From positions 128,001 to 192,000 of the forward strand of contig CAWHDR010000005.1 of the NCBI GenBank assembly GCA_963828165.1: a stretch of DNA of 64,000 nucleotides. Direction: 5' to 3'. A program made the position numbers and the translations under genes. This stretch comes from an uncultured Chloroflexia bacterium (GTDB lineage Bacteria > Chloroflexota > Limnocylindria > Limnocylindrales > CSP1-4). Under the pieces are notes generated by a model. It worked only from the letters and a program-made list of their open reading frames with translations. It did not search any database and was not told where the DNA came from. This document shows, piece after piece, positions 1 through 64,000 of this stretch (the stretch's first letter is position 1; the number at the start of each line of letters is the position of its first letter).

Positions 1-28
1 AACTAGAAGCCCGATCCTCGCTCGCCAT
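1..28 (-). CDS. 5' end of a gene coupled to efp, truncated by the window edge (MASEDRASS...)
   Basis: ATG at 28-26 overlaps the efp stop (TGATG) and the frame is open to the edge. Too short to identify. Confidence 0.35.
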
Positions 29-585
29 CAGAGCCGCGTCTGGTACTCCCCGGTCCGCGTGTCGACGCGGATGGTGTCCCCGGGCTCGACGAAGATCGGG
101 ACCTGGACGACGAGGCCGGTCTCGGTCGTGGCGGGCTTCCGAGCCCCGGACTGGGTGTCACCGGCGAAGCCCGGTTCCGTCTCGACCACCGCGAGATCAA
201 CCGTCACCGGCACCTCGACCCCGATCGTCTCGCCCTGGTAGCTCGTGCGATCAAGCGTCATGCCGTCCTTGAGGTACTGCGCCGTCTCGCCCAGCTGATC
301 GGCGGTGAGGATGAACTGGTCGTACGTGTCGTTGTCCATGAAGTGGTAGTCGCGGTCGTCGCGGTAGAGGAACTGGACCGGCCGCTTCTCCATCGACGCA
401 CGTGGCCACTTCGTCCCGGCCTGGAACGATCGCTCCACGGTCTGGCCGCGCTTGATGTTGCGCAGGGTGATGCGGACTTGCGCCGACCCTCGGCCCATCT
501 TGATGTGGTGGTAGTCGAGGATCTGCCAGAGCTCGCCGTCGAGCTCGATGGCGACGCCCTTCTTGAGTTCGCCGGTACTGATCAT
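28..585 (-). CDS. efp: Elongation factor P
   Basis: 185 aa with KOW/OB layout, KPATTETGLVVQVPIFV...IRVDTRTGEY C-terminal signature, tip loop KMGRG, AGGAG SD upstream. Confidence 0.97.
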   Translation of the reverse strand: MISTGELKKGVAIELDGELWQILDYHHIKMGRGSAQVRITLRNIKRGQTVERSFQAGTKWPRASMEKRPVQFLYRDDRDYHFMDNDTYDQFILTADQLGETAQYLKDGMTLDRTSYQGETIGVEVPVTVDLAVVETEPGFAGDTQSGARKPATTETGLVVQVPIFVEPGDTIRVDTRTGEYQTRL

Positions 586-653
586 GTGGTGGTGGGCTCC
601 TGGGGTCAGACCGCCGGGGCACGCGGCGACGGGGCCGGGGGTGGTCGGGGTCG

Positions 654-672
654 AGCCGACATTCTAGCCGAC
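654..672 (-). promoter_or_regulatory. Probable efp -10 box (TAGAAT) flanked by GTCGGCT direct repeats
   Basis: The minus strand reads GTCGGC-TAGAAT-GTCGGCT about 75 nt upstream of the efp ATG. Confidence 0.5.
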
Positions 673-753
673 GGCCGCGGCCCGCTCGGGCAGCGCCATC
701 AGCCGCCCCCGGCGTCGGCCCACATGACCGTCACACTCTCCCGGCCATCGACC

Positions 754-984
754 TCACCCGCGATCCCGGATCAGGGAGCGCAGCCGGACCTCGTACTCGG
801 CCGTGTCGATCTCCCCGCGCGCCAGCCGGCCCTTGAGCTCCGACACTGCGGGATCCTCGCGGGGCGCACTGTTTCGACGGATCGCCCAGACGATGAGCCC
901 GACCACGAGACCCGTGATGACCAGCGGGATCAGCAGGGTCGCCGCCATGAGCGGCATGAACCAGTCGAAGATCCCGACGTCCAC
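754..984 (-). CDS. Small membrane protein with C-terminal SHOCT domain
   Basis: GTG start after GAGGGG; one hydrophobic segment then AVSELKGRLARGEIDTAEYE, a typical SHOCT motif. Confidence 0.8.
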   Translation of the reverse strand: MDVGIFDWFMPLMAATLLIPLVITGLVVGLIVWAIRRNSAPREDPAVSELKGRLARGEIDTAEYEVRLRSLIRDRG

Positions 985-1060
985 GGCCTTCACCCCTCGT
1001 TTCGCGACGCAAGCGCAGCCGGCATCATCGCACGCTGGAGTCGCCATCCACGACATCCCC

Positions 1061-1069
1061 TGCTAGCAT
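1061..1069 (+). promoter_or_regulatory. Extended -10 promoter (TGcTAGCAT)
   Basis: TGn-TAnnnT about 160 nt upstream of the ATG at 1229. Confidence 0.55.
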
Positions 1070-1075
1070 CCGACT

Positions 1076-1222
1076 CGGCGTTCCTCACGCCACACCTCCG
1101 ACCCGGCGCCCACGCCGCCGGCCCGTGGAGGCAAAGGGGCTCCGCCTCGGGGTCGTCGGACCGTGTGCCACGATCGATGGCTCGGGAGCGTGGGTCCTGG
1201 GGTCGTTGGTCGGAACGAGGAG
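1076..1222 (+). ncRNA. Candidate structured 5' leader RNA
   Basis: Pairings GGCGT(1077-81)/ACGCC(1087-91), CCCACGC(1109-15)/GCGTGGG(1188-94), TCCGACC(1097-1103)/GGTCGGA(1208-14) and GAGGC/GCCTC. No known family recognised. Confidence 0.45.
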
Positions 1223-1228
1223 CACACG

Positions 1229-1963
1229 ATGACGACCGACAAGGCGCGCAAGCGCGCCGTTCGCACCCGGATGACCAAGACCGGCGAGCGCTATGCCGCT
1301 GCCCGGCGACACGTCGTCGCGGACGAGGGGCCAGCCACCCCGCCACCCCTCCCGACGCTTCCGCCGCGCGTGGCCGATCCAGGCATGACCGAGGCCGCCA
1401 TCGCGACCGGCACCGGAGCGGGCTGGGACCACTGGTTCGGTCTGCTCGACGGCTGGGGCGGTGCCGAACGCTCGCACACGGACATCGCGCGGTTCATCCG
1501 CGAGGAGCAGGGCGTGAGCGGCTGGTGGGCGCAGGCGGTGACCGTCGGCTACGAACGGGCTCGCGGGCTGCGCGCGATGCATCAGACCAAGCGCGGCTTC
1601 GAGGTGAGCGTCTCCAAGACCGTGGCCGCGCCACCGGCGGACGTCTGGGCCGCGTTCCTGGAGCCCCGAGGCCGCCGCCGCTGGATCGAAGCGGGCACGC
1701 TCGGCAGGCGGCGGACGACCTTTGCCATCGGCCGCTCGACGTCGTTCGCCGGCCCCGACGGAACGCGGGTCGCCGTGGCGATCGACCCTCGCGGGGATGA
1801 CCGCGCGACCGTGACGGTCACGCACGAAGGGCTCGCGGATGCCGGGGATGTCGCGAGACGACGCGCCGCCTGGCGAGACTCGTTGGGCCGGCTCGCGGCG
1901 CTCTACGGAGACCGCTCGGCCCCGAAACAGCCGGCCAGTCGCACGAAACGGTCGGCGCCGTAG
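1229..1963 (+). CDS. Protein with basic N-terminal motif, DUF4287-like domain and SRPBCC-like C-terminal domain
   Basis: GAGGAG SD; MTTDKARKRAVRTRMTKTGERYAAARR, then ATG..WDHWF.LLD..G...H..IA......GVSGWWAQAVTVGYER, then VSKTVAAPPADVWAAF...VTVTHEGL. Confidence 0.8.
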   Translation: MTTDKARKRAVRTRMTKTGERYAAARRHVVADEGPATPPPLPTLPPRVADPGMTEAAIATGTGAGWDHWFGLLDGWGGAERSHTDIARFIREEQGVSGWWAQAVTVGYERARGLRAMHQTKRGFEVSVSKTVAAPPADVWAAFLEPRGRRRWIEAGTLGRRRTTFAIGRSTSFAGPDGTRVAVAIDPRGDDRATVTVTHEGLADAGDVARRRAAWRDSLGRLAALYGDRSAPKQPASRTKRSAP

Positions 1964-1984
1964 CGGACTGCGTGGTCGGGGCCG

Positions 1985-3217
1985 TCAGCCGGCTCCGACC
2001 ACCGTGACCTCGCTCGGGAACCGGGTCAGCCGCTCGACGCGGCCGGCCGGAGCATCGATGGCGATGAGGTCCTCGATGCGGACGCCCATCTGGCCATCGA
2101 GATAGACCCCGGGCTCGACGGAGAAGACCGTCGGGCTCGGGAGGGGTGTCTCCGCGGCGGCCTTCCCGAGTGACGGGGCTTCGTGGGTGGCGAGACCGAT
2201 GCCGTGCCCGGTGCTGTGGCCGAAGTGGTCGCCGTGTCCGCCTTTGTCGATGACCGCACGGGCGATCGCGTCCACGGCCCGGCCGCTGGGTATCTCCCCT
2301 CCTCCGCGCACGGCCTCATCGACCGCGCTGATCGCCGCCGCCTGGGCGCTGGCGACGAGCTCGTAGATCTCCAGATCCCGCGCCACCGGATCGCCCACGA
2401 ACAACGTGCGCGTCATGTCACTCCGGTACCCCTCGACCTGCGCCCCGAAGTCGAAGAGGAGCACCGAACGGTCCAGGACCGGTCGGTCGCCGGGGGCACC
2501 GTGGGGCAGGGCCGCTTCCGCACCTGACAGGCAGGCGACGTCGAACGCGAGCGCCTCCGCCCCACCGGTACGCATGTGCCATTCCAGCCGGAGCGCGAGC
2601 TCCGCCTCGGTCACGCCCGCACGGATCTCCGGCAGGAGCGCCGCGAGGGCCCGGTCGGCGACCGCACACGCCGCCGCGACGCGTTCCAGCTCGGCGGGCT
2701 CCTTGACCGCTCGATCGGCCTCGATCCAGCCCTCGACCGGGACGAGCTCGATGTCCGGCGCCGCGGCGGCCAGGCGCTCCCACGCCGCATGCGACACGAA
2801 CCCGGCCTCGACGCCGACCCGGCGAGCGCCGACGGACCGCACGATCTCGAGCCAGCGTTCGGGCAGGTTGCCGTAGGCCTCGAACAGGCGCGTGTCCGGG
2901 GCCTCGCGCCGGGCCTGGATCGTGTAGCGCGAATCGGCGAGGATCACGACCTCCTCACCCGAGACGAGGAACTGCCCGGAGTTCCCGGCGGACTTCTCCT
3001 CGCCCTCCGCGAGCGTGAACCCCGTCAGGTAGCGCATGTGCTCGCGCCGGACCCCGAAGTAGGCGTCGATGCCGGCGTCGGCGAACCTCGCGCGGAGGCG
3101 GCCGAGTCGAGCCGGGCGCGCCACACGATCGGACTCGGACCAGGCCTCCCGCTGCGCCGTGCCGGGTGGCGCGGCGAAATCCTCGGGGCGGGGCGACGCG
3201 CCCCGCGTCGCCCTCAT
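1985..3217 (-). CDS. Xaa-Pro aminopeptidase (M24B, creatinase N-domain)
   Basis: DFGAQVEGYRSDMTRT, HSTGHGIGLATHEAP and SVEPGVY...GVRIED motifs. The ATG at 3217 overlaps the mltG stop; the ORF-track extension to 3880 is spurious. Confidence 0.93.
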   Translation of the reverse strand: MRATRGASPRPEDFAAPPGTAQREAWSESDRVARPARLGRLRARFADAGIDAYFGVRREHMRYLTGFTLAEGEEKSAGNSGQFLVSGEEVVILADSRYTIQARREAPDTRLFEAYGNLPERWLEIVRSVGARRVGVEAGFVSHAAWERLAAAAPDIELVPVEGWIEADRAVKEPAELERVAAACAVADRALAALLPEIRAGVTEAELALRLEWHMRTGGAEALAFDVACLSGAEAALPHGAPGDRPVLDRSVLLFDFGAQVEGYRSDMTRTLFVGDPVARDLEIYELVASAQAAAISAVDEAVRGGGEIPSGRAVDAIARAVIDKGGHGDHFGHSTGHGIGLATHEAPSLGKAAAETPLPSPTVFSVEPGVYLDGQMGVRIEDLIAIDAPAGRVERLTRFPSEVTVVGAG

Positions 3218-4617
3218 CAGGTGTAGCCGTGTTCGCGCCGGTTCGCGTTGTGCTCGTCGAGATTCTTGGCGAAGACGTGCTTCCCGCTCTCGTCCGGGAT
3301 CGCGAGGAAATAGATGTACTTGTCGGCGGTGTCGGGATGCAGCGCCGCGTCGATCGATGCGAGGGTCGGCGTGTCGATCGGCGCGGGGATGAGGCCGGGC
3401 TGCGTATACGTCTGGAAGCCGAGCAGTTCGTCCGGGAGCACGATGTCCTTCATCCCGATGTCCTTGGGCACGGTCCAGAACCGGTAGTCCTTCCAGGTCT
3501 CGAACTCGAGATCCGAGAGGTTCATCGTGTCGACGGCATAGATGACCGTCGGGTCGGCATTGAAGATCTTGTTCCTGATCCCCGGGATGCCATCCAACCG
3601 GTTCTGGTACACCCCGGCGATCAGCGGCTTTTCCTCGTCGAGCTTGGCTTCGCGTTCGACGATCGAGGCGAGCGTCAGGACCTCGTAGAACGACAAGCCG
3701 CGCTCTTGCGGGACCGTCAGCTTGGCCTCCGTGACGGCGCCGATGAAGCCGTCGAGCATCCGGCGGATCAGCTCTTCGGGGGTGGTGTCGGGCAGCACGC
3801 GATAGGTCCCGGGCCAGAGGAACCCTTCCAGCGACGGTGTCGTGCCCTCCGGGACGTCCTCCAGGACCTTCTCCAGCCACGGGTAGTCCGCGAGCAAGGC
3901 GGCGGGCGGTTCCTTCGCCAGCTCGTAGAACTCGCGCGGGTCCATCTCCAGGGCCGGCACCGTCTGGAGCAACGCCGTGATCTGCTCAAGACGCAAGCCG
4001 GTTCGCAGCGCGATCTCCACGTAGGGCACCTCGGGCGGCGCGAGGAGCGCTACGACGAGCTGCTCCGGAGTCATGTTGCGACGAAGCACGAATGTTCCCT
4101 GCTGGAGATCGCCGGTCAGCTCACGGTCGCTGGCGATGAACACGAAGGCGCGTGGGTCCTTGATCAGGCCACCGGTGCCCAGACGCATGGCGATGGTGGT
4201 GGCCGTATCACCCTCCTCGACGAGGAACTCGACCTGCTCCGGGTCGTCGGACACGGGCTCCGTGAGCGATTCGCCGAGATCCTCGCGCACCAGATCGGCG
4301 ACGAACGGCAGGTTGAGCGCAGCCGGGCTGTCCGCGGCCCACGTGAGGATCGCGTTGTTGACCAGGGGTCGCAGCGCCGTCAGGCCGATGAGCAGCACGA
4401 GGCCGGCGAGGACCAGGGTGAACACGAGGAACTTGACGACGCCGCCCAGGCCGCTTCCGCCGCGGCCACCGCGCCGACCACCGCCGTTCCCATTGCCGGC
4501 TCTGCGTGACGGCTCGTAGGCCTCGGGCACGTAGTCGGTGGCATACGCGTCGGGGTCGAACCTTCGGCCGTGGGGCTGGCGCCGGTCGCGCGGGCGTCCG
4601 CCGGAGCGGATCGTCAT
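3217..4617 (-). CDS. mltG: Endolytic peptidoglycan transglycosylase (YceG family)
   Basis: N-terminal TM; LEGFLWPGTY, LTLASIVERE (catalytic Glu), IAGVYQNRL, ADPTVIY, YIYF...H.F..N..EH. Confidence 0.95.
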   Translation of the reverse strand: MTIRSGGRPRDRRQPHGRRFDPDAYATDYVPEAYEPSRRAGNGNGGGRRGGRGGSGLGGVVKFLVFTLVLAGLVLLIGLTALRPLVNNAILTWAADSPAALNLPFVADLVREDLGESLTEPVSDDPEQVEFLVEEGDTATTIAMRLGTGGLIKDPRAFVFIASDRELTGDLQQGTFVLRRNMTPEQLVVALLAPPEVPYVEIALRTGLRLEQITALLQTVPALEMDPREFYELAKEPPAALLADYPWLEKVLEDVPEGTTPSLEGFLWPGTYRVLPDTTPEELIRRMLDGFIGAVTEAKLTVPQERGLSFYEVLTLASIVEREAKLDEEKPLIAGVYQNRLDGIPGIRNKIFNADPTVIYAVDTMNLSDLEFETWKDYRFWTVPKDIGMKDIVLPDELLGFQTYTQPGLIPAPIDTPTLASIDAALHPDTADKYIYFLAIPDESGKHVFAKNLDEHNANRREHGYT

Positions 4618-5114
4618 GTGGTGGTCTCCGGTGTGCTGGGTCGGGGACCGGGCGCGGACCCGGCATGTCGCATGTCGAGGGCATCTTGCAGGATGACGGC
4701 GGCCGCTTCGCGGTCGACGCGCGCCCGGTACTCATCGCGCTGGTGACGCGACGGTGGACCGCCCGAGCGACCGCGTTTCATCGGTCCAAGGCGCGTCTCG
4801 GCGACGTGGCTGCTCAGCCGCTCATCGTGCAAGGTGATGATGACATGGTCGCCCAAACGGGCCCGCATGTCCTCCACCCATGCTCTGGTCAGCGCGGCCT
4901 GGGGACCCTCGTGCCCGGCCGCATCGATCGGGAGCCCCACCACCAGCTCGGTGATCTCGTGGGCATCGATGAGCGCGAGAAGCGCATCCGAATCCATGTC
5001 GGCGTGGCGGCCGCGGCGAAGCGTCGTCAGCGGACGCGCCCCGACGTCGGGGCCGTCGGCGATCGCGACGCCGATGCGTCGCTCCCCGAGGTCGAGGCCG
5101 AGCGCTCGGGTCAC
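4614..5114 (-). CDS. ruvX: YqgF/RuvX pre-16S rRNA-processing nuclease
   Basis: LGLDLGERRIGVA, VVGLP, DERLSS, VD..AAAVILQ; GTGA overlap with the upstream gene. Confidence 0.95.
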   Translation of the reverse strand: MTRALGLDLGERRIGVAIADGPDVGARPLTTLRRGRHADMDSDALLALIDAHEITELVVGLPIDAAGHEGPQAALTRAWVEDMRARLGDHVIITLHDERLSSHVAETRLGPMKRGRSGGPPSRHQRDEYRARVDREAAAVILQDALDMRHAGSAPGPRPSTPETTT

Positions 5115-7105
5115 GGCGACGCCTCGGGTTCGCCGCTCGGTGTCTGGTCCTGGGCGGGGTCGGAAGTCGTGATCTCGACCCGTGACTCGATCGTCGGGAC
5201 GGTGCCGACCCAATCGGGCCAGACCGTGAGCTGGGCATCGCCGTACCGAGCCAGGATCTCGCGCGCCTGGGCGAGCGGCTTGCCCATGATCTCGGCCTCG
5301 ATCGCATCCGAATCGAGCACGAGGACCTGGCGCGCCGTGACCACGACCGGGAAGGTGATGACGCCGCCGGAGATCTCGGCGGGTGCGGGGACCACTTGCC
5401 CCGAGCCAGGGATCAGCTCGTAGCCCGGATCGACGCTCGACGCGATCCGGGCCTCGGCCACGGTCTGGACGGGCGTCGTGTCCACCGCCACGACCGTCCC
5501 GGAGGCGGTCGCCGACAACTCGAAGGATTCGACCTCCTGTCCCACGAGCGTGGCCGGGTCGACGCCGTAGACCGGGGCGCCGAGGGTCTTGGTCTCAGGG
5601 AATACTGTCGTCGCGTCGCCAGGGAGGGCCGGGTCGTCCAGGCGCTCGTCGAACGCCGCGCTGAGCTGGTCGGTCAGGGCCGCGGTCGCCTCGTCGACGT
5701 CCTCCTGCTGGACCCGCGGGAACTCGGTCCGCTTGCCACCGGTCGTCGCCTCAGGATTGGTCACCTTGAGGAAGAATGGCTCTTCGTCGCGCGGGACCGT
5801 CGTGATCGCGCGCGGTTCGACGTTCCCTTCCGGGCCCGCATCCACCGCCGTGACCGTGACGGAAGCGCGGCTGGGGACGATCGTGAGCCCGACGAGCTCG
5901 GCAGGTGGGACACGCACCGCGCGGTCGGTGCGAAACCGGATCCCCGACCCCGTACTGACGACGCTGCCCCGCGGCACGGTGTTCGAGCTGGTCGGGTCGA
6001 GGTTGTCGAACCGGACGCTGCCCGTCGCCTTGGCCTCCTCGATCCGCTTGCCGGTGGCGGGAAACGTGTCGCTGGCTTCGACATCGATCGTGACCAGCTG
6101 GGCCGGCACGACCGGCGGCGTGGCGCCCGCATCCGGCGCCGTGGCGGTGACGCTCGCGACGATCCGCAGCGACTCGGGGCCGATGGTGCCTTCGCGGGGC
6201 GCGATGACGGCGGTCGCCGTCGGGAGGTACAGGAAGGCGGCCGCGCCACCAACGACGAGGGCGAGCGCGACCACGGCCAGCCCGATGACGAGCGGCGTAC
6301 GACCGATGGACGGGCGGAATGCCCGGCCGACCGCCTCCGGCCGGATCGCCCCGGGACGGTCCCCTTCGATGGCCGGCGTGTCCGCGACGACCCGCGCCGC
6401 CGGGATCGCGGCGGGCCCCCGACCGGCCCGTTTCGGTTCTCCCCTCGGCGGTGCGGACGACCGCGGTCCTCGGTCGGTCGCTGGGGTGGTACCCGCGTCC
6501 ATGCCTGGGGTCGCCATCCCAGCACCCGCGGCCGCGCCGCCAGCCATCGCCGCACCGGCAGACGCCGCAGACGCTGCGGCCAATGCCCCTGCGGCCGCAG
6601 CGGCGCCGGCGGAGGACCGGTCCTTGTCCGGCGTGGCGTCGGGCCGATCCTTGTCCGGCGCGCGCGCTTTCGACCTGGGCGTCGCGACTGTCTCGCTGAC
6701 CAGGGTCCCGTCCGTGAAGTCCTCATCGCCGATGGCGGCGTCGTCATCCGGCCCGTCAGCACCCGACGCCACGCCGGAAGCGACCGCCCCGGCCAAGAGC
6801 CCGGCCTCCCCCTCGGTCCCGGAGCGGTCCTCGTCCAATGAGGACTCGTACTCGCCGACGGTCGCAAAGATCGGCAGGCCCGCCGACGCGGCCAGTGCCC
6901 GCGTGGCGCCGTCTCCCGCCACGATCGAGAGCCGCTTGCCGTTGGTCAGCGCATCGCGCGCCAGGAGACGGAAGTTGATGCGCGAGGTGGCCACCCGCGA
7001 GCCGTACGGCAGCACGACCGCCACCCGGCTCCCCTCCGACGATCGGATGCGAGCCGCCGCCGAGGTGATCTCGTCATCGATGTCGAGGTAGATGACACCG
7101 GCCAT
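5111..7105 (-). CDS. Single-pass membrane protein with Baseplate_J/gp47-like extracytoplasmic domain
   Basis: About 90-aa N-terminal alpha/beta domain (IYLDIDDEITS...SRINFRLLAR), Ala/Pro-rich linker, TM (LVIGLAVVALALVVGGAAAFLYL), then ATGSVRF.N...VPRGSVV...VTVTAVDAGPEGNV...VTNPEATTGG. Confidence 0.8.
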   Translation of the reverse strand: MAGVIYLDIDDEITSAAARIRSSEGSRVAVVLPYGSRVATSRINFRLLARDALTNGKRLSIVAGDGATRALAASAGLPIFATVGEYESSLDEDRSGTEGEAGLLAGAVASGVASGADGPDDDAAIGDEDFTDGTLVSETVATPRSKARAPDKDRPDATPDKDRSSAGAAAAAGALAAASAASAGAAMAGGAAAGAGMATPGMDAGTTPATDRGPRSSAPPRGEPKRAGRGPAAIPAARVVADTPAIEGDRPGAIRPEAVGRAFRPSIGRTPLVIGLAVVALALVVGGAAAFLYLPTATAVIAPREGTIGPESLRIVASVTATAPDAGATPPVVPAQLVTIDVEASDTFPATGKRIEEAKATGSVRFDNLDPTSSNTVPRGSVVSTGSGIRFRTDRAVRVPPAELVGLTIVPSRASVTVTAVDAGPEGNVEPRAITTVPRDEEPFFLKVTNPEATTGGKRTEFPRVQQEDVDEATAALTDQLSAAFDERLDDPALPGDATTVFPETKTLGAPVYGVDPATLVGQEVESFELSATASGTVVAVDTTPVQTVAEARIASSVDPGYELIPGSGQVVPAPAEISGGVITFPVVVTARQVLVLDSDAIEAEIMGKPLAQAREILARYGDAQLTVWPDWVGTVPTIESRVEITTSDPAQDQTPSGEPEASP

Positions 7106-7106
7106 C

Positions 7107-8369
7107 TCAGACCTTCATCGCGCGCAGGACGCGCCGCAGGGCGACGTCGAGGGCATCTTCCGACGTCTGCAGCTCGATCGCCTGGTACGCCAGCCCAAGC
7201 GGCGTGACGTCCTGCTGGTCCACGAGCAACGCCGTCGCATCGATCACGGTCTCGATCAGGTTCGGCGCCATGACGATGACCTCGGGCGGCCGGGCGAAGG
7301 GCATCGGCTTCCAGAATGCCTCGGCTGCCAACGCCGCCTGCACCTCCGGGAGCCGCGAGCCACCACCGCACAGGTAGATGCGCGACGGCAGCAGGTCGCC
7401 CCCGGACAGCTCCTCCATCACGAGCTCGACGCCGGCCGCCCAGACCCGTACGTCGTCGCCGATGATCCCGGCCACCTCGTCGCGCGACTCGACCGGCAGC
7501 CCGCGCGCGTAATCGACCTTGAGCGCCTCGGCTCGGGGAAACGGCAGGTCGAGCCGGTCGGCGAGCGACTTCGTGAACGCCCGACCGCCGAGCGCGAACA
7601 TCCGCGTCCCCTCGATGCCACCCTGGCGCACGAGGGCCACGTCGGTCGTCCCGCCACCGACATCGACGAACAGCGCTCCGCCCTGGCGGACCTGCTCGAG
7701 GCCGAGAACGCGTGCCACCGCATAGGGCTCGGCGACGATCTCGAGCAGCTCCAGGTCCAGCTGCGAGGCCACGCTCTGCAACGCCCCGAGGTGCACGAGT
7801 GGCGCGAACGCGTTGAAGATCCCGATCTTCACGTGGCGGCCCTGGAATCCCACGGGGTTCGTGAGCGCGTAGCCGTCGATGGCGGCGCCAGTCACGGCCG
7901 CGTGGACCAGCCTGACGTCGACGTGCGGCAGCCCTGTCTCCCACGTGATCGCCCGTTCGGCCTCGCGGAGGGCCTCGCGCTGCACGGAGTCGATGAGCTT
8001 CTGGAGCTCGTTCTCGGTGATCGGCTGGTCCGGCTTCTTGCGTTCCTGGCTGTGGGTCGTGGTGAAGCCCTTCACCAGCTCCCCGGCGATGCCGATCACC
8101 ACCTGGCTCGGCCGAAAGCCCGCCATCTCCTCGGCTTCCTGCAGCGCGATCGAGCAGTTGTCGACCACGGCCGCGATATCCGCGACCGTTCCAGACTGCA
8201 TGTGCGCGAGGCCCTGCCGCTTGCGGCCCACGCCGCGGACCGTGCCCAGGCCCGAATCGTCGATCTCGAAGACGAGGGCCTTCGCGAACTCGGTGCCGAT
8301 GTCGAGCGCGGTGCAGACGGCGAGGCTGTCGCCCTCATCCCGTTGCCAGATCTTGCGCCAGAAGGCCAC
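7107..8369 (-). CDS. FtsA-like actin-fold ATPase
   Basis: ALDIGTEFAK (phosphate 1), AEPYA, VDVGGGTTD (phosphate 2), GGRAFT, AEALK, YLCGGGSRL. The GTG start at 8369 is inferred. Confidence 0.88.
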   Translation of the reverse strand: MAFWRKIWQRDEGDSLAVCTALDIGTEFAKALVFEIDDSGLGTVRGVGRKRQGLAHMQSGTVADIAAVVDNCSIALQEAEEMAGFRPSQVVIGIAGELVKGFTTTHSQERKKPDQPITENELQKLIDSVQREALREAERAITWETGLPHVDVRLVHAAVTGAAIDGYALTNPVGFQGRHVKIGIFNAFAPLVHLGALQSVASQLDLELLEIVAEPYAVARVLGLEQVRQGGALFVDVGGGTTDVALVRQGGIEGTRMFALGGRAFTKSLADRLDLPFPRAEALKVDYARGLPVESRDEVAGIIGDDVRVWAAGVELVMEELSGGDLLPSRIYLCGGGSRLPEVQAALAAEAFWKPMPFARPPEVIVMAPNLIETVIDATALLVDQQDVTPLGLAYQAIELQTSEDALDVALRRVLRAMKV

Positions 8370-8430
8370 GTTCAGGCGTTCCAGCCGGGCACGAGGGAAA
8401 GCCCCGCGAGCCGCGCGAGCGACGGCATCG

Positions 8431-11202
8431 TCACCCGGCCTCGAGCTGCCGGACGATCGCTCCACGGATCGAGGCGAGCGCGTCCGCGATACCCGCGCGG
8501 TCGGTGCCCATCCCCTGCGCCATCTGGGGGCGGCCGCCGCCCTTCGCCCCGATCGGCGCCGCCGCGGCCTTGACGAGTTCGCCCGCCGAGATCCCGCGTT
8601 CGACGAGATCGTCCGACACCGTGACGAAGAGCTGCGGGGCGTCCGCATCGAGCAGCAGGGCGATGACGCCCGACTCGAACGCTGCGCGGACCGCCTTTGC
8701 TGCGGCCTTGAGCGCCTCGGTCAATTCGTACGGGATCGCGGCCGCGACCAGCCGGACGCCCGGCGCGACCTCTTCCGATCTCGCGGCCAGCTCGGTGGGC
8801 TGCGGCACACCCGAGGCCGCGCCCGCCTTCAGGCGGCGCTTCGTCTCTCGGAGCTCGTCCAGCAGCGCCGCGATGCGGTCCTCGACGGCGTCGATCGTCT
8901 GTGCACCGACCGCTTCGACGACGCGCTCCAGCGTCTCGCTGCGCTCTCGCGCGAGTCGATCGGCCGCGGCCCCGGTGACGGCCTCGATGCGGCGCATCCC
9001 GGAACCGATGCTCCGCTCCCCGGTGATGTTGAAGCCACCGATCTGACCGGTCGCCCGGCAATGGGTCCCACCGCACAGCTCGAAGCTGTAGTCCTGGACT
9101 CGGATGGTCCGGACGGTCTCGCCGTATTTCTCGTCGAAGAAGGCGTCGGCTCCCTGCTCGATGGCTTCGGCCATCGGCATGAACGCGATCGTCACGGGGC
9201 GATCGTCGCGAACGATGCCGCGGACCTCGTCTTCGATGGCCTGCTTCTCGTCGTCCGTCAATGCCCGGTCGAACGGGTAGTCGAACCGCAGGCTGTCGGG
9301 GGTCACGAGCGACCCCGCCTGTCGCGCCCCCTCCCCGACCACGTTGCGCAACGCCCGGTGAAGCAGGTGGGTGCCCGTGTGGTTGCGCATCGTGTGGGCG
9401 CGACGTTCGGCATCGACGATCGCCTCGACGGTCTCGCCGACGCGTAGCCGGCCGTGGAGCGTGCCACGTTGCACGATCAAGCCGCCGACCGGCTTCTGCG
9501 TGTCGGTCACGGTGAACAGCTCGCTGCCGCCGCCCGGTTCTCGGATCGTCCCCTGGTCTCCGACCTGCCCACCGCCCTCCGCGTAGAACGGGGTGCGGTC
9601 GACTACCACCTCGGCTGCGCCGTTCCCGGTCAGCTCGTCGAATTCCACGCCGTCGCGCACGATCGCCACCACCCGGCCCTCGGCGGTGGTCGTCTCGTAG
9701 CCCATGAACGCGGTGTCGCCGTGGCGTGCCTGGATGGCGCTGTACAGCGACGTCGATTCCGCGTGCCGGGCGAGGTCGGCCTTCTTGCCCGAACGGCTGC
9801 GCTCCCGCTGCTCCGCGAGCGCGTCCTGGAACCCGGCAAGGTCGACCGTAAACCCGTATTCCGCGGCGAGCTCGACGGTCAGGTCGACCGGGAACCCGTA
9901 CGTGTCATGCAGCCGGAACGCGACGTCGCCGTCGAGGGCCGGTGCATCGCCCGGCAGGTCCTCCGGCCGGCGTCCGATGACGCGCTCGGGCGTCGTCCCG
10001 CCGAACGCATCGCGGATGGCCCCGTCGAGCAGCTTCGAGCCGGCGTCCAGGGTCCGGGCGAACTGGGCTTCCTCGCGCAGGATCGTGACCAGGATCGCGT
10101 CCCGCTTCTCGGCCAGGTGCGGATAGGCCTCGGCCATGGTGTCGATCACGACCGTCGCCGTCTCGGCCATGAACGGCTCGCGCCGACCCAGCAGCCGGCC
10201 GTGGCGAACGGCTCGACGCAGGATGCGACGCAGGACATAGCCCCTCCCCTCATTGCCCGGAAGGACGTCATCAGCGATGAGGAACGTGACGGCGCGGGAG
10301 TGGTCCGCGATGACCTGGTAGCTGAAACGCTCCTGCTCGAAGGCGTCCGGGTCGTGACCGAGCAGCTCCTGCATCCGGGCGTGGATCGGCGTGAACACGT
10401 CCGTGTCGTAGTTGGTCGGTACCTGCTGGAGGACGCTCGCGAGGCGCTCGAGACCCATCCCGGTGTCCACGCCTGGGGCCGGCAGCGGCACCAGCGAGCC
10501 GTCGGGCTGCAGATCGAACTCCATGAACACGAGGTTCCAGATCTCGAGCCAGCGCGGGCACTGCTCGCTGTGGTCGGGCACGCAATGCGGGCCCTCGCTG
10601 AGGTGTTCTCCGCGGTCGAAGTGGATCTCGCTGCACGGCCCGCACGGCCCGACGTCGGCCATGCGCCACCAGTTCTTCTCGTCGCCCTTGGGGAAATCGC
10701 CCCAGCGGACCAGGCGCTCTTCGGGCAGGCCGATCTCGTCGCGCCAGATGTCGAAGGCGACGTCGTCCGTCGTGTAGGTCGTGGCCGCCAGCCGTTCGCC
10801 CGGGATGCCCAGGTCGCGCGTCAGGAAGTCCCACGCGTAGTGGATCGCCTCGCGCTTGAAGTAGTCGCCGAAGCTCCAGTTGCCGAGCATCTCGAAGAGC
10901 GTGTGGTGACGCGGCGTGCGGCCGACCTCCTCGAAGTCGTTGTGCTTGCCGGCCACGCGCAGGCAGCGCTGGTAGTCGACCGCGCGCTGGTAGCTGCGCG
11001 TCTCGGCGCCGGTCAGGACGTCCTTGAACTGGACCATCCCGGAGTTCGTGAACAGGAGCGTCTGGTCACCCGCCGGCACCAGGCTGGCGCTGGGCACGGG
11101 CGTGTGGCCTCGCTCGGCGAAGAACTCGATGAAGCGCCGCCGGATCTCGCCGGACGGCAGGGACGTGATCCGGGGATCGCGGGTGACGGGTGGGGTCGGC
11201 AT
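8431..11202 (-). CDS. alaS: Alanine--tRNA ligase
   Basis: LLFTNSGMVQFK, HHTLFEMLGNWSFGDYFK, DTGMGLER, NHTGTHLL, ELCGGTH and GGGRPQMAQG motifs. Confidence 0.98.
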   Translation of the reverse strand: MPTPPVTRDPRITSLPSGEIRRRFIEFFAERGHTPVPSASLVPAGDQTLLFTNSGMVQFKDVLTGAETRSYQRAVDYQRCLRVAGKHNDFEEVGRTPRHHTLFEMLGNWSFGDYFKREAIHYAWDFLTRDLGIPGERLAATTYTTDDVAFDIWRDEIGLPEERLVRWGDFPKGDEKNWWRMADVGPCGPCSEIHFDRGEHLSEGPHCVPDHSEQCPRWLEIWNLVFMEFDLQPDGSLVPLPAPGVDTGMGLERLASVLQQVPTNYDTDVFTPIHARMQELLGHDPDAFEQERFSYQVIADHSRAVTFLIADDVLPGNEGRGYVLRRILRRAVRHGRLLGRREPFMAETATVVIDTMAEAYPHLAEKRDAILVTILREEAQFARTLDAGSKLLDGAIRDAFGGTTPERVIGRRPEDLPGDAPALDGDVAFRLHDTYGFPVDLTVELAAEYGFTVDLAGFQDALAEQRERSRSGKKADLARHAESTSLYSAIQARHGDTAFMGYETTTAEGRVVAIVRDGVEFDELTGNGAAEVVVDRTPFYAEGGGQVGDQGTIREPGGGSELFTVTDTQKPVGGLIVQRGTLHGRLRVGETVEAIVDAERRAHTMRNHTGTHLLHRALRNVVGEGARQAGSLVTPDSLRFDYPFDRALTDDEKQAIEDEVRGIVRDDRPVTIAFMPMAEAIEQGADAFFDEKYGETVRTIRVQDYSFELCGGTHCRATGQIGGFNITGERSIGSGMRRIEAVTGAAADRLARERSETLERVVEAVGAQTIDAVEDRIAALLDELRETKRRLKAGAASGVPQPTELAARSEEVAPGVRLVAAAIPYELTEALKAAAKAVRAAFESGVIALLLDADAPQLFVTVSDDLVERGISAGELVKAAAAPIGAKGGGRPQMAQGMGTDRAGIADALASIRGAIVRQLEAG

Positions 11203-11244
11203 CGGCCGCAATGGTACCGAACCGGACCGGGCCATCTCTGTTAC

Positions 11245-11332
11245 GCATCCGCTACCCCGCTTTCGGAAGCGCTGATGCCCTGGCCAGCCGCGATCGGTCA
11301 GGGTCGTTGCGTGCGATACGCAGCACAAGGAG
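11245..11332 (+). ncRNA. Candidate multi-hairpin leader upstream of a small Zn-ribbon gene
   Basis: GCATC/GATGC enclosing CGCTT/AAGCG; CCCTGGCC/GGTCAGGG; GTTGCGT/ACGCAGC directly before AAGGAG. Confidence 0.35.
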
Positions 11333-11337
11333 ATGTC

Positions 11338-11520
11338 ATGGCCTTTGTCCGAAAGTGCGAACAATGCGGGAACGTCGACGCTCGCCAGAACTGGTCATCT
11401 GCGGCAGAGGCCGCGGACCAGGGAGCGTTCCAGAAGTGGACGTGCCCCACTTGTGCCTGGACGGAGTTCGACCTCGTCGAGGAGTCCGAGGCGACGCAGG
11501 CCGCCGCGCCCTCCCGCTGA
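11338..11520 (+). CDS. 60-aa zinc-ribbon protein
   Basis: AAGGAG SD; MAFVRKCEQCG...WTCPTCAW has two CxxC motifs; followed by a hairpin. Confidence 0.8.
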   Translation: MAFVRKCEQCGNVDARQNWSSAAEAADQGAFQKWTCPTCAWTEFDLVEESEATQAAAPSR

Positions 11521-11524
11521 TGCC

Positions 11525-11548
11525 CGTCCGCCCGCGTTCGGGCGGACG
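11525..11548 (+). terminator. Perfect 10-bp hairpin, probable terminator
   Basis: CGTCCGCCCG-cgtt-CGGGCGGACG followed by acgtttc. Confidence 0.6.
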
Positions 11549-11703
11549 ACGTTTCATCGCCGTCTCAGGGGACTCTCAGTGCGACCGGGACCATGCCCGG
11601 GACCGATCCCCACTCGTCGACGTGTGGCGACCCTCCTGAACGTGACCCAGGACGGCGACACGTACAGGACCACCTTCGAGATCGCCGTCCAGCTGGCCTG
11701 AAC

Positions 11704-11820
11704 CTAGCGCGGCGGGCTGCCCCGAAGGCTGCGCCAGATCCGCGACCCGGCGATCACCGCACCGATCAACGCCCCGATCGTCAGGCCGCGCAGGAACCTG
11801 GCCTGCTCGGGCGTGCTCAC
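11704..11820 (-). CDS. 38-aa single-TM small protein (absent from the ORF track)
   Basis: GTGA overlap with the upstream stop; [38 protein letters not shown]. Confidence 0.6.
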
Positions 11821-12098
11821 GTCCGCCGCTCCGCGGATGGGCCGAGAACCGCAACGACGGACACGAGCCCGATGCCGACCCAGGCCACGATCGACGCGCC
11901 GAGCAGCTGGTAGTCGCCGAGCGTCGCGAACTCGATGCCGAGTCGACCGAAGATCGCGTCACCGGCCCACGCGCCGAGGATGGCCGCCCCCACGAGCAAG
12001 GGCAGGCGGCCGCCCGCGGTGCCGCGGATCGCCACGGACAGGGCCGTGTGGAAGATGCCGACCAGCACGGACAGGACCAGCGAGGGCTCCAGGCTCAC
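11817..12098 (-). CDS. Small three-TM membrane protein
   Basis: GTGA overlap with the mnmA stop; 93 hydrophobic aa with AILGAWAG-type glycine-rich helices. Confidence 0.75.
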
Positions 12099-13232
12099 GC
12101 CGGAGCAAGGATCCCGGCGCGATCGGGCGAGGCCGTCTCTGACGTGGCCGCCCGCTCCGGCGCCTCGATGCGACCGCCGCCGATGACCTCGTCGCCGTCG
12201 TACAGCACGGCGGCCTGCCCGGGGGCTGCGGCCCAAACGGGCGTCTCGGTGACGACGGCCCAGCGCTTGTCGCCGAGGGAGCGCACGGTCGCGGGGATGA
12301 GCGTGGCGCGGTGGCGGATCCGGACCGTGGCCCGGAACGGTGAGACGGGCACGTCCGGCGCGATGAACGATGCCCGCTCGATCGTGAACTCGCGCGATCT
12401 CGAGGTCCTCACGGCGGCCCAGCTGGATCGTGTTGGAGCGCGGGTCGATGCGCGAGACGTAGCGCGGCTCGCCCAGCGCGACCCCCAGGCCCTTGCGCTG
12501 GCCCACGGTGTAGCCGGCCGATCCCCCGTGCTTACCAACGCTCGCACCGTCCACATCCAGCAGGGGCCCGGCCTCCGGCGTCCATCCGGCGCGCTCCCGC
12601 AGCGCGTCCCGGTAGTCACCGCCGGGCACGAAGCAGATCTCCTGGCTCTCGGGCTTGTCCGCGGTCACCAGCCCCAGTGAACGCGCCACGGCGCGCACCT
12701 CGGGCTTCGTCAGCTCCCCAAGGGGGAAGCGCGCATGCTCGAGCTGGTCGGCTCGCAGGCCGTACAGGAAATACGTCTGATCCTTGTCCTCGTCGCGTGC
12801 CCGCAGCAGTCGCGCCCGCCCGTCTTCGTCGACGGCCCGGCGAGCGTAGTGACCGGTCGCGACCGCCTCGCACTCGTACAGGTGACGAGCTCGGCCGAGC
12901 AGCGCCCCGAACTTCACGTAGGTGTTGCAGTCGACGCACGGGCTCGGTGTCCGGCCGTCGAGGTAGGCGTCGAGGAAGGGCGCGATCACCCCGGCATCGA
13001 ACTCGCGCTCGAGGTTCATGACGTAGAACGGGATGTCGAGCTGCGCGGCGACGCGCCGGGCGTCATCGGCGGCATCGAGCGAGCAGCAGCTCTTCTTGAA
13101 CTCCGAATACGTGTCGGCGACGTCGTGCAGGCGCATCCAGACCCCGACGACGTCGTGACCTTGCTCGCGCAGGAGCGCCGCGGCGACCGACGAGTCGACC
13201 CCGCCGGACATCGCCACCAGGATGCGGCTCAT
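12095..13232 (-). CDS. mnmA: tRNA 2-thiouridylase MnmA, with a +1 frameshift near 12398 (likely sequence error)
   Basis: [39 protein letters not shown] and [10 protein letters not shown] motifs. The C-terminal APGQAAVLY...GGG is in the 12095-12619 frame. Confidence 0.93.
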
Positions 13233-14413
13233 ACCCCGATCGCCTGCCCGAGCGGGTCGCTGGCGACGCTCGCACCCCCGACGCGCATGGACGCGATGAC
13301 CCGGGGCACGACCTCGCAGGCGACGGCGACCTCCTCGTCGGTCGTCGTCCGTCCCAGGGACAGGCGCAGCGCCCCGCGGGCCTCTTCTTCCGGGTAGCCC
13401 ATCGCGGTCAGCACGTGACTGACCTCGGTCGAGCCGGTCGTACACGCCGAGCCCACGGAACAGGCGATCCCCTCGAGGTCCAGCGACATCGACACCGACG
13501 CCCCGTCCGTGTCGCGCGCGATGATCGAGAGCAGCCCTGGCAGCCGCTGCTTGGGATGGCCGGTCGTCTCCGTGCCGGGCGTGGCCAGGATCGCCTTGGT
13601 GAGCCGCTCGCGATGGCGGCGCAGGCGGCCGACCGTCTCCGATCGCTCGGAACACGACAGGTCGTACGCGGCGGCCAGGCCGACCGCCCCGGCCACGTTC
13701 TCCGTGCCCGCGCGGCGGTGGCGCTCCTGGGTGCCGCCCTGCTGCTGGGCGAGGATGTGGGTGCCGTGGCGGACGAACAGCGCGCCGACGCCCTTGGGCC
13801 CCTCGAACTTGTGGGCCCCGAGCGACACGAGGTCGGCATCCAGGGTGCTCAGGTCCAGATCGACGTACGGGGCCGCCTGGACGGCATCGACATGGAGGAG
13901 GACGCCCTTGCGCGCACGAACGACCTTCGCGATCTCGGCCATCGGCTGGATCGTGCCGACCTCGTTGTTGGCGAGCATGATCGAGACCAGGATCGTGCGG
14001 TCCGTGAGGGCCGCCTCGAGCTGGTCCGGATCCACCCGCCCATAGCGGTCGACCGGGAGCTCGACGATCTCGAAGCCGAACTTCTCGAGGTGGCCCAGCG
14101 TATGCCCCACGGCGTGGTGCTCGATGGCCGACGTCACGATCCGATGGCCGTGCGCCTTGCCGGCCCAGGCCGCGCCCTTGAGCGCGAGGTTGTTCGCTTC
14201 GGTGCCACCCGACGTGAAGACGATCTCGCGCGGCTCGGCGTGGAGCCGGGTCGCGACCCGCTCGTGCGCTTCGTCGAGGGCCGCCCGGGCCGTGCGGCCG
14301 AACGCATGCGCCGACGACGGATTGCCGAAGGCTTCCGTCAGGTACGGGAGCATCGCATCGAGGACCTCGCGCCGGAGCGGGGTCGTCGCCGCGTGGTCGA
14401 GATAGATCGCCAT
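13229..14413 (-). CDS. iscS: Cysteine desulfurase (IscS/NifS family)
   Basis: [44 protein letters not shown]; coupled to mnmA. Confidence 0.95.
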
Positions 14414-14430
14414 CGGGCGGATTGTACGCT

Positions 14431-14462
14431 CGGGCGCCCGGGTGCCCCGCAGGGGGCGCCCG
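14431..14462. terminator. GC-rich hairpin downstream of the GSDH-SLH gene
   Basis: CGGGCGCCC(14431-39)...GGGCGCCCG(14454-62). Confidence 0.4.
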
Positions 14463-14480
14463 GAGGCCGTCAGTGGTCCG

Positions 14481-16205
14481 CTAGGGCGCGTACTCGAGCG
14501 CCCGCTTCAGGAACGCCGCCATCTGCCCGCGCGTCACGCTGGATGTCGGGCAATACCGCCGTGTCCCGCAGCCGCCGGTGATGCCCGCGGCAGCCAGTCG
14601 GTTGATCGAGGACTCGCCGGTCTTGCCGTCGTCGTCATCGAAGAAATCCGTGCTCGTCGCGGGCGGATCGAGCTCCTTGTCGAGGAAGATCGCCATCTCG
14701 GCGCGGGTGACGCGGCGGGTCGGGCAATAGAGCGTGGGGCTACCGCAACCGCTCGTGATGCCGGCCGCCCGCAACGCGTTGATCGAGGATTCGCCGGAGC
14801 GACCCTCATCGTCGGTGAAATAGTCGGTGGCGGTCGAGGGATGATCGAAGGCGCGCACGAGGAAGATCGCCATCTGCTCCCGCGTGACGGCTGCCGACGG
14901 GCAGTACCGGCCGCTCCCGCACCCGACCGTGATGCCCTCGTACAGGATCCAGTGGATGCTGTCGAGGAACGTGGAGGTCGCGATGTCCTTGAACTCGGGG
15001 GCGATGACCCGATACAGGGAGCCGTTGAGATCGGTCAGGTAGAGCTCGCCGGATTCGCTCTCGCCGAACGAGCTGATGTTGAGACTGGTGTCCCTGCGAA
15101 CGGTGATCGTGCTGCTGCCATTCCCCATCGTCCAGATGCGGCCGCTGCAGAAGTCGCCGAACACGTAGAGACCCTGCAGGTCACGGTGCGTCCCGCGGTA
15201 GACGTAGCCGCCGGTGATCGAGCAGCCCAGTGAGTGCGTGTACTCGGCGACCGGCAGGATGTCATTGGCCGGGGGCGTACAGCCCGAGACCCGGCAGTGC
15301 TTGCCTTCCATGACGTCCCAGCCGTAATTCCCGCCGCCCGCGAAGCTGTTCAGTTCGCGGTTGATCTCCTCGTAGCGGTCCTGACCGACATCGGCGATGA
15401 AGAGATTCCCGTTGGCGCGGTCGAAGGCGATGCGCCACGGGTTTCGCATCCCCCAGGCCCAGATCTGGTCGGCGCCGGTCTTGCCCACGAACGGGTTGTC
15501 GTCCGGGATCGCGTAGTTCGGGTGGCTGGAGGGGCCAGCGTGATTGACATCGATCCGCAGGATCTTGCCGAGCAGGACATTGCGGTCCTGGGCGTTGTTA
15601 CCCGGGTCGTTGGCGCCGCCCCCATCGCCCACGGCGATGTAGAGGTAGTTGTCGGGGCCGAAGGCGAGGCCACCGCCGTTGTGGTTCGTATTTGCGCTGT
15701 GCTCGATGCGCAGCAGCGGGACCTCGGTCGTCAGGCTCACGGCGGTCTTCGTTGAGTTCGCGGTCAGCTTACTGACGATGATGTCGCCATCGGTCCTGGT
15801 GTAGTAGACGTACAGCAACCGGTTGGTCTCGAAGTTGGGATGGAACGCCAGGCCGAGCAGGCCTCGCTCGCCACCGGCCCTGATCCTCGAACTGATGTTG
15901 AGGAAGGTGCCCGTCACTGCGCCACCCTTGACGACGCGAACCCGGCCGCCGCGCTCCACGACGAACAGGCGGCCGGAGCCATCCTCGGCATGGGTCACCC
16001 CGAGCGGGCTGCTGAGGCCGCCGGTGACCTTGACCACGGTCAGCTGTCCCGAAACGAGCGCCGCTGGCTCGATGGTCTCGGTGGTGCGCTCAACGGGCGC
16101 CGCGACCTGGGGCTCGTGTGCGGCCACGGGGATCACGCTGACCACGGTGGCGGCAGCCGCCAGGATGGCCGGCAGGACGGTTCGCAGGTGGCGTCGGGTC
16201 ATCAT
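14481..16205 (-). CDS. Secreted PQQ-dependent sugar dehydrogenase (GSDH beta-propeller) with C-terminal SLH repeats
   Basis: Signal peptide; GERGLLGLAFHP, NHNGG, GMRNPWR, DVGQ..YEEIN, GGNYGW; three GIT.GC....YCP...VTR.QMA.FL SLH repeats. Confidence 0.9.
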   Translation of the reverse strand: MMTRRHLRTVLPAILAAAATVVSVIPVAAHEPQVAAPVERTTETIEPAALVSGQLTVVKVTGGLSSPLGVTHAEDGSGRLFVVERGGRVRVVKGGAVTGTFLNISSRIRAGGERGLLGLAFHPNFETNRLLYVYYTRTDGDIIVSKLTANSTKTAVSLTTEVPLLRIEHSANTNHNGGGLAFGPDNYLYIAVGDGGGANDPGNNAQDRNVLLGKILRIDVNHAGPSSHPNYAIPDDNPFVGKTGADQIWAWGMRNPWRIAFDRANGNLFIADVGQDRYEEINRELNSFAGGGNYGWDVMEGKHCRVSGCTPPANDILPVAEYTHSLGCSITGGYVYRGTHRDLQGLYVFGDFCSGRIWTMGNGSSTITVRRDTSLNISSFGESESGELYLTDLNGSLYRVIAPEFKDIATSTFLDSIHWILYEGITVGCGSGRYCPSAAVTREQMAIFLVRAFDHPSTATDYFTDDEGRSGESSINALRAAGITSGCGSPTLYCPTRRVTRAEMAIFLDKELDPPATSTDFFDDDDGKTGESSINRLAAAGITGGCGTRRYCPTSSVTRGQMAAFLKRALEYAP

Positions 16206-16208
16206 GGG

Positions 16209-17492
16209 TTAGCCCTCCGGTGGAGCCGCGAATGCGCGGTACAGGAATGCGGCCATCTGGCCGCGGGTGACACGTTCCTTGGGGCAGTACAGGTCCGGGC
16301 CGCAACCGCCCGTGATGCCGGCTTCGAACAGGCTGTCGATGTCGCGCTCATGCGTCGATCCGTTGTCGTCCCTGAAATGGTTGGGGTTCACCGCCGGTGG
16401 CAGGTCGAGCGTCCTCACGAGAAAGCTCGCCATCTGGCCGCGGGTGACCGTGTCATGCGGGCAGTAGCGGCGGACGCCGCAGCCACCGGTGATGTGCGCA
16501 GCGGCCAGCCGATTGATCGCCGCCTCGCCGGTGGCGCCATCGTCGTCGTCGAAGAAATCCTCGTCGGTCGGCGGCAGGTCCGTCGCGCGGTCGATGAACA
16601 TCGCCATCTGGGCGCGGGTCACGGCATTGCCGTAGCAGTACATGTCCACGAAGCAGCCGGTGGTGATCCCGTTCGCGAACGCCCACGCGATGTGGGTTTC
16701 GAACGTCGTGCCCTTCCAATCGTTGATGCAACCGGTCCCGCGACTGACCACGGATACCGATGTGCCGCTCGAGCCGAACCGCACCTTCGTCCAGCCGCAC
16801 CGCCCCGTCTCGTCCTCCTCGAGGAACCAGTCGTTCGGGTCGGACATCGCGCGGACCGTGTACGTCCCGCCCGGCAGTCCGGTGATGTCGATCCACTGGT
16901 GCGGGAGGCTCCAGCGGTACGTATCCGCCCAGCCGACCGAGATCCCGGTCCGCGACGTCAGGGCCGTCCGGCCACCACACCACGATTCGCGGTAATGCGG
17001 ACTCCCCGGCGAGCGAGGCAGGCTGGGCGACCACAACGTCGTATCGAAGAAGCAGAACCCGACCTTGCGGTCGGTCCTGGTGCCGTGACCGGACCACAGG
17101 TGGTACGCCATCATGCTCTTGACGTGCCAGTGGTTGTGGCCGTCGCCCCCGTACATCAGCGTGGCCTCGGTGTCCATCCGCCGTTCTCCGCCGGACGTGT
17201 TGTCGATGACCTGCCGTACACGCCAGGGAGACGAGCTACTGGTGCGCTGCGCCAGGATCTCGATGGGGCCGGCGCCCTTGTTGATGAGGATGCCCGTGAA
17301 CCGCAGGAGTCGCCGGCCGTTGCTGTTGACGATCCGGAACTGGGACGGGCTGGCCGCGCTCAGGTCGGGGAGTCGGTCGGCCGCCGCCGCGGCCTCAGGC
17401 GTCGCCCACGTTGGCACCAGGGCGATGAGGGCAAGGGTTGCGGCGAACAGGAGGCGTCGGACGGACCCCCGGCCCGTTTGGCGCTTCGTCAC
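16209..17492 (-). CDS. Secreted lysyl-oxidase-family protein with C-terminal SLH repeats
   Basis: Signal peptide; LPDL, RLLRF, HNHWH (Cu), KVGFCFFD, GISVGWADTY...QWIDITGLPGGTY; three SLH repeats. Confidence 0.88.
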   Translation of the reverse strand: MTKRQTGRGSVRRLLFAATLALIALVPTWATPEAAAAADRLPDLSAASPSQFRIVNSNGRRLLRFTGILINKGAGPIEILAQRTSSSSPWRVRQVIDNTSGGERRMDTEATLMYGGDGHNHWHVKSMMAYHLWSGHGTRTDRKVGFCFFDTTLWSPSLPRSPGSPHYRESWCGGRTALTSRTGISVGWADTYRWSLPHQWIDITGLPGGTYTVRAMSDPNDWFLEEDETGRCGWTKVRFGSSGTSVSVVSRGTGCINDWKGTTFETHIAWAFANGITTGCFVDMYCYGNAVTRAQMAMFIDRATDLPPTDEDFFDDDDGATGEAAINRLAAAHITGGCGVRRYCPHDTVTRGQMASFLVRTLDLPPAVNPNHFRDDNGSTHERDIDSLFEAGITGGCGPDLYCPKERVTRGQMAAFLYRAFAAPPEG

Positions 17493-17573
17493 CTCGCCAC
17501 CCTACACGGTCGGGCAACCCCCGCGCTGGCCGGTCCATCCCCGTAGATGGCGTACCCGGCCGGACGTGCCAGG

Positions 17574-19511
<1,938 letters not shown>

Positions 19512-19585
19512 GGTGGGGCGGGACTCCGGGTGCTGGTGGGGACGGCCGATTGTCCCACGGAACGCCTGCTAGCATCGAGGGCCTC

Positions 19586-20317
19586 ATGACCGTTGCCGCC
19601 GTGATCCTGTCCGCCACCGCGCCAGGCGCCGTCGCAGACACGCTGGGCCAACCGCGCGTCCGGCGGCTCGTGGACATCGCCTGGTCGGGCGGCGCGTTGC
19701 CGGTGGTCGTGGTCTCGCCGGACGACGACGGCGCGGTCGCGGCGGCGCTCGTCGGGAGTGAGGCAGTGTTCGGGGCTCCAGCCGCGGCGGAGGCTGGTCC
19801 CGCCGGTCAGATGGTCCGCGGCGTGGAACTCGCCCTGGCCGAGGTCCGCGAGACGAGTGCGGTCCTGGTGTGGCCGGCACGGATGACCTGGGTCGGACCC
19901 GAGACCGTGACCTCGCTCATCGAGGCGCACGGCACGGACACCGCCACGATCCTGCGACCGGCCTGGGACGGGACCCCGGGCTGGCCGGTGCTCGTCCCGA
20001 TCGAGAACCTGCTTGCCCTGCGCGGCGTGGCGGCGAACCGGATGCCGGCGGATGTGATCGACGAACTCGCTGCCGCCGCACCGTCACGGATCGTCGAGGT
20101 GGGCGACCCGGGGGTCGTCCACGACGCCGAGACTCCGTTCGCCGACCTGCCGCCGTACGACGGCCCGCCCGACCCGCCCGCCGGCCACACCCATGAATGG
20201 GGCGACGGCGTGGACGGCGTCGAAGGGGACGGCGTCGACGAGGGCGTGCCCGGGGAGGGCCGCGGCCTCGCGCCGTTCCCGCAAGCGGCCGACGACGCGG
20301 CGGTCGACGCGGACTGA
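19586..20317 (+). CDS. Divergent MobA/MocA-like NTP-transferase domain protein
   Basis: VAAVIL...GQP.VRR, G...G, P...G.PGWPVL, VGDPGV..D..T..D layout; the glycine-rich nucleotide loop is missing; TGcTAGCAT upstream. Confidence 0.7.
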   Translation: MTVAAVILSATAPGAVADTLGQPRVRRLVDIAWSGGALPVVVVSPDDDGAVAAALVGSEAVFGAPAAAEAGPAGQMVRGVELALAEVRETSAVLVWPARMTWVGPETVTSLIEAHGTDTATILRPAWDGTPGWPVLVPIENLLALRGVAANRMPADVIDELAAAAPSRIVEVGDPGVVHDAETPFADLPPYDGPPDPPAGHTHEWGDGVDGVEGDGVDEGVPGEGRGLAPFPQAADDAAVDAD

Positions 20318-20460
20318 AGCCGGCGCGCTACCAGGAGCAGGACGACGGCGGCGAGGAGCACCCAGAAGACCACGAGACCCGGAATGGCGCCCGGGACGAG
20401 CACCGGCTCAGCACCCGGGTCCGACGACGGGTCCGCCGGCGGTTCGCTCACGCGCGGCGA

Positions 20461-21360
20461 TCACTCGATGGCCCGCACGGTCTCGTCGCGGCTGCGAAGC
20501 CCGTCCCGCAACCGCGCGAGCGGGATCGTCGCGACCGCGATCCCGCCGATGACCAGCGCCACTCCGGCCAGCTGCGCCGCCGACGGACGCTCGTCGAGGA
20601 GCACGACGCTCAGCAGCACGGTAAGCGGGGGCTGCACGAGCAGGATGATCGACGTGACGACCGCCGGTAGGCGCGGCAGCGCCAGCGAGATGCACAGGTA
20701 GCCGATCGACTGCGACGTCACCCCGAGCAGCGCGAGCCAGGCGAGGCTGGGCAGACCCGGCGTCAGGTCGAGGTCACCGATGAACAGCCCCGCCGTGCCC
20801 GACACCAGCGCCGTGCCGATGGTGGCGATCGCGACCGGTCCGGCCGGCCGCCGTGGGTCCCGTCCGCCCATCCGGATCAACAGGAGGTACCCGGAGTAGC
20901 ACAGCGCGGTCGCGAGCCCGAGCACGACCCCGAGGGCCGGGTTCGCGCCGTACGCTCCCGCGCCGACGACGCCGGAGATCAGCACGACGCCGGCGAGCAC
21001 GACCGGGACGGCGATCAGCGTCGCCCGCGACGGCCGCTCCCCGAAGACGAGCCACGCGACGACGCCCACCACGAGGACCTGGAGATTGCCCAGCACCGTC
21101 GCCAGACCGGCCCCGACGTACTCGATGGCGTGATGCCAGAACATCAGGTCGCCGGCGAAGAAGATGCCGGCGATGACCGCGAAGCGACGCGCCCGACCCG
21201 GCAGCGGCCCGTAGCGCCGATGTTCTGCCCAGGCCACGACCAGGAGCAGCGGCAGACCGAAGACCGCCCGATAGAACGTCCCGGTCGAAGGCGACACGTC
21301 CGCGTAGCGGTAGAAGATCCCCGAGAACGAGATGCACAGCGCCCCGATCAGGGCCGCCAT
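20461..21360 (-). CDS. DMT/EamA family transporter (start uncertain)
   Basis: About 10 TM segments in two EamA repeats (GAGLATVL...FGERP; LLVQP...LDERP). Confidence 0.9.
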   Translation of the reverse strand: MAALIGALCISFSGIFYRYADVSPSTGTFYRAVFGLPLLLVVAWAEHRRYGPLPGRARRFAVIAGIFFAGDLMFWHHAIEYVGAGLATVLGNLQVLVVGVVAWLVFGERPSRATLIAVPVVLAGVVLISGVVGAGAYGANPALGVVLGLATALCYSGYLLLIRMGGRDPRRPAGPVAIATIGTALVSGTAGLFIGDLDLTPGLPSLAWLALLGVTSQSIGYLCISLALPRLPAVVTSIILLVQPPLTVLLSVVLLDERPSAAQLAGVALVIGGIAVATIPLARLRDGLRSRDETVRAIE

Positions 21361-21460
21361 GCGCGGCCGGCGCGCGATCGCGTCGAGCGCCGGGATCCCG
21401 AGGTCGGCGACGGAGCCCGCGGTCAGCCGTCGACCTCGCCCGAACCGTCGCGCCCCACGC

Positions 21461-23326
21461 TCAGCCTTCCGCGGCCGTCTTTGGCGGCAGGCCCACGAAG
21501 CGCAGGCCGAGCTCCTCGAGCTGCTCCGGCTCGGGTGCCGAGGGTGCCTCGAGCATCGGGTCGCTGCCGGATTGGGTCTTGGGAAACGCCATGACCTCGC
21601 GGATGTTCGTCTGACCCGACAGGAGGGCCGCCCAGCGATCGATCCCGAGGGCGATGCCACCGTGCGGCGGCGCGCCGAACTCGAACGCGTCCAGGACCGC
21701 ACCGAACTTGTCGCGCATCCCGTCGAGCGACTGGCCCTGCAGCAGGAAGCTGCGTTCCAGCAGGTCTCGCCGGTGGATCCGCACCGACCCGCCGCCGAGC
21801 TCCCAACCGTTCAGCACCAGGTCGTACTGCAGCGCCCGGGCCCGGCCGGCCGGATCCTCGGGTGATGGCCTCGCCGGGTCCCCGGACGCCGTCACGAGCA
21901 GCTCCTCGTCCTCGGGGACCACGCCGCTGAACGGGTTGTGGGTCGCGTCCCAGCGACCGAGCTCCTCGTCCCACTTGTACATCGGGAAGCGGTTGACCCA
22001 GGCGTAGGCAAGGACGTTCGGGTCTGCGAGCGCCAGGCGCTCGCCCAGCTCCATGCGGAGGCGACCCAGCACGTCGGCGGTGACGGCGGCGTCGTCGGCG
22101 ACGATCAGGATGAGGTCGCCCTCCCCCGCCCCGCTCAGCTCGATGATCGCGCGTTGGGCCTCGTCGGACAGGAACTTGGCGATCGGGCTCTTGATCTCGC
22201 CGCCGGGCTCCATCGCCAGGTACGCGAGGCCCTTGGCCCCGAACCGCCGGGCGCGCTCGGTCAGCTCGTCGATCTCGCGGCGGGTGATGCCGGCCATGCC
22301 CGGGGCGACGATCGCCTTGACGCGGCCGCCTGCCGCCAGCGCCTCATCGAACACGTTGAACCCGGAAGCTGGCGTCAACGCCGGCGCGAGATCCACGAGC
22401 TCCATCCCGAACCGCACGTCCGGCTTGTCACTGCCGAACCGTTCCATGACCTCGTCGAACGTGAAGCGCGGGAACGGGACCTGCTGGAGCGGGCGCTCGG
22501 GCGTGGTCGCGTTCGAGACCGTGATGGCCATCCCCTCGATGAAGACCATCACGGTCTCTTCGTCGACGAAGCTCATCTCCAGGTCGAGCTGGGTGAATTC
22601 CGGTTGCCGGTCGCCGCGCAGGTCCTCGTCGCGATAACAGCGGGCGATCTGGAAATAGCGGTCGATGCCGGCGACCATCAGCAGCTGCTTGAGCTGCTGG
22701 GGGCTCTGCGGGAGCGCATACACGCTGCCCGGCTGGAGCCGGCTCGGCACGATGAAGTCGCGCGCGCCTTCGGGCGTGCTCTTGATGAGGGTCGGCGTCT
22801 CGACCTCCACGAAGCCGTTGGCGTGGTGGACCTCGCGGATCGCCTGGACCATCCGGCTGCGCAGGAGCAGGCGATCGGCCATGGGCTGGCGGCGGATATC
22901 GAGGTAGCGGTACTTCAGCCGCAGGCCCTCGTCGACCGGGGCGTCGGGCTCGTTGATGTAGAACGGCGTGGTCTTCGCCTCGGACAGGATCTCGAACTCG
23001 GTCGTCTGGAGCTCGATCTCGCCCGTGGGCAGCCGTGGGTTCTCCGTGCCCGGCTGTCGCTTCGCGACGGCGCCGCGGACGGCGACGACGAACTCGCTCC
23101 GGACCCGGCTCGCCGTCGCATGGGCGTCGGGCGCGTCGGCCTTGTCGACGACGACCTGGGTGATCCCGTGGCGGTCGCGCAGGTCCAGGAAGATGAGCTG
23201 GCCATGGTCGCGGCGGCGATGGACCCAGCCCGCGAGGCGTGCCTCGGTCCCCGCGTCGGCGGCGCGCAGCTGACCGGCGGTATGGGTGCGGTAGGGCGTG
23301 GCGAGGCTCGGGTTCGGGTCAGTCAT
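21461..23326 (-). CDS. aspS: Aspartate--tRNA ligase (probably non-discriminating)
   Basis: GWVHRRRDHG, TPEGARDF, LPQSPQ, RDEDLRGDRQPEFTQLDLE and PPHGGIALGIDR motifs. Confidence 0.98.
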   Translation of the reverse strand: MTDPNPSLATPYRTHTAGQLRAADAGTEARLAGWVHRRRDHGQLIFLDLRDRHGITQVVVDKADAPDAHATASRVRSEFVVAVRGAVAKRQPGTENPRLPTGEIELQTTEFEILSEAKTTPFYINEPDAPVDEGLRLKYRYLDIRRQPMADRLLLRSRMVQAIREVHHANGFVEVETPTLIKSTPEGARDFIVPSRLQPGSVYALPQSPQQLKQLLMVAGIDRYFQIARCYRDEDLRGDRQPEFTQLDLEMSFVDEETVMVFIEGMAITVSNATTPERPLQQVPFPRFTFDEVMERFGSDKPDVRFGMELVDLAPALTPASGFNVFDEALAAGGRVKAIVAPGMAGITRREIDELTERARRFGAKGLAYLAMEPGGEIKSPIAKFLSDEAQRAIIELSGAGEGDLILIVADDAAVTADVLGRLRMELGERLALADPNVLAYAWVNRFPMYKWDEELGRWDATHNPFSGVVPEDEELLVTASGDPARPSPEDPAGRARALQYDLVLNGWELGGGSVRIHRRDLLERSFLLQGQSLDGMRDKFGAVLDAFEFGAPPHGGIALGIDRWAALLSGQTNIREVMAFPKTQSGSDPMLEAPSAPEPEQLEELGLRFVGLPPKTAAEG

Positions 23327-23468
23327 GGCCGCGCCATCGTAGCGGCTGGGCCGCCACGGGACCGTGACCTTGCAAGGCGGCCGTCACCCGGCGACGTCGG
23401 GCGCGAGCGCCTTGCATCGCCCGTGCCGCCACCATCGGCGGAACGCCACACCTGAATGGAGGTCCTTC

Positions 23469-23552
23469 GTGGGCAAGTTCCTGCTCGGCTTCGTCGTCGC
23501 GATCATCGTCGTGCTGTTCATCGTCGCTAGGTGCGTCGGCGCGATCGTCTAG
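23469..23552 (+). CDS. 27-aa single-TM small protein
   Basis: GGAGGT SD 5 nt before GTG; MGKFLLGFVVAIIVVLFIVARCVGAIV*. Confidence 0.65.
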   Translation: MGKFLLGFVVAIIVVLFIVARCVGAIV

Positions 23553-23569
23553 CGCGCGGTGCGTCGCCG

Positions 23570-24865
23570 TCAGCGCTCGCTGCCGTGGCGATGCGCGTCG
23601 TGCGCCCGGGCGATCTCCCGCCCGACGTCGACGACGCGGATCGCCTTCTGGGTGCCGGCCGGCAGGTCCCGCAACTGGACGTCCCCGTGAGCCAGCTCGT
23701 CGCCGACGATCACCGCGAAGTGGGCGTGCTCCTTGGCCGCCGACTCCAGCTGCTTGCCGAGCTTGCGACGCCCGAGTTCCGCGCGGGCGGTCACCCCAGC
23801 CGCGCGCAGGTCCGTTGCGATGCGCAGCCGCGTGACGGTGTCGTCCGGATCGGCACCCACCACGACCACGGTGGGCGCCGCGTCCGCCGCGATGTCCGCG
23901 GCCTGTTCCGCGAGCGCCAGGAGCAGACGGTCCAGCCCGATCCCGAAGCCGATCCCAGGCGTCGGGCGCCCGCCGAGCAGTTCCACCAAGCCATCGTACC
24001 GGCCGCCACCACCGAGGGCCTGTTGCTGTCCTTCACGGCCTGAGACGTAGAACTCGAACGCGGTCCGCGTGTAGTAGTCCAGGCCGCGGACCAGGCCCGG
24101 CTCCACCCGATACGGCACGCCAAGGGCGTCCAGATGAGCCCGGACGCTCGCGAAATGGTCGGCACATGCGTCGCACAGGCGGTCCGTGATCTTGGGCGCG
24201 CCGGAGTTGAGGGCCGCCATGGCCGGGTCTTTCGAGTCGAGCAGGCGCAGGACGTTGCGCTCCAGCCGGTCGCGCTCGATCGGTGGCAGCTCCGCGGCGT
24301 GCGCCCGGTAGTAGTCGGTCAACGCGGTCACATAGGCCGGGCGGCAGGACGCGTCGCCGATCGAGTTGACGAGGACCTCGACGCCGGTCACACCGGCGTC
24401 GGCGTAGAACCTCGTCCCCAGCTCGATGACCTCGGCGTCGACCGCCGGTCCAGGATCGCCGATCGCTTCGACGTCGAACTGCCAGAACTGCCGATAGCGG
24501 CCGGCCTGCGGACGGTCGTAGCGGAACATCGGGCCGATCTCGTACAGCTTCACGGGCTGCGGCCACGTCTGGAGCCCGTGCTGGACGTAGGCGCGCACGA
24601 TCCCGGCCGTCGGCTCGGGGCGGAGCGACCATGATTCGGCCTCGTCGGAACGGGGCGCGATCCGGAACAGCTCCTTTTCGACGATGTCCGTGACTTCGCC
24701 GACGCCTCGCTCGAAGACCGCCGCCTGCTCGAACATCGGCGTCTCGATGCGGCCGTAGCCGTAGCGGGCCGCCAGGTCTGCGGCGAGCCGCTCCAGGCGG
24801 GTCCAGGCCGCGGTCTCGGGTGGCAGGAGGTCGCGCGTGCCCCGTGGGGCCTTGAACGTCTGCAT
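23570..24865 (-). CDS. hisS: Histidine--tRNA ligase
   Basis: PRGTRD, LRPEPTA, FRYDRPQAGRYRQF, LVRGLDYYT and GGGRYDGL motifs. Confidence 0.98.
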   Translation of the reverse strand: MQTFKAPRGTRDLLPPETAAWTRLERLAADLAARYGYGRIETPMFEQAAVFERGVGEVTDIVEKELFRIAPRSDEAESWSLRPEPTAGIVRAYVQHGLQTWPQPVKLYEIGPMFRYDRPQAGRYRQFWQFDVEAIGDPGPAVDAEVIELGTRFYADAGVTGVEVLVNSIGDASCRPAYVTALTDYYRAHAAELPPIERDRLERNVLRLLDSKDPAMAALNSGAPKITDRLCDACADHFASVRAHLDALGVPYRVEPGLVRGLDYYTRTAFEFYVSGREGQQQALGGGGRYDGLVELLGGRPTPGIGFGIGLDRLLLALAEQAADIAADAAPTVVVVGADPDDTVTRLRIATDLRAAGVTARAELGRRKLGKQLESAAKEHAHFAVIVGDELAHGDVQLRDLPAGTQKAIRVVDVGREIARAHDAHRHGSER

Positions 24866-24907
24866 CGATGCGGAGTCTAGGCCGTCAGGCCCGTGACGAC
24901 GGGGACG

Positions 24908-27251
24908 TCAACCCAGGTCGCGCTGGACGTTGATGACGTCCTTGAGGTTCTCGATGCGGCCCATGACCCGGGCCAGCTGCGACACCGAGTGGACCTGGAG
25001 CGTGGCCGTCACCACGGCCGTGTGATCCGGCGTCACCCCCACGGACGCGGCCACGATGTTGACCTTGTTCTCCGCCACGACCTGGGTGATGTCGCTGAGC
25101 AGTCCGGTCCGGTCGTAGGCCTCCACCCGGATCGCGATCGGGTAGGTCTGCGTGGCCTCGGCCTCCCACTCGACGTCGATCAGCCGGCTGACCTCTCGTT
25201 CGTTCACGACCGTCGGACAGGACTGGAGGTGGACCGTCACGCCCTTGCCCCGGGTGATGAAGCCCACGATCGGGTCCCCGGGAATCGGCGAACAACACTT
25301 GGCGAACCGGACGAGCAGGTCGCCGACGCCCTTGACCCGCACGCCGCCGGTGCCGGGTCTGCTGGGGCGGTGCGACGGTCGGGAGCTGGCTCTGGCCATC
25401 GTCGACCACGCCGAGGCGCATGACCACCGTCTGCGGCCCCACCGCGCCGTACCCGATCGCCGCGTAGAAATCGTCCGCCGTCTCGTAGTTGAACTGCCGA
25501 CCGACCTCGGCGATCTTGTCCTGTCCGACGGCCCCGACCGATGTCCTGGCGAGGCGCCGGAGCTCGCGCTCGAGCGACTCCTTGCCGTGGCTGATGTTCT
25601 CGTCGCGGTCCTTGCGCTTGAACCACTGCCGGATCTTTTCGCGGGCGTGACTCGTGCGCACCACGTTCAGCCAGTCGCGCGACGGACCGTGCTCGCCCTT
25701 CGTGGTGACGATCTCGACGATGTCGCCGTTCTTGAGTCGGTAGTCGAGCGGAACGAGCCGGTTGTTCACCTTCGCGCCGATCGTGCGGTGACCGACGTCG
25801 GTGTGGATGCGGTAGGCGAAGTCGAGCGGGGTCGCGCCGGCCGGCAGGTCCTTGATGTCGCCCTTGGGCGTGAACACGAAGACCTGGTCCTGGAAGATAT
25901 CGAGCTTGATGCCCTCGACGAACTCGGTCGCGTCCGACTCCGAGACATCGCGCTGCCAGTCCATGAGCTGGCGAAGCCAGGCGAGCTTGGCGTCGTACTC
26001 GCGGTCGGACTTGGTGCCTTCCTTGTAGCGCCAGTGGGCCGCGATCCCGACCTCGGACACCTGGTGCATCTGGTGGGTCCGGATCTGGATCTCGAGCGGC
26101 TTGCCGTCGATGGCGATGACCGCGGTGTGGAGCGACTGGTAGAGATTGTTCTTGGGGACGGCGATGTAGTCGTCGAACTGGCCCGGGATCGGTCGCCAGA
26201 TGCTGTGGACGATGCCGAGCGCCGCATAACACTCGCGCACGTCCTCGACGAGCAGGCGGATGGCGTAGACGTCGTAGATCTCGCCGAACTCCGCGCTCTT
26301 GCGCTGCATCTTCTTCCAGATGCTGTAGATGTGCTTGGGTCGCCCTTCGACGTCGGCTTCGATGCCGGCGGCCTCGAGCTGCGGCTTGAGCTCGGCGATC
26401 GCCCGGTCGATGTACGTCTCGCGACCCTTGCGCCGCGTGTCGAGGAGCTTGGCCAGCTCCCGGAACCGCTCCGGCTCGAGTGCCTTGAACGCGAGGTCCT
26501 CGAGCTCCCACTTGATCTGCCAGATGCCGAGGCGCTCCGCGAGCGGCGCGTAGATCTCCATGGTCTGGCGCGCGATGCGCTGCTGCTTGTCCGACGGCAG
26601 GCCGTACAGCGTGCGCATGTTGTGGAGGCGGTCGGCGAGCTTGATCAGGACGACCCGGATGTCCTGGGCCATGGCCAGGAGCATCTTTCGGATGTTCTCG
26701 GCCTGCTGCTGCTCGTGGCTGTGGGTGCTGAACCGGGACAGCTTGGTGACGCCGTCGACGAGCTGGGCGACCTCGCCGCCGAAGCGTTCCTCGATGTCGG
26801 TCAGGCTGTACTCGGTGTCCTCGGGGACGTCGTGCAGGAGCGCGGCCTGGACCGCGATCGGGTCGATGCCGAGCTCCGCCACGATCTGGGCCGAGGCGAT
26901 CGGGTGCGTGACATAGGTCTCGCCGGTCGCACGATGCTGGCTGACGTGGGCCTCGACGGCCAGGTCGAAGGCGGCATCGACAGCCGCGAGGTCCGCGGTC
27001 GGGTGGTGTGCGGCGATCGACGCCTTGAGCGCGGTGCGCAGGGCTTCGAGGTCGACTTCGCCGCCGGCAGTCGCGCGCGACAGGACCTGTGCCCGCCGCG
27101 GCCCGCGACGCTTCGCCGACTTCGCCCGAGCCGGCTTCTCGACGACCGCGGCGGCGGGCTTGTCCACGACCACCGGGGCAGGCTTCACCGGCACCTTCTC
27201 GGCGGCGGTCGGTTTCCGGGTGGTCTTGGAGCGGGGTGAGGTGGCGGCCAT
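24908..27251 (-). CDS. rel: Long RSH (p)ppGpp synthetase/hydrolase, with a +1 frameshift near 25365 (likely error)
   Basis: HD domain (LLHDVPEDT), synthetase (YQSLHT, EIQIRT) and TGS; ZFD (AKCCSPIPGD) and ACT (DRTGLLSDI) are in the 24908-25399 frame. The shift lies in a G4 run. Confidence 0.95.
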
Positions 27252-27307
27252 GGCCCGAAAAGGATAGCAGCGGACCCTTCGTGCTCAGGGTCGCCGGTCG
27301 TCCCGGG

Positions 27308-28915
27308 TCAGCCCCGGTACCCGAGGTCCGCCAGCAGTTCGAGCGCGATGGCGCGTTCATCCCACGGCTGTTCGCCGTCCGGGCCGATGATCGAGCGCTC
27401 GTGGCCCTTGCCCGCCAGCAGCACGATGTCCCCGGGCCGAGCGGCCTCGAATGCGCTCGCGATGGCCGCACGACGGTCGGCGATGACCTGCAGGTCCTGA
27501 CCGCGTCGTCGTCCGGCCGTCTCCGCGCCCCGGGCGATCTCGTCGAGGATGGCCTCGCGTTCCTCGCCGCGTGGATCCTCGTCGGTCACGACCACGAGCC
27601 GCGACCGTTCGCCCGCGATCCGGCCCATCTGCGGCCGTTTCGCGGTGTCCCGTTCGCCCGCCGAGCCGAAGACCGCGATCAGGCCCCCGCCGCGGGCCGC
27701 TGCGGCCGGCGCCAGCAGGTCCAGCACGGTCTGGAGCGACGCCGGGCTGTGGGCGAAGTCGACCACGACACCGAACGGCTGGCCGGCCTCGATCCGCTCC
27801 ATCCGGCCTGGCACTCCCTCGAGCGAGGCCAGGCCGGCGAGGACGGCCGCCTCCTCCAGGCCAAGGACCTCGCCGAGGGCGACGACCGCGAGCGCGTTGT
27901 GGACATTGAAGCGGCCGGCCAGCAGCAGCTCGAGGGTCGCAGTGCCGCGGGGTCCCTCGACGTCGGCGCGCAGACGGTCGGCGTCCTCGGTGATGCGGAT
28001 GGCGCGGACGTCCGCCGCGGGTTCCGTGCCGTACGTCACGACATGCGCACCGGCGTCGCGAGCCGTCCCGATGAACGCACCCGCGGACGGGTCGTCGATG
28101 TTGACGATGGCCGCCGGAGCCACCGGCCGCGGCTTGCGCACGAGCCGCGCGTCGCGCAGGCGATCGAACAGCGACAGCTTCGCGTCGCGGTACGCCTCCC
28201 ACGTGCCGTGCAGCTCGAGATGCTCGTGGGTGAGGTTCGTGAGGATCGCGATGTCGTAGGCGACGCTGGCGACGCGATCGAGGGCCAGCCCGTGCGAGGT
28301 CGTCTCGATGACGGCCAGGTCGTCACCGGCGTCGACCATGGCCCGGAGCGTCGCCTGGAGCTCGGTCGCCTCGGGGGTCGTGGCGTGTGCCTCGTGGGCG
28401 TCCGTCCGGCCACCGATCCGCGTCGCGATGGTGCCGATCATCCCGACCCGCCGCCCCGCCGCCTCGAGGGCTGCGACCGCCAGGTAGGCCGTCGTGGTCT
28501 TGCCGTCCGTGCCGGTGATGCCGACCACCGTGAGCTCGTGCGACGGATCGCCGTACCACCACGCTGCCGCACTCGCGAGGGCGGGCCGCGACGCGTCCAC
28601 GACAAGCTGCGCGGCGGCCACGTCGGGGAGTGGTCGCTCCACGATCAGGGCGGTCGCACCACGATCGGCGGCGGCGGCCGCGAAATCGTGGCCGTCGACG
28701 TGCTCGCCGGGCACGGCCACGAACAGCGCGCCGTCGCCCACGGTGCGCGAATCATGGGTCACCGATGTGACGGCGATGTCGGCGAGCGCGGCGCCGCCGG
28801 CGGCACGTCCGTCGAGGCGCGTGCCGCGGAGGCGGTTCGCCGCGGTGAAGCGCGCGATGAGCTCGCTGAGCGGGCGGCTCGCTGGCAAGTCGCTGCGGTG
28901 CGAGGGATCGCTCAC
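27308..28915 (-). CDS. murE: UDP-MurNAc-tripeptide synthetase
   Basis: GITGTDGKTT, TTPE, ETTSH, TNLTHEHL, VPGRME, VDFAHSP, EDPR and LAGKGHE motifs. Confidence 0.95.
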   Translation of the reverse strand: MSDPSHRSDLPASRPLSELIARFTAANRLRGTRLDGRAAGGAALADIAVTSVTHDSRTVGDGALFVAVPGEHVDGHDFAAAAADRGATALIVERPLPDVAAAQLVVDASRPALASAAAWWYGDPSHELTVVGITGTDGKTTTAYLAVAALEAAGRRVGMIGTIATRIGGRTDAHEAHATTPEATELQATLRAMVDAGDDLAVIETTSHGLALDRVASVAYDIAILTNLTHEHLELHGTWEAYRDAKLSLFDRLRDARLVRKPRPVAPAAIVNIDDPSAGAFIGTARDAGAHVVTYGTEPAADVRAIRITEDADRLRADVEGPRGTATLELLLAGRFNVHNALAVVALGEVLGLEEAAVLAGLASLEGVPGRMERIEAGQPFGVVVDFAHSPASLQTVLDLLAPAAAARGGGLIAVFGSAGERDTAKRPQMGRIAGERSRLVVVTDEDPRGEEREAILDEIARGAETAGRRRGQDLQVIADRRAAIASAFEAARPGDIVLLAGKGHERSIIGPDGEQPWDERAIALELLADLGYRG

Positions 28916-28928
28916 GTCGGGCGTGCCG

Positions 28929-30032
28929 TCATCGACGCACGAGCCTGGCGGCACGCGCCGCGGCCCGTCCCGCGAGATAGCGCCACGGTCGGATCACGCG
29001 CTCATGGGCCCCGGTCATCTCGACCCACTGGGCCCCGAACGAGCGCTTGTGCTCGTACAGGCCGAACATCGGCTCGCCGTCCACCGGTTCGCGGTGGTAC
29101 GGCCCGATGTCGACCCCGCCCAGGTCCATCTCCGTGCAGCGTTCCCGGATGGCCAGCTGGATCGCGCGCCAGCGCAGCAGGTGCATCAGGCCCGGATGGT
29201 CCGTACGCGCCCCCGTCCGATCCGCCGAGTGGACCGTGGTCAGGCGCCCCCCATGGCGGTACAGGACCAGTCCGCCGATCGACGTCCCGGCGTCGTCGTT
29301 CACCTCGAGGTAGACGAGCAGCCCCTGGTCATGGGCGAGCTGCCACCACGGGACGAAGGCCGTGCGCGGGCCGAACTGGAAGCCGCGCCGGCCACCCGTC
29401 GATTCGAGCAGCGAATAGAAGCCGTGCAGGGCCTCGCCGAGCGGGCGAGCGGGTGGGTCGAACTGCCCCTCATCGTCCGTCCAGCCGGCGGTGTCGTAGC
29501 GCGCCACCCGCAGGCCGGCCCGTTCGGCGCCGTTGACGCGCTGGCGAGTCGATTTCCCGAAGCCGGCGCGGATGTCGTCGTCAGTCGCATCCGGGGCCAG
29601 CGGCAGTGAGATCCGATGGCGCGACGGCTGGATCTCGGGGATCGGCCGGAAGCCCGACCGGCGGATGCGGTCCCCGTAGCCGGTGTCGGCCGGGAGCTCG
29701 GTATCGCTGGCCAGGACGTCCACGCCCCGACCGGCCAGATAGTCGGTGACGGCCGCGAGCCGGTCCGCGGTCGTCTCGGCGGTCTCGCCGGCGGCGATGG
29801 GTCCGCGGGGCAGGTACGCGCTGGAACCGCCGATGAACGGCCACGACCGTTCGAGCGCGAGCACCGCGAACCCGTCGTCGAAGCGCAGGAAGCGTGGCCG
29901 CCACCCGGAAGCCTCGCGATGCTCCGCCCAGGCCAGCGACTGGTAGACATGGCCGCCGGGCGCCCCCACGGCACGCCTGGCCCAGTCAGCCTGCTCCTCC
30001 GGGGTGGCTGGGGCGGACTCCGCGACGTTCAC
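28929..30032 (-). CDS. FemABX-family lipid II aminoacyltransferase (copy 2)
   Basis: YQSLAWA, AYLPRGP, IQP, K.TR..V..A...G, HLLRWRAI, DLGG and GLYEHKRSFG motifs; GTGA overlap. Confidence 0.88.
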   Translation of the reverse strand: MNVAESAPATPEEQADWARRAVGAPGGHVYQSLAWAEHREASGWRPRFLRFDDGFAVLALERSWPFIGGSSAYLPRGPIAAGETAETTADRLAAVTDYLAGRGVDVLASDTELPADTGYGDRIRRSGFRPIPEIQPSRHRISLPLAPDATDDDIRAGFGKSTRQRVNGAERAGLRVARYDTAGWTDDEGQFDPPARPLGEALHGFYSLLESTGGRRGFQFGPRTAFVPWWQLAHDQGLLVYLEVNDDAGTSIGGLVLYRHGGRLTTVHSADRTGARTDHPGLMHLLRWRAIQLAIRERCTEMDLGGVDIGPYHREPVDGEPMFGLYEHKRSFGAQWVEMTGAHERVIRPWRYLAGRAAARAARLVRR

Positions 30033-31081
30033 TCCGCGCCGCCGAATGCGGAGGCACTCCCGCCGCCGCCCAGGCCGTGACGCCGGCGCGACCACCAGAC
30101 GCGGGCACGACCAGCCGCCTCGTACACCGCACGCCCGAACGGGTCGAGCACGAGGTCCCACGCCCCGATGTAGCGGACCTCCCGACCTCCGAAGCCGGTC
30201 TTGAAATGCGCGATGCCCCCGGTCGCGAGGCCCCACAGGTCGTAGCTCGTGGCGCCTTGCTCGCGGGAGGTCCGGATCGCCTCCCACTTGAGCAGGTAGT
30301 TGGCCCGGCTCTCGGCACCGGCCTGGGTCATGCCGCCGTACGGCTCCACGACCCGCGGTCCGCAGCGGACGAGGAAGAGGGTCGCGAGCGGTTCGCCGTC
30401 GGCGGCTTGCGCGAACAGCAGCCGGGCACGGCCCGCCGGTCGATAGGCCTCCCAGACATCGCGGTAGGCCCGCTCGGTCCGGATCAGGAACCCGGCACGG
30501 TCCGCGGTGTCGCGGTAGATCCGGTAGAACTCGCCGAGCCGGTCGCCCTCGGCGTCCACCACGACCACACCGCCGCTCTTCGCCTTGTTGACGTACTGGC
30601 GCCATTTCTTGCGGAGGTCGCCCCACAACGCCTCCTCGTCCGCCCGCAGGTCGATCATCCGGGTCGACGACGGCTGGATGGGCGCGGCCGGTCGCCAGCC
30701 TGCCTCGCGCAGCGCCGATCGCAGCGATCCGTCGGCGTCGAGATGGGCGTCGAGTTCGATCTCCGGGTCGATGCGCAGGTGCGACACCCGCCCGGCGGCC
30801 GCCGGCAAGTCCGTGCGGATCGCTTCCGTGAACGCGCCGATCTCGTCCGCCGACCACGTCTGCGCCACGGGACCGCGCGGTGCGTAGGCGAACGCCCACG
30901 GCAACGGGCGTGGACGCCGGACGAGGACCTGTGCCCCGATCGCATCTCCGGCTTCCACCCGGTGCGCTGACCAGCCATTGACGGCCTTGACCTGCGCCCA
31001 TGCCTTGAGCTGCAGATAGGATCCGGGGTCGCTCGACTCGACGAATGCGTCCCAGTCGCTCGGGTCGGCGGAGGCCGTCAC
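30029..31081 (-). CDS. FemABX-family lipid II aminoacyltransferase (copy 1)
   Basis: YLQ..AWAQVK..NGW, AYAPRGP, IQP..T..IDL, KKWRQYV, NYLLKWEAI, YDLWG and FKTGFGG motifs; GTGA overlap. Confidence 0.92.
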   Translation of the reverse strand: MTASADPSDWDAFVESSDPGSYLQLKAWAQVKAVNGWSAHRVEAGDAIGAQVLVRRPRPLPWAFAYAPRGPVAQTWSADEIGAFTEAIRTDLPAAAGRVSHLRIDPEIELDAHLDADGSLRSALREAGWRPAAPIQPSSTRMIDLRADEEALWGDLRKKWRQYVNKAKSGGVVVVDAEGDRLGEFYRIYRDTADRAGFLIRTERAYRDVWEAYRPAGRARLLFAQAADGEPLATLFLVRCGPRVVEPYGGMTQAGAESRANYLLKWEAIRTSREQGATSYDLWGLATGGIAHFKTGFGGREVRYIGAWDLVLDPFGRAVYEAAGRARVWWSRRRHGLGGGGSASAFGGAE

Positions 31082-32659
31082 GACCGGCGCGGGCGGCGAA
31101 GCGCGTCGACCATGATCCCGACGATAGAGCGCAGTTCCTCGATCCGCAAGGCGAGCGCGGCGACCACGAAGACGGCCCCGAAGACGGCGGTGACGATCAC
31201 CATGACGCCGATCAGGCCGGGCACGTTCGCGAAGCCGCCGGCGCCCGGATCCGGGGCCAGCAACGGACCGACGTTCTCGTGGGCGACAAGACCCGCCAGG
31301 CCAGCGATCGCCGTCGCCAGGAGGACGCGCAGCCCGAGCCAGGCGACCGCCGCGAACCCGAGCTGCCCGACCCGACGACGCAGCAGGACCAGCAGGAACG
31401 TCGCCTCGAGCCAGGCGGCGACCGCGATGGCGAGGGCGATCCCCGGCAACCCCAGCGGCTCGACCAGGGCAACCGCGAGGGTCGTGTTGATGAGGACGGC
31501 CATCACCGCGATCGCCACCGGCGTGCGGGTGTCGTGGAGCGCGTAGAACGCCCGGGCCAGCACCGCGATCAGGGCATGCGCGACAAGCCCGACGAGGAAT
31601 GCGAGGAGGGTGTCGGCGGTCAGCTCGATCACCGACCGGGGGAATCCGCCGAACAGCACGGCGACCGTCTCGACCCGCAGGATGGCGCCGATGACCGCGA
31701 TCGGCAACATGAGCACCGTGAGGAAGCGCAGCGCGCGGGTCAGCAGGTCGACGAATTCGCCGCGGTTGCCCGTCGCCACCTCTCGCGACAGCGACGGGAA
31801 GAGCACGACGCCGAGCGGGACGCCGATGACCCCGATGGGGATCTGGAGCAGGGTGAACGCGTAGGTGAAGGCGGTCACGGCGCCGAGGCCAAGGCCGGTG
31901 GCCAGGCCCGTCACCACGAGGAACGTGATCTGGGTCGCCCCCAGGCCGATCGCCCGCGGCGCCATGAGCCCGAGGGCCTTCCGCGCGGCCGCGTCGGCCG
32001 TATCGATGAGGGGCTGGTAGTGGAACCCGATGGCACCCAACGGGGGGAGCTGGACCAGGAGGTGGCCGAGTGACCCGACCACGACCCCGATCGCGAGCCC
32101 GACGGCACCCATCGACGGAGCCAGCACGATCGCGGCGCCGATGATGGCGAGGTTGTAGACGCTCGGGGCGACCGCAGCGGCCGCGAACCGTCCGCGTGAG
32201 TTGAGCACGCTGGTCGCTACCGCGCCCATGGCCAGGAAGATCGGGCTCAGCACCATGATCCGGGTCAGCTCGATCGTGCGGGCCATCGTCGGCGCATCGA
32301 AGCCGCCCGCGTAGGCGGGCACGATGACGTCGGCACCCACGAAGACGATCACGCCGAGCACGGCCAGTGCGACGAGCATCAGGTTCGTGACCGTCGACAC
32401 CACGCGCCACGCACGTCCTTCCCCGTCGCTCGCCGTCACGCTCGCGAGGACCGGGATGAGCGCGGACGACAGGGCCCCCGCGGCGACGAGCTGGAACATC
32501 AGGTCGGGCAATCGGAAGGCGGCGAAGAACGCGTCCGAGCTCGGTGGTGGGAAGGGTGTTGCCGATGACCACGAGGCGCACCCAGCCGAGCACGCGAGAA
32601 AACAGGAATGCGCCCGAGACGATCATCCCGGCGCGGGCCAGGGTCCGTGCTGCGGTCAC
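31078..32659 (-). CDS. murJ: Lipid II flippase MurJ (MviN), with a +1 frameshift near 32535 (likely error)
   Basis: SRVLGWVR; removing one G restores DAFFAAFRLPD; GALSSALIP, Q.PIGVIG and RAFYA.HDTRTP motifs. Confidence 0.93.
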
Positions 32660-33645
32660 GGCCCGTCGCCCCGGCGCGCGCGCGGATGCGCATCGCGGTA
32701 GGCCGCCGCCAGGCGACCGGGCGATACGTGCGTGTAGATCTGGGTCGTCGCCAGGTTCTCGTGTCCGAGGAGCTCCTGGACGACGCGCAGGTCCGCGCCG
32801 CCGTCGAGCAGGTGCGTCGCGAAGGAATGCCGAAGCGTGTGTGGCGATACGCCCTGGGGGAGGCCGGCTCGGCGGCACAGTCGGTCGAGCCGGTACCGCA
32901 GACCGCGGACCCCGAGCGGCGCGCCGTGGTGGTTCAGGAAGACCTCGGTCGGCGCCGGGTCGGCGTCGCCGGCCGGGCGGCGGTCCAGGAGGATCGGGCG
33001 GCCGTGGTCCAGGTACGTTGCGAGGGCCGCGAGGGCCGGCCGGCCCAACAGGCCGATGCGTTCCTTGCGGCCCTTGCCGATCACCCGGATCTCGCCGCGG
33101 CGCGGGTCCAGTGAGCCGAGATCCGCGGCGGCGAGCTCGCTGATCCGCAGGCCCGCGGCATAGGCGGTCTCGACGAGCGCTCGGTCGCGCAGCGCCAGCG
33201 CGATGGCGACGGCGATCCGATCCGGGCTGGCCGCCTCGGCTTGGGTCAGCTCCGCATCCACCGCGGCGAGCAGGCGGTCGACCTGGTCGACCTCCAGGAC
33301 CCGCGGCAGCCGCCGCGGCAGCCGCGGCGTCGCGATGGCGCCCCATGGGTCACCGGCTGCGAGACCCTCACGGGCGGCCCACCGGTGGAAGGACCGGATC
33401 GCTGCCAGCCGCTGGGCGACGGTCGTCCGTGCCGCGGTGCTCCCGAGATGCGCCAGGTACGCGCGCAGGTCCGAGCGCGCGGGACGCGCCCAGTCCACGC
33501 CACGTTCGAGGAGCCAGGAGAGGTACGCCCCGACGGCCGTGGCATAGGCCCGGATCGTGTGCGGTGAGGCGTCGCGAGCCGCGAGCGAGCGGAGGAACCG
33601 CTCGAGCGCCGGATGGGTCGCAGGATCGCCCGCGACCGCGCTCAC
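32656..33645 (-). CDS. xerC: Tyrosine recombinase XerC/XerD
   Basis: SPHTIRAY, RDRA..E..Y..GLRISEL, GKGRKER, HTLRHSFATHLL, VQELLGH...TTQIYTH; located downstream of topA. Confidence 0.9.
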   Translation of the reverse strand: MSAVAGDPATHPALERFLRSLAARDASPHTIRAYATAVGAYLSWLLERGVDWARPARSDLRAYLAHLGSTAARTTVAQRLAAIRSFHRWAAREGLAAGDPWGAIATPRLPRRLPRVLEVDQVDRLLAAVDAELTQAEAASPDRIAVAIALALRDRALVETAYAAGLRISELAAADLGSLDPRRGEIRVIGKGRKERIGLLGRPALAALATYLDHGRPILLDRRPAGDADPAPTEVFLNHHGAPLGVRGLRYRLDRLCRRAGLPQGVSPHTLRHSFATHLLDGGADLRVVQELLGHENLATTQIYTHVSPGRLAAAYRDAHPRARRGDGP

Positions 33646-36050
33646 GCGCCGGCGGCCGGTTCGGTCGGGGCCGCCCGTCGTGTGCTGCCGCGTGCGCCGC
33701 CGCGGGTCGTGCGGGTCCGCCCGCCGGCGCGGGCGCCACCGGACCGGCCGCCACGGGCGGGTCGGGCCAGCGCGGCCGGATCGGCCGGGCCACCCGGATA
33801 CCGCTCGCCAGGGACGATGGTGTCGGGGGTGGCCTCGCTCGCGGACCCGCAGATCAGGCAGATCGCGGCCTCGCCCTTGCGTGCCAGCGGGCCATCATCG
33901 ACATCGTGCGACCCACCGAGCGGTTCGTTGTTCGTCGTGAAGTCGCACTTGGGGTACTTGGAGCACCCCCAGAAGACGTTGCCGGTCCGTCGCGCGCGAC
34001 GCGGGACCAGGATCCCGTCCTTGTTCTTGGGGCAGACGACCTCGAACGGGAGCGGATCCGGCGGCGGCGGACCCTCCTTCTTGATGTAGTCGCACTCCGG
34101 GTATCTGGAGCAGCCCAGGAACGGCCCGTAGCGCCCGTTCTTGCCGACCAGCGTGCCCTCACCGCACTTGGGGCAGACCTCTCCCTGGCCGTCCTGCGGT
34201 GGCGGGAGGTCTTCGGGCAGCGGTCGCGTCTCCTTGTGCTCCGGGTAGAGGGAGCAGGCGAGGAAGCGTCCGTTGCGCCCGAAGCGGATGACCATCGGGT
34301 GGCCCTCAGAGCACACCTCGTCGGTCTCCTGCACCGGGCCGGGCCGCGCCGCCGCGGCGTCGATCGCGTCCGTCAGCGGACCGTAGAACGCGCGAAGGAG
34401 CGGCACCCAGGCTCGCTCCCCGGTCGCGACCTCGTCGAGCTCCTCCTCCATCCTCGCCGTGAACGCAACGTCCACGTAGTCGCCGAAGTTTTCGACCAGG
34501 TAGTCGGTGACCACCATGGCCAGCGGATCAGGCCACAGGCGGCGCTCCTCGACGCGCACATATCCCCGGTCGACGATCGTCGAGATGGTCGCGGCGTAGG
34601 TCGACGGCCGTCCGATCCCGTGCTCCTCGAGCGCCTTGATCAGGGTCGCCTCCGTGAAGCGCGGCGGCGGTTCGGTGAAGTGCTGGGTCGGGGTGACGTC
34701 CCGCACGCTGGTGGCGTCGCCCTCGGCCAGGGTCGGCAGACGGCCGCTCCCCTCCTCGTCCTCGTCGGCGTCGTCATCGCGACCCTCCGTGTAGACGCGA
34801 GCGAATCCCTCGAACAGCGTCTTGGTCGAGCTGGCCCGCAGCTCGTACGGTCCGTCGGCGAGCTCCACGGTCGTCGTCTCGAGCTCCTTGGGCGCCATCT
34901 GCGAGGCGAGCGCGCGCTGCCAGATGAGGCGGTAGAGACGCAGCTCCTCGGGCTTGAGCGTGCCTTCCAGTGAATCGGGATCGCGCCGGAACGACGTCGG
35001 GCGGATCGACTCGTGCGCCTCCTGGGCACCCTTGGACTTCGTCTTATAGACCCGACCCTTCGGCATCGTGAACGGGTCGCCGTAGCGGGCGGCGATGACC
35101 TCGCGTGCTTCGCCCATCGCGATGCCGGCGATCGCGGTCGAATCGGTTCGCATGTAGGTGATGAGCCCGTCGGGCGTGTCAGCGCCCTCGTACAGCCGCT
35201 GGGCGATCGACATCGTCCTCTTGGGGCTGAACGAAAGCTTCCGGCTCGCCTCCTGCTGGAGGGTGGAGGTCGTGAATGGTGGTGCCGGCGATCGCTTCTG
35301 GGTACGAACACCGATCTTGCGCACGACCGGCTTTGCCTCGCGCAGCGCGGTCACGTGACGCTCGGCCGTGACCTCGTCGGAGACATCGAGCGCCTCGCCG
35401 TCGATCCGGACGAGCTCGGCGGCGAACGTGTCGCCGGCGGCCGTCGCGAGGATGGCCTCGATCGTCCAGTACTCGCGAGCGGTGAACGCATCGATCTCGC
35501 GCTCGCGCTCGACCACGAGCCGGACCGCTACGGACTGGACGCGGCCGGCCGACAGGCCGCGGCGTACCTTCTTGCCGATGAGCGGGCTGAGGGTGTAGCC
35601 GACCAGCCGATCGACGATGCGGCGGGTCTGCTGGGCGTCGACGAGGTTCTGGTCGATGTCCCGCGGATTGGCGAACGCGTCGCGGATCGCGGACTCCGTG
35701 ATCTCGCTGAAGGTCACGCGCCGGGTCTTCGCGACGGGGACGTGGGCGGCCTCGGCGACGTGCCAGGCGATCGCCTCACCTTCGCGGTCGAGGTCGGTCG
35801 CGAGGAAGACGAGATCCGAGCTCTTGGCTGCCTTCTCGATCTCGTTGACCTGCTTGCGCCGGTCGTCGTTGATGACGTACTCGGGCTCGAACTCGTGATC
35901 GACGTCCACGCCGAACTTGCCCTTGCCCGGGTTCTCGGGCAGGTCGCGGACATGGCCGTAGGACGCGAGGACCTTGTAATCGGTCCCGAGGTATCGCTCG
36001 ATGGTGCGCGCCTTGGCCGGCAATTCGACGATGACGAGGTTCTTTGACAC
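33642..36050 (-). CDS. topA: DNA topoisomerase I with C-terminal zinc ribbons
   Basis: TOPRIM (ATDLDREGE), SAGRVQS, LITYMRTDS, AQEAHE and GIGRPSTY motifs; C4 zinc fingers. Confidence 0.97.
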   Translation of the reverse strand: MSKNLVIVELPAKARTIERYLGTDYKVLASYGHVRDLPENPGKGKFGVDVDHEFEPEYVINDDRRKQVNEIEKAAKSSDLVFLATDLDREGEAIAWHVAEAAHVPVAKTRRVTFSEITESAIRDAFANPRDIDQNLVDAQQTRRIVDRLVGYTLSPLIGKKVRRGLSAGRVQSVAVRLVVEREREIDAFTAREYWTIEAILATAAGDTFAAELVRIDGEALDVSDEVTAERHVTALREAKPVVRKIGVRTQKRSPAPPFTTSTLQQEASRKLSFSPKRTMSIAQRLYEGADTPDGLITYMRTDSTAIAGIAMGEAREVIAARYGDPFTMPKGRVYKTKSKGAQEAHESIRPTSFRRDPDSLEGTLKPEELRLYRLIWQRALASQMAPKELETTTVELADGPYELRASSTKTLFEGFARVYTEGRDDDADEDEEGSGRLPTLAEGDATSVRDVTPTQHFTEPPPRFTEATLIKALEEHGIGRPSTYAATISTIVDRGYVRVEERRLWPDPLAMVVTDYLVENFGDYVDVAFTARMEEELDEVATGERAWVPLLRAFYGPLTDAIDAAAARPGPVQETDEVCSEGHPMVIRFGRNGRFLACSLYPEHKETRPLPEDLPPPQDGQGEVCPKCGEGTLVGKNGRYGPFLGCSRYPECDYIKKEGPPPPDPLPFEVVCPKNKDGILVPRRARRTGNVFWGCSKYPKCDFTTNNEPLGGSHDVDDGPLARKGEAAICLICGSASEATPDTIVPGERYPGGPADPAALARPARGGRSGGARAGGRTRTTRGGARGSTRRAAPTEPAAGA

Positions 36051-36142
36051 GGCCGGGAGTGTAGCACCGGGTCCTTCGCGGACCCTTCGCTCATTCGAGG
36101 GGCCCGCGGCGTCCGTCGGTCGCGCCCGAAGGGCGCGCGGCA

Positions 36143-36481
36143 TCAGACCTCGCGGATGCGTCGGAGGAAGTCCTCGTCGATCTCGAGGTTCTCGTCGTCG
36201 TCGAGCGACTCGGCCGGGGGCGCCGCCACGGGTACCGCGACCTCGACCGCGACCTCGAGCTCGGTGCCGACGAGGGACCGCGGTGGGATCTCGACGAACC
36301 GAACGTGGAGGTACGGGAAGAAGAAGACCGCGTTGATGTCGTCGATGAACACCGGGCGCTTGCCGTCGAGGGTCTTCATGTTCGTGCAGCGGACGCCCAG
36401 GTCGAGGGCCGTCGGGAGCTCGAACAGGTCGACGACGACCGGCTGCTCGTTGTTGAGGTGGAGGACGGCGTTTCGGATCAT
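36143..36481 (-). CDS. Hypothetical protein, small beta-rich domain with acidic tail
   Basis: 112 aa with protein-like composition and GC3-rich codons; ends EIDEDFLRRIREV. Confidence 0.8.
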   Translation of the reverse strand: MIRNAVLHLNNEQPVVVDLFELPTALDLGVRCTNMKTLDGKRPVFIDDINAVFFFPYLHVRFVEIPPRSLVGTELEVAVEVAVPVAAPPAESLDDDENLEIDEDFLRRIREV

Positions 36482-36533
36482 GACCGCATGGTGGGCCGCC
36501 GCAACGCCCTTTGGAGTGGCCCGATGGTCCCGT

Positions 36534-38191
36534 CTAGGGGTGGTAGAAGTCGACGACGAGCCGAACGCGCCCGCCCGACACCCACACGCCGATGCCGGCG
36601 CGGTCGTACTGGCTGTTCATCATGTTCACGTAATGGCCACCGTTGTAGGACTTCTCGCTCTGGAAATAGAGATGGCTGCCGAGGACGGCGCCCCTCGGGT
36701 TGCCGGAACGGCAGCCGAGGTTCTCCGCCCAGCGGTAGCTCGTGTAACCGGCGCGGCGCAGACGGTCGCCCGGGTTGCCGCCGATGAAGTGGCTGCAATC
36801 CGCCCCGACGGCCAGCTTCTTGGCGTACGGCCGCGCGACCTTGCTGCTGATGCCGCTGTCGAGCCTGAGCGGGGCGACGTTTCGGCCACCGGGGCTGCTG
36901 CAGCCGCCACTCGACGTCACCCAGCCACCGGTCCGTGTGCAGTTCATCAGGCCCAGGTAGAACCGTTCCACCGACGCCCAGCTTCCTCCGCCGACGGAGC
37001 CACCGCCGCACCGCCACCGCCACCGCCGCCACCGCCCGATCCGCCGCTGGGCGGTGGGTCGCTGGTCGTTTGCCGTGCGACCGGCTTCAGCTCGGTCCGG
37101 AACGCGGCCTGCTCGGCGGCCTTGAGCGGAACGCCGTCGGCGCTTCGCGCCGATCGGGCGACGGTCGCAACGACCCGCGTGTCGTAGGCGAATGATTTGG
37201 CCGGGTCGAAGACGAGGACCGTGTCGTTCTCGGCGAACGTGACCTTGCCCTTGATCGGCTTCCCGGCCACGAGGACCTTGAAGGCCCGCTTCACGGAGGC
37301 GCGGTCCATCTTCTGGCTGAAGCGCACCGAGATATCCGTGGGCCGCGCCACGTCCTGCGTGCGCGCCGCCGGCCGGAAGCGAACGACCGCCGGGGCGACG
37401 GCGGTCCTGACCGCCATGGCGATGCGCTCTACGGGGACGCCGTCGCGGTCGGTGACGCCCTCCACGATCAGCGTATAGCGGGTATCGGCCTTGAGCGCCT
37501 TGTTCGGCGTGAAGACGTAGCGCGGCAGACCGTCGACGTCCGACTCGACCGTGAGCTTGCCAGGGACCGCGGGGTCGAGCCGAACAGCCGTTGCCACGCT
37601 CGCGGCGTCCACGGGGCGATCGAACCCGACCGAGAACGTGGTATCGAGCGCGACCCGCTTGGCAAGCTTGTCGGTCGCCGCGACCACCGGGGTCGTCGGC
37701 CCGCGGGTCAGGAACGCCGCCCGCACGGGCTTCGTCAATGGCCGGCCCGTCCCGGCGAGCGCGCCCGGCTGGACCGTGATCGTGTGATACGTGTCAGCCG
37801 CCCAGTGCGCGACCGGCACGATGGTCACGGCCGTGTCGTCCTCGTTCCAGAGCAGCTCGACGGCGGTCGGTGGCTCGACGACCAGCGCGGCCTCGACCGA
37901 CGCGCGCTCCATGGGGGTCGAGAATCCGACGACCGTAGCGGCCTGGAGCTCGACGCCGGTACCGACCGAGGTCCGGAATGCGGCCTGGGTGAGGGGCACG
38001 ATATCGGTCGGTGGGGTGGCGGTCGTGAGGGTGGGCCGAACGAACGCCACGACCCCCAGTCCGAGCGCTGCCCCCAGGCTGAGCGCGACGGTCGCGCGCA
38101 CGATCCCCGATCGCCGCAGGGCGGTGGCCGCGTAGATCGCGGCCAGCACCGGGACGGCGAGGATCGCGATGATGAGCTTCCGCAATACCAT
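36534..38191 (-). CDS. Membrane-anchored Ig-like (Big_5) repeat plus CAP/SCP domain protein, with a frameshift near 37009
   Basis: N-terminal TMs; three F..PMD..SV Ig-like repeats; Gly linker; CAP motifs SH..G..PGDRL, WAENLG, GH..NMM...Y.RAGIG in the 36534-36971 frame. Confidence 0.85.
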
Positions 38192-38321
38192 TCCCTGACT
38201 GGGTCAGTGGGGAGCGGCGGGGAGACATCCGCGCGGCCGCTGCGTCTCGTTGGGGCGTGACGCGTGACCGAGGGTAGCACCGACCTGGCAAGCCGGGCAA
38301 CCCTACGTTGGGCAGGGTGGC

Positions 38322-39635
38322 TCATCGTGGTCTGATCGGGGAACGTTCGCCCAGGAGCGGACCAGCAGGCCGATAGCGCCCGTGGATCCCCACCGCGAGA
38401 CCGCGGCGCTCGAGCAGGACGAGCGCGGTGAGGACGGTCGCGATCGGCAAATCCGTGACGGCCACGAGCTCGTCAACCGTCACGTGGCCGGCGACCAGCT
38501 GGGCGGCGATCCCGCCCTCGACCGCCCCGAGTGACTGCGTCGTCGCCGCCGCGACCGCGTCGCGCATCCCCGCGATCGGGCGGGCGAACCCCAGGTCCGC
38601 GATGAGCTGCGGGACGCCTGCGACGATGTGCGCCTCGTGCTCCCATTCGCGCAAGAACGCGAGGCAACCGGCCGACGCGGGGGCGTCGAGGCTGCCCGGC
38701 ACGAGATAGCACGGTCGACCCTGCTCCAGCGCCCAGGATGCCGTGATGAGGGCGCCGCTCCGGGCTGGCGCTTCCACCACGACCGTCGCATCGCTCAGGC
38801 CGCTGATGATGCGGTTGCGCCGGGGGAACGTTCCGTGACTCGGCTTGACGTCCGGGGCGAGCTCGGAGACGACCGCGCCACCGCCGGCGATGATCGCTGC
38901 CGCCAGTCGCGCGTGCGACCTCGGCGCAACGACGGCGTGACCACCGCCGATGACCGCGACCGTCGTCCCGCCCGCTCGGACCGTGGCTTCGTGCGCCACG
39001 CCATCGATCCCGAAGGCCAGCCCGGACACGACCGTGGCATCTGCCGCGACCAGCGCCGTCGCGATCCGGCCCGCGGTCGTCCGACCGGCGGTGGTCGCGC
39101 GACGCGTCCCGACGATCGCGGCGGCCCGCTCCCGGCTCAGGGCGGCCGGGTCGCCGGTCACGAACAGCACGTGCGGCGGCATGGCGATCGAGGCGAGACG
39201 CGACGGATACGTGGGCTCCTCGACGGTCACCACCCGGACGCCGAGCGAGCGGACGCGCTCGACGATGTCGGTCGACTGCTGGGCGGCCACAGCGATGGCG
39301 CGCGCGACACCGGCATGGATCGGGGCCTGGTCACGCCCGTCGGCTCCGCCCGAGCGCGTCGCCATCAACCGCTCGACGCCAGCCGACCCGGCTGCGACCT
39401 CCATGATGGCGCGGCCGGTCCCGAACTCGGCGAGCAGGGCGGCGAAGCCCACCGGTCCCAGGCCATGGGCGCTGGTCAGAACCGTCCAGGCATCGCGCTC
39501 GCTCGCGTACGGGTCGGTCGGGTCGTCGGCGATCGGTCGTCGGCCATCCGGGTCGAGTGGCTGGACACCGCCATGGGCCGCGGGCGGCGAACCCGTAGCC
39601 GACGGAGACGGCCCGCCGCTGCCGACGCCGAGCAT
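38322..39635 (-). CDS. dprA: DNA-processing protein DprA
   Basis: AIVGTRRAT, VSGLAFGIDG.AH, FPRRNRIISGLS and VVEAP.RSGALITA motifs. Confidence 0.95.
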   Translation of the reverse strand: MLGVGSGGPSPSATGSPPAAHGGVQPLDPDGRRPIADDPTDPYASERDAWTVLTSAHGLGPVGFAALLAEFGTGRAIMEVAAGSAGVERLMATRSGGADGRDQAPIHAGVARAIAVAAQQSTDIVERVRSLGVRVVTVEEPTYPSRLASIAMPPHVLFVTGDPAALSRERAAAIVGTRRATTAGRTTAGRIATALVAADATVVSGLAFGIDGVAHEATVRAGGTTVAVIGGGHAVVAPRSHARLAAAIIAGGGAVVSELAPDVKPSHGTFPRRNRIISGLSDATVVVEAPARSGALITASWALEQGRPCYLVPGSLDAPASAGCLAFLREWEHEAHIVAGVPQLIADLGFARPIAGMRDAVAAATTQSLGAVEGGIAAQLVAGHVTVDELVAVTDLPIATVLTALVLLERRGLAVGIHGRYRPAGPLLGERSPIRPR

Positions 39636-41206
39636 CAGGACGCCAGCGCCTCGGCGGCGCGCGTCGCCGGCGAGCGGTACCAGGCGGCCTCGTCGAGGTG
39701 GACGGCCTCCACGCTCATCGAGCCATCCAGGTCGGCGATCGTTCGCGCCACCCGAAGCAGCCGTTCCGTGCCGCGACCGGACGCGAGCTCGTCGTCGGCG
39801 AGGGCGACCACGCGCGCGGCCGCCGCGGGAGACAGCCGGCAGGCGCGCCGGAGGGTCCTGCCCCGCAGCCGCCCGTTGAGAATCCCGCGATCAAGCGCCG
39901 AGCGAGCCCGCGCCGCGGCGATGCGCGCCCCGACGGCTGCAGACCCTTCCGGATCCCGTACGGCGACGATCGCCCCGGCCGACATCCGCGGCATCATGAC
40001 CCACAGGTCGATCCGGTCACGAAGTGGCCCGGACACGCGGCGTCCATAACGCTCGATGTCGCCCGGGGTGCAGCGGCAACGCCCTTCCGGCACCGTGCCC
40101 GCGAACCCGCACGGGCACGGATTCATCGCGGCAACCAGCTGGAAGCGGCACGGGAAGGTCATCGTGCGGCCGGCTCGCGCGATGACGACCCGCCCCTCCT
40201 CGAGCGGCTGCCGGAGGGCCTCCAGCACGTCCCGGTCGAATTCGGCCAGCTCGTCGAGGAACAGCACGCCCAGGTCCGCCCTCGTGATCTCGCCGGGCGT
40301 GATGCTCGGGCCGCCACCGACCATGGCCGCGTAGGACAGCGTGTGATGCGGCGATCGGAACGGCGGCCGGCGGTGGAGCTCGCGCACGGGTCCCTCCCCG
40401 GCAGCCGATGCCACGATCGACACCGACAGCGCCGCCGCGTCGTCGAGCGGTGGCAGCAGTCCGGGGATCGTCCGCGCGAGCAGCGTCTTGCCTACGCCGG
40501 GCGGACCGATCATGAGCATGCCGTGGCCGCCGGCGAGGGCGATCTCGAGGGCACGCCGCGCCTCGAGCTGGCCACGGACCTCGGCCAGGTCCGGGACGGC
40601 AGGCGCGCCACCACCGGCACCGTGGTCGGGCGCGTCCGTGGCCGCAGCCGTGTCCGAGATCGTCACGCGGGGCATCGCCACGAGCGCGCGGCGGGACCGG
40701 CGGCCGCGCACCGCGACGGTCGCCTCGGCCAGGGTATCGACGGCGACGACCTCGACGCCGTTGACGAGCCGAGCCTCGTCGGCCGCCGAGGCCGCCACGA
40801 CGACCCTCCGGACCCGCTGGCGCGCCAAGCACGCCACCATCGGGAGGATGCCGGGCACCGGACGCACCTCGCCGCCCAGCCCGAGCTCGCCGATCAGCGC
40901 GACAACGGCGCGGTCCGCGCGCACCTGCTCGGAGCCGAGCAGGATGCCCAAGGCCATCGCGAGATCCAGGGACGCACCGGTCTTGCGTAGCTCTGCGGGC
41001 GCAAGATTGACGGTGATCCGGCGCGGCGGAAACACGAAACCGGCGTTGCGGATCGCCCCACGAACCCGTTCGCGGGCCTCCTGGACCGCGGTGTCCGCAA
41101 GCCCGACGATCGCGAAGCCGGGCAGCCCCGGGGCGACGTCGACCTCGACCCGGATGAGCCGCCCGTCGAGCCCGTGGAGGGTGGCGGACGGGACGACAGC
41201 CAACAT
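39635..41206 (-). CDS. comM: YifB/ComM Mg-chelatase-like AAA+ ATPase
   Basis: IVGLADTAVQEARERV, ITVNLAPA, GPPGVGKT, FRSPHH, LFLDE, AAMNPCPCG and SGPLRDRID motifs. Confidence 0.95.
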   Translation of the reverse strand: MLAVVPSATLHGLDGRLIRVEVDVAPGLPGFAIVGLADTAVQEARERVRGAIRNAGFVFPPRRITVNLAPAELRKTGASLDLAMALGILLGSEQVRADRAVVALIGELGLGGEVRPVPGILPMVACLARQRVRRVVVAASAADEARLVNGVEVVAVDTLAEATVAVRGRRSRRALVAMPRVTISDTAAATDAPDHGAGGGAPAVPDLAEVRGQLEARRALEIALAGGHGMLMIGPPGVGKTLLARTIPGLLPPLDDAAALSVSIVASAAGEGPVRELHRRPPFRSPHHTLSYAAMVGGGPSITPGEITRADLGVLFLDELAEFDRDVLEALRQPLEEGRVVIARAGRTMTFPCRFQLVAAMNPCPCGFAGTVPEGRCRCTPGDIERYGRRVSGPLRDRIDLWVMMPRMSAGAIVAVRDPEGSAAVGARIAAARARSALDRGILNGRLRGRTLRRACRLSPAAAARVVALADDELASGRGTERLLRVARTIADLDGSMSVEAVHLDEAAWYRSPATRAAEALAS

Positions 41207-41212
41207 GGCGCC

Positions 41213-41267
41213 ACCCTAGCGACGCTCGCTCACCCCGCCATTACCGGCCGCTCACCGGCGGCTCACC
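41213..41267 (-). promoter_or_regulatory. comM-dprA promoter: -10 TAGGGT plus four 11-bp-period direct repeats (GGTGAGC)
   Basis: Plus-strand GCTCACC at 41228, 41250 and 41261, with CATTACC at 41239; -10 box at 41213-41218. Confidence 0.6.
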
Positions 41268-42428
41268 TCAGCGGGCGGTGACGGTCTCGGCGGCGGTCGC
41301 CTTGTCGATCGCGCGGGCGAAGTGCAGCAGCGACGCCCCGAGCGGCGAATCGGCTTTCGTGAACATGAACGGCGCCCCGGAGTTGAGGGCGCTGATCGCT
41401 CCCCGGTACTCGTTCACGACCTGGTGGTCGATGGTCCGCTTCAGGGCGCCCTCAGCGTTCTTGACGTTGATGCCGGTGAACGCATTCGACCGGTTGAGCA
41501 CGAGCTGGACCTTGTTCGGCGGGTACCCGAGGTGGTTCATCGTCTCGAGGATGAGCCGGACGTTCTTGAGGCAGGACAGGTCGGCAGTCATGACGACGAA
41601 CACCGTCTCGGCCACCTCGAACACGCCGAGGTTGACGTCGTCGAGCCGCTTGTCCACGTCGACCAGGATGTAGTCGTACATCGTGGTCAGGTGCTCGGTG
41701 ATGATCGGGAGGTGCTCCGGGCGCACGAGCTCGGCGGTCTCGGGCGACGGCGGGGCGAGCAAGAGATCCACGCCGGAGTCGTGCTTGACCATGACCTGCC
41801 GGATGAACTCGGCGTCCATCGACGGGGCCGTCACGACGTCGACGACGCTCTTGCGGTCGAGCCCGAGGTCCAGGAACACCCGATGGTCGCCGAACTGGAG
41901 GTTGCCGTCGACCAGGCAGACCTTGCGACCGAGTTCGCGATGCAGGGCGATGGCCGCGTTGATCGCGATCGTCGTCGTGCCCACCCCACCCTTCGCGCCG
42001 TAGAACGCGAGGATGCGGCCCATCGGCGGTCGCGCGAGCAGCGCATCGCGTGGAGCGAAGCGCGCCAGGAGGCTTTTGATGCGGGCCAGCAGCTCGGCCG
42101 GGTGGAACGGCTTGATGAGGTAGTCGTCTGCGCCGGCCCGCAATCCGCGGACCTTCTGCTCCACCTCCCGCTCGGCAGTGAGCATGATGATCGGGACGTG
42201 CGACGAGCCGCCCTCTTCGCTGCGGATCTTGGCCGCGACCTGGTAGCCGTCGAGCTTGGGCAGCATGACGTCGAGCAGGATGAGATCGGGCTCTTCCGCG
42301 CCCCACAATCGGAATCCCTCGGCGCCGTCCCCGGCGATGACGACGTCATAGCCCTCCTGCTTGAGCGTGTACTGCAGGAGACGCTGGACATTCGGGTCGT
42401 CATCGACGACGAGGATCTTTGCGGCCAT
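41268..42428 (-). CDS. Receiver domain fused to a MinD/CpaE(TadZ)-like ATPase
   Basis: ILVVDDD...LLDVMLP...KPF intact receiver; GAKGGVGTTT deviant Walker A; DGNLQFGD; LVLNR. Confidence 0.9.
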   Translation of the reverse strand: MAAKILVVDDDPNVQRLLQYTLKQEGYDVVIAGDGAEGFRLWGAEEPDLILLDVMLPKLDGYQVAAKIRSEEGGSSHVPIIMLTAEREVEQKVRGLRAGADDYLIKPFHPAELLARIKSLLARFAPRDALLARPPMGRILAFYGAKGGVGTTTIAINAAIALHRELGRKVCLVDGNLQFGDHRVFLDLGLDRKSVVDVVTAPSMDAEFIRQVMVKHDSGVDLLLAPPSPETAELVRPEHLPIITEHLTTMYDYILVDVDKRLDDVNLGVFEVAETVFVVMTADLSCLKNVRLILETMNHLGYPPNKVQLVLNRSNAFTGINVKNAEGALKRTIDHQVVNEYRGAISALNSGAPFMFTKADSPLGASLLHFARAIDKATAAETVTAR

Positions 42429-43501
42429 CAGTCCTCCACGGCGGGTGCGCGGGCACGGGGGTCGCCGGGTGGGCTCCCCGGCGCGGCGATTATAGGGCTG
42501 GACCCCGCCGCACCGACATCGTCGCCGCGCCCGCGGCGGAACGCAAGGCGAAGGAAGTCCGTGACCCGTCGCTCGTAGTCATCGGGCGCGACGGCATGGC
42601 CGCCGCTGTGCCCCGCGCCCGGGACGATCCAGTGCTCGGACGCGGGCCCAGCCAGCGCGGCCAGCCGTCGACCGTCCGCGATGGGCACGGTCGTGTCGGC
42701 CCCACCGTGGATGAGCAGCAGCGGAACGGTCTCGAGAAGGCCGATGACCCGCGCCGGCTCCGTCGCCCGCGGATCGGCACCGAGCACGCGCGTCGCGCCA
42801 TCGAACAGGCGCGCGGCCATGAAGCGCCCGGCCGGACCACGGATCCGGGTCCCGACCGGGATCTCGAGCTCCGGCGCCGTCGAATCGGCGACGATGCCCA
42901 CGACCGCCGGGCGGGGCGCGACATCGACACCGCGCGGTGCTGTCGGATGCCCGTCAGCGGCAGCCAGCGTCCCGTCGCCCAGGACGGCCACGGCTGCGAT
43001 CGCCGCGATGCCACCCATCGATGTCCCGACCATGGCGACGCGCGTGATGCCCCGCTCACCCAGCCATGCGAGGGCGCCCGCGACGTCCTCAGTCTCGAGC
43101 AGGCCGAACGTCGATGGCCCATCGTCCGAGCCCCCGTGGCCACGAAAATCGAGCCCGAGGACCCCGGCGGTCCGCCGCAGGAAGGGCGCGTACTCGACGA
43201 GGTCCGGCGCGATGGAGCCCGAATAGCCGTGCAGCAATAGCACGGCCTCGTGCGGATCAGGTGTCCAATCTGCGGCGGAACCCCCCGCCGGCAGCCAGCG
43301 CGCGGCCAGCCGAAGTCCATCGCGCGCCCGTAGACGGACGACCTCCCCGCCCAGCTCGTCGAGTGCCGGGCCGAGCGCCTCCTCGCCGGGACCGACTCGA
43401 GGCGCGGTGAGCAACCGGTCCACCGCGCGCCTCGAGACGGCCCGCAACGTGATGGCCGAGACCGCCGCCGCGGCAGCGGCCCCGGCGATCCGGCGGATCA
43501 C
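42428..43501 (-). CDS. Alpha/beta hydrolase
   Basis: LLHGY, DFRGHGGS, GTSMGG nucleophile elbow, HG.AD and GAGH motifs. Confidence 0.9.
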   Translation of the reverse strand: MIRRIAGAAAAAAVSAITLRAVSRRAVDRLLTAPRVGPGEEALGPALDELGGEVVRLRARDGLRLAARWLPAGGSAADWTPDPHEAVLLLHGYSGSIAPDLVEYAPFLRRTAGVLGLDFRGHGGSDDGPSTFGLLETEDVAGALAWLGERGITRVAMVGTSMGGIAAIAAVAVLGDGTLAAADGHPTAPRGVDVAPRPAVVGIVADSTAPELEIPVGTRIRGPAGRFMAARLFDGATRVLGADPRATEPARVIGLLETVPLLLIHGGADTTVPIADGRRLAALAGPASEHWIVPGAGHSGGHAVAPDDYERRVTDFLRLAFRRGRGDDVGAAGSSPIIAAPGSPPGDPRARAPAVED

Positions 43502-44478
43502 CCGGCGGTCAGATCGGTGCCGGGTCCGGCCGGAGGTGGCGACTTCGTCTCGGCGGTGGTGGCCGCCACGGGTCGGGCGGTCCGACTCACGCTTCCGGTG
43601 TCGCCCGCAGGTTGGACGAAGTCGAGGAACGGCTCCAGGAGGCGCGTGAATTCGAACGGGATGACGAACTTCGTCGATGGGCTCGTGCCGAGGGCCTTGA
43701 GCGCTTCGAGGTACTGCAGCGACATGGTCTTCTGGTCGACCACCGCGGCCGCTTCGTAGATCCGGGTGAGGGCCTGACCGAAGCCTTCGGCGCGCAGGAT
43801 GGCCGACTGTCGATCGCCCTCGGCCCGCAGGATCTCGGCCTGCTTCTGGCCTTCGGCGACGTTGATCGCCGCCTGGCGCGAGCCCTCCGACTCGGTGATG
43901 ACGGCGCGCCGGGTGCGCTCGGCGGAAAGCTGGCGGTTCATCGCGTCCTGGACGGCGACCGGTGGCGTGATCTCGCGGATCTCGACGGTCGTGACCTTGC
44001 CGCCCCAGCGTTCGGTCACCTCATCGAGCTTGACCCGCAGCACCTCGTTGATCTGCTCGCGCTTGGATAGCACCTCGTCGAGCAGGATGTCGCCGATCAC
44101 GGCCCGCAGGGTCGTCGTGGCCACGCCCTGGAGAGCCCCGGGGAAGTTGACGACGTTGACCACGCTCTTGAGCGGATCGCTGATCCGCCAGTAGATCAGG
44201 AAATCGACGTTGATCGGGGCGTTGTCCTTGGTGATCGTCGTCTGGCTGGGGACTTCGATGAACTGCTCGCGGACGTCGACCTTGACCGGCCGGTCGATGA
44301 CCGGGACCAGGAAGCGCAGACCGGGCTCGCGAACCATCGACTCGTTCGTCTTCCCGAGTCGGAAGACGACCATCTTCTCGTATTGCTGGACCACCCGGAT
44401 CGACAGGTAGACGATGACCAGCAGGACGACGACGACGAAGGCGACCGCGGCAGCCGTGGCCGGGATGGGGAACTCCAT
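43498..44478 (-). CDS. SPFH/stomatin-like membrane protein
   Basis: N-terminal TM; VFRLGK, ITKDN, TTLRAVIG, RWG..V..VEI and AE..RQ coiled-coil repeats. Confidence 0.93.
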   Translation of the reverse strand: MEFPIPATAAAVAFVVVVLLVIVYLSIRVVQQYEKMVVFRLGKTNESMVREPGLRFLVPVIDRPVKVDVREQFIEVPSQTTITKDNAPINVDFLIYWRISDPLKSVVNVVNFPGALQGVATTTLRAVIGDILLDEVLSKREQINEVLRVKLDEVTERWGGKVTTVEIREITPPVAVQDAMNRQLSAERTRRAVITESEGSRQAAINVAEGQKQAEILRAEGDRQSAILRAEGFGQALTRIYEAAAVVDQKTMSLQYLEALKALGTSPSTKFVIPFEFTRLLEPFLDFVQPAGDTGSVSRTARPVAATTAETKSPPPAGPGTDLTAG

Positions 44479-44492
44479 GGGATCTCCCTTGC

Positions 44493-45890
44493 TCAGGATC
44501 GTGACGATGATGACGGGTCGAGCTCGACGATGACGGTCAATCCGTCCGTCGCGACCACGCGCACGGGAACGCCGCGTTCCAGCGGCCGGCCATCAGCGGT
44601 CCTCGCCGACCATTCCTCACCCGCGAGGTAGACCGAGCCGAGGGGCTCGATCGATCGGCGCACGACGCCGGTGACCCCCGGCGCAATTGACGAGGCGCTG
44701 CCCACGAGGCCGGCTGGTGCCGGCATGGCGCGGGTTCGGACGGCGAACGCCACGATGAGCAGGAAGAGCACGGCCACCGTGACGGTCGTCGTCGCCACGA
44801 CCGGTGTCGCGACGCGGACCAGCGGTTCGAACGGGTCTCCGGGCTGGGTGAAGAGGGCCGATGCCCCCAAAGCGAAGCACACGATGCCGCCCAGGCCGAG
44901 CAGGCCGTGGCTGGTCACGGTGAGCTCCAGGCCGATCAGGATCATCGCCAGCACGATCAGCAGGAGGCCCGCGATGTTGAGTGGCAGGCTGCCGAAGCCG
45001 ATGAAGGCGAGGATGATCGCCAGGGCGCCCAGGATACCGGTCACGAAGTTCGGGTTCTGCAACTCGAAGAGGATCCCGTAGAAGCCGATCGTGAACAGGA
45101 TGAACGAGATGTTCGGGTCGGACAGGAGGTGCAGGAACTCCTGGAACGGGTTCATCCCCAGCTCGTCGACCGTGGCGCCGGCGAGGTCGAGCGTCTCCGG
45201 CTGACCGTTCACGGTCACTGTCCGGCCGAGGGCGAAGGCGACGACCTCATCGATCGAGCCCGCGATGCCGTCGATCGCACCGACCGCGAGCGCTTCGGAC
45301 GCCGGCGAAGAACGGGCGTCGCGAACGGTCTCTTCGGCCCAGTCCGCGTCGCGGCCGCGCGTCTCCGCGATCGAGCGGATGCTCGCGATCGCGTCGTTCA
45401 GGACCTTCTGGCCAAGGTCGCCCTCGATGTCCTCGCCCCCGCCGCCGACCGGTGTGGCAGCGCCGATGTTGGTGCCCGGAGCCATCAGCGCGATGTGTCC
45501 TGCCAGCGTGATGAACGTCCCGGCGCTGGCGGCCCGGGCGCCCGAGGGCGTGACCCAGACGATCGTCGGCAGCGGGGCGTCAAGCAGCGTCGACACGATG
45601 CGCTGGGTCGCGTCCAGGCTGCCGCCCGGCGTGTTCAGCTCGATGACCACGGCCTCGGCGCCTTCGCGCTCGGCGTGGGCCACTCCCTCGGCGAGATACC
45701 CGGCCATCACGTTGTCGACGATGCCGGTCGCCGTCAGGACCACGATGTTCGAGCCCGTGCCCGGCACCGGTGGCTCCGCCGATGCGCTCGGTGATGCTTC
45801 CTGGGCCGCTGCGCCGGTGGCGGCGAGCATCTCCAGGGCGCCCAGCGCCAGGGGAAGCATGAGCACGAACGGAGCGAGGCGACGGAACAC
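44493..45890 (-). CDS. nfeD: Long-form NfeD membrane-bound ClpP-class serine protease
   Basis: LNTPGG, RAASAG and MAPGTNIGAA.P motifs, TM bundle, C-terminal OB fold (GEEWSA). Confidence 0.92.
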   Translation of the reverse strand: MFRRLAPFVLMLPLALGALEMLAATGAAAQEASPSASAEPPVPGTGSNIVVLTATGIVDNVMAGYLAEGVAHAEREGAEAVVIELNTPGGSLDATQRIVSTLLDAPLPTIVWVTPSGARAASAGTFITLAGHIALMAPGTNIGAATPVGGGGEDIEGDLGQKVLNDAIASIRSIAETRGRDADWAEETVRDARSSPASEALAVGAIDGIAGSIDEVVAFALGRTVTVNGQPETLDLAGATVDELGMNPFQEFLHLLSDPNISFILFTIGFYGILFELQNPNFVTGILGALAIILAFIGFGSLPLNIAGLLLIVLAMILIGLELTVTSHGLLGLGGIVCFALGASALFTQPGDPFEPLVRVATPVVATTTVTVAVLFLLIVAFAVRTRAMPAPAGLVGSASSIAPGVTGVVRRSIEPLGSVYLAGEEWSARTADGRPLERGVPVRVVATDGLTVIVELDPSSSSRS

Positions 45891-45910
45891 GCTGAACCTC
45901 CGGTTCGCGC

Positions 45911-46495
45911 CTATCGTATCGCGGCAGCCTCCAGCGCCTCGAACACGAGCCGGCTCCAGGTCTCGAGGTCGTCACTGACCGCGGCCACCTCGCCGGGGGT
46001 CGCGAACGCACCCGTCAGCTTGTCGTGCTCCCGGACGCTCACCGGCCGGCCAACGGCGTCGGCCACGAACACGACACCCAGGTGGACCGCCCCGACGTCC
46101 GTCGTGTCGTCGTTGAGCAGCGCCAGCGGCTCGAATGCGGGTTCGAAGTCGGCGTCGAGCTCCTCGCGCCATTCCCGCCGCAGCCCGCCGAGCAGACCGT
46201 CGTCGCCGGGGTTGAGGTGGCCGCCGACCCCGATCGACCAGCGGTCGTGGAGGCGCTGATCGGCACCCGCCCGCGTCCGGCGCATCAGGAAGTAGCGGTC
46301 GCCGTCGCGCAGGACCAGGTACGGGATGATCTGTTTGTGCGTCGGGTCCTGCTCCATCGCATCACGCGGCGCATAGCGGCCATCGCGGGCGATGACCTCG
46401 AGGAATGCGGCCAATCCGTCCGAACGCAGCCCATGCCAGCCGGCCGCATCCGGGCACAGCTCGCGGGCGACCACGAGGACCTGCTCGCCGCTCAT
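45911..46495 (-). CDS. NUDIX-family hydrolase
   Basis: E.DP..KQIIPY, SIGVGGHLN, REWREEL and VG.VHLG motifs. Confidence 0.88.
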   Translation of the reverse strand: MSGEQVLVVARELCPDAAGWHGLRSDGLAAFLEVIARDGRYAPRDAMEQDPTHKQIIPYLVLRDGDRYFLMRRTRAGADQRLHDRWSIGVGGHLNPGDDGLLGGLRREWREELDADFEPAFEPLALLNDDTTDVGAVHLGVVFVADAVGRPVSVREHDKLTGAFATPGEVAAVSDDLETWSRLVFEALEAAAIR

Positions 46496-47379
46496 CGAGG
46501 CATCGCCTCCAGTCGTTCGCGGGCGGTCCGCAGGCGGTCGGCGATCTCGCTTGCATCGGGCCCGCCGGGGCGTTCAAGCTCCGCCAGCCACCCGTCGAGC
46601 GCGCTGATGAGGTCGCGCACCCGTGCGGCGAGCGCGGGGGCGTTCGTGGCGATGATGCCGGCGCCCATCTTCACGTCGCCGCGCGCCAGGCGGGTCGTGT
46701 CACGCCAGCCGGTCGCCGCGAGGTCGGCGGCGGTCGGCCAGTCACCGGACGGGCCAGCCGATGCTCCCCCGGCGACGGCCTCGACGAGCGCTGCCGCGAC
46801 GACGAGGGGCAGGTGGCTGATCCCCGCCACGGCCCGGTCGTGGGCAGCCGCCCCGAGCCGGACCGGTCGCGCGCCGCACGCCCTGGCGAAGTTCTCCACG
46901 CGCTCGATCGCGGCGGCATCCGACGTGGGCACGACGACCCATGGCCGATCGAGGAACAGGTCCGCGCTGGACGCCTCGTAGCCGCTGGTCTCTCGCCCGG
47001 CCATCGGATGGCCGCCCACGAAGCGCAGCCCGAGCGCGGTCGCGCGCAGCACGATGGCCTCCTTCGTGCTTGCCACGTCGGTCAGGACCGCGTCCGGGTC
47101 CAGGAGGTGCCGCCACGGACCTGCCAGCTCGTCGAGCTGTGCCAGGCAGTCCGGTGCCGGGCCGGCCAGGACGACGAGGTCCGCCCCATCGATCGCCTCC
47201 TCCGGCGACGCCGCCACGCGATCGATGACGCCGTCCGCGAAGGCGGCCCCGGGCCCGCGACCGGAGGGCGTCCAGGCGGCGATGGACCACGGCACCTTCA
47301 GCTCCGGCGTGCGGGATGCGCGGAGGGCACGAACCACCGATCCGCCGATGAGCCCCAGCCCGAGCAGCCCGATCCGCAT
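46492..47379 (-). CDS. tyrA: Prephenate/arogenate dehydrogenase
   Basis: GLGLIGGS, TDVASTK, VGGHPMAG, HD..VA.ISHLP and RDTTRLA motifs. Confidence 0.92.
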   Translation of the reverse strand: MRIGLLGLGLIGGSVVRALRASRTPELKVPWSIAAWTPSGRGPGAAFADGVIDRVAASPEEAIDGADLVVLAGPAPDCLAQLDELAGPWRHLLDPDAVLTDVASTKEAIVLRATALGLRFVGGHPMAGRETSGYEASSADLFLDRPWVVVPTSDAAAIERVENFARACGARPVRLGAAAHDRAVAGISHLPLVVAAALVEAVAGGASAGPSGDWPTAADLAATGWRDTTRLARGDVKMGAGIIATNAPALAARVRDLISALDGWLAELERPGGPDASEIADRLRTARERLEAMPR

Positions 47380-47494
47380 GCCCGCGAGTATCGCAGCCGG
47401 TTCCCCGTCGCGTTGTACGGCGGTGCTACCATCGCGCCCGGAGCGCGCGAACGTGGTTCGGGGCGTCCTCAGACCTCCAGGCACGGAGGACAGC

Positions 47495-48181
47495 TTGACC
47501 GCCGACACCAGGCCGATCCGGGTCTTGCTCGTGGACGACCATCAGCTCCTCACCGATTCCCTGGCGCGGCTGCTTGCCGCTGAGCCGGACATCGAGGTCG
47601 TCGGAGTGGGTGGGAGCGTCGCCGACGCGAAGCTGCTCGCCCGTGAGCGGATGGACGTCGTGCTGATGGACTACCGCCTGCCGGATGGGACCGGCGCCGA
47701 GGCCACCCGGGCGATCAAGGCACGGTGGCCGAGCGCACGCGTGGTGATGCTGACCGCGGTCAATGACGACGAGACCGTCCTCGAGTCCATCCAGGCAGGA
47801 GCGGACGGCTATCTCACGAAGGATCGGGCCGTCGACGACGTCGTCGCGACCGTCCGCAGCGCCCGAGCGGGCGAGACCCTGCTGCCTCGTTCGGTGATCA
47901 TCGGCATCGCTCAGCGGGTCGCGAGCGCACGCGACCGGCAGCCCGAGCGGCCCCCGATCGAGGCCCTCACGGCGCGTGAGCTCCAGGTCCTGCAATCGTT
48001 GGCCGAGGGACTCGCGACCCCCGACATCTGCGAACGGCTGTTCATCTCGCGGAACACGCTTCGGACGCACGTGCAGAACATCATGATGAAGCTGCACGTG
48101 CACTCGAAGCTGGAGGCCGTGACCGTCGGCCTGCGCAACCGGATCATCGATCCGCCGCGAGCCGACGACCGCCTTTACTGA
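47495..48181 (+). CDS. NarL/LuxR family response regulator
   Basis: GGAGGA SD and TTG start; VLLVDDH, LMDYRLP and LTARELQVL HTH. Confidence 0.93.
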   Translation: MTADTRPIRVLLVDDHQLLTDSLARLLAAEPDIEVVGVGGSVADAKLLARERMDVVLMDYRLPDGTGAEATRAIKARWPSARVVMLTAVNDDETVLESIQAGADGYLTKDRAVDDVVATVRSARAGETLLPRSVIIGIAQRVASARDRQPERPPIEALTARELQVLQSLAEGLATPDICERLFISRNTLRTHVQNIMMKLHVHSKLEAVTVGLRNRIIDPPRADDRLY

Positions 48182-48205
48182 TCCGGGCGGCGGCCCGACG
48201 TCGAA

Positions 48206-48457
48206 CTAACCCGCGCGTCGCCGTCGCCGCACGCGAACCTCGCGACGCTCGGCGACCCGCCGTTCCTCCTCGTCGGGGGGACCTGGATCGTCCGGCGGAT
48301 TGACCCGTCGCGTCGTCCCGCGCCGCTCGGTCTCGCGTCGCTCCGGGTTCAGGTTCGCACCGCAACGTGGGCAGCGTCGCTCCTCGGCGAAGAGCGATTC
48401 GAGCGGCGAGACGGTGTACAGCTGCCGCCCGCATTTCCAGCAGGCGAGTCGCGGCAT
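48206..48457 (-). CDS. 83-aa zinc-ribbon protein with ERR repeats
   Basis: GGAGG SD; CWKC...CPRC followed by ERRETERR and ERRVAERR. Confidence 0.75.
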   Translation of the reverse strand: MPRLACWKCGRQLYTVSPLESLFAEERRCPRCGANLNPERRETERRGTTRRVNPPDDPGPPDEEERRVAERREVRVRRRRRAG

Positions 48458-48469
48458 CAGCGCGCCTCC

Positions 48470-49843
48470 TCAGCCGACGCCGGGCAGGGCGGCGAGCGCC
48501 GCCTCGACCTTCTCGGCCGGGTACTCGTAGTCCTCGAGCGAGCCATCCAGGTAGCGCTCGTAGGCAGACAGGTCGAAATGCCCGTGGCCGCACAGGTTGA
48601 ACAGGATGACCCGCGCCTCGCCGGCCTCCTTGGCCGCGTTGGCCTCGTCGATGGCGACCCGGATGGCGTGGCTCGGTTCTGGAGCCGGCAGGATGCCCTC
48701 GGCGCGGGCGAAGGCGACGCCCGCCTCGAAGCTCGACCGCTGGTGGACGCTGCGCGCTTCGATGAAGTCGTGCTCCTTGAGCAGGCTGACCAGCGGCGCC
48801 ATGCCGTGGTACCGGAGCCCGCCGGCATGGATCGGCTCCGGGATGAAGTCGGAGCCGAGGGTGTGCATCTTCACGAGCGGCGTCAGCTTCCCGGTGTCGC
48901 CGAAGTCGTAGGCGTACACGCCGCGGGTCAGGCTCGGTGCCGCCTCCGGCTCGACCGCGATGACCCTGTGCGTGGCGCCGTCGCGGAAATTGCGGCCGAG
49001 GAACGGGAACGTCAGGCCGGCGAAGTTCGACCCACCACCCGTGCAGCCGATGATGATGTCCGGTGACTCCCCGGCCATGCCCATCTGCTCGATCGCTTCC
49101 TGCCCGATCACGGTCTGGTGCAGGAGCACGTGGTTCAGCACGGATCCCAGCGAGTACTTCGTGTCGTCGCGGGATGCGGCGTCCTCGACGGCCTCGCTGA
49201 TCGCGATGCCCAAAGATCCGGGGTTGTCGGGGGTCTCGCCGAGGACGGTCCGGCCGTAGTTCGTGGTCAGCGAGGGACTGGCGACGACTTCCGCACCGTA
49301 GGTCTCCATGAGGATCCGGCGGTACGGCTTCTGGTCGTAGCTCGCGCGGACCATGTAGACCTTGACCTCGAGCCCGAAGAGGGCGCCGGCGAACGCCAGG
49401 GCACTCCCCCACTGCCCCGCGCCGGTCTCGGTGGCCAGGCGTTTGACGCCTTCCTGCTGGTTGAAGAACGCCTGCGGGATGGCCGTGTTGGGCTTGTGGC
49501 TACCGGCCGGGCTGACGCCCTCGTACTTGTAGTAGATGTGGGCCGGGGTATCGAGCGCGCGCTCGAGTCGATGGGCCCGATAGAGCGGGCTGGGCCGGTA
49601 CAGGCGGTAGGCATCGCGGACGGGCTCGGGGATCTCGATCTCTCGCTCTGCCGACACCTCCTGCCCGATGAGCGCCATCGGGAAAAGCGGGGCGAGGTCG
49701 TCGGGCCCGATCGGCTGCCCGGTCCCAGGGTGGAGCGGCGGGAGCGGTGGCACCGGCAGGTCCGCCGCGATGTTGTACCAGGCGCGCGGGATCCGGCTCT
49801 CGTCGAGGACGAATTTGGTCTGCCGCGGATCCGAGGGCGCCAT
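48470..49843 (-). CDS. trpB2: TrpB2 (TrpB-like PLP enzyme)
   Basis: [41 protein letters not shown] and NLCGHG motifs. Confidence 0.95.
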
Positions 49844-49888
49844 GAGAACCTCCCGATATGGTCCGGCCGAGGGGCCGGGACGGGGAGC

Positions 49889-50791
49889 CTAGCGCCCGCG
49901 GACGCGGCGGCGCAACCGCTCGGGCCGGGTGGCGTACGCGGCGGTCGCGGCCAGCAACGGCAGGACGAGGATCACGCCGTTGTCCGACTTGCCATTGCCC
50001 TTGCCGCATGGCCGGTCCGCCGAGCCGTTGCCCTTGTTATGGCCGGGTGGTCCGGCGCCCTTCTCGGGACACGGCACCTTGCCCTTCGCGGCCTTGGGCG
50101 GCTTCGGCTTGGGTGGCTTCGGCTTGGGCTTCGGGGTCGGCTTGGGCGTGACGACCGCCGGCTTCGGGGTCGGCTTGGGCGTGACCCTGGGTGTCGGCAC
50201 CGGGGTGACCCGTGGGGTCGGGCGCGGTGTCGGTGCGGCGGTGACCCGCGGTGTCGGTGCGGCGGTGACCCGCGGTGTCGGTGCGGCGGTGACCCGCGGT
50301 GTCGGTGCGGCGGTGACCCGCGGTGTCGGTGCGGCGGTGACCCGCGGCGTCGGTGCCGTGGTCGGGGCCGCGGTGACCGCCGGCGTCGGGGCGACCTGGC
50401 CGGTGGGGACCGGGACCGGTGTGACGACCGGCGATGTGATCGGCCCCAATGACGCCGTTGCCGTGGCCGGTGACGCGAGCGGGGCGGAAGCCGACACCGA
50501 CGGACCGGGCACGATCGAGGGGGACGCGCTCGCCGGGGACGGGCCCGCGCTCGAGGACGGCTCAGCGGACGGCTGCCCGGGAGGCGATGTCGGACCGGGA
50601 GGAACGAGCCCGTCAGTGGGACCCGCCTCGGTCGGGGTCGGCGTGGGGATGGCGGCGATGTCCGTGGGACGCTGTGATGCCGCAGCCTGCTGCTGGAGCT
50701 CCACGCCACCGATGCCGAGCGCGATCGTCGCGAGCACGAGGTTCAGGACGCCGAGGCTGAGGATGAGCCGGACGCGCTGACCCGGTGTCAC
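49889..50791 (-). CDS. Pro/Thr-rich surface protein with hydrophobic ends and tandem repeats
   Basis: AGGAGGAGG SD; N-terminal hydrophobic helix, PT-rich stalk, C-terminal hydrophobic stretch and Arg-rich tail. Confidence 0.75.
   Translation of the reverse strand: MTPGQRVRLILSLGVLNLVLATIALGIGGVELQQQAAASQRPTDIAAIPTPTPTEAGPTDGLVPPGPTSPPGQPSAEPSSSAGPSPASASPSIVPGPSVSASAPLASPATATASLGPITSPVVTPVPVPTGQVAPTPAVTAAPTTAPTPRVTAAPTPRVTAAPTPRVTAAPTPRVTAAPTPRVTAAPTPRPTPRVTPVPTPRVTPKPTPKPAVVTPKPTPKPKPKPPKPKPPKAAKGKVPCPEKGAGPPGHNKGNGSADRPCGKGNGKSDNGVILVLPLLAATAAYATRPERLRRRVRGR
50223..50342. repeat. Five perfect 24-bp tandem repeats (coding VTAAPTPR)
   Basis: CGCGGTGTCGGTGCGGCGGTGACC x5 with degenerate flanking copies. 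Confidence 0.95.
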
Positions 50792-50819
50792 GACGATGGA
50801 ACCCTCCTCCTGGGCCCGG

Positions 50820-51500
50820 TCAGTGCGCCCCCGGGATCGGTTGATGGTACACGGCATCGGCCTCCGGGGGCGTTGCCCCGAGGGGCACGGAGGTCACGGG
50901 GACATATCGAGCCGGACCGCCGCCGGTGACGCTTTCGAACAGGCCGAGCACGTCCAGGCGCGCCTCGATTCGGCGATCGGTCATGGCCTTGGACAGCCGA
51001 TCTGCAACGAGCGCACCGGCGGCGACACCGTCCGATCGAGCGAGGGTGAGGTGCGCCCGGAACGGTCGGAGATCGGGCTCCCAGCCCGCGGCGACCAGCG
51101 CGTCGTTGAGCTCGGCCGATAGCCGTGCGAGCTCTTCGGTACCCGCGGCGACACCGATCCAGAGCGCTCGAGGCCGACCCCCCGGTGGGAAGGTCCCGGC
51201 GCCGCCAAGCTCGAGATCGATGGGGCCCGGGGTGGCGGAGGCGACCGCCCGAACGGCGGACGCCGTCGGCTCCAGGCGCTCTTCTGCGGTCGGGCCGAGG
51301 AAGCGCAGGGTCAGATGCAGGCCGTCGAGGCGGACCCAGCGGACATCACGGGCTCCGTGGGGCAGTGCCTCGGCCCGCACCTCGTCGACGATCGAACGAA
51401 CGGCGTCCGCGGCGACGTCGGGGAGTGGCACCGCGATGAAGAGGCGCCGGCCGGGTATGCCGGCGTATGGGTCGCCCCGCCGTTCGCGGCTCGGACTCAA
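50820..51500 (-). CDS. thpR: RNA 2',3'-cyclic phosphodiesterase (2H family)
   Basis: RLFIAV, HLTLRFLG and FRAHLTLAR, giving two HxT motifs. Confidence 0.93.
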   Translation of the reverse strand: MSPSRERRGDPYAGIPGRRLFIAVPLPDVAADAVRSIVDEVRAEALPHGARDVRWVRLDGLHLTLRFLGPTAEERLEPTASAVRAVASATPGPIDLELGGAGTFPPGGRPRALWIGVAAGTEELARLSAELNDALVAAGWEPDLRPFRAHLTLARSDGVAAGALVADRLSKAMTDRRIEARLDVLGLFESVTGGGPARYVPVTSVPLGATPPEADAVYHQPIPGAH

Positions 51501-52093
51501 GGCCGCTCGACGGCGCCCTCGCGCACGGTCCCGTTATGTGCCTGGGATGCCCGAGAAGCCTCCTCGAGCCGCGGCCCGCCGCGGCCCTCGACCTCACGGT
51601 TCCACGTCGCTCGGTCGTCCCGCAGGACCTGCAGCGCGGCTTCCTGATCGCGCCATCCGACGACATCCACCGCCTTGTCCTCGAGCGCCTTGTAGGTGTT
51701 GAAGAACTGCTCGATCTCGACCAGGCGATGCGGGCGGACCTGCTCCAGTCGCTCGATGTGCTGCTGGTGGGCATCGCCGATCGCGACGCACAGCACCTTG
51801 AAGTCGAAGCCCTTCTCGTCGCGCATCTCCAGGCCGCCGATCGGGCGCGCCCACACGTGACAGCCGGTGAACGTGGGTTCGTCGATGACGAGGAGTGCGT
51901 CGGTGTGGTCGCCGTCACCGGCGCGGGTGCCCTCGATGAAGCCGTAATCGAAGTTGTAGAAGACCGCGCTGCTCAGCACCCGGTCCAGTCGGAAGACCCC
52001 GACCTCTTCGTCGAACTCGTACTTGTTGCGCGACCCGCGCGGGATCTCGACGACGATCTCGACAACGTCCGGATAGGGGCCGGGACTCTGCAT
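51497..52093 (-). CDS. ppa: Family I inorganic pyrophosphatase
   Basis: EIPRGSRNKYE, LDRVL, YGFI, DGDHTD, D.K and FFNTYK.LE motifs. Confidence 0.95.
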   Translation of the reverse strand: MQSPGPYPDVVEIVVEIPRGSRNKYEFDEEVGVFRLDRVLSSAVFYNFDYGFIEGTRAGDGDHTDALLVIDEPTFTGCHVWARPIGGLEMRDEKGFDFKVLCVAIGDAHQQHIERLEQVRPHRLVEIEQFFNTYKALEDKAVDVVGWRDQEAALQVLRDDRATWNREVEGRGGPRLEEASRASQAHNGTVREGAVERP

Positions 52094-52131
52094 GCCGCCA
52101 CGATACCCGGCTCGGTCATCGCCGGCCGACA

Positions 52132-52281
52132 TGGGCCGTGGGGCCAGGAGCGTTCAACGGGCGCAGGAACGGCGCCTCAGCCGCGTTCGGCTCGCTCTAC
52201 ATCCCCGATCGATACGGGAACAGGCCCCTCGGGTGCGCTTTGGTCGTCGGTTGGAACGCTGGTGGCCCCCAACGAGGTCCA
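52132..52281. ncRNA. Candidate structured RNA (long interrupted stem with branched tip)
   Basis: Nested pairings 52132-37/52276-81, 52140-46/52263-69, 52149-55/52254-60 and 52159-65/52234-40, plus two internal hairpins. Confidence 0.45.
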
Positions 52282-52290
52282 GGGCGCCGA

Positions 52291-53385
52291 CTAGTCGTTG
52301 TAGAGGCGTTCCTCGATGAGCTTCTCCTGGACCGTTCGACCGTTCGGGTCGAAGCAGGAGAACTCGAAGTGCTTCTCGAACTCGAGGTCCACGTTGTCCT
52401 GGCCGCCACGGTTCTTCTCGACCGAGAGGATCACCCAGTCGCGGAAGCGCTGCGCCTGGTACGGGTTGAACTCGATGTTCACCTTGGCGACGATGTGGTA
52501 CTTCTCGTTCATGATCAGGATGATGTCGGCTTCGTAGTTGATGGCCGACGAGCCGCGCAGGTGGAAGTTGCGCAGGCGCGAGGCCTTGAGGCCTTCCTTG
52601 TCCGCGGCCACGATCGCGACCATCGGCACTTCCTCGGACAGCGCGATGTCCTTGAGGCCGTTGACGATGTAGGTGACCTTCTCCGACTCGTTCTCGGGCT
52701 CGGGGATCTGGGGCACCTTCTGCATGTAGTCGACGAAGACCACGAGGCGTCGCTCACCCGACAGCTCACGGTGCTGCTGCACGAGCTTGCGGATGTTGTC
52801 GATCGTGCTGGCCGTCTGCGAGCCCCGCAGGAGGTACAGGTTCTGGCCGTAGCGCGCGATGCGATCGAGCGACGGGCGCAGCCGCGGGTTGTTGGCGAGC
52901 TGCGGCGCGGGGCCCCCTTCGGCCATCCACGTCCCGAGGATCTCCTTGCGGACGTCCTGGATCTTGATCGCGCCGGTCTTGTGCGGCAGGTGGGCGAGGG
53001 CCGACTCCATGGCGATGAGTCGGTTCATGAGATAGGCCTCGTCGTGCTCGAAGCACAGGTAGAGCACGTTCGCCTGACCACCGGATGCGATATTGCGGGC
53101 CATCTGGAGTGCCATCGTCGTCTTGCCCGTGCCCTGGGCCCCGCCGATCAGCATCAGCTCCCCGGCGCGCAGGCCGAGACCGATCGTCTTGTCGAGCGGG
53201 GTGAAGCCCAGCGGGACCGGCTGGTACTCGGCGAGATGCCCGGTCGTGACCCGCTCGTTGAGATCGCCCAGGACGTCGAGCGCGGAGCGCGGCGTCATGC
53301 TGCCGTTCGCGGTGTCGAGATGCCAGTCACTCGTGGGAGACGGGACGCTGGCGGGTTCGGTCGAGGGTTCAGTCTTGATGGTCAC
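52291..53385 (-). CDS. Stand-alone DnaB C-terminal-like (RecA-fold) ATPase
   Basis: GF..LD....GL..GEL..IGG, GAQGTGKTT, VFVDYMQ, LRGS..I.YEAD and KNRGG motifs; no DnaB N-domain; own GGAGGA SD and TGcTACGCT. Confidence 0.85.
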   Translation of the reverse strand: MTIKTEPSTEPASVPSPTSDWHLDTANGSMTPRSALDVLGDLNERVTTGHLAEYQPVPLGFTPLDKTIGLGLRAGELMLIGGAQGTGKTTMALQMARNIASGGQANVLYLCFEHDEAYLMNRLIAMESALAHLPHKTGAIKIQDVRKEILGTWMAEGGPAPQLANNPRLRPSLDRIARYGQNLYLLRGSQTASTIDNIRKLVQQHRELSGERRLVVFVDYMQKVPQIPEPENESEKVTYIVNGLKDIALSEEVPMVAIVAADKEGLKASRLRNFHLRGSSAINYEADIILIMNEKYHIVAKVNIEFNPYQAQRFRDWVILSVEKNRGGQDNVDLEFEKHFEFSCFDPNGRTVQEKLIEERLYND

Positions 53386-53497
53386 GCGGTGATGTCCTCC
53401 CCGAGAGGCATGCGTTCGAAGCCGCGGTGCGGCCGCCGTAGCGTAGCACCGGCGTCACTGGGACTCACCCACCCGGAAGTGCTATCCCGGACCCCGT

Positions 53498-54888
53498 TCA
53501 TTCGGTCGCGGCGATCTCGTCGAACGTGGCGACGATCGCCCGGATCGCGCCCTCGTAGTTGGCCAGGGACATCCATTCGTCCGGGGCGTGGGCGTTGTCG
53601 TCCGGCTGCGCGAAGCCCAGCAAGACGACCGGTAAGCCCAGGATCGATTCGAAGCTGGCGGTCACCGGGATCGACCCGCCCGCGCGGATGTAGACCGGCG
53701 CACGGCCGAACGTGGCCTCGAGCGCCCGCGCGGCAGCCCTGGTCATGGGATGGTCGAGGGGCGTCCGGCTGGGCGGCCCGCCGCCCAGATCCTGCACCGT
53801 GACCCGGACGCCGGGCGGCGCGATCTCGAGCACGAAGTCGCGGAACTTCTCGAAGATGTCGTGCGGCTCCTGCGCCGACACGAGCCGGCAGCTGACCTTG
53901 GCGTGGGCATGGGCGGGGATGATCGTCTTGGTGCCGTGCCCCTGGAACCCGCCCCAGATGCCGTTCACGTCGAGCGTGGGGCGCGTGGCGCGCCGCTCGA
54001 GCGTGGAGTAGCCGACCTCGCCGACCAGGTCCCCGAGGTGGCGGCGCTCCCGGTACTCGTCCTCGTCGAACGGAAGCTCGGCGATCTCGGCGTGCTCTTC
54101 GTCGGTGAGGGCCTCGACGGCGTCGTAGAAACCAGGGATCCGGATCCGGCCGTCCGGGCCCTTGAGCGCGGCGATGATCTGGGCCAAGGCGTTGGCCGGG
54201 TTCTGGACCGCCCCGCCGTAGCTGCCCGAGTGGAGGTCCACGGGCGATCCCACCACATCGAGCTGGGCATACATGAGGCCACGCAGGCTGACCGTGATCG
54301 CGGGGATGTTGCCCTCGAAGAACCCGGTATCACTGATGATCGCGACATCCGCCGTCAGCCGGTCGCGGTTCGCGGTGAGCCACGCGTCCAGGCCCTCGGA
54401 TCCACTCTCCTCGGCGCCCTCGAACACGTACTTGACGTTGATCGGGAAGCCGCCGCGCGTCGCCAGGACCGCGGCCGCCGCCATCGCGTGGGCGTGGATC
54501 TGGCCCTTGTCGTCTGCGGCGCCTCGCGCGAGCATCCGGCCATCGACGGCGGCCGGCTCGAACGGAGGCGACGTCCACAGGTCGAGCGGATCCACCGGCT
54601 GGACGTCGTAGTGCCCGTAGACGAGCGCGGTGGGCGCCCCTTCAGCGTGCAGCCAGTCGGCGTAGACGACTGGGTGGAACTCGTCTCCTCGACCGCGACG
54701 TTCTCGAGACCGGCCGTCCGGAGGGCATCCGCGAGCCACTCGGCGGCCCGGCGCACGTCTGGGGCGTGTTCCGGCAGCGCTGAGATGCTGGGGATCCGGA
54801 GGAACTCCTTATAGCTCTCCAGGCGGGCGTCCTGCGTCGCGTCCAGGTGCTGGTCGACGGAGAGGGGCGTGGCGGTTCGGTCGGGCAT
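53498..54888 (-). CDS. M20 family dipeptidase, with a frameshift near 54683 (likely error)
   Basis: FLRIPSIS in one frame; YGHYDVQP, RGAADDKG, EESGS, DLHSG and NAHAPDE in the other. Confidence 0.92.
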
Positions 54889-54992
54889 CGTCAGAGTCTA
54901 TCGAAGGTGCCTCTTCGCGGGCGGCTGGCCGAGAATCGAAACGAGCGAGCCAGTCGGCTCGCTCGTGCTCGAGATCTGGGAGTTGGCTTGGT

Positions 54993-56900
54993 TCAGGCCG
55001 GCTGCGGGTTCGGCTCCGGGATGGGCTGCCCTGGGCCGACGACGGCCGGGCTGCCGTGGCCATCGTCCTTGGGCGGCATGTCGGAGAACAACGCCTCGAA
55101 GCCCTCGCTGTCGACGGTCTCCTCCGCAACGAGCTTCTCGGCGAGGGCCACGAGCCGATCGCGGTGGGTCGTGAGGACCTCCGTCGCCCGCTCGTATGCC
55201 TTGTCGATGATCGCCCGGACCTCTTCGTCGATGACGCGTGCGACGTCGTCGCTGTAGTTGCGCTGCTCGCCGATCTCGCGGCCCAGGAACACCAGCTCGT
55301 CGCGCTTCCCGAAGGACAGCGGGCCGAGCTTGTCGCTCATGCCGAACTCGGTGACCATGCGCCGCGCGAGGTCGGTCGCTTTCTCGATGTCGTTGCTGGC
55401 GCCGGTCGTCGTGTCGCCGAAGATCATCCGCTCCGCGACGTTGCCGGCCAGCAGGCCCGCGATCTTGTCCTCGAACTCGGTCTTGGACTGGAGATACCGG
55501 TCTTCCCGGGGCAGGGCCATCGTGTAGCCGAGGGCCATGCCGCGACTGATGATGGTGACCTTGGCGACCGGGTCGCACTTGGGCAGGATCCGCTGGACGA
55601 CCGCGTGACCACCTTCGTGGTAGGCGATGATCGCCTTCTCCGCGTCCGAGATGACCCGCGACTTGCGCTCCGGGCCGGCGATGATCCGCTCCAGCGCCTC
55701 CTGGAACTCGGACATGCCGATGACCTTCTTGTTGCGGCGAGCCGACAGGATGGCGGCCTCGTTGACGAGGTTCGCGAGGTCGGCGCCGGAGAAGCCCGGC
55801 GACTGGCGCGCGACGCCTTCGACATCGACGCCCTTGTCGAGCGGCTTGCCCTTGGTATGGACGCGCAGGATCTCGGTCCGGCCACGGATGTCGGGGCGGT
55901 CGAGGATGACCTGGCGGTCGAAGCGGCCCGGGCGCAGGAGGGCTGGGTCCAGGACGTCCGGCCGGTTCGTGGCGGCGACGACGATCACGTTCGTGTTCGT
56001 GTCGAAGCCGTCCATCTCGACCAGGATCTGGTTGAGGGTCTGCTCGCGCTCGTCGTGCGAGCCGCCCAGACCGGCGCCACGCTGGCGGCCGACCGCGTCG
56101 ATCTCGTCGACGAAGACGATGCACGGCGAGTTGCGCTTGGCCTGGTCGAACAGGTCGCGCACGCGGCTCGCGCCGACGCCGACGAACATCTCGACGAACT
56201 CAGAGCCGGAGATGCTGAAGAACGGCACGCCGGCCTCACCCGCGACGGCGCGAGCCATCAGGGTCTTGCCGGTGCCGGGGGGCCCGACGAGCAGCACACC
56301 ACGCGGGATGCGCGCGCCCAGGGAGTTGAACTTCTCCGGGAACTTCAGGAACTCCACGACCTCCTGGAGCTCCGTCTTGGCCTCGTCGACGCCCGCCACA
56401 TCGGCGAACGTGACGACAGTCTTGTTGCCGAGGAACATGCGCGCCCGGCTCTTGCCGAAGCTGAGGGCTTGATTGTTGGTGCCCTGCGCCTGTCTCATCA
56501 TGAAGAAGATGAAGCCGCCGATGATGAGCAGCGGCAGGACCGCCGTCAGCAAGAGGCCGAGCCACGACGTGTCTGGCGCGGGGGTCGCCTTGAAGATGTC
56601 GGGGCTCAGGGTCAGGTTCGTGCCCTCGGCCGCCTTCTGCATGTCGCCCCACACGTCGGTCAGGATCGTGGGAACGGTGACGGTATAGGTCTGGGCCGTG
56701 GAGCCGGTCTTCTTGACCGTCAGGGTCGTGCCCTGCTGGGTGACCTCCGCGACCTCGTTAGCGGCGACATCGCCAAGGAATTTGGAGTAGCCGGTGGTGA
56801 CGGGCTGCGAGCTGGACGTGATCCACGTGAACAGCAGCGCAGCCGTCCCGACGACGAGGACCAGCATCACGATGCCGTTCCGGAAGAACTTCGGGTTCAA
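54993..56900 (-). CDS. ftsH: ATP-dependent zinc metalloprotease FtsH
   Basis: Two TMs; [38 protein letters not shown] and GASNDI motifs. Confidence 0.98.
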
Positions 56901-57103
56901 GAGGGGGGCCTCCGGGTGTGAGTGGGGCGACGATCGAGCGTCGCTCCGTGGGGCGAGTATAGCGTCGGACCCGAACCGGGCCCCCTGACGGATGTCCGGC
57001 CGTCAATCAACCCTACGGACGGATAGCAGGCGCGGATGGCGACGCCGTCGAGCGTGAAGAAAACGAAATGACCCGTCGATCGCCGGTGAGGGATGTCGTG
57101 GGT

Positions 57104-57178
57104 TGGTAGCGGAGGGCGGATTCGAACCACCGACCAAGGGCTTATGAGTCCCCTGCTCTACCACTGAGCTACTCCGCC
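57104..57178 (-). tRNA. tRNA-Met(CAT), elongator type
   Basis: GGCGGAGTAGCTCAGTGGTAGAGC...CTCATAA...GGTTCGAATCC...CTCCGCTACCA folds as a cloverleaf with encoded CCA; it lacks initiator features. Confidence 0.93.
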
Positions 57179-57290
57179 GCTGCTATCAAGCTTATCGAGC
57201 GTGATGCGGGGCGGCAAACGCCGAGAAACGGTGGCCGCGGCGACCGGCGAGTGGTCATCGCGGAAAGAGGCCGGAAATAGGATCGACCGT

Positions 57291-57315
57291 CTTGACGGCC
57301 GACCGCCCTGTCAAG
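57291..57315. promoter_or_regulatory. Inverted repeat CTTGAC-N13-GTCAAG in the divergent tRNA/receiver intergenic region
   Basis: Seen directly; each arm resembles a -35 hexamer (TTGACG / TTGACA). Confidence 0.35.
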
Positions 57316-57415
57316 CACCCACCGCTTCGGTGGACGTGATGGGCTAAGGTTCTGGCCTATTGCCCTTGCCTCGTCCTGGTCGACCGTCACTGCGGGACTG
57401 CCCGGAGGTTGGAGA

Positions 57416-57814
57416 TTGGCACCGCGGGTTCTCATCGCCGACGACGAGCGGCACATCCGGACGCTCATCGAGCAGTCGCTCGAGGAGCTCGAGGATGAAG
57501 GGGTCGAGCTCCTCACCGCATCCGACGGGGCGGAGGCCCTCGCGGAGGCTGCGCGGCATCGGCCTGAGCTGATCTTCCTCGACATCATGATGCCGAACCA
57601 GAACGGCTTCGAAGTCTGCCGGGCGATCAAGCAGGAGCTCGGCCTCCGCGACAGCGTCGTCGTGATGCTCACCGCCAAGGGGCAGGCCTACGATCGCGAG
57701 CAGGGACTCCTCGCCGGAGCCGATCAGTACATCACGAAGCCGTTCGACCCTGACGAGCTTCTCGAGATTGCGCGAGCCGTTCTCGACCTCCCCGAGGGAG
57801 CATCACGGATATGA
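57416..57814 (+). CDS. Single-domain response regulator
   Basis: GGAGG SD and TTG start; LIADDE, FLDIMMP, LTA and KPF motifs; no output domain. Confidence 0.92.
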   Translation: MAPRVLIADDERHIRTLIEQSLEELEDEGVELLTASDGAEALAEAARHRPELIFLDIMMPNQNGFEVCRAIKQELGLRDSVVVMLTAKGQAYDREQGLLAGADQYITKPFDPDELLEIARAVLDLPEGASRI

Positions 57815-58869
57815 AGCGCCCGCTGGTCGCGAGCCGCAGCCTTCCCCTCCTCGCCGTCGTCATCCTCTCGGCCTGCTCCGCCGTCGGCGCTCCGGGCCCG
57901 ACGGCCTCGGAGGCCATCAAGGTCGCCGTGATGATCGACTCTGGGAGCGAACGGGACAAATCGTTCAACGAGTACACCCTGCGGGGCGCTCGTGAGGCTG
58001 CCGAGGAGCTGGGCTTCGAGTTCGCCTACGTGACCCCGCAGTCCGCGACGGACTACGCGGATACGCTCGAGAGCATGATCCTCGCCGAGGATCCGGACCT
58101 GGTCGTCACCGTCGGGTTTCGGATGGGCGAGGCGACAGCTCTCGCGGCGCGGGCTCATCCCGACCTCCGGTTCGCCATCGTGGACAACGAATACCAGCCG
58201 GGACTGGGGTGTCCCGAGACCGCCGCGGACTGCTATGCGGACGGCGGGCTGTCGACGGTCACCAGCCTGATGTTCGCCGAGGACGAGGTGGCCTACCTCG
58301 CCGGCACGCTGGCTGGCTGCATGACCGAGACCGGGACGGTGGCGACTGTGGCCGGGGTGGAGATCCCGCCGGTCGTGCGACTGCTCACCGGCTTCGAGAG
58401 CGGCGCCCGCTCGGTACGACCAGACGTCGTGACGCTTCACGAGTACATCCCGGACTTCAACGATCCGGACACGGGCAAGGCGGTCGCCCAGGGCTTCATA
58501 CGCCAGAACGCCGACGTGATCTTCGGCGCGGGCGGCAACACCGGGAACGGGGGCCTGTTGGCGGCCAAGGAGGCCGGCGTGATGGCGGTCGGCGTGGACG
58601 TGGACCAGTACCACACCTACCCGGAGGTGCGCGAGGTCCTGCTCACATCCGCCGCGAAGAACATGGACGTGGCGGCCGCCACCGCCGTGCGCGACTTCGC
58701 CGCCGGCCGACTGGAGGCGGGTATCCGCCTTTCGACCCTCGCGAATGGAGGCATCAGCCTCGCGCCGTACCACGACTGGGAGGACCGCATCCCCCAGGAT
58801 TGCAAGGACATGGTCATAGAGGCCGAGGCCGCGGTGAAGGCCGACCCGACGATCACCGGCGGCAAATGA
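57811..58869 (+). CDS. BMP/PnrA-family substrate-binding lipoprotein
   Basis: Lipobox LSAC; D.SFN, F.E.E.AYLAG, ADVIF.A.G, GVDVDQ and TSA.KN.D motifs. Confidence 0.93.
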   Translation: MKRPLVASRSLPLLAVVILSACSAVGAPGPTASEAIKVAVMIDSGSERDKSFNEYTLRGAREAAEELGFEFAYVTPQSATDYADTLESMILAEDPDLVVTVGFRMGEATALAARAHPDLRFAIVDNEYQPGLGCPETAADCYADGGLSTVTSLMFAEDEVAYLAGTLAGCMTETGTVATVAGVEIPPVVRLLTGFESGARSVRPDVVTLHEYIPDFNDPDTGKAVAQGFIRQNADVIFGAGGNTGNGGLLAAKEAGVMAVGVDVDQYHTYPEVREVLLTSAAKNMDVAAATAVRDFAAGRLEAGIRLSTLANGGISLAPYHDWEDRIPQDCKDMVIEAEAAVKADPTITGGK

Positions 58870-61800
58870 GCGGAGCCTCGCCACCACCGCCACCGGGCGC
58901 GATCCCGGCGGCGGGCGACGGAGTGCCGCCACGCGATCCGATGGGCCCGTTCGTCGTCGTTGGATCATTGGCCGTCGCGGTGGCCACGGTCTGGATGGGG
59001 CTCGCCCTGGTCGGCTCACTCGAGACAGGACAGAGCCAGTACGCCGCGCTGGCCGCGATCACGGCGACCATACTTGCCACCAACCTGGCCGCCCTGCTTC
59101 TCGCGCGTCGCCAGGACCGAGCCGGACCGGCGATCTGGCTGATTGCCGTCAGCCAGCTGGTCGGGGCGGTCGCGGTCTCATTCGTCGTCGCCGACGTGTG
59201 GCTCCTCGGCCTGTTCCTCCTGGCGATCGTGCCCCTCGAGATCGCCACCGCCGACCGACCGCAACGCATCCCCCTGGCAACAATTCTCGCCCTGTTGGGA
59301 GCGGCGAGCCTGGTGGGCGTCGAGCTGCTCGATCCCCCTGGCCGACTGCCCCTATTCGCCGAAGAACCGGGGGTCATGGCACTCCCTGCTGTGGTCCTGA
59401 TCGCCCACAGCGCCAGCCTCGCCTTCCTCTTCTGGCGACTGCGCCTGAGAGGCGACGCGCCCCACCATGTCCGACTCGACCTGGCGACACAGCTTCCGCT
59501 CGTGCTGACCGGCATCTCGGTCGTGTCGATCCTCCTGGTCTTCGGAGTCCTGATGTTCCAGATCCGCGATTTACAGATCGGGGAGGTCGAGCGGACGTTC
59601 CAGACCCTTGCCGACATCCAGGCCGAGCGCGTGGGGAACGCGCTCGATGAGCAGATTCAGATCCTGATCTCGCTGGGCAGGCGAAGTGCTGTCCTCTTGG
59701 ACGCGCTCGTCGCGGCGAACGCCGTATACCCGGATGCGGAGGCCGACCGGCAAGCCCTGCTCGCGGAGCGCCAGCGACAGTGGCAGTCGGAGCCGGACAC
59801 CAGCGAGTTCGTCCTGCGCTACCGAAACAGTCCGGAGGCCCTCGAGCTGAGCCGGTTCCGTGGGGAGGATCTGCTGCACAACAACGTCCTCCTCACCGAC
59901 CGCGAGGGAGGCCTCGTGGCTGCTCAGGGTGAGAAGCCATCGCGGTTCTCCTTCCAGGACCAGGGGTGGTGGCGAGCCGCCTGGGACGACGCGCAGGGCA
60001 GCGTCTACCTAGGCGACCTCAACCTGAACATCGAGGCCGGTACGGCCTCGATGTTCATCGCGGTCGGCGTGCTCAATCCGCAGACGAACGAGACGATCGG
60101 CGTGCTCTTCTCGCGCTATGACCTGAGCGGGGTCCAGCGTGACATCGCGATCGCCAACGACCAGCTCGACGCGGCCGTGCACCTGCTGTCTTCGGATGCG
60201 CTCCTGATCGCCGGACCCAACCCGGAGGCGGTCGGCCTGCCCGCTGCGATCGAGCTCCCCCAGGACGGAACGGGGGCGACCGATCCCGAGCCGACATCGG
60301 ACGTCGTGGCTCGGGCACCGCTGACGACGACCGGCGTGGTCCATCGGGATGCCCTGCGGACGCTGGGATGGCGGATCTCCGTCAGCGACTCTCAGGAGAA
60401 TGCATTGGCCGAGGTGACCCGCTCGACCGAAGTGGCGGCCCTCGTGGGGCTGCTCGCAATCGCGCTCGGAGTGATGGCCGCCACCGCCGCCGCGCGCCCG
60501 ATCACCCGACCGATCGAGGCCCTCACCGCGACCGCGTCGGCCATCGCAGCGGGCGACCTCGACCAGCGGGCCAGCCCGGCGGGCCCGGTCGAGCTGACGA
60601 CCCTCGCCGAAGCGTTCAATACGCTGACGGCTCGTCTGCGGTCCCTGATCAGCGGCCTGCAGGACGAGGTCGCGCAGCGAACGAGCCAGCTCCAGGCGCG
60701 CGTGGAGCAGCTCGCTTCCCTCAACCGGATCACCCAGACCGTCTCCTCGGTGCACGACCTCAAGACCGCTCCGCCGGTGGTTGCGAAAGAGCTCGTCGAG
60801 TTGTTTGACGCTCAATACAGCGGCATCGCTCTGCTGGACGGCATCCCGCTGCTGGACGGCAATCGAGCCGCGCTCAGCGTCGTCGCGGAGTACGTCCGAC
60901 CCGGCACGACAGCGGACGCCGGCGCGCTGACCCGGCTCATCACGGACAATGCCCTGTCGACACACTCGATCACAACAGGACGCTCGTTTGTCGTTGCCAC
61001 GCACGTGGACCCCCTCGCCGCCCCAGTCCGGGATCTTCTCGCGGAGCTGGGGACCACGTCGCTCATGGTTGTCCCGCTCCTCTCCCGCGGAGCGGTCATC
61101 GGTATCCTTGCCATTGCCGCGGACTCGGCTGACCGCGAGTTCACGGCGAACGAGGTGGCGCTTGCCGAGACGGTGGCCGGCCAGATCGCAAGTGCCGTCG
61201 AGAACTCGCGCTTGTTTGCCGAGATGCAGGACGCTAAGGAGGCGGCGGTCGCCGCGAACGAGGCCAAGAGCGTCTTCCTCACGAACGTCAGCCACGAGCT
61301 TCGGACGCCGCTCACCTCGGTCGTCGGGTTCGCGAAGATCATCCGCAAGCGGCTCGAGGAGCGAGTGTTCCCGCTGATCGAGGACGACGATCGTGGTGCG
61401 GGCCGCGCGGTCGAGCAAATTCGGGCCAACGTGGACATCATCGTCGCCGAGGCCGAGCGACTGACGACGCTCATCAACAACGTCCTTGACCTTGCCAAGA
61501 TCGAGGCGGGCAAGGTGGATTGGCAGATGGAGCCGGTCCGTGCGAACACGATCGTCGATCGCGCCATCGCGGCCACCGGACCGCTCTTCGAGGAGAAGGG
61601 ACTTCGCCTCGTGCGCGAAGTCGCCGATGACGTCCCGGAGGTCATCGGCGATCGGGACAGCCTGATCCAGGTGGTGATCAACCTGCTGTCCAACGCCGTG
61701 AAGTTCACGAGCGAGGGGATCGTGACCTGTCGGGTCCGGAGGCATGACGCGGAAGTGGTCATCAGCGTGACGGACACCGGCGCGGGGATCGCGGAGGCCG

Positions 61801-62060
61801 ACCAGCCGCGGGTCTTCGAACAGTTCGCGCAGGTAGGTGACACGCTCACGGGTAAGCCGTACGGTACGGGTCTCGGGTTGCCCATCTGCAAGCAGATCGT
61901 CGAACGCCACGGTGGCCGCATCTGGGTCGAGAGCAACCTCGAGGCCGGCAGCACCTTCTCGTTCACCCTCCCGATCCCCAAGCACGGAGAAGACGAGTTC
62001 GAGCCGGGCGCCGAAGGTAAGGCGCCACCGCCAGTCGCTCGCGCGGCGCGGCTTCGATGA
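58866..62060 (+). CDS. Multi-TM sensor histidine kinase (Cache-like, HAMP, GAF, HisKA, HATPase)
   Basis: ATGA overlap; WW.AA Cache motif, HAMP (P...L...A..IA.GDL), GAF (VPLLSRG..IG), SHELRTPL, NLLSNAVKF and GTGLGL. Confidence 0.95.
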   Translation: MSGASPPPPPGAIPAAGDGVPPRDPMGPFVVVGSLAVAVATVWMGLALVGSLETGQSQYAALAAITATILATNLAALLLARRQDRAGPAIWLIAVSQLVGAVAVSFVVADVWLLGLFLLAIVPLEIATADRPQRIPLATILALLGAASLVGVELLDPPGRLPLFAEEPGVMALPAVVLIAHSASLAFLFWRLRLRGDAPHHVRLDLATQLPLVLTGISVVSILLVFGVLMFQIRDLQIGEVERTFQTLADIQAERVGNALDEQIQILISLGRRSAVLLDALVAANAVYPDAEADRQALLAERQRQWQSEPDTSEFVLRYRNSPEALELSRFRGEDLLHNNVLLTDREGGLVAAQGEKPSRFSFQDQGWWRAAWDDAQGSVYLGDLNLNIEAGTASMFIAVGVLNPQTNETIGVLFSRYDLSGVQRDIAIANDQLDAAVHLLSSDALLIAGPNPEAVGLPAAIELPQDGTGATDPEPTSDVVARAPLTTTGVVHRDALRTLGWRISVSDSQENALAEVTRSTEVAALVGLLAIALGVMAATAAARPITRPIEALTATASAIAAGDLDQRASPAGPVELTTLAEAFNTLTARLRSLISGLQDEVAQRTSQLQARVEQLASLNRITQTVSSVHDLKTAPPVVAKELVELFDAQYSGIALLDGIPLLDGNRAALSVVAEYVRPGTTADAGALTRLITDNALSTHSITTGRSFVVATHVDPLAAPVRDLLAELGTTSLMVVPLLSRGAVIGILAIAADSADREFTANEVALAETVAGQIASAVENSRLFAEMQDAKEAAVAANEAKSVFLTNVSHELRTPLTSVVGFAKIIRKRLEERVFPLIEDDDRGAGRAVEQIRANVDIIVAEAERLTTLINNVLDLAKIEAGKVDWQMEPVRANTIVDRAIAATGPLFEEKGLRLVREVADDVPEVIGDRDSLIQVVINLLSNAVKFTSEGIVTCRVRRHDAEVVISVTDTGAGIAEADQPRVFEQFAQVGDTLTGKPYGTGLGLPICKQIVERHGGRIWVESNLEAGSTFSFTLPIPKHGEDEFEPGAEGKAPPPVARAARLR

Positions 62061-63733
62061 GCCCGCCGGTGCAGCCCCCCGCGCAGCGAGGGGCGGCGAG
62101 CGCGCGAGCCGATGGTATGAACGCGAAGCACAGGCGCCCACGACGGGATGAGCCGGTAGCGCTGCGGCGCGTGCTGGACCGTCGGACGATCGAGGCGTTC
62201 CTGGCGGGGGCCCTTGGAGCCCAGTCCTCGGCAGAGGTCGTCCTGGTCGACACCGACGGCACTCCGTTCGCCGGCGGTGGCAAGTGGCTGACGCCCCGCA
62301 TCTCGCAGGTGCGCCGCGCCCTCGCGGAGGCAACCGACGCCGTGTCCGTGGCCGGGATGTCCGTTCGTCCCCTCCACGCGCATTCTCGACTCGTGGGCGG
62401 GCTCGTCGTCGAGGGTTCTGCGGCCGACGACGTCGTCGACCTGCTCCAGGACGCGCTCGGCATCATCGTGGGTCAGGCGCTCGACGCGCGGGACCTCGGA
62501 CAAGAGACGTTGGACCGGTACCGCGAGATCAACGTCCTGTACCGACTGGGCGAGACCGTCGGTGCGCTGCTCGATGCCGACGAGATCCCCGGTTTGCTGC
62601 TGTACGAGGCCGAACATGCGATCAAGGCCGACGCCACGGCCGTGCTGCTCGAACCGGGCGAGTCGCGGCGGGTGGCCGCCAGTGCGGGAACGGCGCGGTT
62701 GTCCCAGGAGATGATCGAAACATCGTCGCGCCTGATCGATCAGGTCGTTGAGATGGGCCAGCCGAGCATCATGGCGTCACCGGCGATCGCATCGGCGCAC
62801 CTCGGTTCGCTGCTTTGCGTACCCATCCGGGCCCGGGACAGGCCGATCGGGGTCGTCCTGCTCGGCCGGCGCAAGGGGCGGGCCGTGTTCAGCGCCGGCG
62901 AGGAGAAGCTGCTGCTCGCCATCGCCACCGAGGGCGGCGTCGCGTATGATCGCGCGCTCCTCCTCGACGAGCGGGTGCAGCGCGAGCGTCTCGAGGAGGA
63001 GCTCTCGGTCGGCCGTCGCATCCAGCTCAGCCTGCTACCCGCGTCGTCCCCACACCACGCCGGCTGGGAGTTCGCTGCCGTCTACCGCGCAGCCCGGCAG
63101 GTTGGTGGCGACTTCTACGACTTCATCGAGACGCCTGAGGCGCCCGGAACGCTCGGGCTGATCATCGGGGACGTGACGGGTAAGGGGGTGCCGGCCGCCC
63201 TGTTGATGGCGTCCACCCGGGCGATCCTACGGGCGTCTTCCGCCGGGCGACCGCCGCCATCCGTCATTCTCGAACGCACCAACGAACAGCTCCTCCGCGA
63301 CGGCCGCGCCGGCCTGTTCGTGACGGCGTTGTACGGCAGCCTGGACCTCATCACCGGGGATCTCGTGTTCGCCAGCGGCGGTCACGATCCGCCGCTGTGG
63401 ATCCGCGGCGACGCGCGGCAGTCGCGCCTGTTGACCACGCGCGGCACGCTCCTCGGCGCCTTCGGCGCGATCAGACTCGAGGATCGGCACATCCGACTTG
63501 CTCCAGGCGACACGCTCGTCCTCTACACCGACGGCGTCACCGAAGCGCGCGACCGCGTGGGACGACTCTTTGGCGAGCGTCGCCTCAGGGCAAACCTCAC
63601 CGCGAATGCCGCCGGGAGCGCGGAGGAGACCGCCCAGGCGGTGCTCAACGCGGTATCGGACTTCGTCGGCAACATTCCGCCCTCCGACGACCTGACGCTC
63701 GTCGTCGTCAGGCGGCAGGGCGCGCATCCCTGA
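62057..63733 (+). CDS. GAF domain plus SpoIIE/PP2C phosphatase (RsbU-like)
   Basis: IQ.SLLP, VGGDFYD, GDVTGKGVPAAL, LYTDGVTE and DDLT motifs. Confidence 0.94.
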   Translation: MSPPVQPPAQRGAASARADGMNAKHRRPRRDEPVALRRVLDRRTIEAFLAGALGAQSSAEVVLVDTDGTPFAGGGKWLTPRISQVRRALAEATDAVSVAGMSVRPLHAHSRLVGGLVVEGSAADDVVDLLQDALGIIVGQALDARDLGQETLDRYREINVLYRLGETVGALLDADEIPGLLLYEAEHAIKADATAVLLEPGESRRVAASAGTARLSQEMIETSSRLIDQVVEMGQPSIMASPAIASAHLGSLLCVPIRARDRPIGVVLLGRRKGRAVFSAGEEKLLLAIATEGGVAYDRALLLDERVQRERLEEELSVGRRIQLSLLPASSPHHAGWEFAAVYRAARQVGGDFYDFIETPEAPGTLGLIIGDVTGKGVPAALLMASTRAILRASSAGRPPPSVILERTNEQLLRDGRAGLFVTALYGSLDLITGDLVFASGGHDPPLWIRGDARQSRLLTTRGTLLGAFGAIRLEDRHIRLAPGDTLVLYTDGVTEARDRVGRLFGERRLRANLTANAAGSAEETAQAVLNAVSDFVGNIPPSDDLTLVVVRRQGAHP

Positions 63734-64000
63734 CCTTCCGCGACCGGTTTGCGCCCCAACCACGACGCAACCCGCGGACACCCGAGCGCGGCGAAGCGGG
63801 GGTTCGAGTGCGAGCGGCTGGCGCCCGATGCGGCGAGTAGACCTTCGCTCGCCGCTTGGAGGCGCGATACGGGTCCACGTTTCGAGCGGGATTCGGTTAT
63901 GCGCTGAATCGGAGTTATGTGCTCTTGAGTTCGTCGTCGATAGAGCCCATACCTGAGCACATTCTCGATCAGATCCCACTCAGAAAGCACAGCGGATAGA

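Follow-up and report, generated by a model that had tools for sequence, protein, structure and literature searches.

We identified a structured leader RNA, followed directly by a short basic peptide that opens the downstream gene, at positions 1061–1324 of the window (the whole 64,000-nucleotide stretch of DNA analyzed). The leader occupies positions 1076–1237 of the plus strand, is approximately 150 nucleotides long, and lies 5' of the coding sequence at 1229–1963. Because RNA and peptide recur one-to-one on unrelated proteins and across phyla, they almost certainly form a real, portable cassette. The earlier note on this DNA had proposed such a unit, and the same RNA and peptide are found on four or more protein architectures unrelated to one another, including two in the genome from which the window comes. 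There is about an even chance that 1061–1324 is a copy of a widespread translational-control cassette in which the peptide would be the partner of the leader.

Coupling of the leader RNA to the peptide

The peptide that follows the RNA has the motif MTTxKxFKxRVRxRMxKTGExYxxAR. At 80 of 80 peptide loci, bearing labels from at least seven phyla, the RNA is present and ends at ATG+9; these loci are the best 80 of 413 confirmed peptide matches, and many are close kin rather than independent examples. All 15 strong RNA matches in whole genomes have the peptide opening the next gene, and the full RNA is present at 95 of 96 peptide genes. The genome containing the window has exactly two strong RNA matches, each of 155 bits (the next scores 17 bits), and these are its two peptide genes. 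Among 151 Chloroflexota genomes all six places with the RNA adjoin a peptide start, and in five actinomycete genomes (6–10.8 Mb) nine RNA matches and nine peptide matches fall at the same places. One of the seven peptide genes in the Chloroflexota sample (locus L122) retains only the P1 and P2 elements of the leader. In the peptide at this locus, the otherwise near-invariant K residues at positions 5 and 17 are replaced by S and E, respectively, and the truncated leader and altered peptide represent correlated decay. The cassette is also carried by conjugative rhizobial plasmids and by Streptomyces plasmids. Only two contigs of a viral sequence collection (372–407 kb) contain confirmed matches, and these provide no link to phages.

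No Rfam, Pfam, NCBIfam or PDB entry matches the cassette. The earlier note had suggested comparison with Rfam, and the leader falls in no family described there: a scan of window positions 600–2100 against Rfam 15 (E ≤10) returned only a 17-bit chance match at 846–888, outside the leader, and scans of twelve diverse loci (E ≤1) gave no match overlapping the sense-strand element. The opposite strand of one of these loci (L024) has a single match to a miRNA model (23 bits, E 0.92). Literature searches covering article text for DUF4287 (alone or with riboswitch), DUF4872, SRPBCC with riboswitch, and strings from the peptide, and a broad search on leader autoregulation, yielded nothing relevant among the matches listed. 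The terms SRPBCC, BtrH and nitrilase do not occur in the searched text of PMC11109978 and PMC8632094. The leader is therefore a structured RNA class absent from Rfam 15 and from the article texts searched, although most motif lists of such surveys are in supplementary files.

Secondary structure of the leader

The leader and its promoter consist of the following elements, in window coordinates.

1061–1069, plus strand: -10 promoter element read from the sequence, TGCTAGCAT, with TAGCAT at 1064–1069 preceded by TGC
1077–1091, plus strand: P1 hairpin, GGCGU/ACGCC, 95.2% paired, sequence nearly invariant
1095–1099, plus strand: 5' strand of P2, CCUCC, partner of 1127–1131; helix 97.2% paired, compensatory changes at 4 of 5 pairs
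1103–1121, plus strand: P3 hairpin, CCGGCG/CGCCGG, compensatory changes at 6 of 6 pairs
1109–1115, plus strand: L3, the 7-nt loop of P3, CCCACGC, pairing with 1188–1194
1127–1131, plus strand: 3' strand of P2, GGAGG, the other half of the helix
1130–1139, plus strand: conserved GGCAAAGGGG, with AAAGGGG invariant in the genus (24 leaders) and kept in other phyla too
1136–1148, plus strand: P4 hairpin, GGGGC-UCC-GCCUC, with a conserved G-U pair, 99.3% paired, 21 compensatory cells at the apical pair
1151–1237, plus strand: 3' domain, a long irregular hairpin derived from constrained folds of 59 leaders
1188–1194, plus strand: L6, apical loop of the 3' domain, GCGUGGG, pairing with L3 at 1109–1115 to give a loop-loop pseudoknot
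1217–1222, plus strand: Shine-Dalgarno-like GAGGAG, 6 nt 5' of the AUG, with a purine-rich block at the same place in related leaders

The P1 hairpin is the 5' hairpin that the earlier note had described, and lies at the probable transcript start or a few nucleotides from it. Both the P1 and P4 stems are conserved in sequence as well as in pairing. At the base of the 3' domain, positions 1151–1158 pair with 1230–1237, which comprise the U and G of the start codon and codons 2–3, and positions 1162–1168 pair with 1222–1228, the spacer ahead of the AUG.

The fold is supported by covariation across related leaders. Over 31 modelled pairs in 58 distinct leaders, 96.0% of positions are paired compared with 82.4% in shuffled sequences, in an alignment (A5) that was itself fitted to most of the helices tested. 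Compensatory changes occur at 23 of the 31 pairs compared with 13.6 in shuffles. Genes bearing the peptide motif are preceded by the conserved covarying structure whose absence the earlier note had named as grounds for abandoning its proposal. None of 500 shuffles equalled the real fold on any measure, and slid controls reached at most 57.7% paired. The long-range helix between CCCACGC (1109–1115) and GCGTGGG (1188–1194), also proposed previously, is the L3–L6 pseudoknot. This helix, which was not part of the model used to align the leaders, is 98.8% paired with compensatory changes in six of seven pairs, and its variants include CUCACGC:GCGUGAG, CCUGCGC:GCGCAGG, CCCCAGC:GCUGGGG, CCCGUCC:GGACGGG, CUCGCGC:GCGCGAG and UCCACGC:GCGUGGA. 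The model distinguishes the strands, with plus-strand matches of 41–173 bits compared with at most 24 bits for minus-strand matches at the same place, its E-values being rough. Conservation across phyla extends to a G+C content as low as 51%.

Folded singly, the leader from the window is no more stable than its shuffles, 37 of 200 of which do as well (z -0.92), and single-sequence folding of either strand is uninformative. The evidence for structure is therefore comparative rather than thermodynamic. RNAalifold applied to a MAFFT alignment and column-wise helix scans recovered the fold only in part, as the 3' domain is in different registers in different lineages, and per-sequence tests were therefore used instead. 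A proposed alternative pairing of 1097–1104 did not hold up in this comparison. The complementarity of this segment to 1200–1205 and 1208–1214 exists in the window, but it is not conserved as pairing among leaders (cognate -14.2 kcal/mol, non-cognate -14.0 kcal/mol, permutation p 0.27). Likewise, no conserved alternative hairpin was found in the 5' arm, which on its own has a mean z of -0.12.

Promoter and initiation region

A TANNNT hexamer ends 6–10 nt 5' of P1 in 50 of the 58 distinct leaders compared with 7.5% of shuffles. The -10 element that had been noted at 1061–1069 is thus present and conserved in its placement; however, the extended form with TGn before the hexamer is rare, occurring in three of those 50 leaders. 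A generic sigma-70 scan made no promoter call. Given the constant spacing of the -10-like box, transcription probably starts near P1. The share of the window's words found in public sequencing runs is 0.04–0.14 (0.04–0.06 for RNA runs), and in four soil metatranscriptomes contigs that are 85–95% alike to the window cover positions 1064–1330, gaps in coverage elsewhere carrying no information. Metatranscriptome contigs from two studies begin at approximately 1077–1085, and another extends upstream; these beginnings hint only weakly, if at all, at a start near P1.

The 3' domain is more stable than its shuffles, with a mean z of -2.08 and values below -1 in 43 of 57 cases. The predicted probability that positions -12 to +6 are unpaired is 0.31 compared with 0.47 when the upstream sequence is shuffled, and in 52 of 53 leaders the initiation region is predicted to be less accessible than with a shuffled upstream sequence. 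Duplexes involving the start codon favor cognate over non-cognate partners (p 0.001). GGUCAC lies opposite GUG starts in four of five examples, and GGUCAU opposite AUG in four of five. The start codon is predicted to be sequestered by the 3' hairpin, and the cassette probably acts on translation initiation.

The peptide and its carrier proteins

The protein encoded in the window is divided as follows.

1229–1324, plus strand: Lys/Arg-rich helical hairpin, MTTDKARKRAVRTRMTKTGERYAAARRHVVAD, start codon and codons 1–32, from the profile search and AF2 (helices at 3–18 and 22–32)
1325–1390, plus strand: Pro/Ala-rich linker, residues 33–54, lacking secondary structure, pLDDT dipping to 57
1391–1561, plus strand: four-helix DUF4287-like part, residues 55–111, from AF2 helices and relatives above the Pfam cut-off
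1586–1918, plus strand: SRPBCC/AHSA1-like domain, residues 120–230, from Pfam AHSA1 and Foldseek
1229–1963, plus strand: whole coding sequence as an open reading frame, 244 amino acids and stop

This arrangement agrees with the layout that had been read from the sequence before, in which a basic helical N-terminus and a linker precede DUF4287-like and SRPBCC parts. The protein belongs to the AHSA1 family (PF08327, 26.8 bits against a cut-off of 22.1), and Foldseek matches it to AHSA1/START-like structures (2le1, 1z94 and YndB-like chains) with an E-value of 1.7e-5. Its DUF4287 score (PF14117, 14.1 bits) is below the cut-off of 27. However, relatives of the same architecture score 28.0–31.4 bits, above the cut-off, and 'DUF4287-like' is therefore a fair label. 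No NCBIfam entry matches the protein. In four of five relatives that lack the gene, pepP and efp are adjacent in the order pepP-(SHOCT)-efp, which bears out the suggestion that the gene interrupts this pair.

A word-based homologue search with residues 1–40 yielded 34 candidates and three matches, and was of little use because so short a segment contains too few words. It was replaced by a profile search, which identified 3,516 cluster representatives at E ≤0.001. The match begins at residue 1 in 128 of the 150 peptide matches listed, and the rest look like over-long gene calls. Within the peptide, mean entropies at codon positions 1, 2 and 3 are 0.72, 0.44 and 1.10; third positions are free while residues are fixed, and the peptide is under selection at the amino-acid level. 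Residues V11, M15, Y22 and A25 are conserved. Neither Pfam, NCBIfam nor PDB contains a match to the peptide (by sequence, PDB gave one chance match, E 9.7), and a search of the ESM Atlas with residues 1–33 gave no lead, the best score of 0.79 being to an unnamed cluster. In these four resources the peptide resembles none of the known RNA-binding families. A ribbon-helix-helix fold was considered and rejected, as AF2 predicts no strand and begins the first helix at residue 3, and residues 1–40 have no Pfam match at E ≤1.

The peptide is found on DUF4287-SRPBCC, BtrH_N-DUF4872, C-N hydrolase, WD40, GerE and other proteins, in agreement with the earlier note, which had placed this N-terminal motif on otherwise unrelated proteins. 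Carriers of the DUF4287-SRPBCC and BtrH_N-DUF4872 types often share a genome, where they occur at unlinked places. The suggestion that the SRPBCC domain senses a ligand for the switch is not borne out: BtrH_N-DUF4872 proteins carry the unit just as often, C-N hydrolases, which lack SRPBCC, carry it too, and ligand sensing by this domain is therefore not a general property.

Possible mode of action

In the cassette, a -10 box is followed by the leader of about 150 nt (P1; P2 around P3; GGCAAAGGGG; P4; 3' hairpin) and then by approximately 30 codons. The base of the 3' hairpin sequesters the start codon and codons 2–3 with the segment just 3' of P4, and its 7-nt apical loop kisses the loop of P3. 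A disordered linker connects the two-helix Lys/Arg-rich hairpin to whichever protein comes next. By default the leader may keep initiation low. The peptide might bind the leader in cis while still leaving the ribosome, or in trans as part of completed proteins, and carriers of the cassette could in this way set their own synthesis and that of one another. That the peptide is the direct partner of the RNA is a tentative proposal drawn from the sequence comparisons, and we put its likelihood slightly short of even. A fuller version, in which a horizontally portable ribonucleoprotein cassette gates initiation as the emerging hairpin of about 30 residues clamps the kissing-loop leader in cis or on any cassette mRNA, is possible but rather doubtful. 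A repressing partner is not obviously needed, because the RNA alone is already predicted to be closed, and an activating signal would fit the predicted closed RNA equally well.

Such a signal is central to a rather unlikely alternative, in which the start codon is opened by the leader acting as a riboswitch or some other kind of sensor (for a small molecule, an ion, temperature or another factor in trans), and the peptide is an independent nucleic-acid-binding or targeting tag. The RNA and tag would then remain linked through adjacency and membership in one regulon without contact, and a common regulon together with a common targeting tag would explain the co-occurrence of carriers; the two carrier families commonly found at unlinked places in one genome are consistent with this, as is an RNA predicted to be closed without a partner. 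The leader is also built like a translational riboswitch, having a pseudoknot, the conserved junction GGCAAAGGGG and an initiation region predicted to be buried, and it has the conserved, covarying 5' structure expected of one. SAM-II and preQ1-II are translational riboswitches with pseudoknots, and the leader resembles them in its position at the transcript start and its sequestered initiation region. However, it differs from such riboswitches in having no Rfam match, no coherent metabolic gene set and no conserved alternative structure. An expression platform with mutually exclusive structures was not found; the start codon is predicted to be buried, and the alternative pairing is not conserved. 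In addition, the carriers share no common pathway that would name a ligand, and the P1 and P4 stems are kept in sequence and not in pairing alone. Ordinary riboswitches control untagged genes and operons as well, and they are not known to be obligately coupled to a protein motif. The leader is instead consistently located 5' of the gene for its proposed binder, as is typical of autogenous leaders (15 of 15 strong RNA matches, 95 of 96 peptide genes).

With respect to the tag itself, the encapsulation peptides of microcompartments are portable N-terminal tags on flexible linkers. The cassette peptide is similarly a short N-terminal helical unit joined by a poorly conserved linker to unrelated enzymes. 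However, it differs from them in being strongly basic and in always occurring with a specific structured RNA upstream. The phage lambda N protein provides a precedent for a peptide of this type acting on RNA, as its arginine-rich motif binds the boxB hairpin and N represses its own translation at nutL. Both systems have a short basic helix at the extreme N-terminus and an RNA hairpin in the leader of the same message. However, none of the libraries searched (Pfam, NCBIfam and PDB) shows sequence likeness between the two, the RNA described here is approximately 150 nt with a pseudoknot rather than a single small hairpin, and the cassette lacks an antitermination context, occurring on cellular genes and plasmids and in only two contigs of the viral collection.

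Ribosomal protein leaders known to act autogenously include those of S15, L1 and L20, and another close precedent is the rpsF leader bound by S6:S18 (PMC3895269). In the cassette, as in leaders of this kind, a structured 5' leader adjoins the gene of the proposed binder, involves the initiation region, and covaries across phyla. In contrast to them, the proposed binder here is a 30-residue N-terminal module on unrelated enzymes and domains and not a dedicated RNA-binding protein. It is improbable that the cassette works by substrate mimicry as these leaders do, with the peptide docking its carriers on a cellular RNA (rRNA, tRNA or other) whose site the leader copies, and excess protein thereby silencing the mRNA that encodes it. 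The one-to-one coupling of RNA and peptide suits this mechanism as it does the main explanation, the peptide is basic and helical, and thiol-amidase-like carriers (BtrH_N, C-N hydrolase) could conceivably act on an RNA-linked substrate. However, a blastn-short comparison of the leader with the whole genome, which addresses sequence likeness and not structural mimicry, found no mimicked cellular RNA or match to another RNA gene; the one notable match, 21 nt at C1:202412, falls within the coding sequence of an oxidoreductase and is a coding coincidence. The kissing-loop sequence also varies freely among lineages, which would not be expected had it been copied from an rRNA site conserved universally. 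A likeness of the kissing helix to the stem of 16S rRNA helix 24 was considered and dropped, because matches this short would arise by chance and the loop sequences show free covariation.

Control by the nascent chain, in which the first 30 residues pause or arrest at the exit tunnel and the leader fold reads the pause without a free peptide-RNA complex, is very improbable. The peptide invariably opens the protein, right after the RNA (residue 1 in 128 of the 150 matches listed), and a linker of about 20 residues comes next. However, AF2 predicts a compact two-helix hairpin with a small hydrophobic core (conserved V11, M15, Y22 and A25), which suggests a surface module rather than a tunnel-bound segment. 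Known arrest peptides occupy separate upstream reading frames. Finally, although the single-sequence z of -0.92 and a frame open from a GTG at 1163 would suit accidental complementarity within GC-rich DNA or a coding sequence that begins further upstream, a functionless leader is already contradicted by the coupling and by the covariation, by conservation across phyla down to 51% G+C, by a stop codon directly 5' of the ATG in the paralogous leader, and by a start 11 residues before R.RM in all 28 motif-matched loci (of 30).

Implications

The occurrence of the leader RNA and basic peptide in many groups and on unrelated proteins suggests a portable unit that controls protein amount, and brings to light a large class of structured leader RNAs in bacteria that is well supported. 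It also explains over-long public gene calls, in which the leader has been translated as protein. The one-to-one tie to an undescribed protein motif is unusual, whereas leader RNAs described so far accompany entire genes or pathways. The cassette is directly testable because it has cultured carriers, among them plasmids of Sinorhizobium meliloti and Rhizobium leguminosarum, Lentzea, Nocardiopsis, and Streptomyces plasmids. If the two do not act as partners, the leader would be an orphan sensor RNA marking a hidden regulon of DUF4287-SRPBCC, BtrH_N-DUF4872 and C-N hydrolase proteins. If peptide and leader do act as partners, the cassette would be a modular, transferable autoregulatory device of interest in research on gene control and in synthetic biology. 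Should the horizontally portable ribonucleoprotein cassette prove correct, it would represent a new modular device for gene regulation that spans at least seven phyla and is also carried by conjugative plasmids, and a gene that gains the leader and 30 codons would inherit ready-made autogenous, and possibly collective, control of its dosage.

Genomic context of the window gene

We identified a new, widespread and structured leader RNA (~150 nt) at the 5' end of mRNAs that buries the start codon. The leader is inherited as one unit, here called the cassette, with a selected, basic and helical N-terminal module of ~30 codons found on unrelated proteins. In the window the cassette gene and its neighbors are as follows.

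28-585, minus strand: efp, next to the SHOCT-domain gene
754-1056, minus strand: small SHOCT-domain gene, divergent from the cassette gene
1229 (ATG) to 1961-1963 (stop), plus strand: cassette gene, 244 aa
from 1985, minus strand: M24 Xaa-Pro peptidase gene (pepP), convergent with the cassette gene

A GTG start at 1163 (ORF 1163-1963, plus strand, 266 aa) was rejected, as comparison places the start at ATG 1229. The encoded protein scores above the Pfam cut-off for AHSA1/SRPBCC and below it for DUF4287. An AlphaFold2 model (63 sequences used, mean pLDDT 88) predicts helices at residues 3-18 and 22-32, an unstructured linker (33-54), four helices (55-111), and then an SRPBCC fold that resembles AHSA1/START-like structures by Foldseek. 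The 754-1056 gene, whose start codon is uncertain and which relatives keep between pepP and efp, encodes a predicted small membrane protein whose C-terminus resembles SHOCT, though at 22.7 bits it stays below the cut-off.

The efp/pepP setting of the cassette gene is common to only three other genomes. The earlier note had proposed that the gene interrupts the peptidase-efp adjacency, and in four of five relatives without it pepP, sometimes the SHOCT gene, and efp are indeed adjacent on one strand. The cassette gene (~930 nt including the leader) lies inside this otherwise conserved row on the opposite strand (window 28-3100), and thus looks like an insertion, which fits the presence of the cassette on conjugative plasmids elsewhere.

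Structure and conservation of the leader

The intergenic stretch upstream of the cassette gene is 172 nt long and holds TGCTAGCAT at 1061-1069. Folded alone, the window leader does not surpass dinucleotide shuffles in stability (z -0.92), generic scans for promoters and terminators in the region give no match, and the helices first proposed could, taken by themselves, be explained by chance in 71% G+C DNA. The region upstream of a second peptide gene in the same genome (contig C1, 326903) aligns block by block with the window leader, and the upstream regions of same-genus peptide loci share a striking common pattern. From 24 of these we built a covariance model, R1, with five nested helices. 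The elements of the window leader, all on the plus strand, are listed below.

1077-1091, plus strand: P1
1095-1099 with 1127-1131, plus strand: P2
1103-1121, plus strand: P3
1109-1115, plus strand: L3, the loop of P3
1130-1139, plus strand: GGCAAAGGGG
1136-1148, plus strand: P4
1151-1237, plus strand: 3' hairpin
1188-1194, plus strand: L6, its apical loop

The fold was examined in 59 diverse leaders, 58 of them distinct, which were aligned with the model; 31 pairs were counted, including the long-range L3:L6 helix as a pseudoknot. In this alignment, which is biased towards the five helices of R1, 96.0% of cells are paired (82.4% in shuffles), 23 pairs show compensatory changes (13.6 in shuffles), and the covariation score is 0.398 (0.136 in shuffles); none of 500 shuffles reached any of these values. 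Sliding the partners by 1-3 columns lowers pairing to 32-58%. The pseudoknot, which is absent from R1, is the best helix of all, with 98.8% pairing and compensatory changes in six of seven pairs, bearing out the long-range helix of the earlier note. Its variants include CUCACGC:GCGUGAG, CCUGCGC:GCGCAGG, CCCCAGC:GCUGGGG, CCCGUCC:GGACGGG, CUCGCGC:GCGCGAG and UCCACGC:GCGUGGA. No family in Rfam 15 matches the window leader or 12 diverse copies. Leader positions 1139-1159 recur exactly (21 nt) at C1, 202412-202432, where the coding sequence of a Gfo/Idh/MocA-like oxidoreductase begins; we judge this match to be coincidental.

A TANNNT hexamer ends 6-10 nt upstream of P1 in 50 of the 58 distinct leaders, compared with 7.5% in shuffles, and the transcript therefore probably starts at or just upstream of P1 (~1076 in the window). 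Soil metatranscriptome contigs from relatives cover 1064-1330; some start at 1077-1085, a weak hint, since contigs are no proof of a start.

When the 3' domains are folded with L6 constrained to be unpaired, every one forms a single long irregular hairpin, the base of which joins the segment following P4 to the spacer, start codon and first codons. The paired segments in the window are 1151-1158/1230-1237 and 1162-1168/1222-1228. Relative to shuffles the 3' domains have a mean z of -2.08 (below -2 in 29 of 57), whereas the 5' arm alone has a mean z of -0.12 and no conserved competing hairpin was seen there. The unpaired probability of positions -12 to +6 is 0.31, compared with 0.47 when the upstream sequence is shuffled, and is lower in 52 of 53 leaders. 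Cognate anti-start and start segments pair better than swapped ones (p 0.001). GGUCAC stands opposite the start in four of five GUG-start genes and GGUCAU opposite AUG in four of five, although these cases are few and many of the sequences are kin. The alternative pairing of 1097-1104 with 1200-1214 suggested earlier is present in the window, but its cognate segments do not pair better than swapped ones (p 0.27); those of the kissing loops, the positive control, do in 57 of 58.

The N-terminal peptide

A motif scan of the window's genome found the peptide on one gene besides the window's own, that at C1, 326903. This second copy (C1, 326718-328259; loci L001, L024 and L033), downstream of a DUF3090 gene, encodes a 451-aa BtrH_N and DUF4872 protein unrelated to the window protein past residue ~30, in keeping with the proposal that the motif occurs on otherwise unrelated proteins. 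With the 34-aa peptide as query, 61 related genomes yielded 30 loci in 18 same-genus genomes, and the start codon lies exactly 11 residues upstream of the R.RM motif in 28 of 28 motif-matched loci (27 ATG, 1 GTG).

A profile of 14 peptides, searched against 1.84 billion proteins, matched 3,516 cluster representatives with E no higher than 0.001, and 450 with E no higher than 1e-10. Among the matches listed, 128 of 150 begin at residue 1; in the other 22 the gene call is too long and the familiar M-T/P-T start lies within it. Several of these extensions render the leader AAAGGGG as K-G. Such too-early starts, which translate leader RNA, are a systematic annotation error of the family. Public starts are 38-86 residues too early in P0125, P0134, P0142, P0162, P0167, P0168, P0184, P0203, P0264 and P0267.

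Mean entropy across 100 distinct coding starts is 0.72, 0.44 and 1.10 at codon positions 1, 2 and 3. K5, K8, V11, A25 and R26, which lie outside the selection pattern, reach 97-100% conservation while their third positions vary freely; R12, R14, M15, T18, G19, E20 and Y22 are near-invariant, partly owing to that pattern. Judged by these sequences, the peptide is a real protein module under selection. It has no match in Pfam, NCBIfam, PDB sequences or the Atlas.

Coupling and distribution

R1 has exactly two strong matches in the window's genome (155 bits each; next best 17 bits), and both are the peptide genes. Across 151 Chloroflexota genomes, each at least 80% complete, it finds six places in five genomes, including these two, and all six end 8-9 nt inside the peptide start. 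Nine strong matches in five actinomycete genomes coincide with the nine peptide matches; two extra partial matches of 25 bits are probably noise.

In the opposite direction, a one-genome-per-species scan gave at least 413 confirmed peptide places, and R1 matches all of the best 80, on the plus strand and ending at ATG+9. E is below 1e-8 in 78; one locus cut by a contig end has 1.6e-5, and L091 is weak (0.02). The peptide is accompanied by the RNA in nine of nine actinomycete cases and six of seven in the Chloroflexota sample. The exception, L122, has a leader reduced to P1 and a P2-like helix, and its peptide lacks K5 and K17 (S5, E17). Its order (L122:1420-1600; genome G156, contig C54) is -10 box, P1, P2-like helix, ATG, with the P2 GGAGG 9 nt upstream of the ATG, placed as a ribosome-binding site.

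The best 80 places come from records labelled Chloroflexota (among them Limnocylindria, to which the window apparently belongs), Actinomycetota (Lentzea, Planobispora, Planomonospora, Nocardiopsis, Actinokineospora, Thermoleophilia and others), Acidobacteriota, Gemmatimonadota, Planctomycetota, Myxococcota and one Proteobacteria MAG. The cassettes of L086 and L099, from records labelled Heliomicrobium sp., are almost the same as that of a Blastocatellia MAG (L081), and the label of these bins looks doubtful. By tblastn the cassette also occurs on carbon-nitrogen hydrolase genes of Sinorhizobium, Rhizobium, Phyllobacterium, Microvirga and Streptomyces plasmids, including S. meliloti pB (L127:1832-2990, NZ_CP141214.1); R1 scores 38.8 bits on the S. 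meliloti copy and 22.6 on Streptomyces. There are 27 further plasmid records, the rhizobial ones mostly conjugative, and neighboring genes belong to the GNAT, GrpB and DHFR families. Leader and peptide DNA of the rhizobial copy is 71.6% identical to that of a Streptomyces plasmid copy, which suggests transfer between phyla.

Among 58 longer representatives, 21 have BtrH_N, nine DUF4872 and eight DUF4287, while GerE, AHSA1 and WD40 occur once each. Simple motifs divide 109 distinct carriers into 46 DUF4287-like, 44 BtrH-like and others, and the two types often share a genome. The window's genome (G000) and G211, G214, G021, G024, G026 and G029 each have one DUF4287-SRPBCC carrier and at least one BtrH_N-DUF4872 carrier at unlinked sites. 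These families may act together.

Possible function

The idea of the SRPBCC domain as a general ligand sensor fails, because the domain is missing from most carriers with other architectures. The proposed portable unit of leader and basic peptide fares better, the two being coupled on unrelated proteins in the window's genome, at the best 80 loci and in actinomycetes. A search of openly accessible main texts found nothing on it. One explanation is that the RNA is a sensor and the peptide a shared tag rather than its physical partner; the RNA seems to close with no partner and both carrier families tend to share genomes, which keeps this explanation alive. However, a direct link is favored by the strictness of the one-to-one coupling, by the invariable N-terminal placement of the peptide and by the conservation of the P1 and P4 stems in sequence. 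The leader RNA and the peptide would then interact physically to control translation autogenously.

Follow-up and report, generated by a model that had tools for sequence, protein, structure and literature searches.

FtsA polymerises, and binds the membrane via a C-terminal amphipathic helix. In the MreB-RodZ system, a bitopic protein holds on to a membrane actin with a folded domain in the cytoplasm, and continues through a linker into an external beta-rich domain. Here, we describe a two-gene arrangement of comparable architecture, found in the window (i.e., the whole 64,000-nucleotide stretch of an uncultured Chloroflexia bacterium that was analysed), which encodes an FtsA-like actin (P0005) and a bitopic partner with a partly baseplate-like ectodomain (P0002). 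The pair is kept across two phyla and matters for growth in Southlakia epibionticum, the one relative with transposon data; no description of this gene pair was found in the literature searched, and its function has thus far gone without one. On balance we lean towards the view that the two genes constitute an ancient envelope module, inherited vertically in Chloroflexota and Patescibacteria and most likely serving wall growth or division.

Gene layout and the FtsA-like actin

Open reading frames, translations and junction sequences bear out the layout given in the preliminary description: five genes lie on the minus strand in the order alaS, actin, bitopic partner, ruvX and mltG. The features are as follows.

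11817-14413, minus strand: mnmA-type tRNA thiolase and class-V aminotransferase (cysteine desulfurase type), from Pfam
8431-11364, minus strand: alaS, upstream flank of the conserved run (Pfam tRNA-synt_2c 3e-190 and other alanyl-tRNA synthetase domains)
7107-8369, minus strand: FtsA-like actin paralog P0005, 420 aa, GTG start (ORF, translation, Pfam FtsA)
7110-7154, minus strand: C-terminal amphipathic helix of the actin, residues 406-420 (model helix 406-418, hydrophobic moment)
5111-7105, minus strand: bitopic partner P0002, 664 aa, ATG start (ORF, translation)
6812-7105, minus strand: cytoplasmic N-domain of the partner, residues 1-98, STAS/SpoIIAA-like alpha/beta fold (pLDDT 94-98)
6302-6811, minus strand: disordered Ala/Gly/Pro-rich cytoplasmic linker, residues 99-268 (pLDDT <50, composition)
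6230-6298, minus strand: single transmembrane helix, residues 270-292, N-in/C-out (model helix, Kyte-Doolittle)
5156-6220, minus strand: ectodomain, residues 296-650, four beta-rich domains (pLDDT >90, Foldseek, VIA)
5726-6040, minus strand: Baseplate_J/GlxA-type beta-barrel with GNV motif, residues 356-460 (Pfam, phrog_6, VIA)
4614-5114, minus strand: ruvX (YqgF-type nuclease; ORF 4614-5213, likely GTG start at 5114; Pfam RuvX 7.6e-28)
3217-4617, minus strand: mltG (YceG-family endolytic transglycosylase; Pfam YceG 3.9e-60)

The alaS stop is separated from the actin start by 61 nt, while a single base lies between the actin TGA (7109-7107) and the partner ATG at 7105. The partner TGA (5113-5111) and the ruvX GTG (5114-5112) share a 4-base GTGA overlap, as do the ruvX TGA (4616-4614) and the mltG ATG (4617-4615) within ATGA, and no terminator-like sites were found on the minus strand across the alaS-mltG run. 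These junctions speak for translational coupling. Homolog lengths support the actin start at 8369: of the 120 homologs listed, 117 are exactly 420 aa long. The ruvX product exceeds the TIGR00250 family cut-off, and the mltG product scores 137.7 bits with TIGR00247 (cut-off 103.4). SLH-domain proteins, indicative of a surface-layer-type envelope, are also encoded near the locus.

The actin matches Pfam FtsA (PF14450) at 2e-14, but reaches only 104.7 bits with TIGR01174 (FtsA; cut-off 175.85) and has no match to Pfam SHS2_FTSA; its scores are lower still with the MreB profile (30.7 bits against 293) and with TIGR01175 pilM (28.7 bits vs a cut-off of 133), and the EutJ and Hsp70 families are among its weaker matches. 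Its model (pLDDT 88.3) aligns over its full length, about 400 columns, with V. maritimus FtsA (TM 0.81-0.86, E 2e-33), followed by PilM as the second-best fold match (TM 0.72-0.75). The phosphate-1 (D23, G25, T26), phosphate-2 (D236, G238, G239, T242) and adenosine (G335-G337) positions are invariant among 22 orthologs, in agreement with its earlier designation as an actin-fold ATPase. Both ends of the protein had been described as amphipathic-looking. This holds for the C-terminus, where LRRVLRAMKV, a motif kept in both the Chloroflexota and the Patescibacteria-type orthologs, is predicted to form a helix with a hydrophobic moment of 1.5-1.8 (mean of the protein's 14-mers 0.80, sd 0.41). For the basic N-terminal AFWRKIWQR, the prediction is poor (pLDDT 39). 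By analogy with FtsA, the C-terminal helix is likely to be membrane-targeting.

In a quick tree of 22 Chloroflexota and 21 Patescibacteria-type family members against 7 canonical FtsA and 6 MreB proteins, a branch with SH-aLRT 98 sets the two former groups together apart from the others; judged from sequence, the actin family is separate from FtsA and MreB. Accordingly placed pairwise scores were obtained as well: P0005 aligns over its full length with the CPR-type P0281 at 257 bits (32% identity), and reaches just 51 bits with the FtsA of its own genome. The latter is a canonical ftsA product (SHS2 and FtsA domains) encoded immediately upstream of ftsZ on contig C1 of this 87.7% complete genome, which rules out that the actin is the sole FtsA, and two mreB genes lie elsewhere, one of them followed by mreC. 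Since ftsA-ftsZ and two mreB genes are present elsewhere in the genome, the actin is an extra paralog.

The bitopic partner and its ectodomain

P0002 has at least 1465 homologs in a large protein collection, and its model exceeds pLDDT 90 outside the linker. Model and hydropathy agree with the architecture proposed earlier, i.e., a small cytoplasmic domain, a disordered linker, one transmembrane helix and an external domain. The N-domain, for which no Pfam family was found in 46 members, resembles STAS 4xs5_A (VIA Z 8.5, rmsd 3.1, 97 residues), a stressosome chain (Z 8.0) and SpoIIAA (VIA Z 6.6). The linker varies in length among homologs and aligns poorly. The sole hydrophobic stretch of the protein (271-294) is preceded by an Arg-rich flank, and the Kyte-Doolittle 19-residue maximum of 2.65 falls at 272-290.

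Baseplate wedge proteins top the Foldseek list of the ectodomain (E 1.5e-8 to 1e-4). The barrel matches Pfam Baseplate_J PF04865 at 3.4e-7 (30.3 bits, cut-off 21.1; residues 358-461 only) and the phrog_6 baseplate wedge family at 1.2e-11, with 9euf_C (1.5e-5) and Mu gp47 (2.7e-4) as profile matches in the PDB; its VIA Z scores are 14.3 for GlxA, 14.2 for 8kea_b and 11.7 for Mu gp47, and N428 is invariant in homologs. Two-domain VIA matches spanning 354..648 were obtained for diffocin, phi812, Pa193, XM1 and T4 gp6 baseplate chains (136-147 residues, rmsd 31-49 A). Homology to phage baseplate J/gp47/gp6 in at least two domains, the barrel and the C-terminal one, is the best explanation of these data. 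Hence, the Baseplate_J-like character noted before extends to these two domains, but not to a whole wedge protein, and the data do not show the direction from phage to cell implied by calling the fold domesticated.

Given these matches (Pfam, phrog_6 and structural), one might see in the gene what is left of a prophage, tailocin or contractile injection system, or a defence gene derived from such a system. We find this barely credible. P0002 is the single Baseplate_J match genome-wide, and, as the preliminary description had remarked, no other phage genes are present around it. The neighbours are housekeeping genes; its place between such genes is fixed in two phyla, and most of the 216 partner-positive Chloroflexota genomes carry one copy. 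Moreover, the transmembrane helix and cytoplasmic domain are absent from wedge proteins, and the same barrel occurs in the cellular enzyme GlxA.

That the two proteins align a pilus, competence or secretion machine in the way of PilM/PilN is also very unlikely. The succession of an actin-fold and a bitopic gene does resemble pilM-pilN, PilM is the second-best structural match, NCBI annotates some members as 'pilus assembly protein PilM', and one part of the ectodomain is similar to the domain with which phage IKe G3P binds the pilus (Z 7.3). However, by the tool's own statement a Z of this size can reflect chance fold likeness, the TIGR01175 score is far below its cut-off, and genes for PilN, PilO, a pilin, an ATPase or a secretin are missing from the run. 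According to PMC12206443, the pilM genes of Saccharibacteria have pilN and pilO as neighbours and belong to pilus loci at other sites, and Southlakia has a separate PilM, SEML1_0104 (Table S2, PMC10633639).

Predicted contact, distribution and fitness

The predicted complex of the actin with the N-domain reached an ipSAE of 0.70 (0.69-0.71 in three runs, which had at least 95% of contacts in common and partner pLDDT of at least 84), vs 0.00 for the best of 3 controls. Among solved complexes, 116 of 157 attained this mark, and among mismatched pairs 2 of 215, counts that apply here approximately since our own alignments were used. Binding of the N-domain by the actin is thus supported by modelling. 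We know of no similar solved complex. The predicted docking surface is the 2B side of the actin, which in FtsA is a ligand site (PDB title 4a2a, FtsA:FtsZ peptide). Where the actin is present, predicted N-domain interface positions are more conserved than the rest (0.58 vs 0.51), and where it is missing they are less so (0.34 vs 0.44), a descriptive comparison, as kin are not independent.

In the mechanism we favour, the partner would be the core, with its STAS-like domain inside, a flexible linker, a transmembrane helix and the four-domain ectodomain, which may oligomerise, perhaps as a ring, in the wall zone. Where present, the actin would sit on the inner membrane face through its C-terminal amphipathic helix, dock by its 2B-side surface onto the STAS-like domain and, ATP-dependent and probably oligomeric or filamentous, position, cluster or switch the external domain, on the same principle as FtsA-FtsN, PilM-PilN and MreB-RodZ; the field of action would most likely be peptidoglycan wall growth or division. 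Alternatively, the actin might form no filaments and regulate its partner as an ATP switch or in a chaperone-like way, in the manner of EutJ or Hsp70-type actin-fold proteins, so that the pair would be a signalling or assembly device and not a cytoskeleton-envelope scaffold. The STAS/SpoIIAA-like fold, used in partner-switching, the EutJ and Hsp70 matches and docking on a side that serves as a ligand site in FtsA all suit such a switch. Nevertheless, we consider it fairly unlikely, since the best structure and sequence matches, FtsA and PilM, are both membrane-acting, since FtsA polymerises, and since the actin is the best conserved protein of the locus (74-89% identity across 80 Limnocylindria-type loci), conserved over its whole surface while its neighbours drift, which we infer to be typical of polymer-forming proteins.

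Presence lists for 301 Chloroflexota genomes, compared by hand, are nested: MltG was detected in more genomes (264) than the partner (216), and the partner in more than the actin (92), with the partner present in all 92 actin-positive genomes and MltG in 213 of the 216 partner-positive ones. The partner is absent from 34 of the 37 MltG-less genomes, a count underlain by a few related small-genome lineages. The actin adjoins the partner in all retrieved Chloroflexota loci with room (21/21, 79/79 and 19/19), and the pair is adjacent in 64 of 71 testable Patescibacteria-type contigs, so that the gene pair which the preliminary description placed in both phyla is confirmed in each. Co-occurrence is one-sided, however: 124 of the 216 partner-positive genomes lack any actin ortholog, and the best genome-wide match in five actin-less genomes checked was canonical FtsA (26-30% identity). 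Hence, the actin is accessory rather than core. As most partners from actin-less genomes retain the N-domain, which is missing in one family (L016-L018), this domain must also have an actin-independent job.

It could be argued that nothing but history has made these genes neighbours, with the partner acting independently of the actin as a wall- or surface-layer-associated structural protein or adhesin and the actin serving another client. Partners without actin, the family without N-domain, the SLH-domain proteins nearby and the fast evolution of the ectodomain (32-61% identity across 80 Limnocylindria-type loci), as in surface-exposed proteins, fit this reading. We hold it to be unlikely, given that the actin never occurs without the partner in the sampled Chloroflexota genomes, lies directly upstream wherever there is room, and is here spaced from it by 1 nt; the complex prediction also passed its controls, and conservation of the predicted N-domain interface is confined to genomes with the actin.

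The coupling to ruvX-mltG, proposed earlier as a functional sign, fared less well than the pairing itself. AlaS lies upstream of the pair or the partner in 31 of 40 Chloroflexota loci. In families that lack the partner, alaS, ruvX and mltG adjoin one another with nothing of the pair between them (4 of 4 loci); the run is older, and the pair was inserted into it. Adjacency to mltG is therefore weak evidence of shared function, and the link may be an accident of the insertion place. In 7 of 18 Patescibacteria-type loci with mltG downstream of the partner, mreB follows mltG, which speaks for a wall context.

In the saccharibacterium Southlakia epibionticum, Table S1 lists AlaS (0657), 'PilM'/K03590 (0656), baseplate J/gp47 (0655), RuvX (0654) and MltG (0653), and the wider order (cysteine desulfurase, YdcF, MnmA, AlaS) is also shared (PMC10633639). 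In Tn-seq, the partner gene 0655 was scored NE/ES/ES (normalised reads 373, 34, 24) and the actin gene 0656 NE/NE/GD (2427, 660, 221), i.e., the former is essential after T0 and the latter a growth-defect gene, so insertions in this relative carry a fitness cost; MltG is non-essential (PMC10633639). Thus, the partner's role is not simply that of serving MltG. Insertions in 0655 may act by polar effects on the essential ruvX (0654). The domains of 0655 in Table S2 (SpoIIaa-like, beta-barrel, G3P-like, gp6 C-terminal domain III; PMC10633639) are the same set as found in P0002. The main text of PMC10633639 contains neither 'baseplate' nor 'PilM', the genes being tabulated only.

Comparison with known systems

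SEML1_0656 and SEML1_0655 are the counterparts of P0005 and P0002 in gene order, from cysteine desulfurase and MnmA through MltG, and in length (427 and 556 aa); they belong to a different phylum, and the likeness is known from annotation, gene order and domain lists alone. The ectodomain shares with baseplate J, Mu gp47 and T4 gp6 the barrel with its GNV motif (Z 11.7-14.2, rmsd 1.9-3.0, 90-100 residues) and a C-terminal domain in the same order. It differs from them in domain orientations (rmsd 31-49 A), in having no match to the N-terminal helical part of the wedge protein, and in the added transmembrane helix, linker and cytoplasmic domain, with no accompanying baseplate genes.

The pair is like PilM-PilN in that an actin-fold ATPase gene is directly followed by a bitopic gene, but no pilus genes are nearby and P0005 stays below the PilM cut-off. 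The external fold of PilN differs from that of the partner ectodomain. For binding, furthermore, PilN uses a short peptide at its N-terminus (PDB titles 5eou, 2ych). P0005 resembles FtsA in its actin fold with a 1C-type domain and no 1B (about 400 columns) and, with FtsN or FtsZ considered, in the C-terminal amphipathic helix and a bitopic partner predicted to dock; it stands in a separate clade, below the TIGR01174 cut-off and without SHS2_FTSA, in a genome that also has canonical FtsA beside ftsZ. Unlike FtsN, P0002 has a folded 98-residue domain instead of a short peptide, and no SPOR domain. In overall architecture, a putative membrane actin with a folded-domain bitopic partner, the pair would be analogous to MreB-RodZ, although P0005 is not an MreB by profile score or tree, and the N-domain of P0002 is STAS-like where that of RodZ is a helix-turn-helix.

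Organisation of the locus

The actin and its bitopic partner lie in a single minus-strand run with a G+C content of about 70%, and the genes of the run are arranged as follows:

8431-11364, minus strand: alaS, its stop 61 nt ahead of the actin start
7107-8369, minus strand: actin-fold protein (P0005), 420 aa, GTG start
5111-7105, minus strand: partner (P0002), 664 aa, its ATG one base past the actin TGA
4614-5114, minus strand: ruvX, likely GTG start at 5114; 68.5 bits on TIGR00250, above the cut-off of 43.25
3217-4617, minus strand: mltG; 137.7 bits on TIGR00247, above the cut-off of 103.4, and 204 bits on Pfam YceG
past mltG in the same run: M24 peptidase

Four-base overlaps join the partner to ruvX (GTGA) and ruvX to mltG (ATGA), and a promoter/terminator scan of the run found no promoter-like site and no terminator-like site on the minus strand, the only terminator-like site lying on the plus strand. 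Upstream of the run are an mnmA-type thiolase, a class-V aminotransferase, two SLH-domain proteins, bipA, aspS and hisS. Both SLH-domain proteins (14481-16205 and 16209-17492, minus strand) are of secreted type, one with a glucose/sorbosone dehydrogenase domain and the other with a lysyl-oxidase-like domain, and they suggest a surface-layer or secondary-wall-polymer anchoring system in this organism. Among the sequencing runs listed, none of RNA contained positions 4600-8700 of the window, and five soil DNA runs share 0.05-0.15 of its words.

A prophage remnant as the source of the baseplate-type gene was considered and rejected: the Baseplate_J model has a single match in the 3.3-Mb genome (87.7% complete), and the neighbours of the pair are housekeeping genes with no phage gene among them, as the preliminary description had noted. 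One genome-wide match in such surroundings does not amount to a baseplate gene set (tube, sheath, spike, gp25-like, gp46/I-like). Two database proteins appear as fusions, P0008 (763 aa) of partner and RuvX (PF04865 + PF03652) and P0125 (573 aa) of the actin and the DHHA1 end of AlaS; both probably result from ORF calls that run too long, as does the 513-aa ORF at 7107-8648 of the window. Recoding, raised by the "1 TGA" in many partner matches, was also rejected, the TGA of one such locus (L030) being the true gene end, which the alignment had overrun.

Distribution and gene order of the pair

The names carried by close homologs assign the window to Ca. Limnocylindria. In a fixed sample of 301 Chloroflexota genomes, which includes five flagged as unpublished (G038, G145, G173, G227 and G272) that can alter any count by no more than a few, the partner was detected by its profile in at least 216 genomes, which is a floor, and MltG was found in 264. 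The actin was found in 93 genomes at E up to 1e-25, or 92 once the match in G268 had been placed by the tree as a canonical FtsA. When the lists were compared by hand, all 92 actin-positive genomes proved to carry the partner, in line with the earlier proposal, which requires that the two genes co-occur. MltG accompanies the partner in 213 of 216 genomes, the three exceptions being fragmented assemblies of otherwise MltG-bearing families, and the partner is absent from 34 of the 37 MltG-negative genomes, which are small. Loss of wall-synthesis genes is described for Dehalococcoidales and SAR202 in a taxonomy paper (PMC10608941). The correlation of MltG with the partner is weak evidence, because the MltG-less genomes are a few related lineages.

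At 40 partner loci from many families, mltG lies downstream in 39, ruvX was detected in 35 and alaS lies upstream in 31. The actin directly precedes the partner in 21 of them, and the other 19 leave no room for it; in five actin-less genomes the best genome-wide match to the actin (26-30% identity) was the canonical FtsA. A contig scan with the actin alignment gave at least 80 Limnocylindria-type actin loci, 79 with the partner next and the 80th ending at the actin, and no other phylum among the matches listed. Other families supplied 20 more actin loci, and in 18 of these the partner is also next; in G012 it runs off the contig, and the remaining locus is the FtsA of G268. In all four loci taken from partner-less families, alaS, ruvX and mltG are directly contiguous. 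There are three nested states, namely alaS-ruvX-mltG, this run with the partner, and the run with actin and partner; hence the partner is the core element and the actin the accessory one. The N-domain of the partner is kept in most actin-less genomes, with the exception of one family (L016, L017 and L018), in which the partner has about 466 aa and lacks the STAS-like N-domain, the profile match beginning at position 54 or later; none of the 17 sampled genomes of this family has an actin ortholog. Another family, with genomes of 4-7 Mb (L128-L131, L137-L139, L146 and L147), has partners of about 870-1000 aa with a much longer cytoplasmic linker and a profile match in two pieces. In three genomes of two families with more divergent partner matches (G011, G231 and G295; E 1e-20 to 1e-37), mltG stands alone (L152-L154), with alaS, ruvX and partner all absent within 7 kb and the run broken up.

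The genome-sample searches covered Chloroflexota, and Patescibacteria were reached through cluster and metagenome-contig searches. The actin profile matched 784 clusters (50% identity) at E up to 1e-30 among 1.84 billion representatives, and many of the best 150 of these have an amino-acid make-up of low-G+C type and the same C-terminal motif. One ortholog, P0281, matches P0005 over its full length (32% identity, 257 bits), and its relatives carry the names Ca. Portnoybacteria, Torokbacteria, Parcubacteria group and Patescibacteria group. Scanning metagenome contigs with 21 such actins gave 80 loci (G+C 0.30-0.62), which we call Patescibacteria-type by inference from the query set, since the contigs carry no taxon labels. 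The partner is next in 64 of these; nine have no room for it, and seven have room and no partner next, one of them carrying it 2.8 kb further on. Immediately upstream, alaS is present in 22 of the 80 loci, 52 of which have more than 2 kb of upstream sequence, and ruvX and mltG follow the partner in at least 17, a floor obtained with single distant queries. The occurrence in Chloroflexota and Patescibacteria, which had previously been suggested, is borne out by these counts. In seven of the metagenome loci the run extends to actin-partner-ruvX-mltG-mreB (L190, L194, L198, L211, L212, L216 and L233); the mreB encodes about 350 aa (for example L190:9725-10777), and the tree grouped four of these seven with MreB. 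A whole-partner atlas search gave Ca. Saccharimonadota clusters at 0.90-0.91, to be taken as a lead only, and of 10 cluster representatives examined two had a named cluster, one of the names being taxonomic (Ca. Dormibacteraeota). The contig L067, 2 kb long and carrying the actin with the beginning of the partner gene, belongs to a MAG labelled Ca. Methylomirabilota (G301); since this genome falls into the phylum sample to which the window also belongs, its label or binning is doubtful.

The Saccharibacterium Southlakia epibionticum carries counterparts of both genes. According to the supplements of Wang et al. (2023; PMC10633639), its gene order is cysteine desulfurase (SEML1_0660), YdcF (0659), MnmA (0658), AlaS (0657), 0656, 0655, RuvX (0654) and MltG (0653), which, compared by annotation, is the order of the window. 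The actin counterpart 0656 (1284 nt) is named "pilus assembly protein PilM" with KEGG K03590 and the partner counterpart 0655 (1671 nt) "baseplate J/gp47 family protein"; at other sites, the genome encodes a canonical FtsA-FtsZ pair (0174-0175) and a PilM (0104) (PMC10633639). Table S2 of the same source assigns to 0655 a SpoIIaa-like domain (6-105), a beta-barrel, a G3P pilus-binding-like domain and a "gp6 C-terminal domain III", the same four likenesses that we found independently for P0002, including 4eo0 (Z 7.3). Following Meheust et al. (2019), this source marks both genes as belonging to core families enriched in Patescibacteria. The Tn-seq data of this source are given below; 0655 is of essentiality class II, and its insertions may be polar on the essential ruvX.

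Tn-seq calls at T0/T1/T2 in Southlakia epibionticum with normalised reads (PMC10633639)
0655 (partner): NE/ES/ES; 373, 34, 24
0656 (actin): NE/NE/GD; 2427, 660, 221
0654 (RuvX): NE/ES/ES
0653 (MltG): NE/NE/NE

Structure of the actin and its partner

On P0005, Pfam recognises only the C-terminal FtsA domain (2e-14), with no match to SHS2_FTSA at E up to 0.01. The protein scores below the cut-offs for FtsA (TIGR01174, 104.7 bits vs 175.85; NF007009, 55.5 vs 409), PilM (TIGR01175, 28.7 vs 133) and MreB (TIGR00904, 27.3 vs 365.75); the EutJ, MreB, PilM and DnaK models score far below the FtsA model, and its neighbours are alaS, partner, ruvX and mltG, not pilN/pilO. All 22 orthologs compared share the same residues at the phosphate and adenosine positions. 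The AlphaFold model (pLDDT 88.3, pTM 0.86) aligns over 393-418 columns with FtsA of Vibrio maritimus, E. coli, S. aureus and T. maritima (best matches E 2e-33, TM 0.81-0.86), followed by PilM (TM 0.72-0.75), with EutJ and MreB lower. Since about 400 columns align to FtsA chains, the protein is, as modelled, built like FtsA, with an inserted 1C-type (SHS2) domain and no 1B. Its last 15 residues form an amphipathic helix according to the model and the hydrophobic moment, with the consensus MRRVxRAMKV in Chloroflexota and ILRRxxRxMQx in Patescibacteria-type sequences. FtsA is anchored to the membrane by a C-terminal amphipathic helix, and by analogy that of P0005 is probably a membrane anchor as well. 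In P0281, residues 238-245 read GDRMTD in place of the family GGGTTD (phosphate-2 motif), which the other 20 aligned sequences keep; going by this substitution, P0281 may have lost nucleotide hydrolysis. Within Limnocylindria the actin has the highest identity of the locus (74-89%, against 45-86% for AlaS, 46-86% for the N-domain and 32-61% for the ectodomain).

The possibility that the window actin is simply the sole FtsA of the cell was rejected: a canonical ftsA (SHS2 and FtsA domains) lies immediately upstream of ftsZ on contig C1 of the same genome, apart from the actin between alaS and ruvX. Since the genome also has two mreB (466 and 478 bits on the MreB model), one of them followed by mreC, the window actin is its fourth actin-fold gene and not the cell's FtsA. 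Distant from the ftsA-ftsZ pair, a second FtsZ_C match (111.7 bits; C1:991337-991618, minus strand) points to a further FtsZ-like gene. A quick maximum-likelihood tree of 56 rows (22 Chloroflexota, 21 Patescibacteria-type, 7 FtsA and 6 MreB; midpoint rooting for drawing only, the careful search incomplete) set the 43 actin orthologs apart from FtsA and MreB (SH-aLRT 98) and grouped the seven canonical FtsA (99) and the six MreB (100), with L035 and L041 as divergent rows on long branches. The actins would be a family distinct from FtsA, PilM and MreB, the tree setting them against FtsA and MreB.

In the partner, model pLDDT exceeds 90 for residues 1-98, the TM helix (270-292) and residues 296-650, and residues 99-268 form a disordered, Ala/Gly/Pro-rich linker. 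Positive charges precede the TM helix, which places the N-domain in the cytoplasm and the large domain outside. Residues 1-98 adopt a STAS/SpoIIAA-like alpha/beta fold (best Z 8.5 to 4xs5_A, rmsd 3.1 over 97 residues; many further STAS chains at Z 6.3-8.0), although a Z near 8 can, as the tool states, reflect a common arrangement. Since Pfam gives no family for it in any of 46 family members, we term it STAS-like and not a STAS member; neither Pfam nor NCBIfam matched the N-domain or the ectodomain outside the Baseplate_J part, and an atlas search with the N-domain alone found only short Chloroflexota clusters (0.84-0.87).

Within the ectodomain, residues 356-460 form a beta-barrel. PF04865 (Baseplate_J) matches P0002 with 30.3 bits (gathering threshold 21.1) over profile positions 21-113 of 255 only, and it matches 41 of 46 family members. 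The barrel is as close to that of Streptomyces GlxA as to phage baseplate J/gp47 chains, with Z of 14.3 (5lqi_A), 14.2 (8kea_b), 14.2 (9gb2_G) and 11.7 (Mu gp47) at rmsd 1.8-3.0 over 90-100 residues. Sequence comparison adds phrog_6 (1.2e-11), a match of the family profile to phi812 ORF62 (1.5e-5) and a GNV motif in common. A second, extreme C-terminal stretch is also aligned in the wedge proteins of diffocin, phi812, Pa193, XM1, Milano and T4 (gp6); two-domain alignments cover 136-147 residues across 354..648 at rmsd 31-49 A, and therefore the same domains occur in the same order, differently set. No match was listed to the N-terminal helical part of the wedge protein, with a model of more than 400 residues, in which individual domains can escape detection. 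Real homology to the wedge protein thus extends over at least two domains of the Baseplate_J-like ectodomain proposed earlier, the barrel and the C-terminal domain, and these alignments fall short of a whole-protein likeness.

A proposed trans-membrane pair with a possible role in the envelope

The predicted contact between the two proteins followed from modelling the actin with partner residues 1-100, each with its own alignment, in three runs and three controls. The ipSAE was 0.70, 0.71 and 0.69, versus 0.00 in all three controls, with at least 95% of contacts in common between runs and partner pLDDT of at least 84; of the reference sets for the tool's mark, 116 of 157 solved complexes attained it, as did 2 of 215 mismatched pairs, counts that are only rough here because own alignments were supplied. 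The interface comprises actin residues 258-272 and 302-317, which by our reading of the model would be 2B-side helices, plus 58-59, 97-98 and 143-147, and N-domain helices 12-21, 37-51 and 67-74. To our knowledge there is no solved complex of an actin with such a STAS-like N-domain, and predictor memory is therefore unlikely. In 15 actin-associated partners the majority frequency at the N-domain interface is 0.58 versus 0.51 elsewhere, and in 18 actin-less partners 0.34 versus 0.44, values that are descriptive, the kin not being independent. A contact of the actin with the N-domain is hence supported by prediction, not by measurement.

The best-supported reading is a trans-membrane actin-partner pair. 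The actin would sit on the inner face of the membrane, anchored by its own C-terminal helix and docked on the cytoplasmic N-domain of the partner, whose flexible linker and TM helix would tie it to the baseplate-like domain in the wall zone. The FtsA-type actin fold, the ruvX-mltG(-mreB) context, the near restriction of the partner to MltG-bearing genomes and the fitness cost of the Southlakia insertions point to a role in wall growth or division; none of them proves it, and in the available Southlakia data MltG is dispensable where the partner is not. The actin may polymerise, and the fold may have reached cells from phage and not the other way round. In phage, gp6/J forms rings, and by analogy the ectodomain might do so too. 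More speculatively, and in our estimate improbably, the ectodomain would be a membrane-anchored cellular wedge homolog that, like gp6/J, assembles via its C-terminal domain into rings or arcs in the wall zone, organised from inside by a third, previously unrecognised FtsA-family actin, the whole being a cytoskeleton-envelope machine needed for growth, inherited from a Chloroflexota/Patescibacteria ancestor and maybe kin to the origin of the baseplate wedge.

The pair is widespread in two very large, poorly studied groups. Patescibacteria have tiny genomes with few dispensable genes, and both families are flagged as core and enriched there; the sole available Tn-seq dataset classes the partner as essential after T0 (PMC10633639, Table S1). 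The main text of that paper has no hits for "baseplate", "PilM" or the locus tags, and our full-text literature searches found no published description of the pair, although the supplements of PMC6744442 may list both families. In databases the proteins are named "cell division protein FtsA", "FtsA domain-containing", "PilM", "rod shape-determining protein", "baseplate J/gp47" or "hypothetical". Our analysis turns genes mislabelled as "FtsA", "PilM" and "baseplate J" into a testable hypothesis on the envelope organisation of monoderm-type cells and gives a non-viral context to a fold regarded as phage-specific; the key experiments are feasible, since tools for genetics in Southlakia have become available. 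The general plan of an actin-fold ATPase with a bitopic partner is known, while this actin subfamily is new and the architecture of the partner undescribed. The pair would thus be a further case beside FtsA-FtsN, MreB-RodZ and PilM-PilN, with a partner built with an ectodomain of phage-baseplate type.
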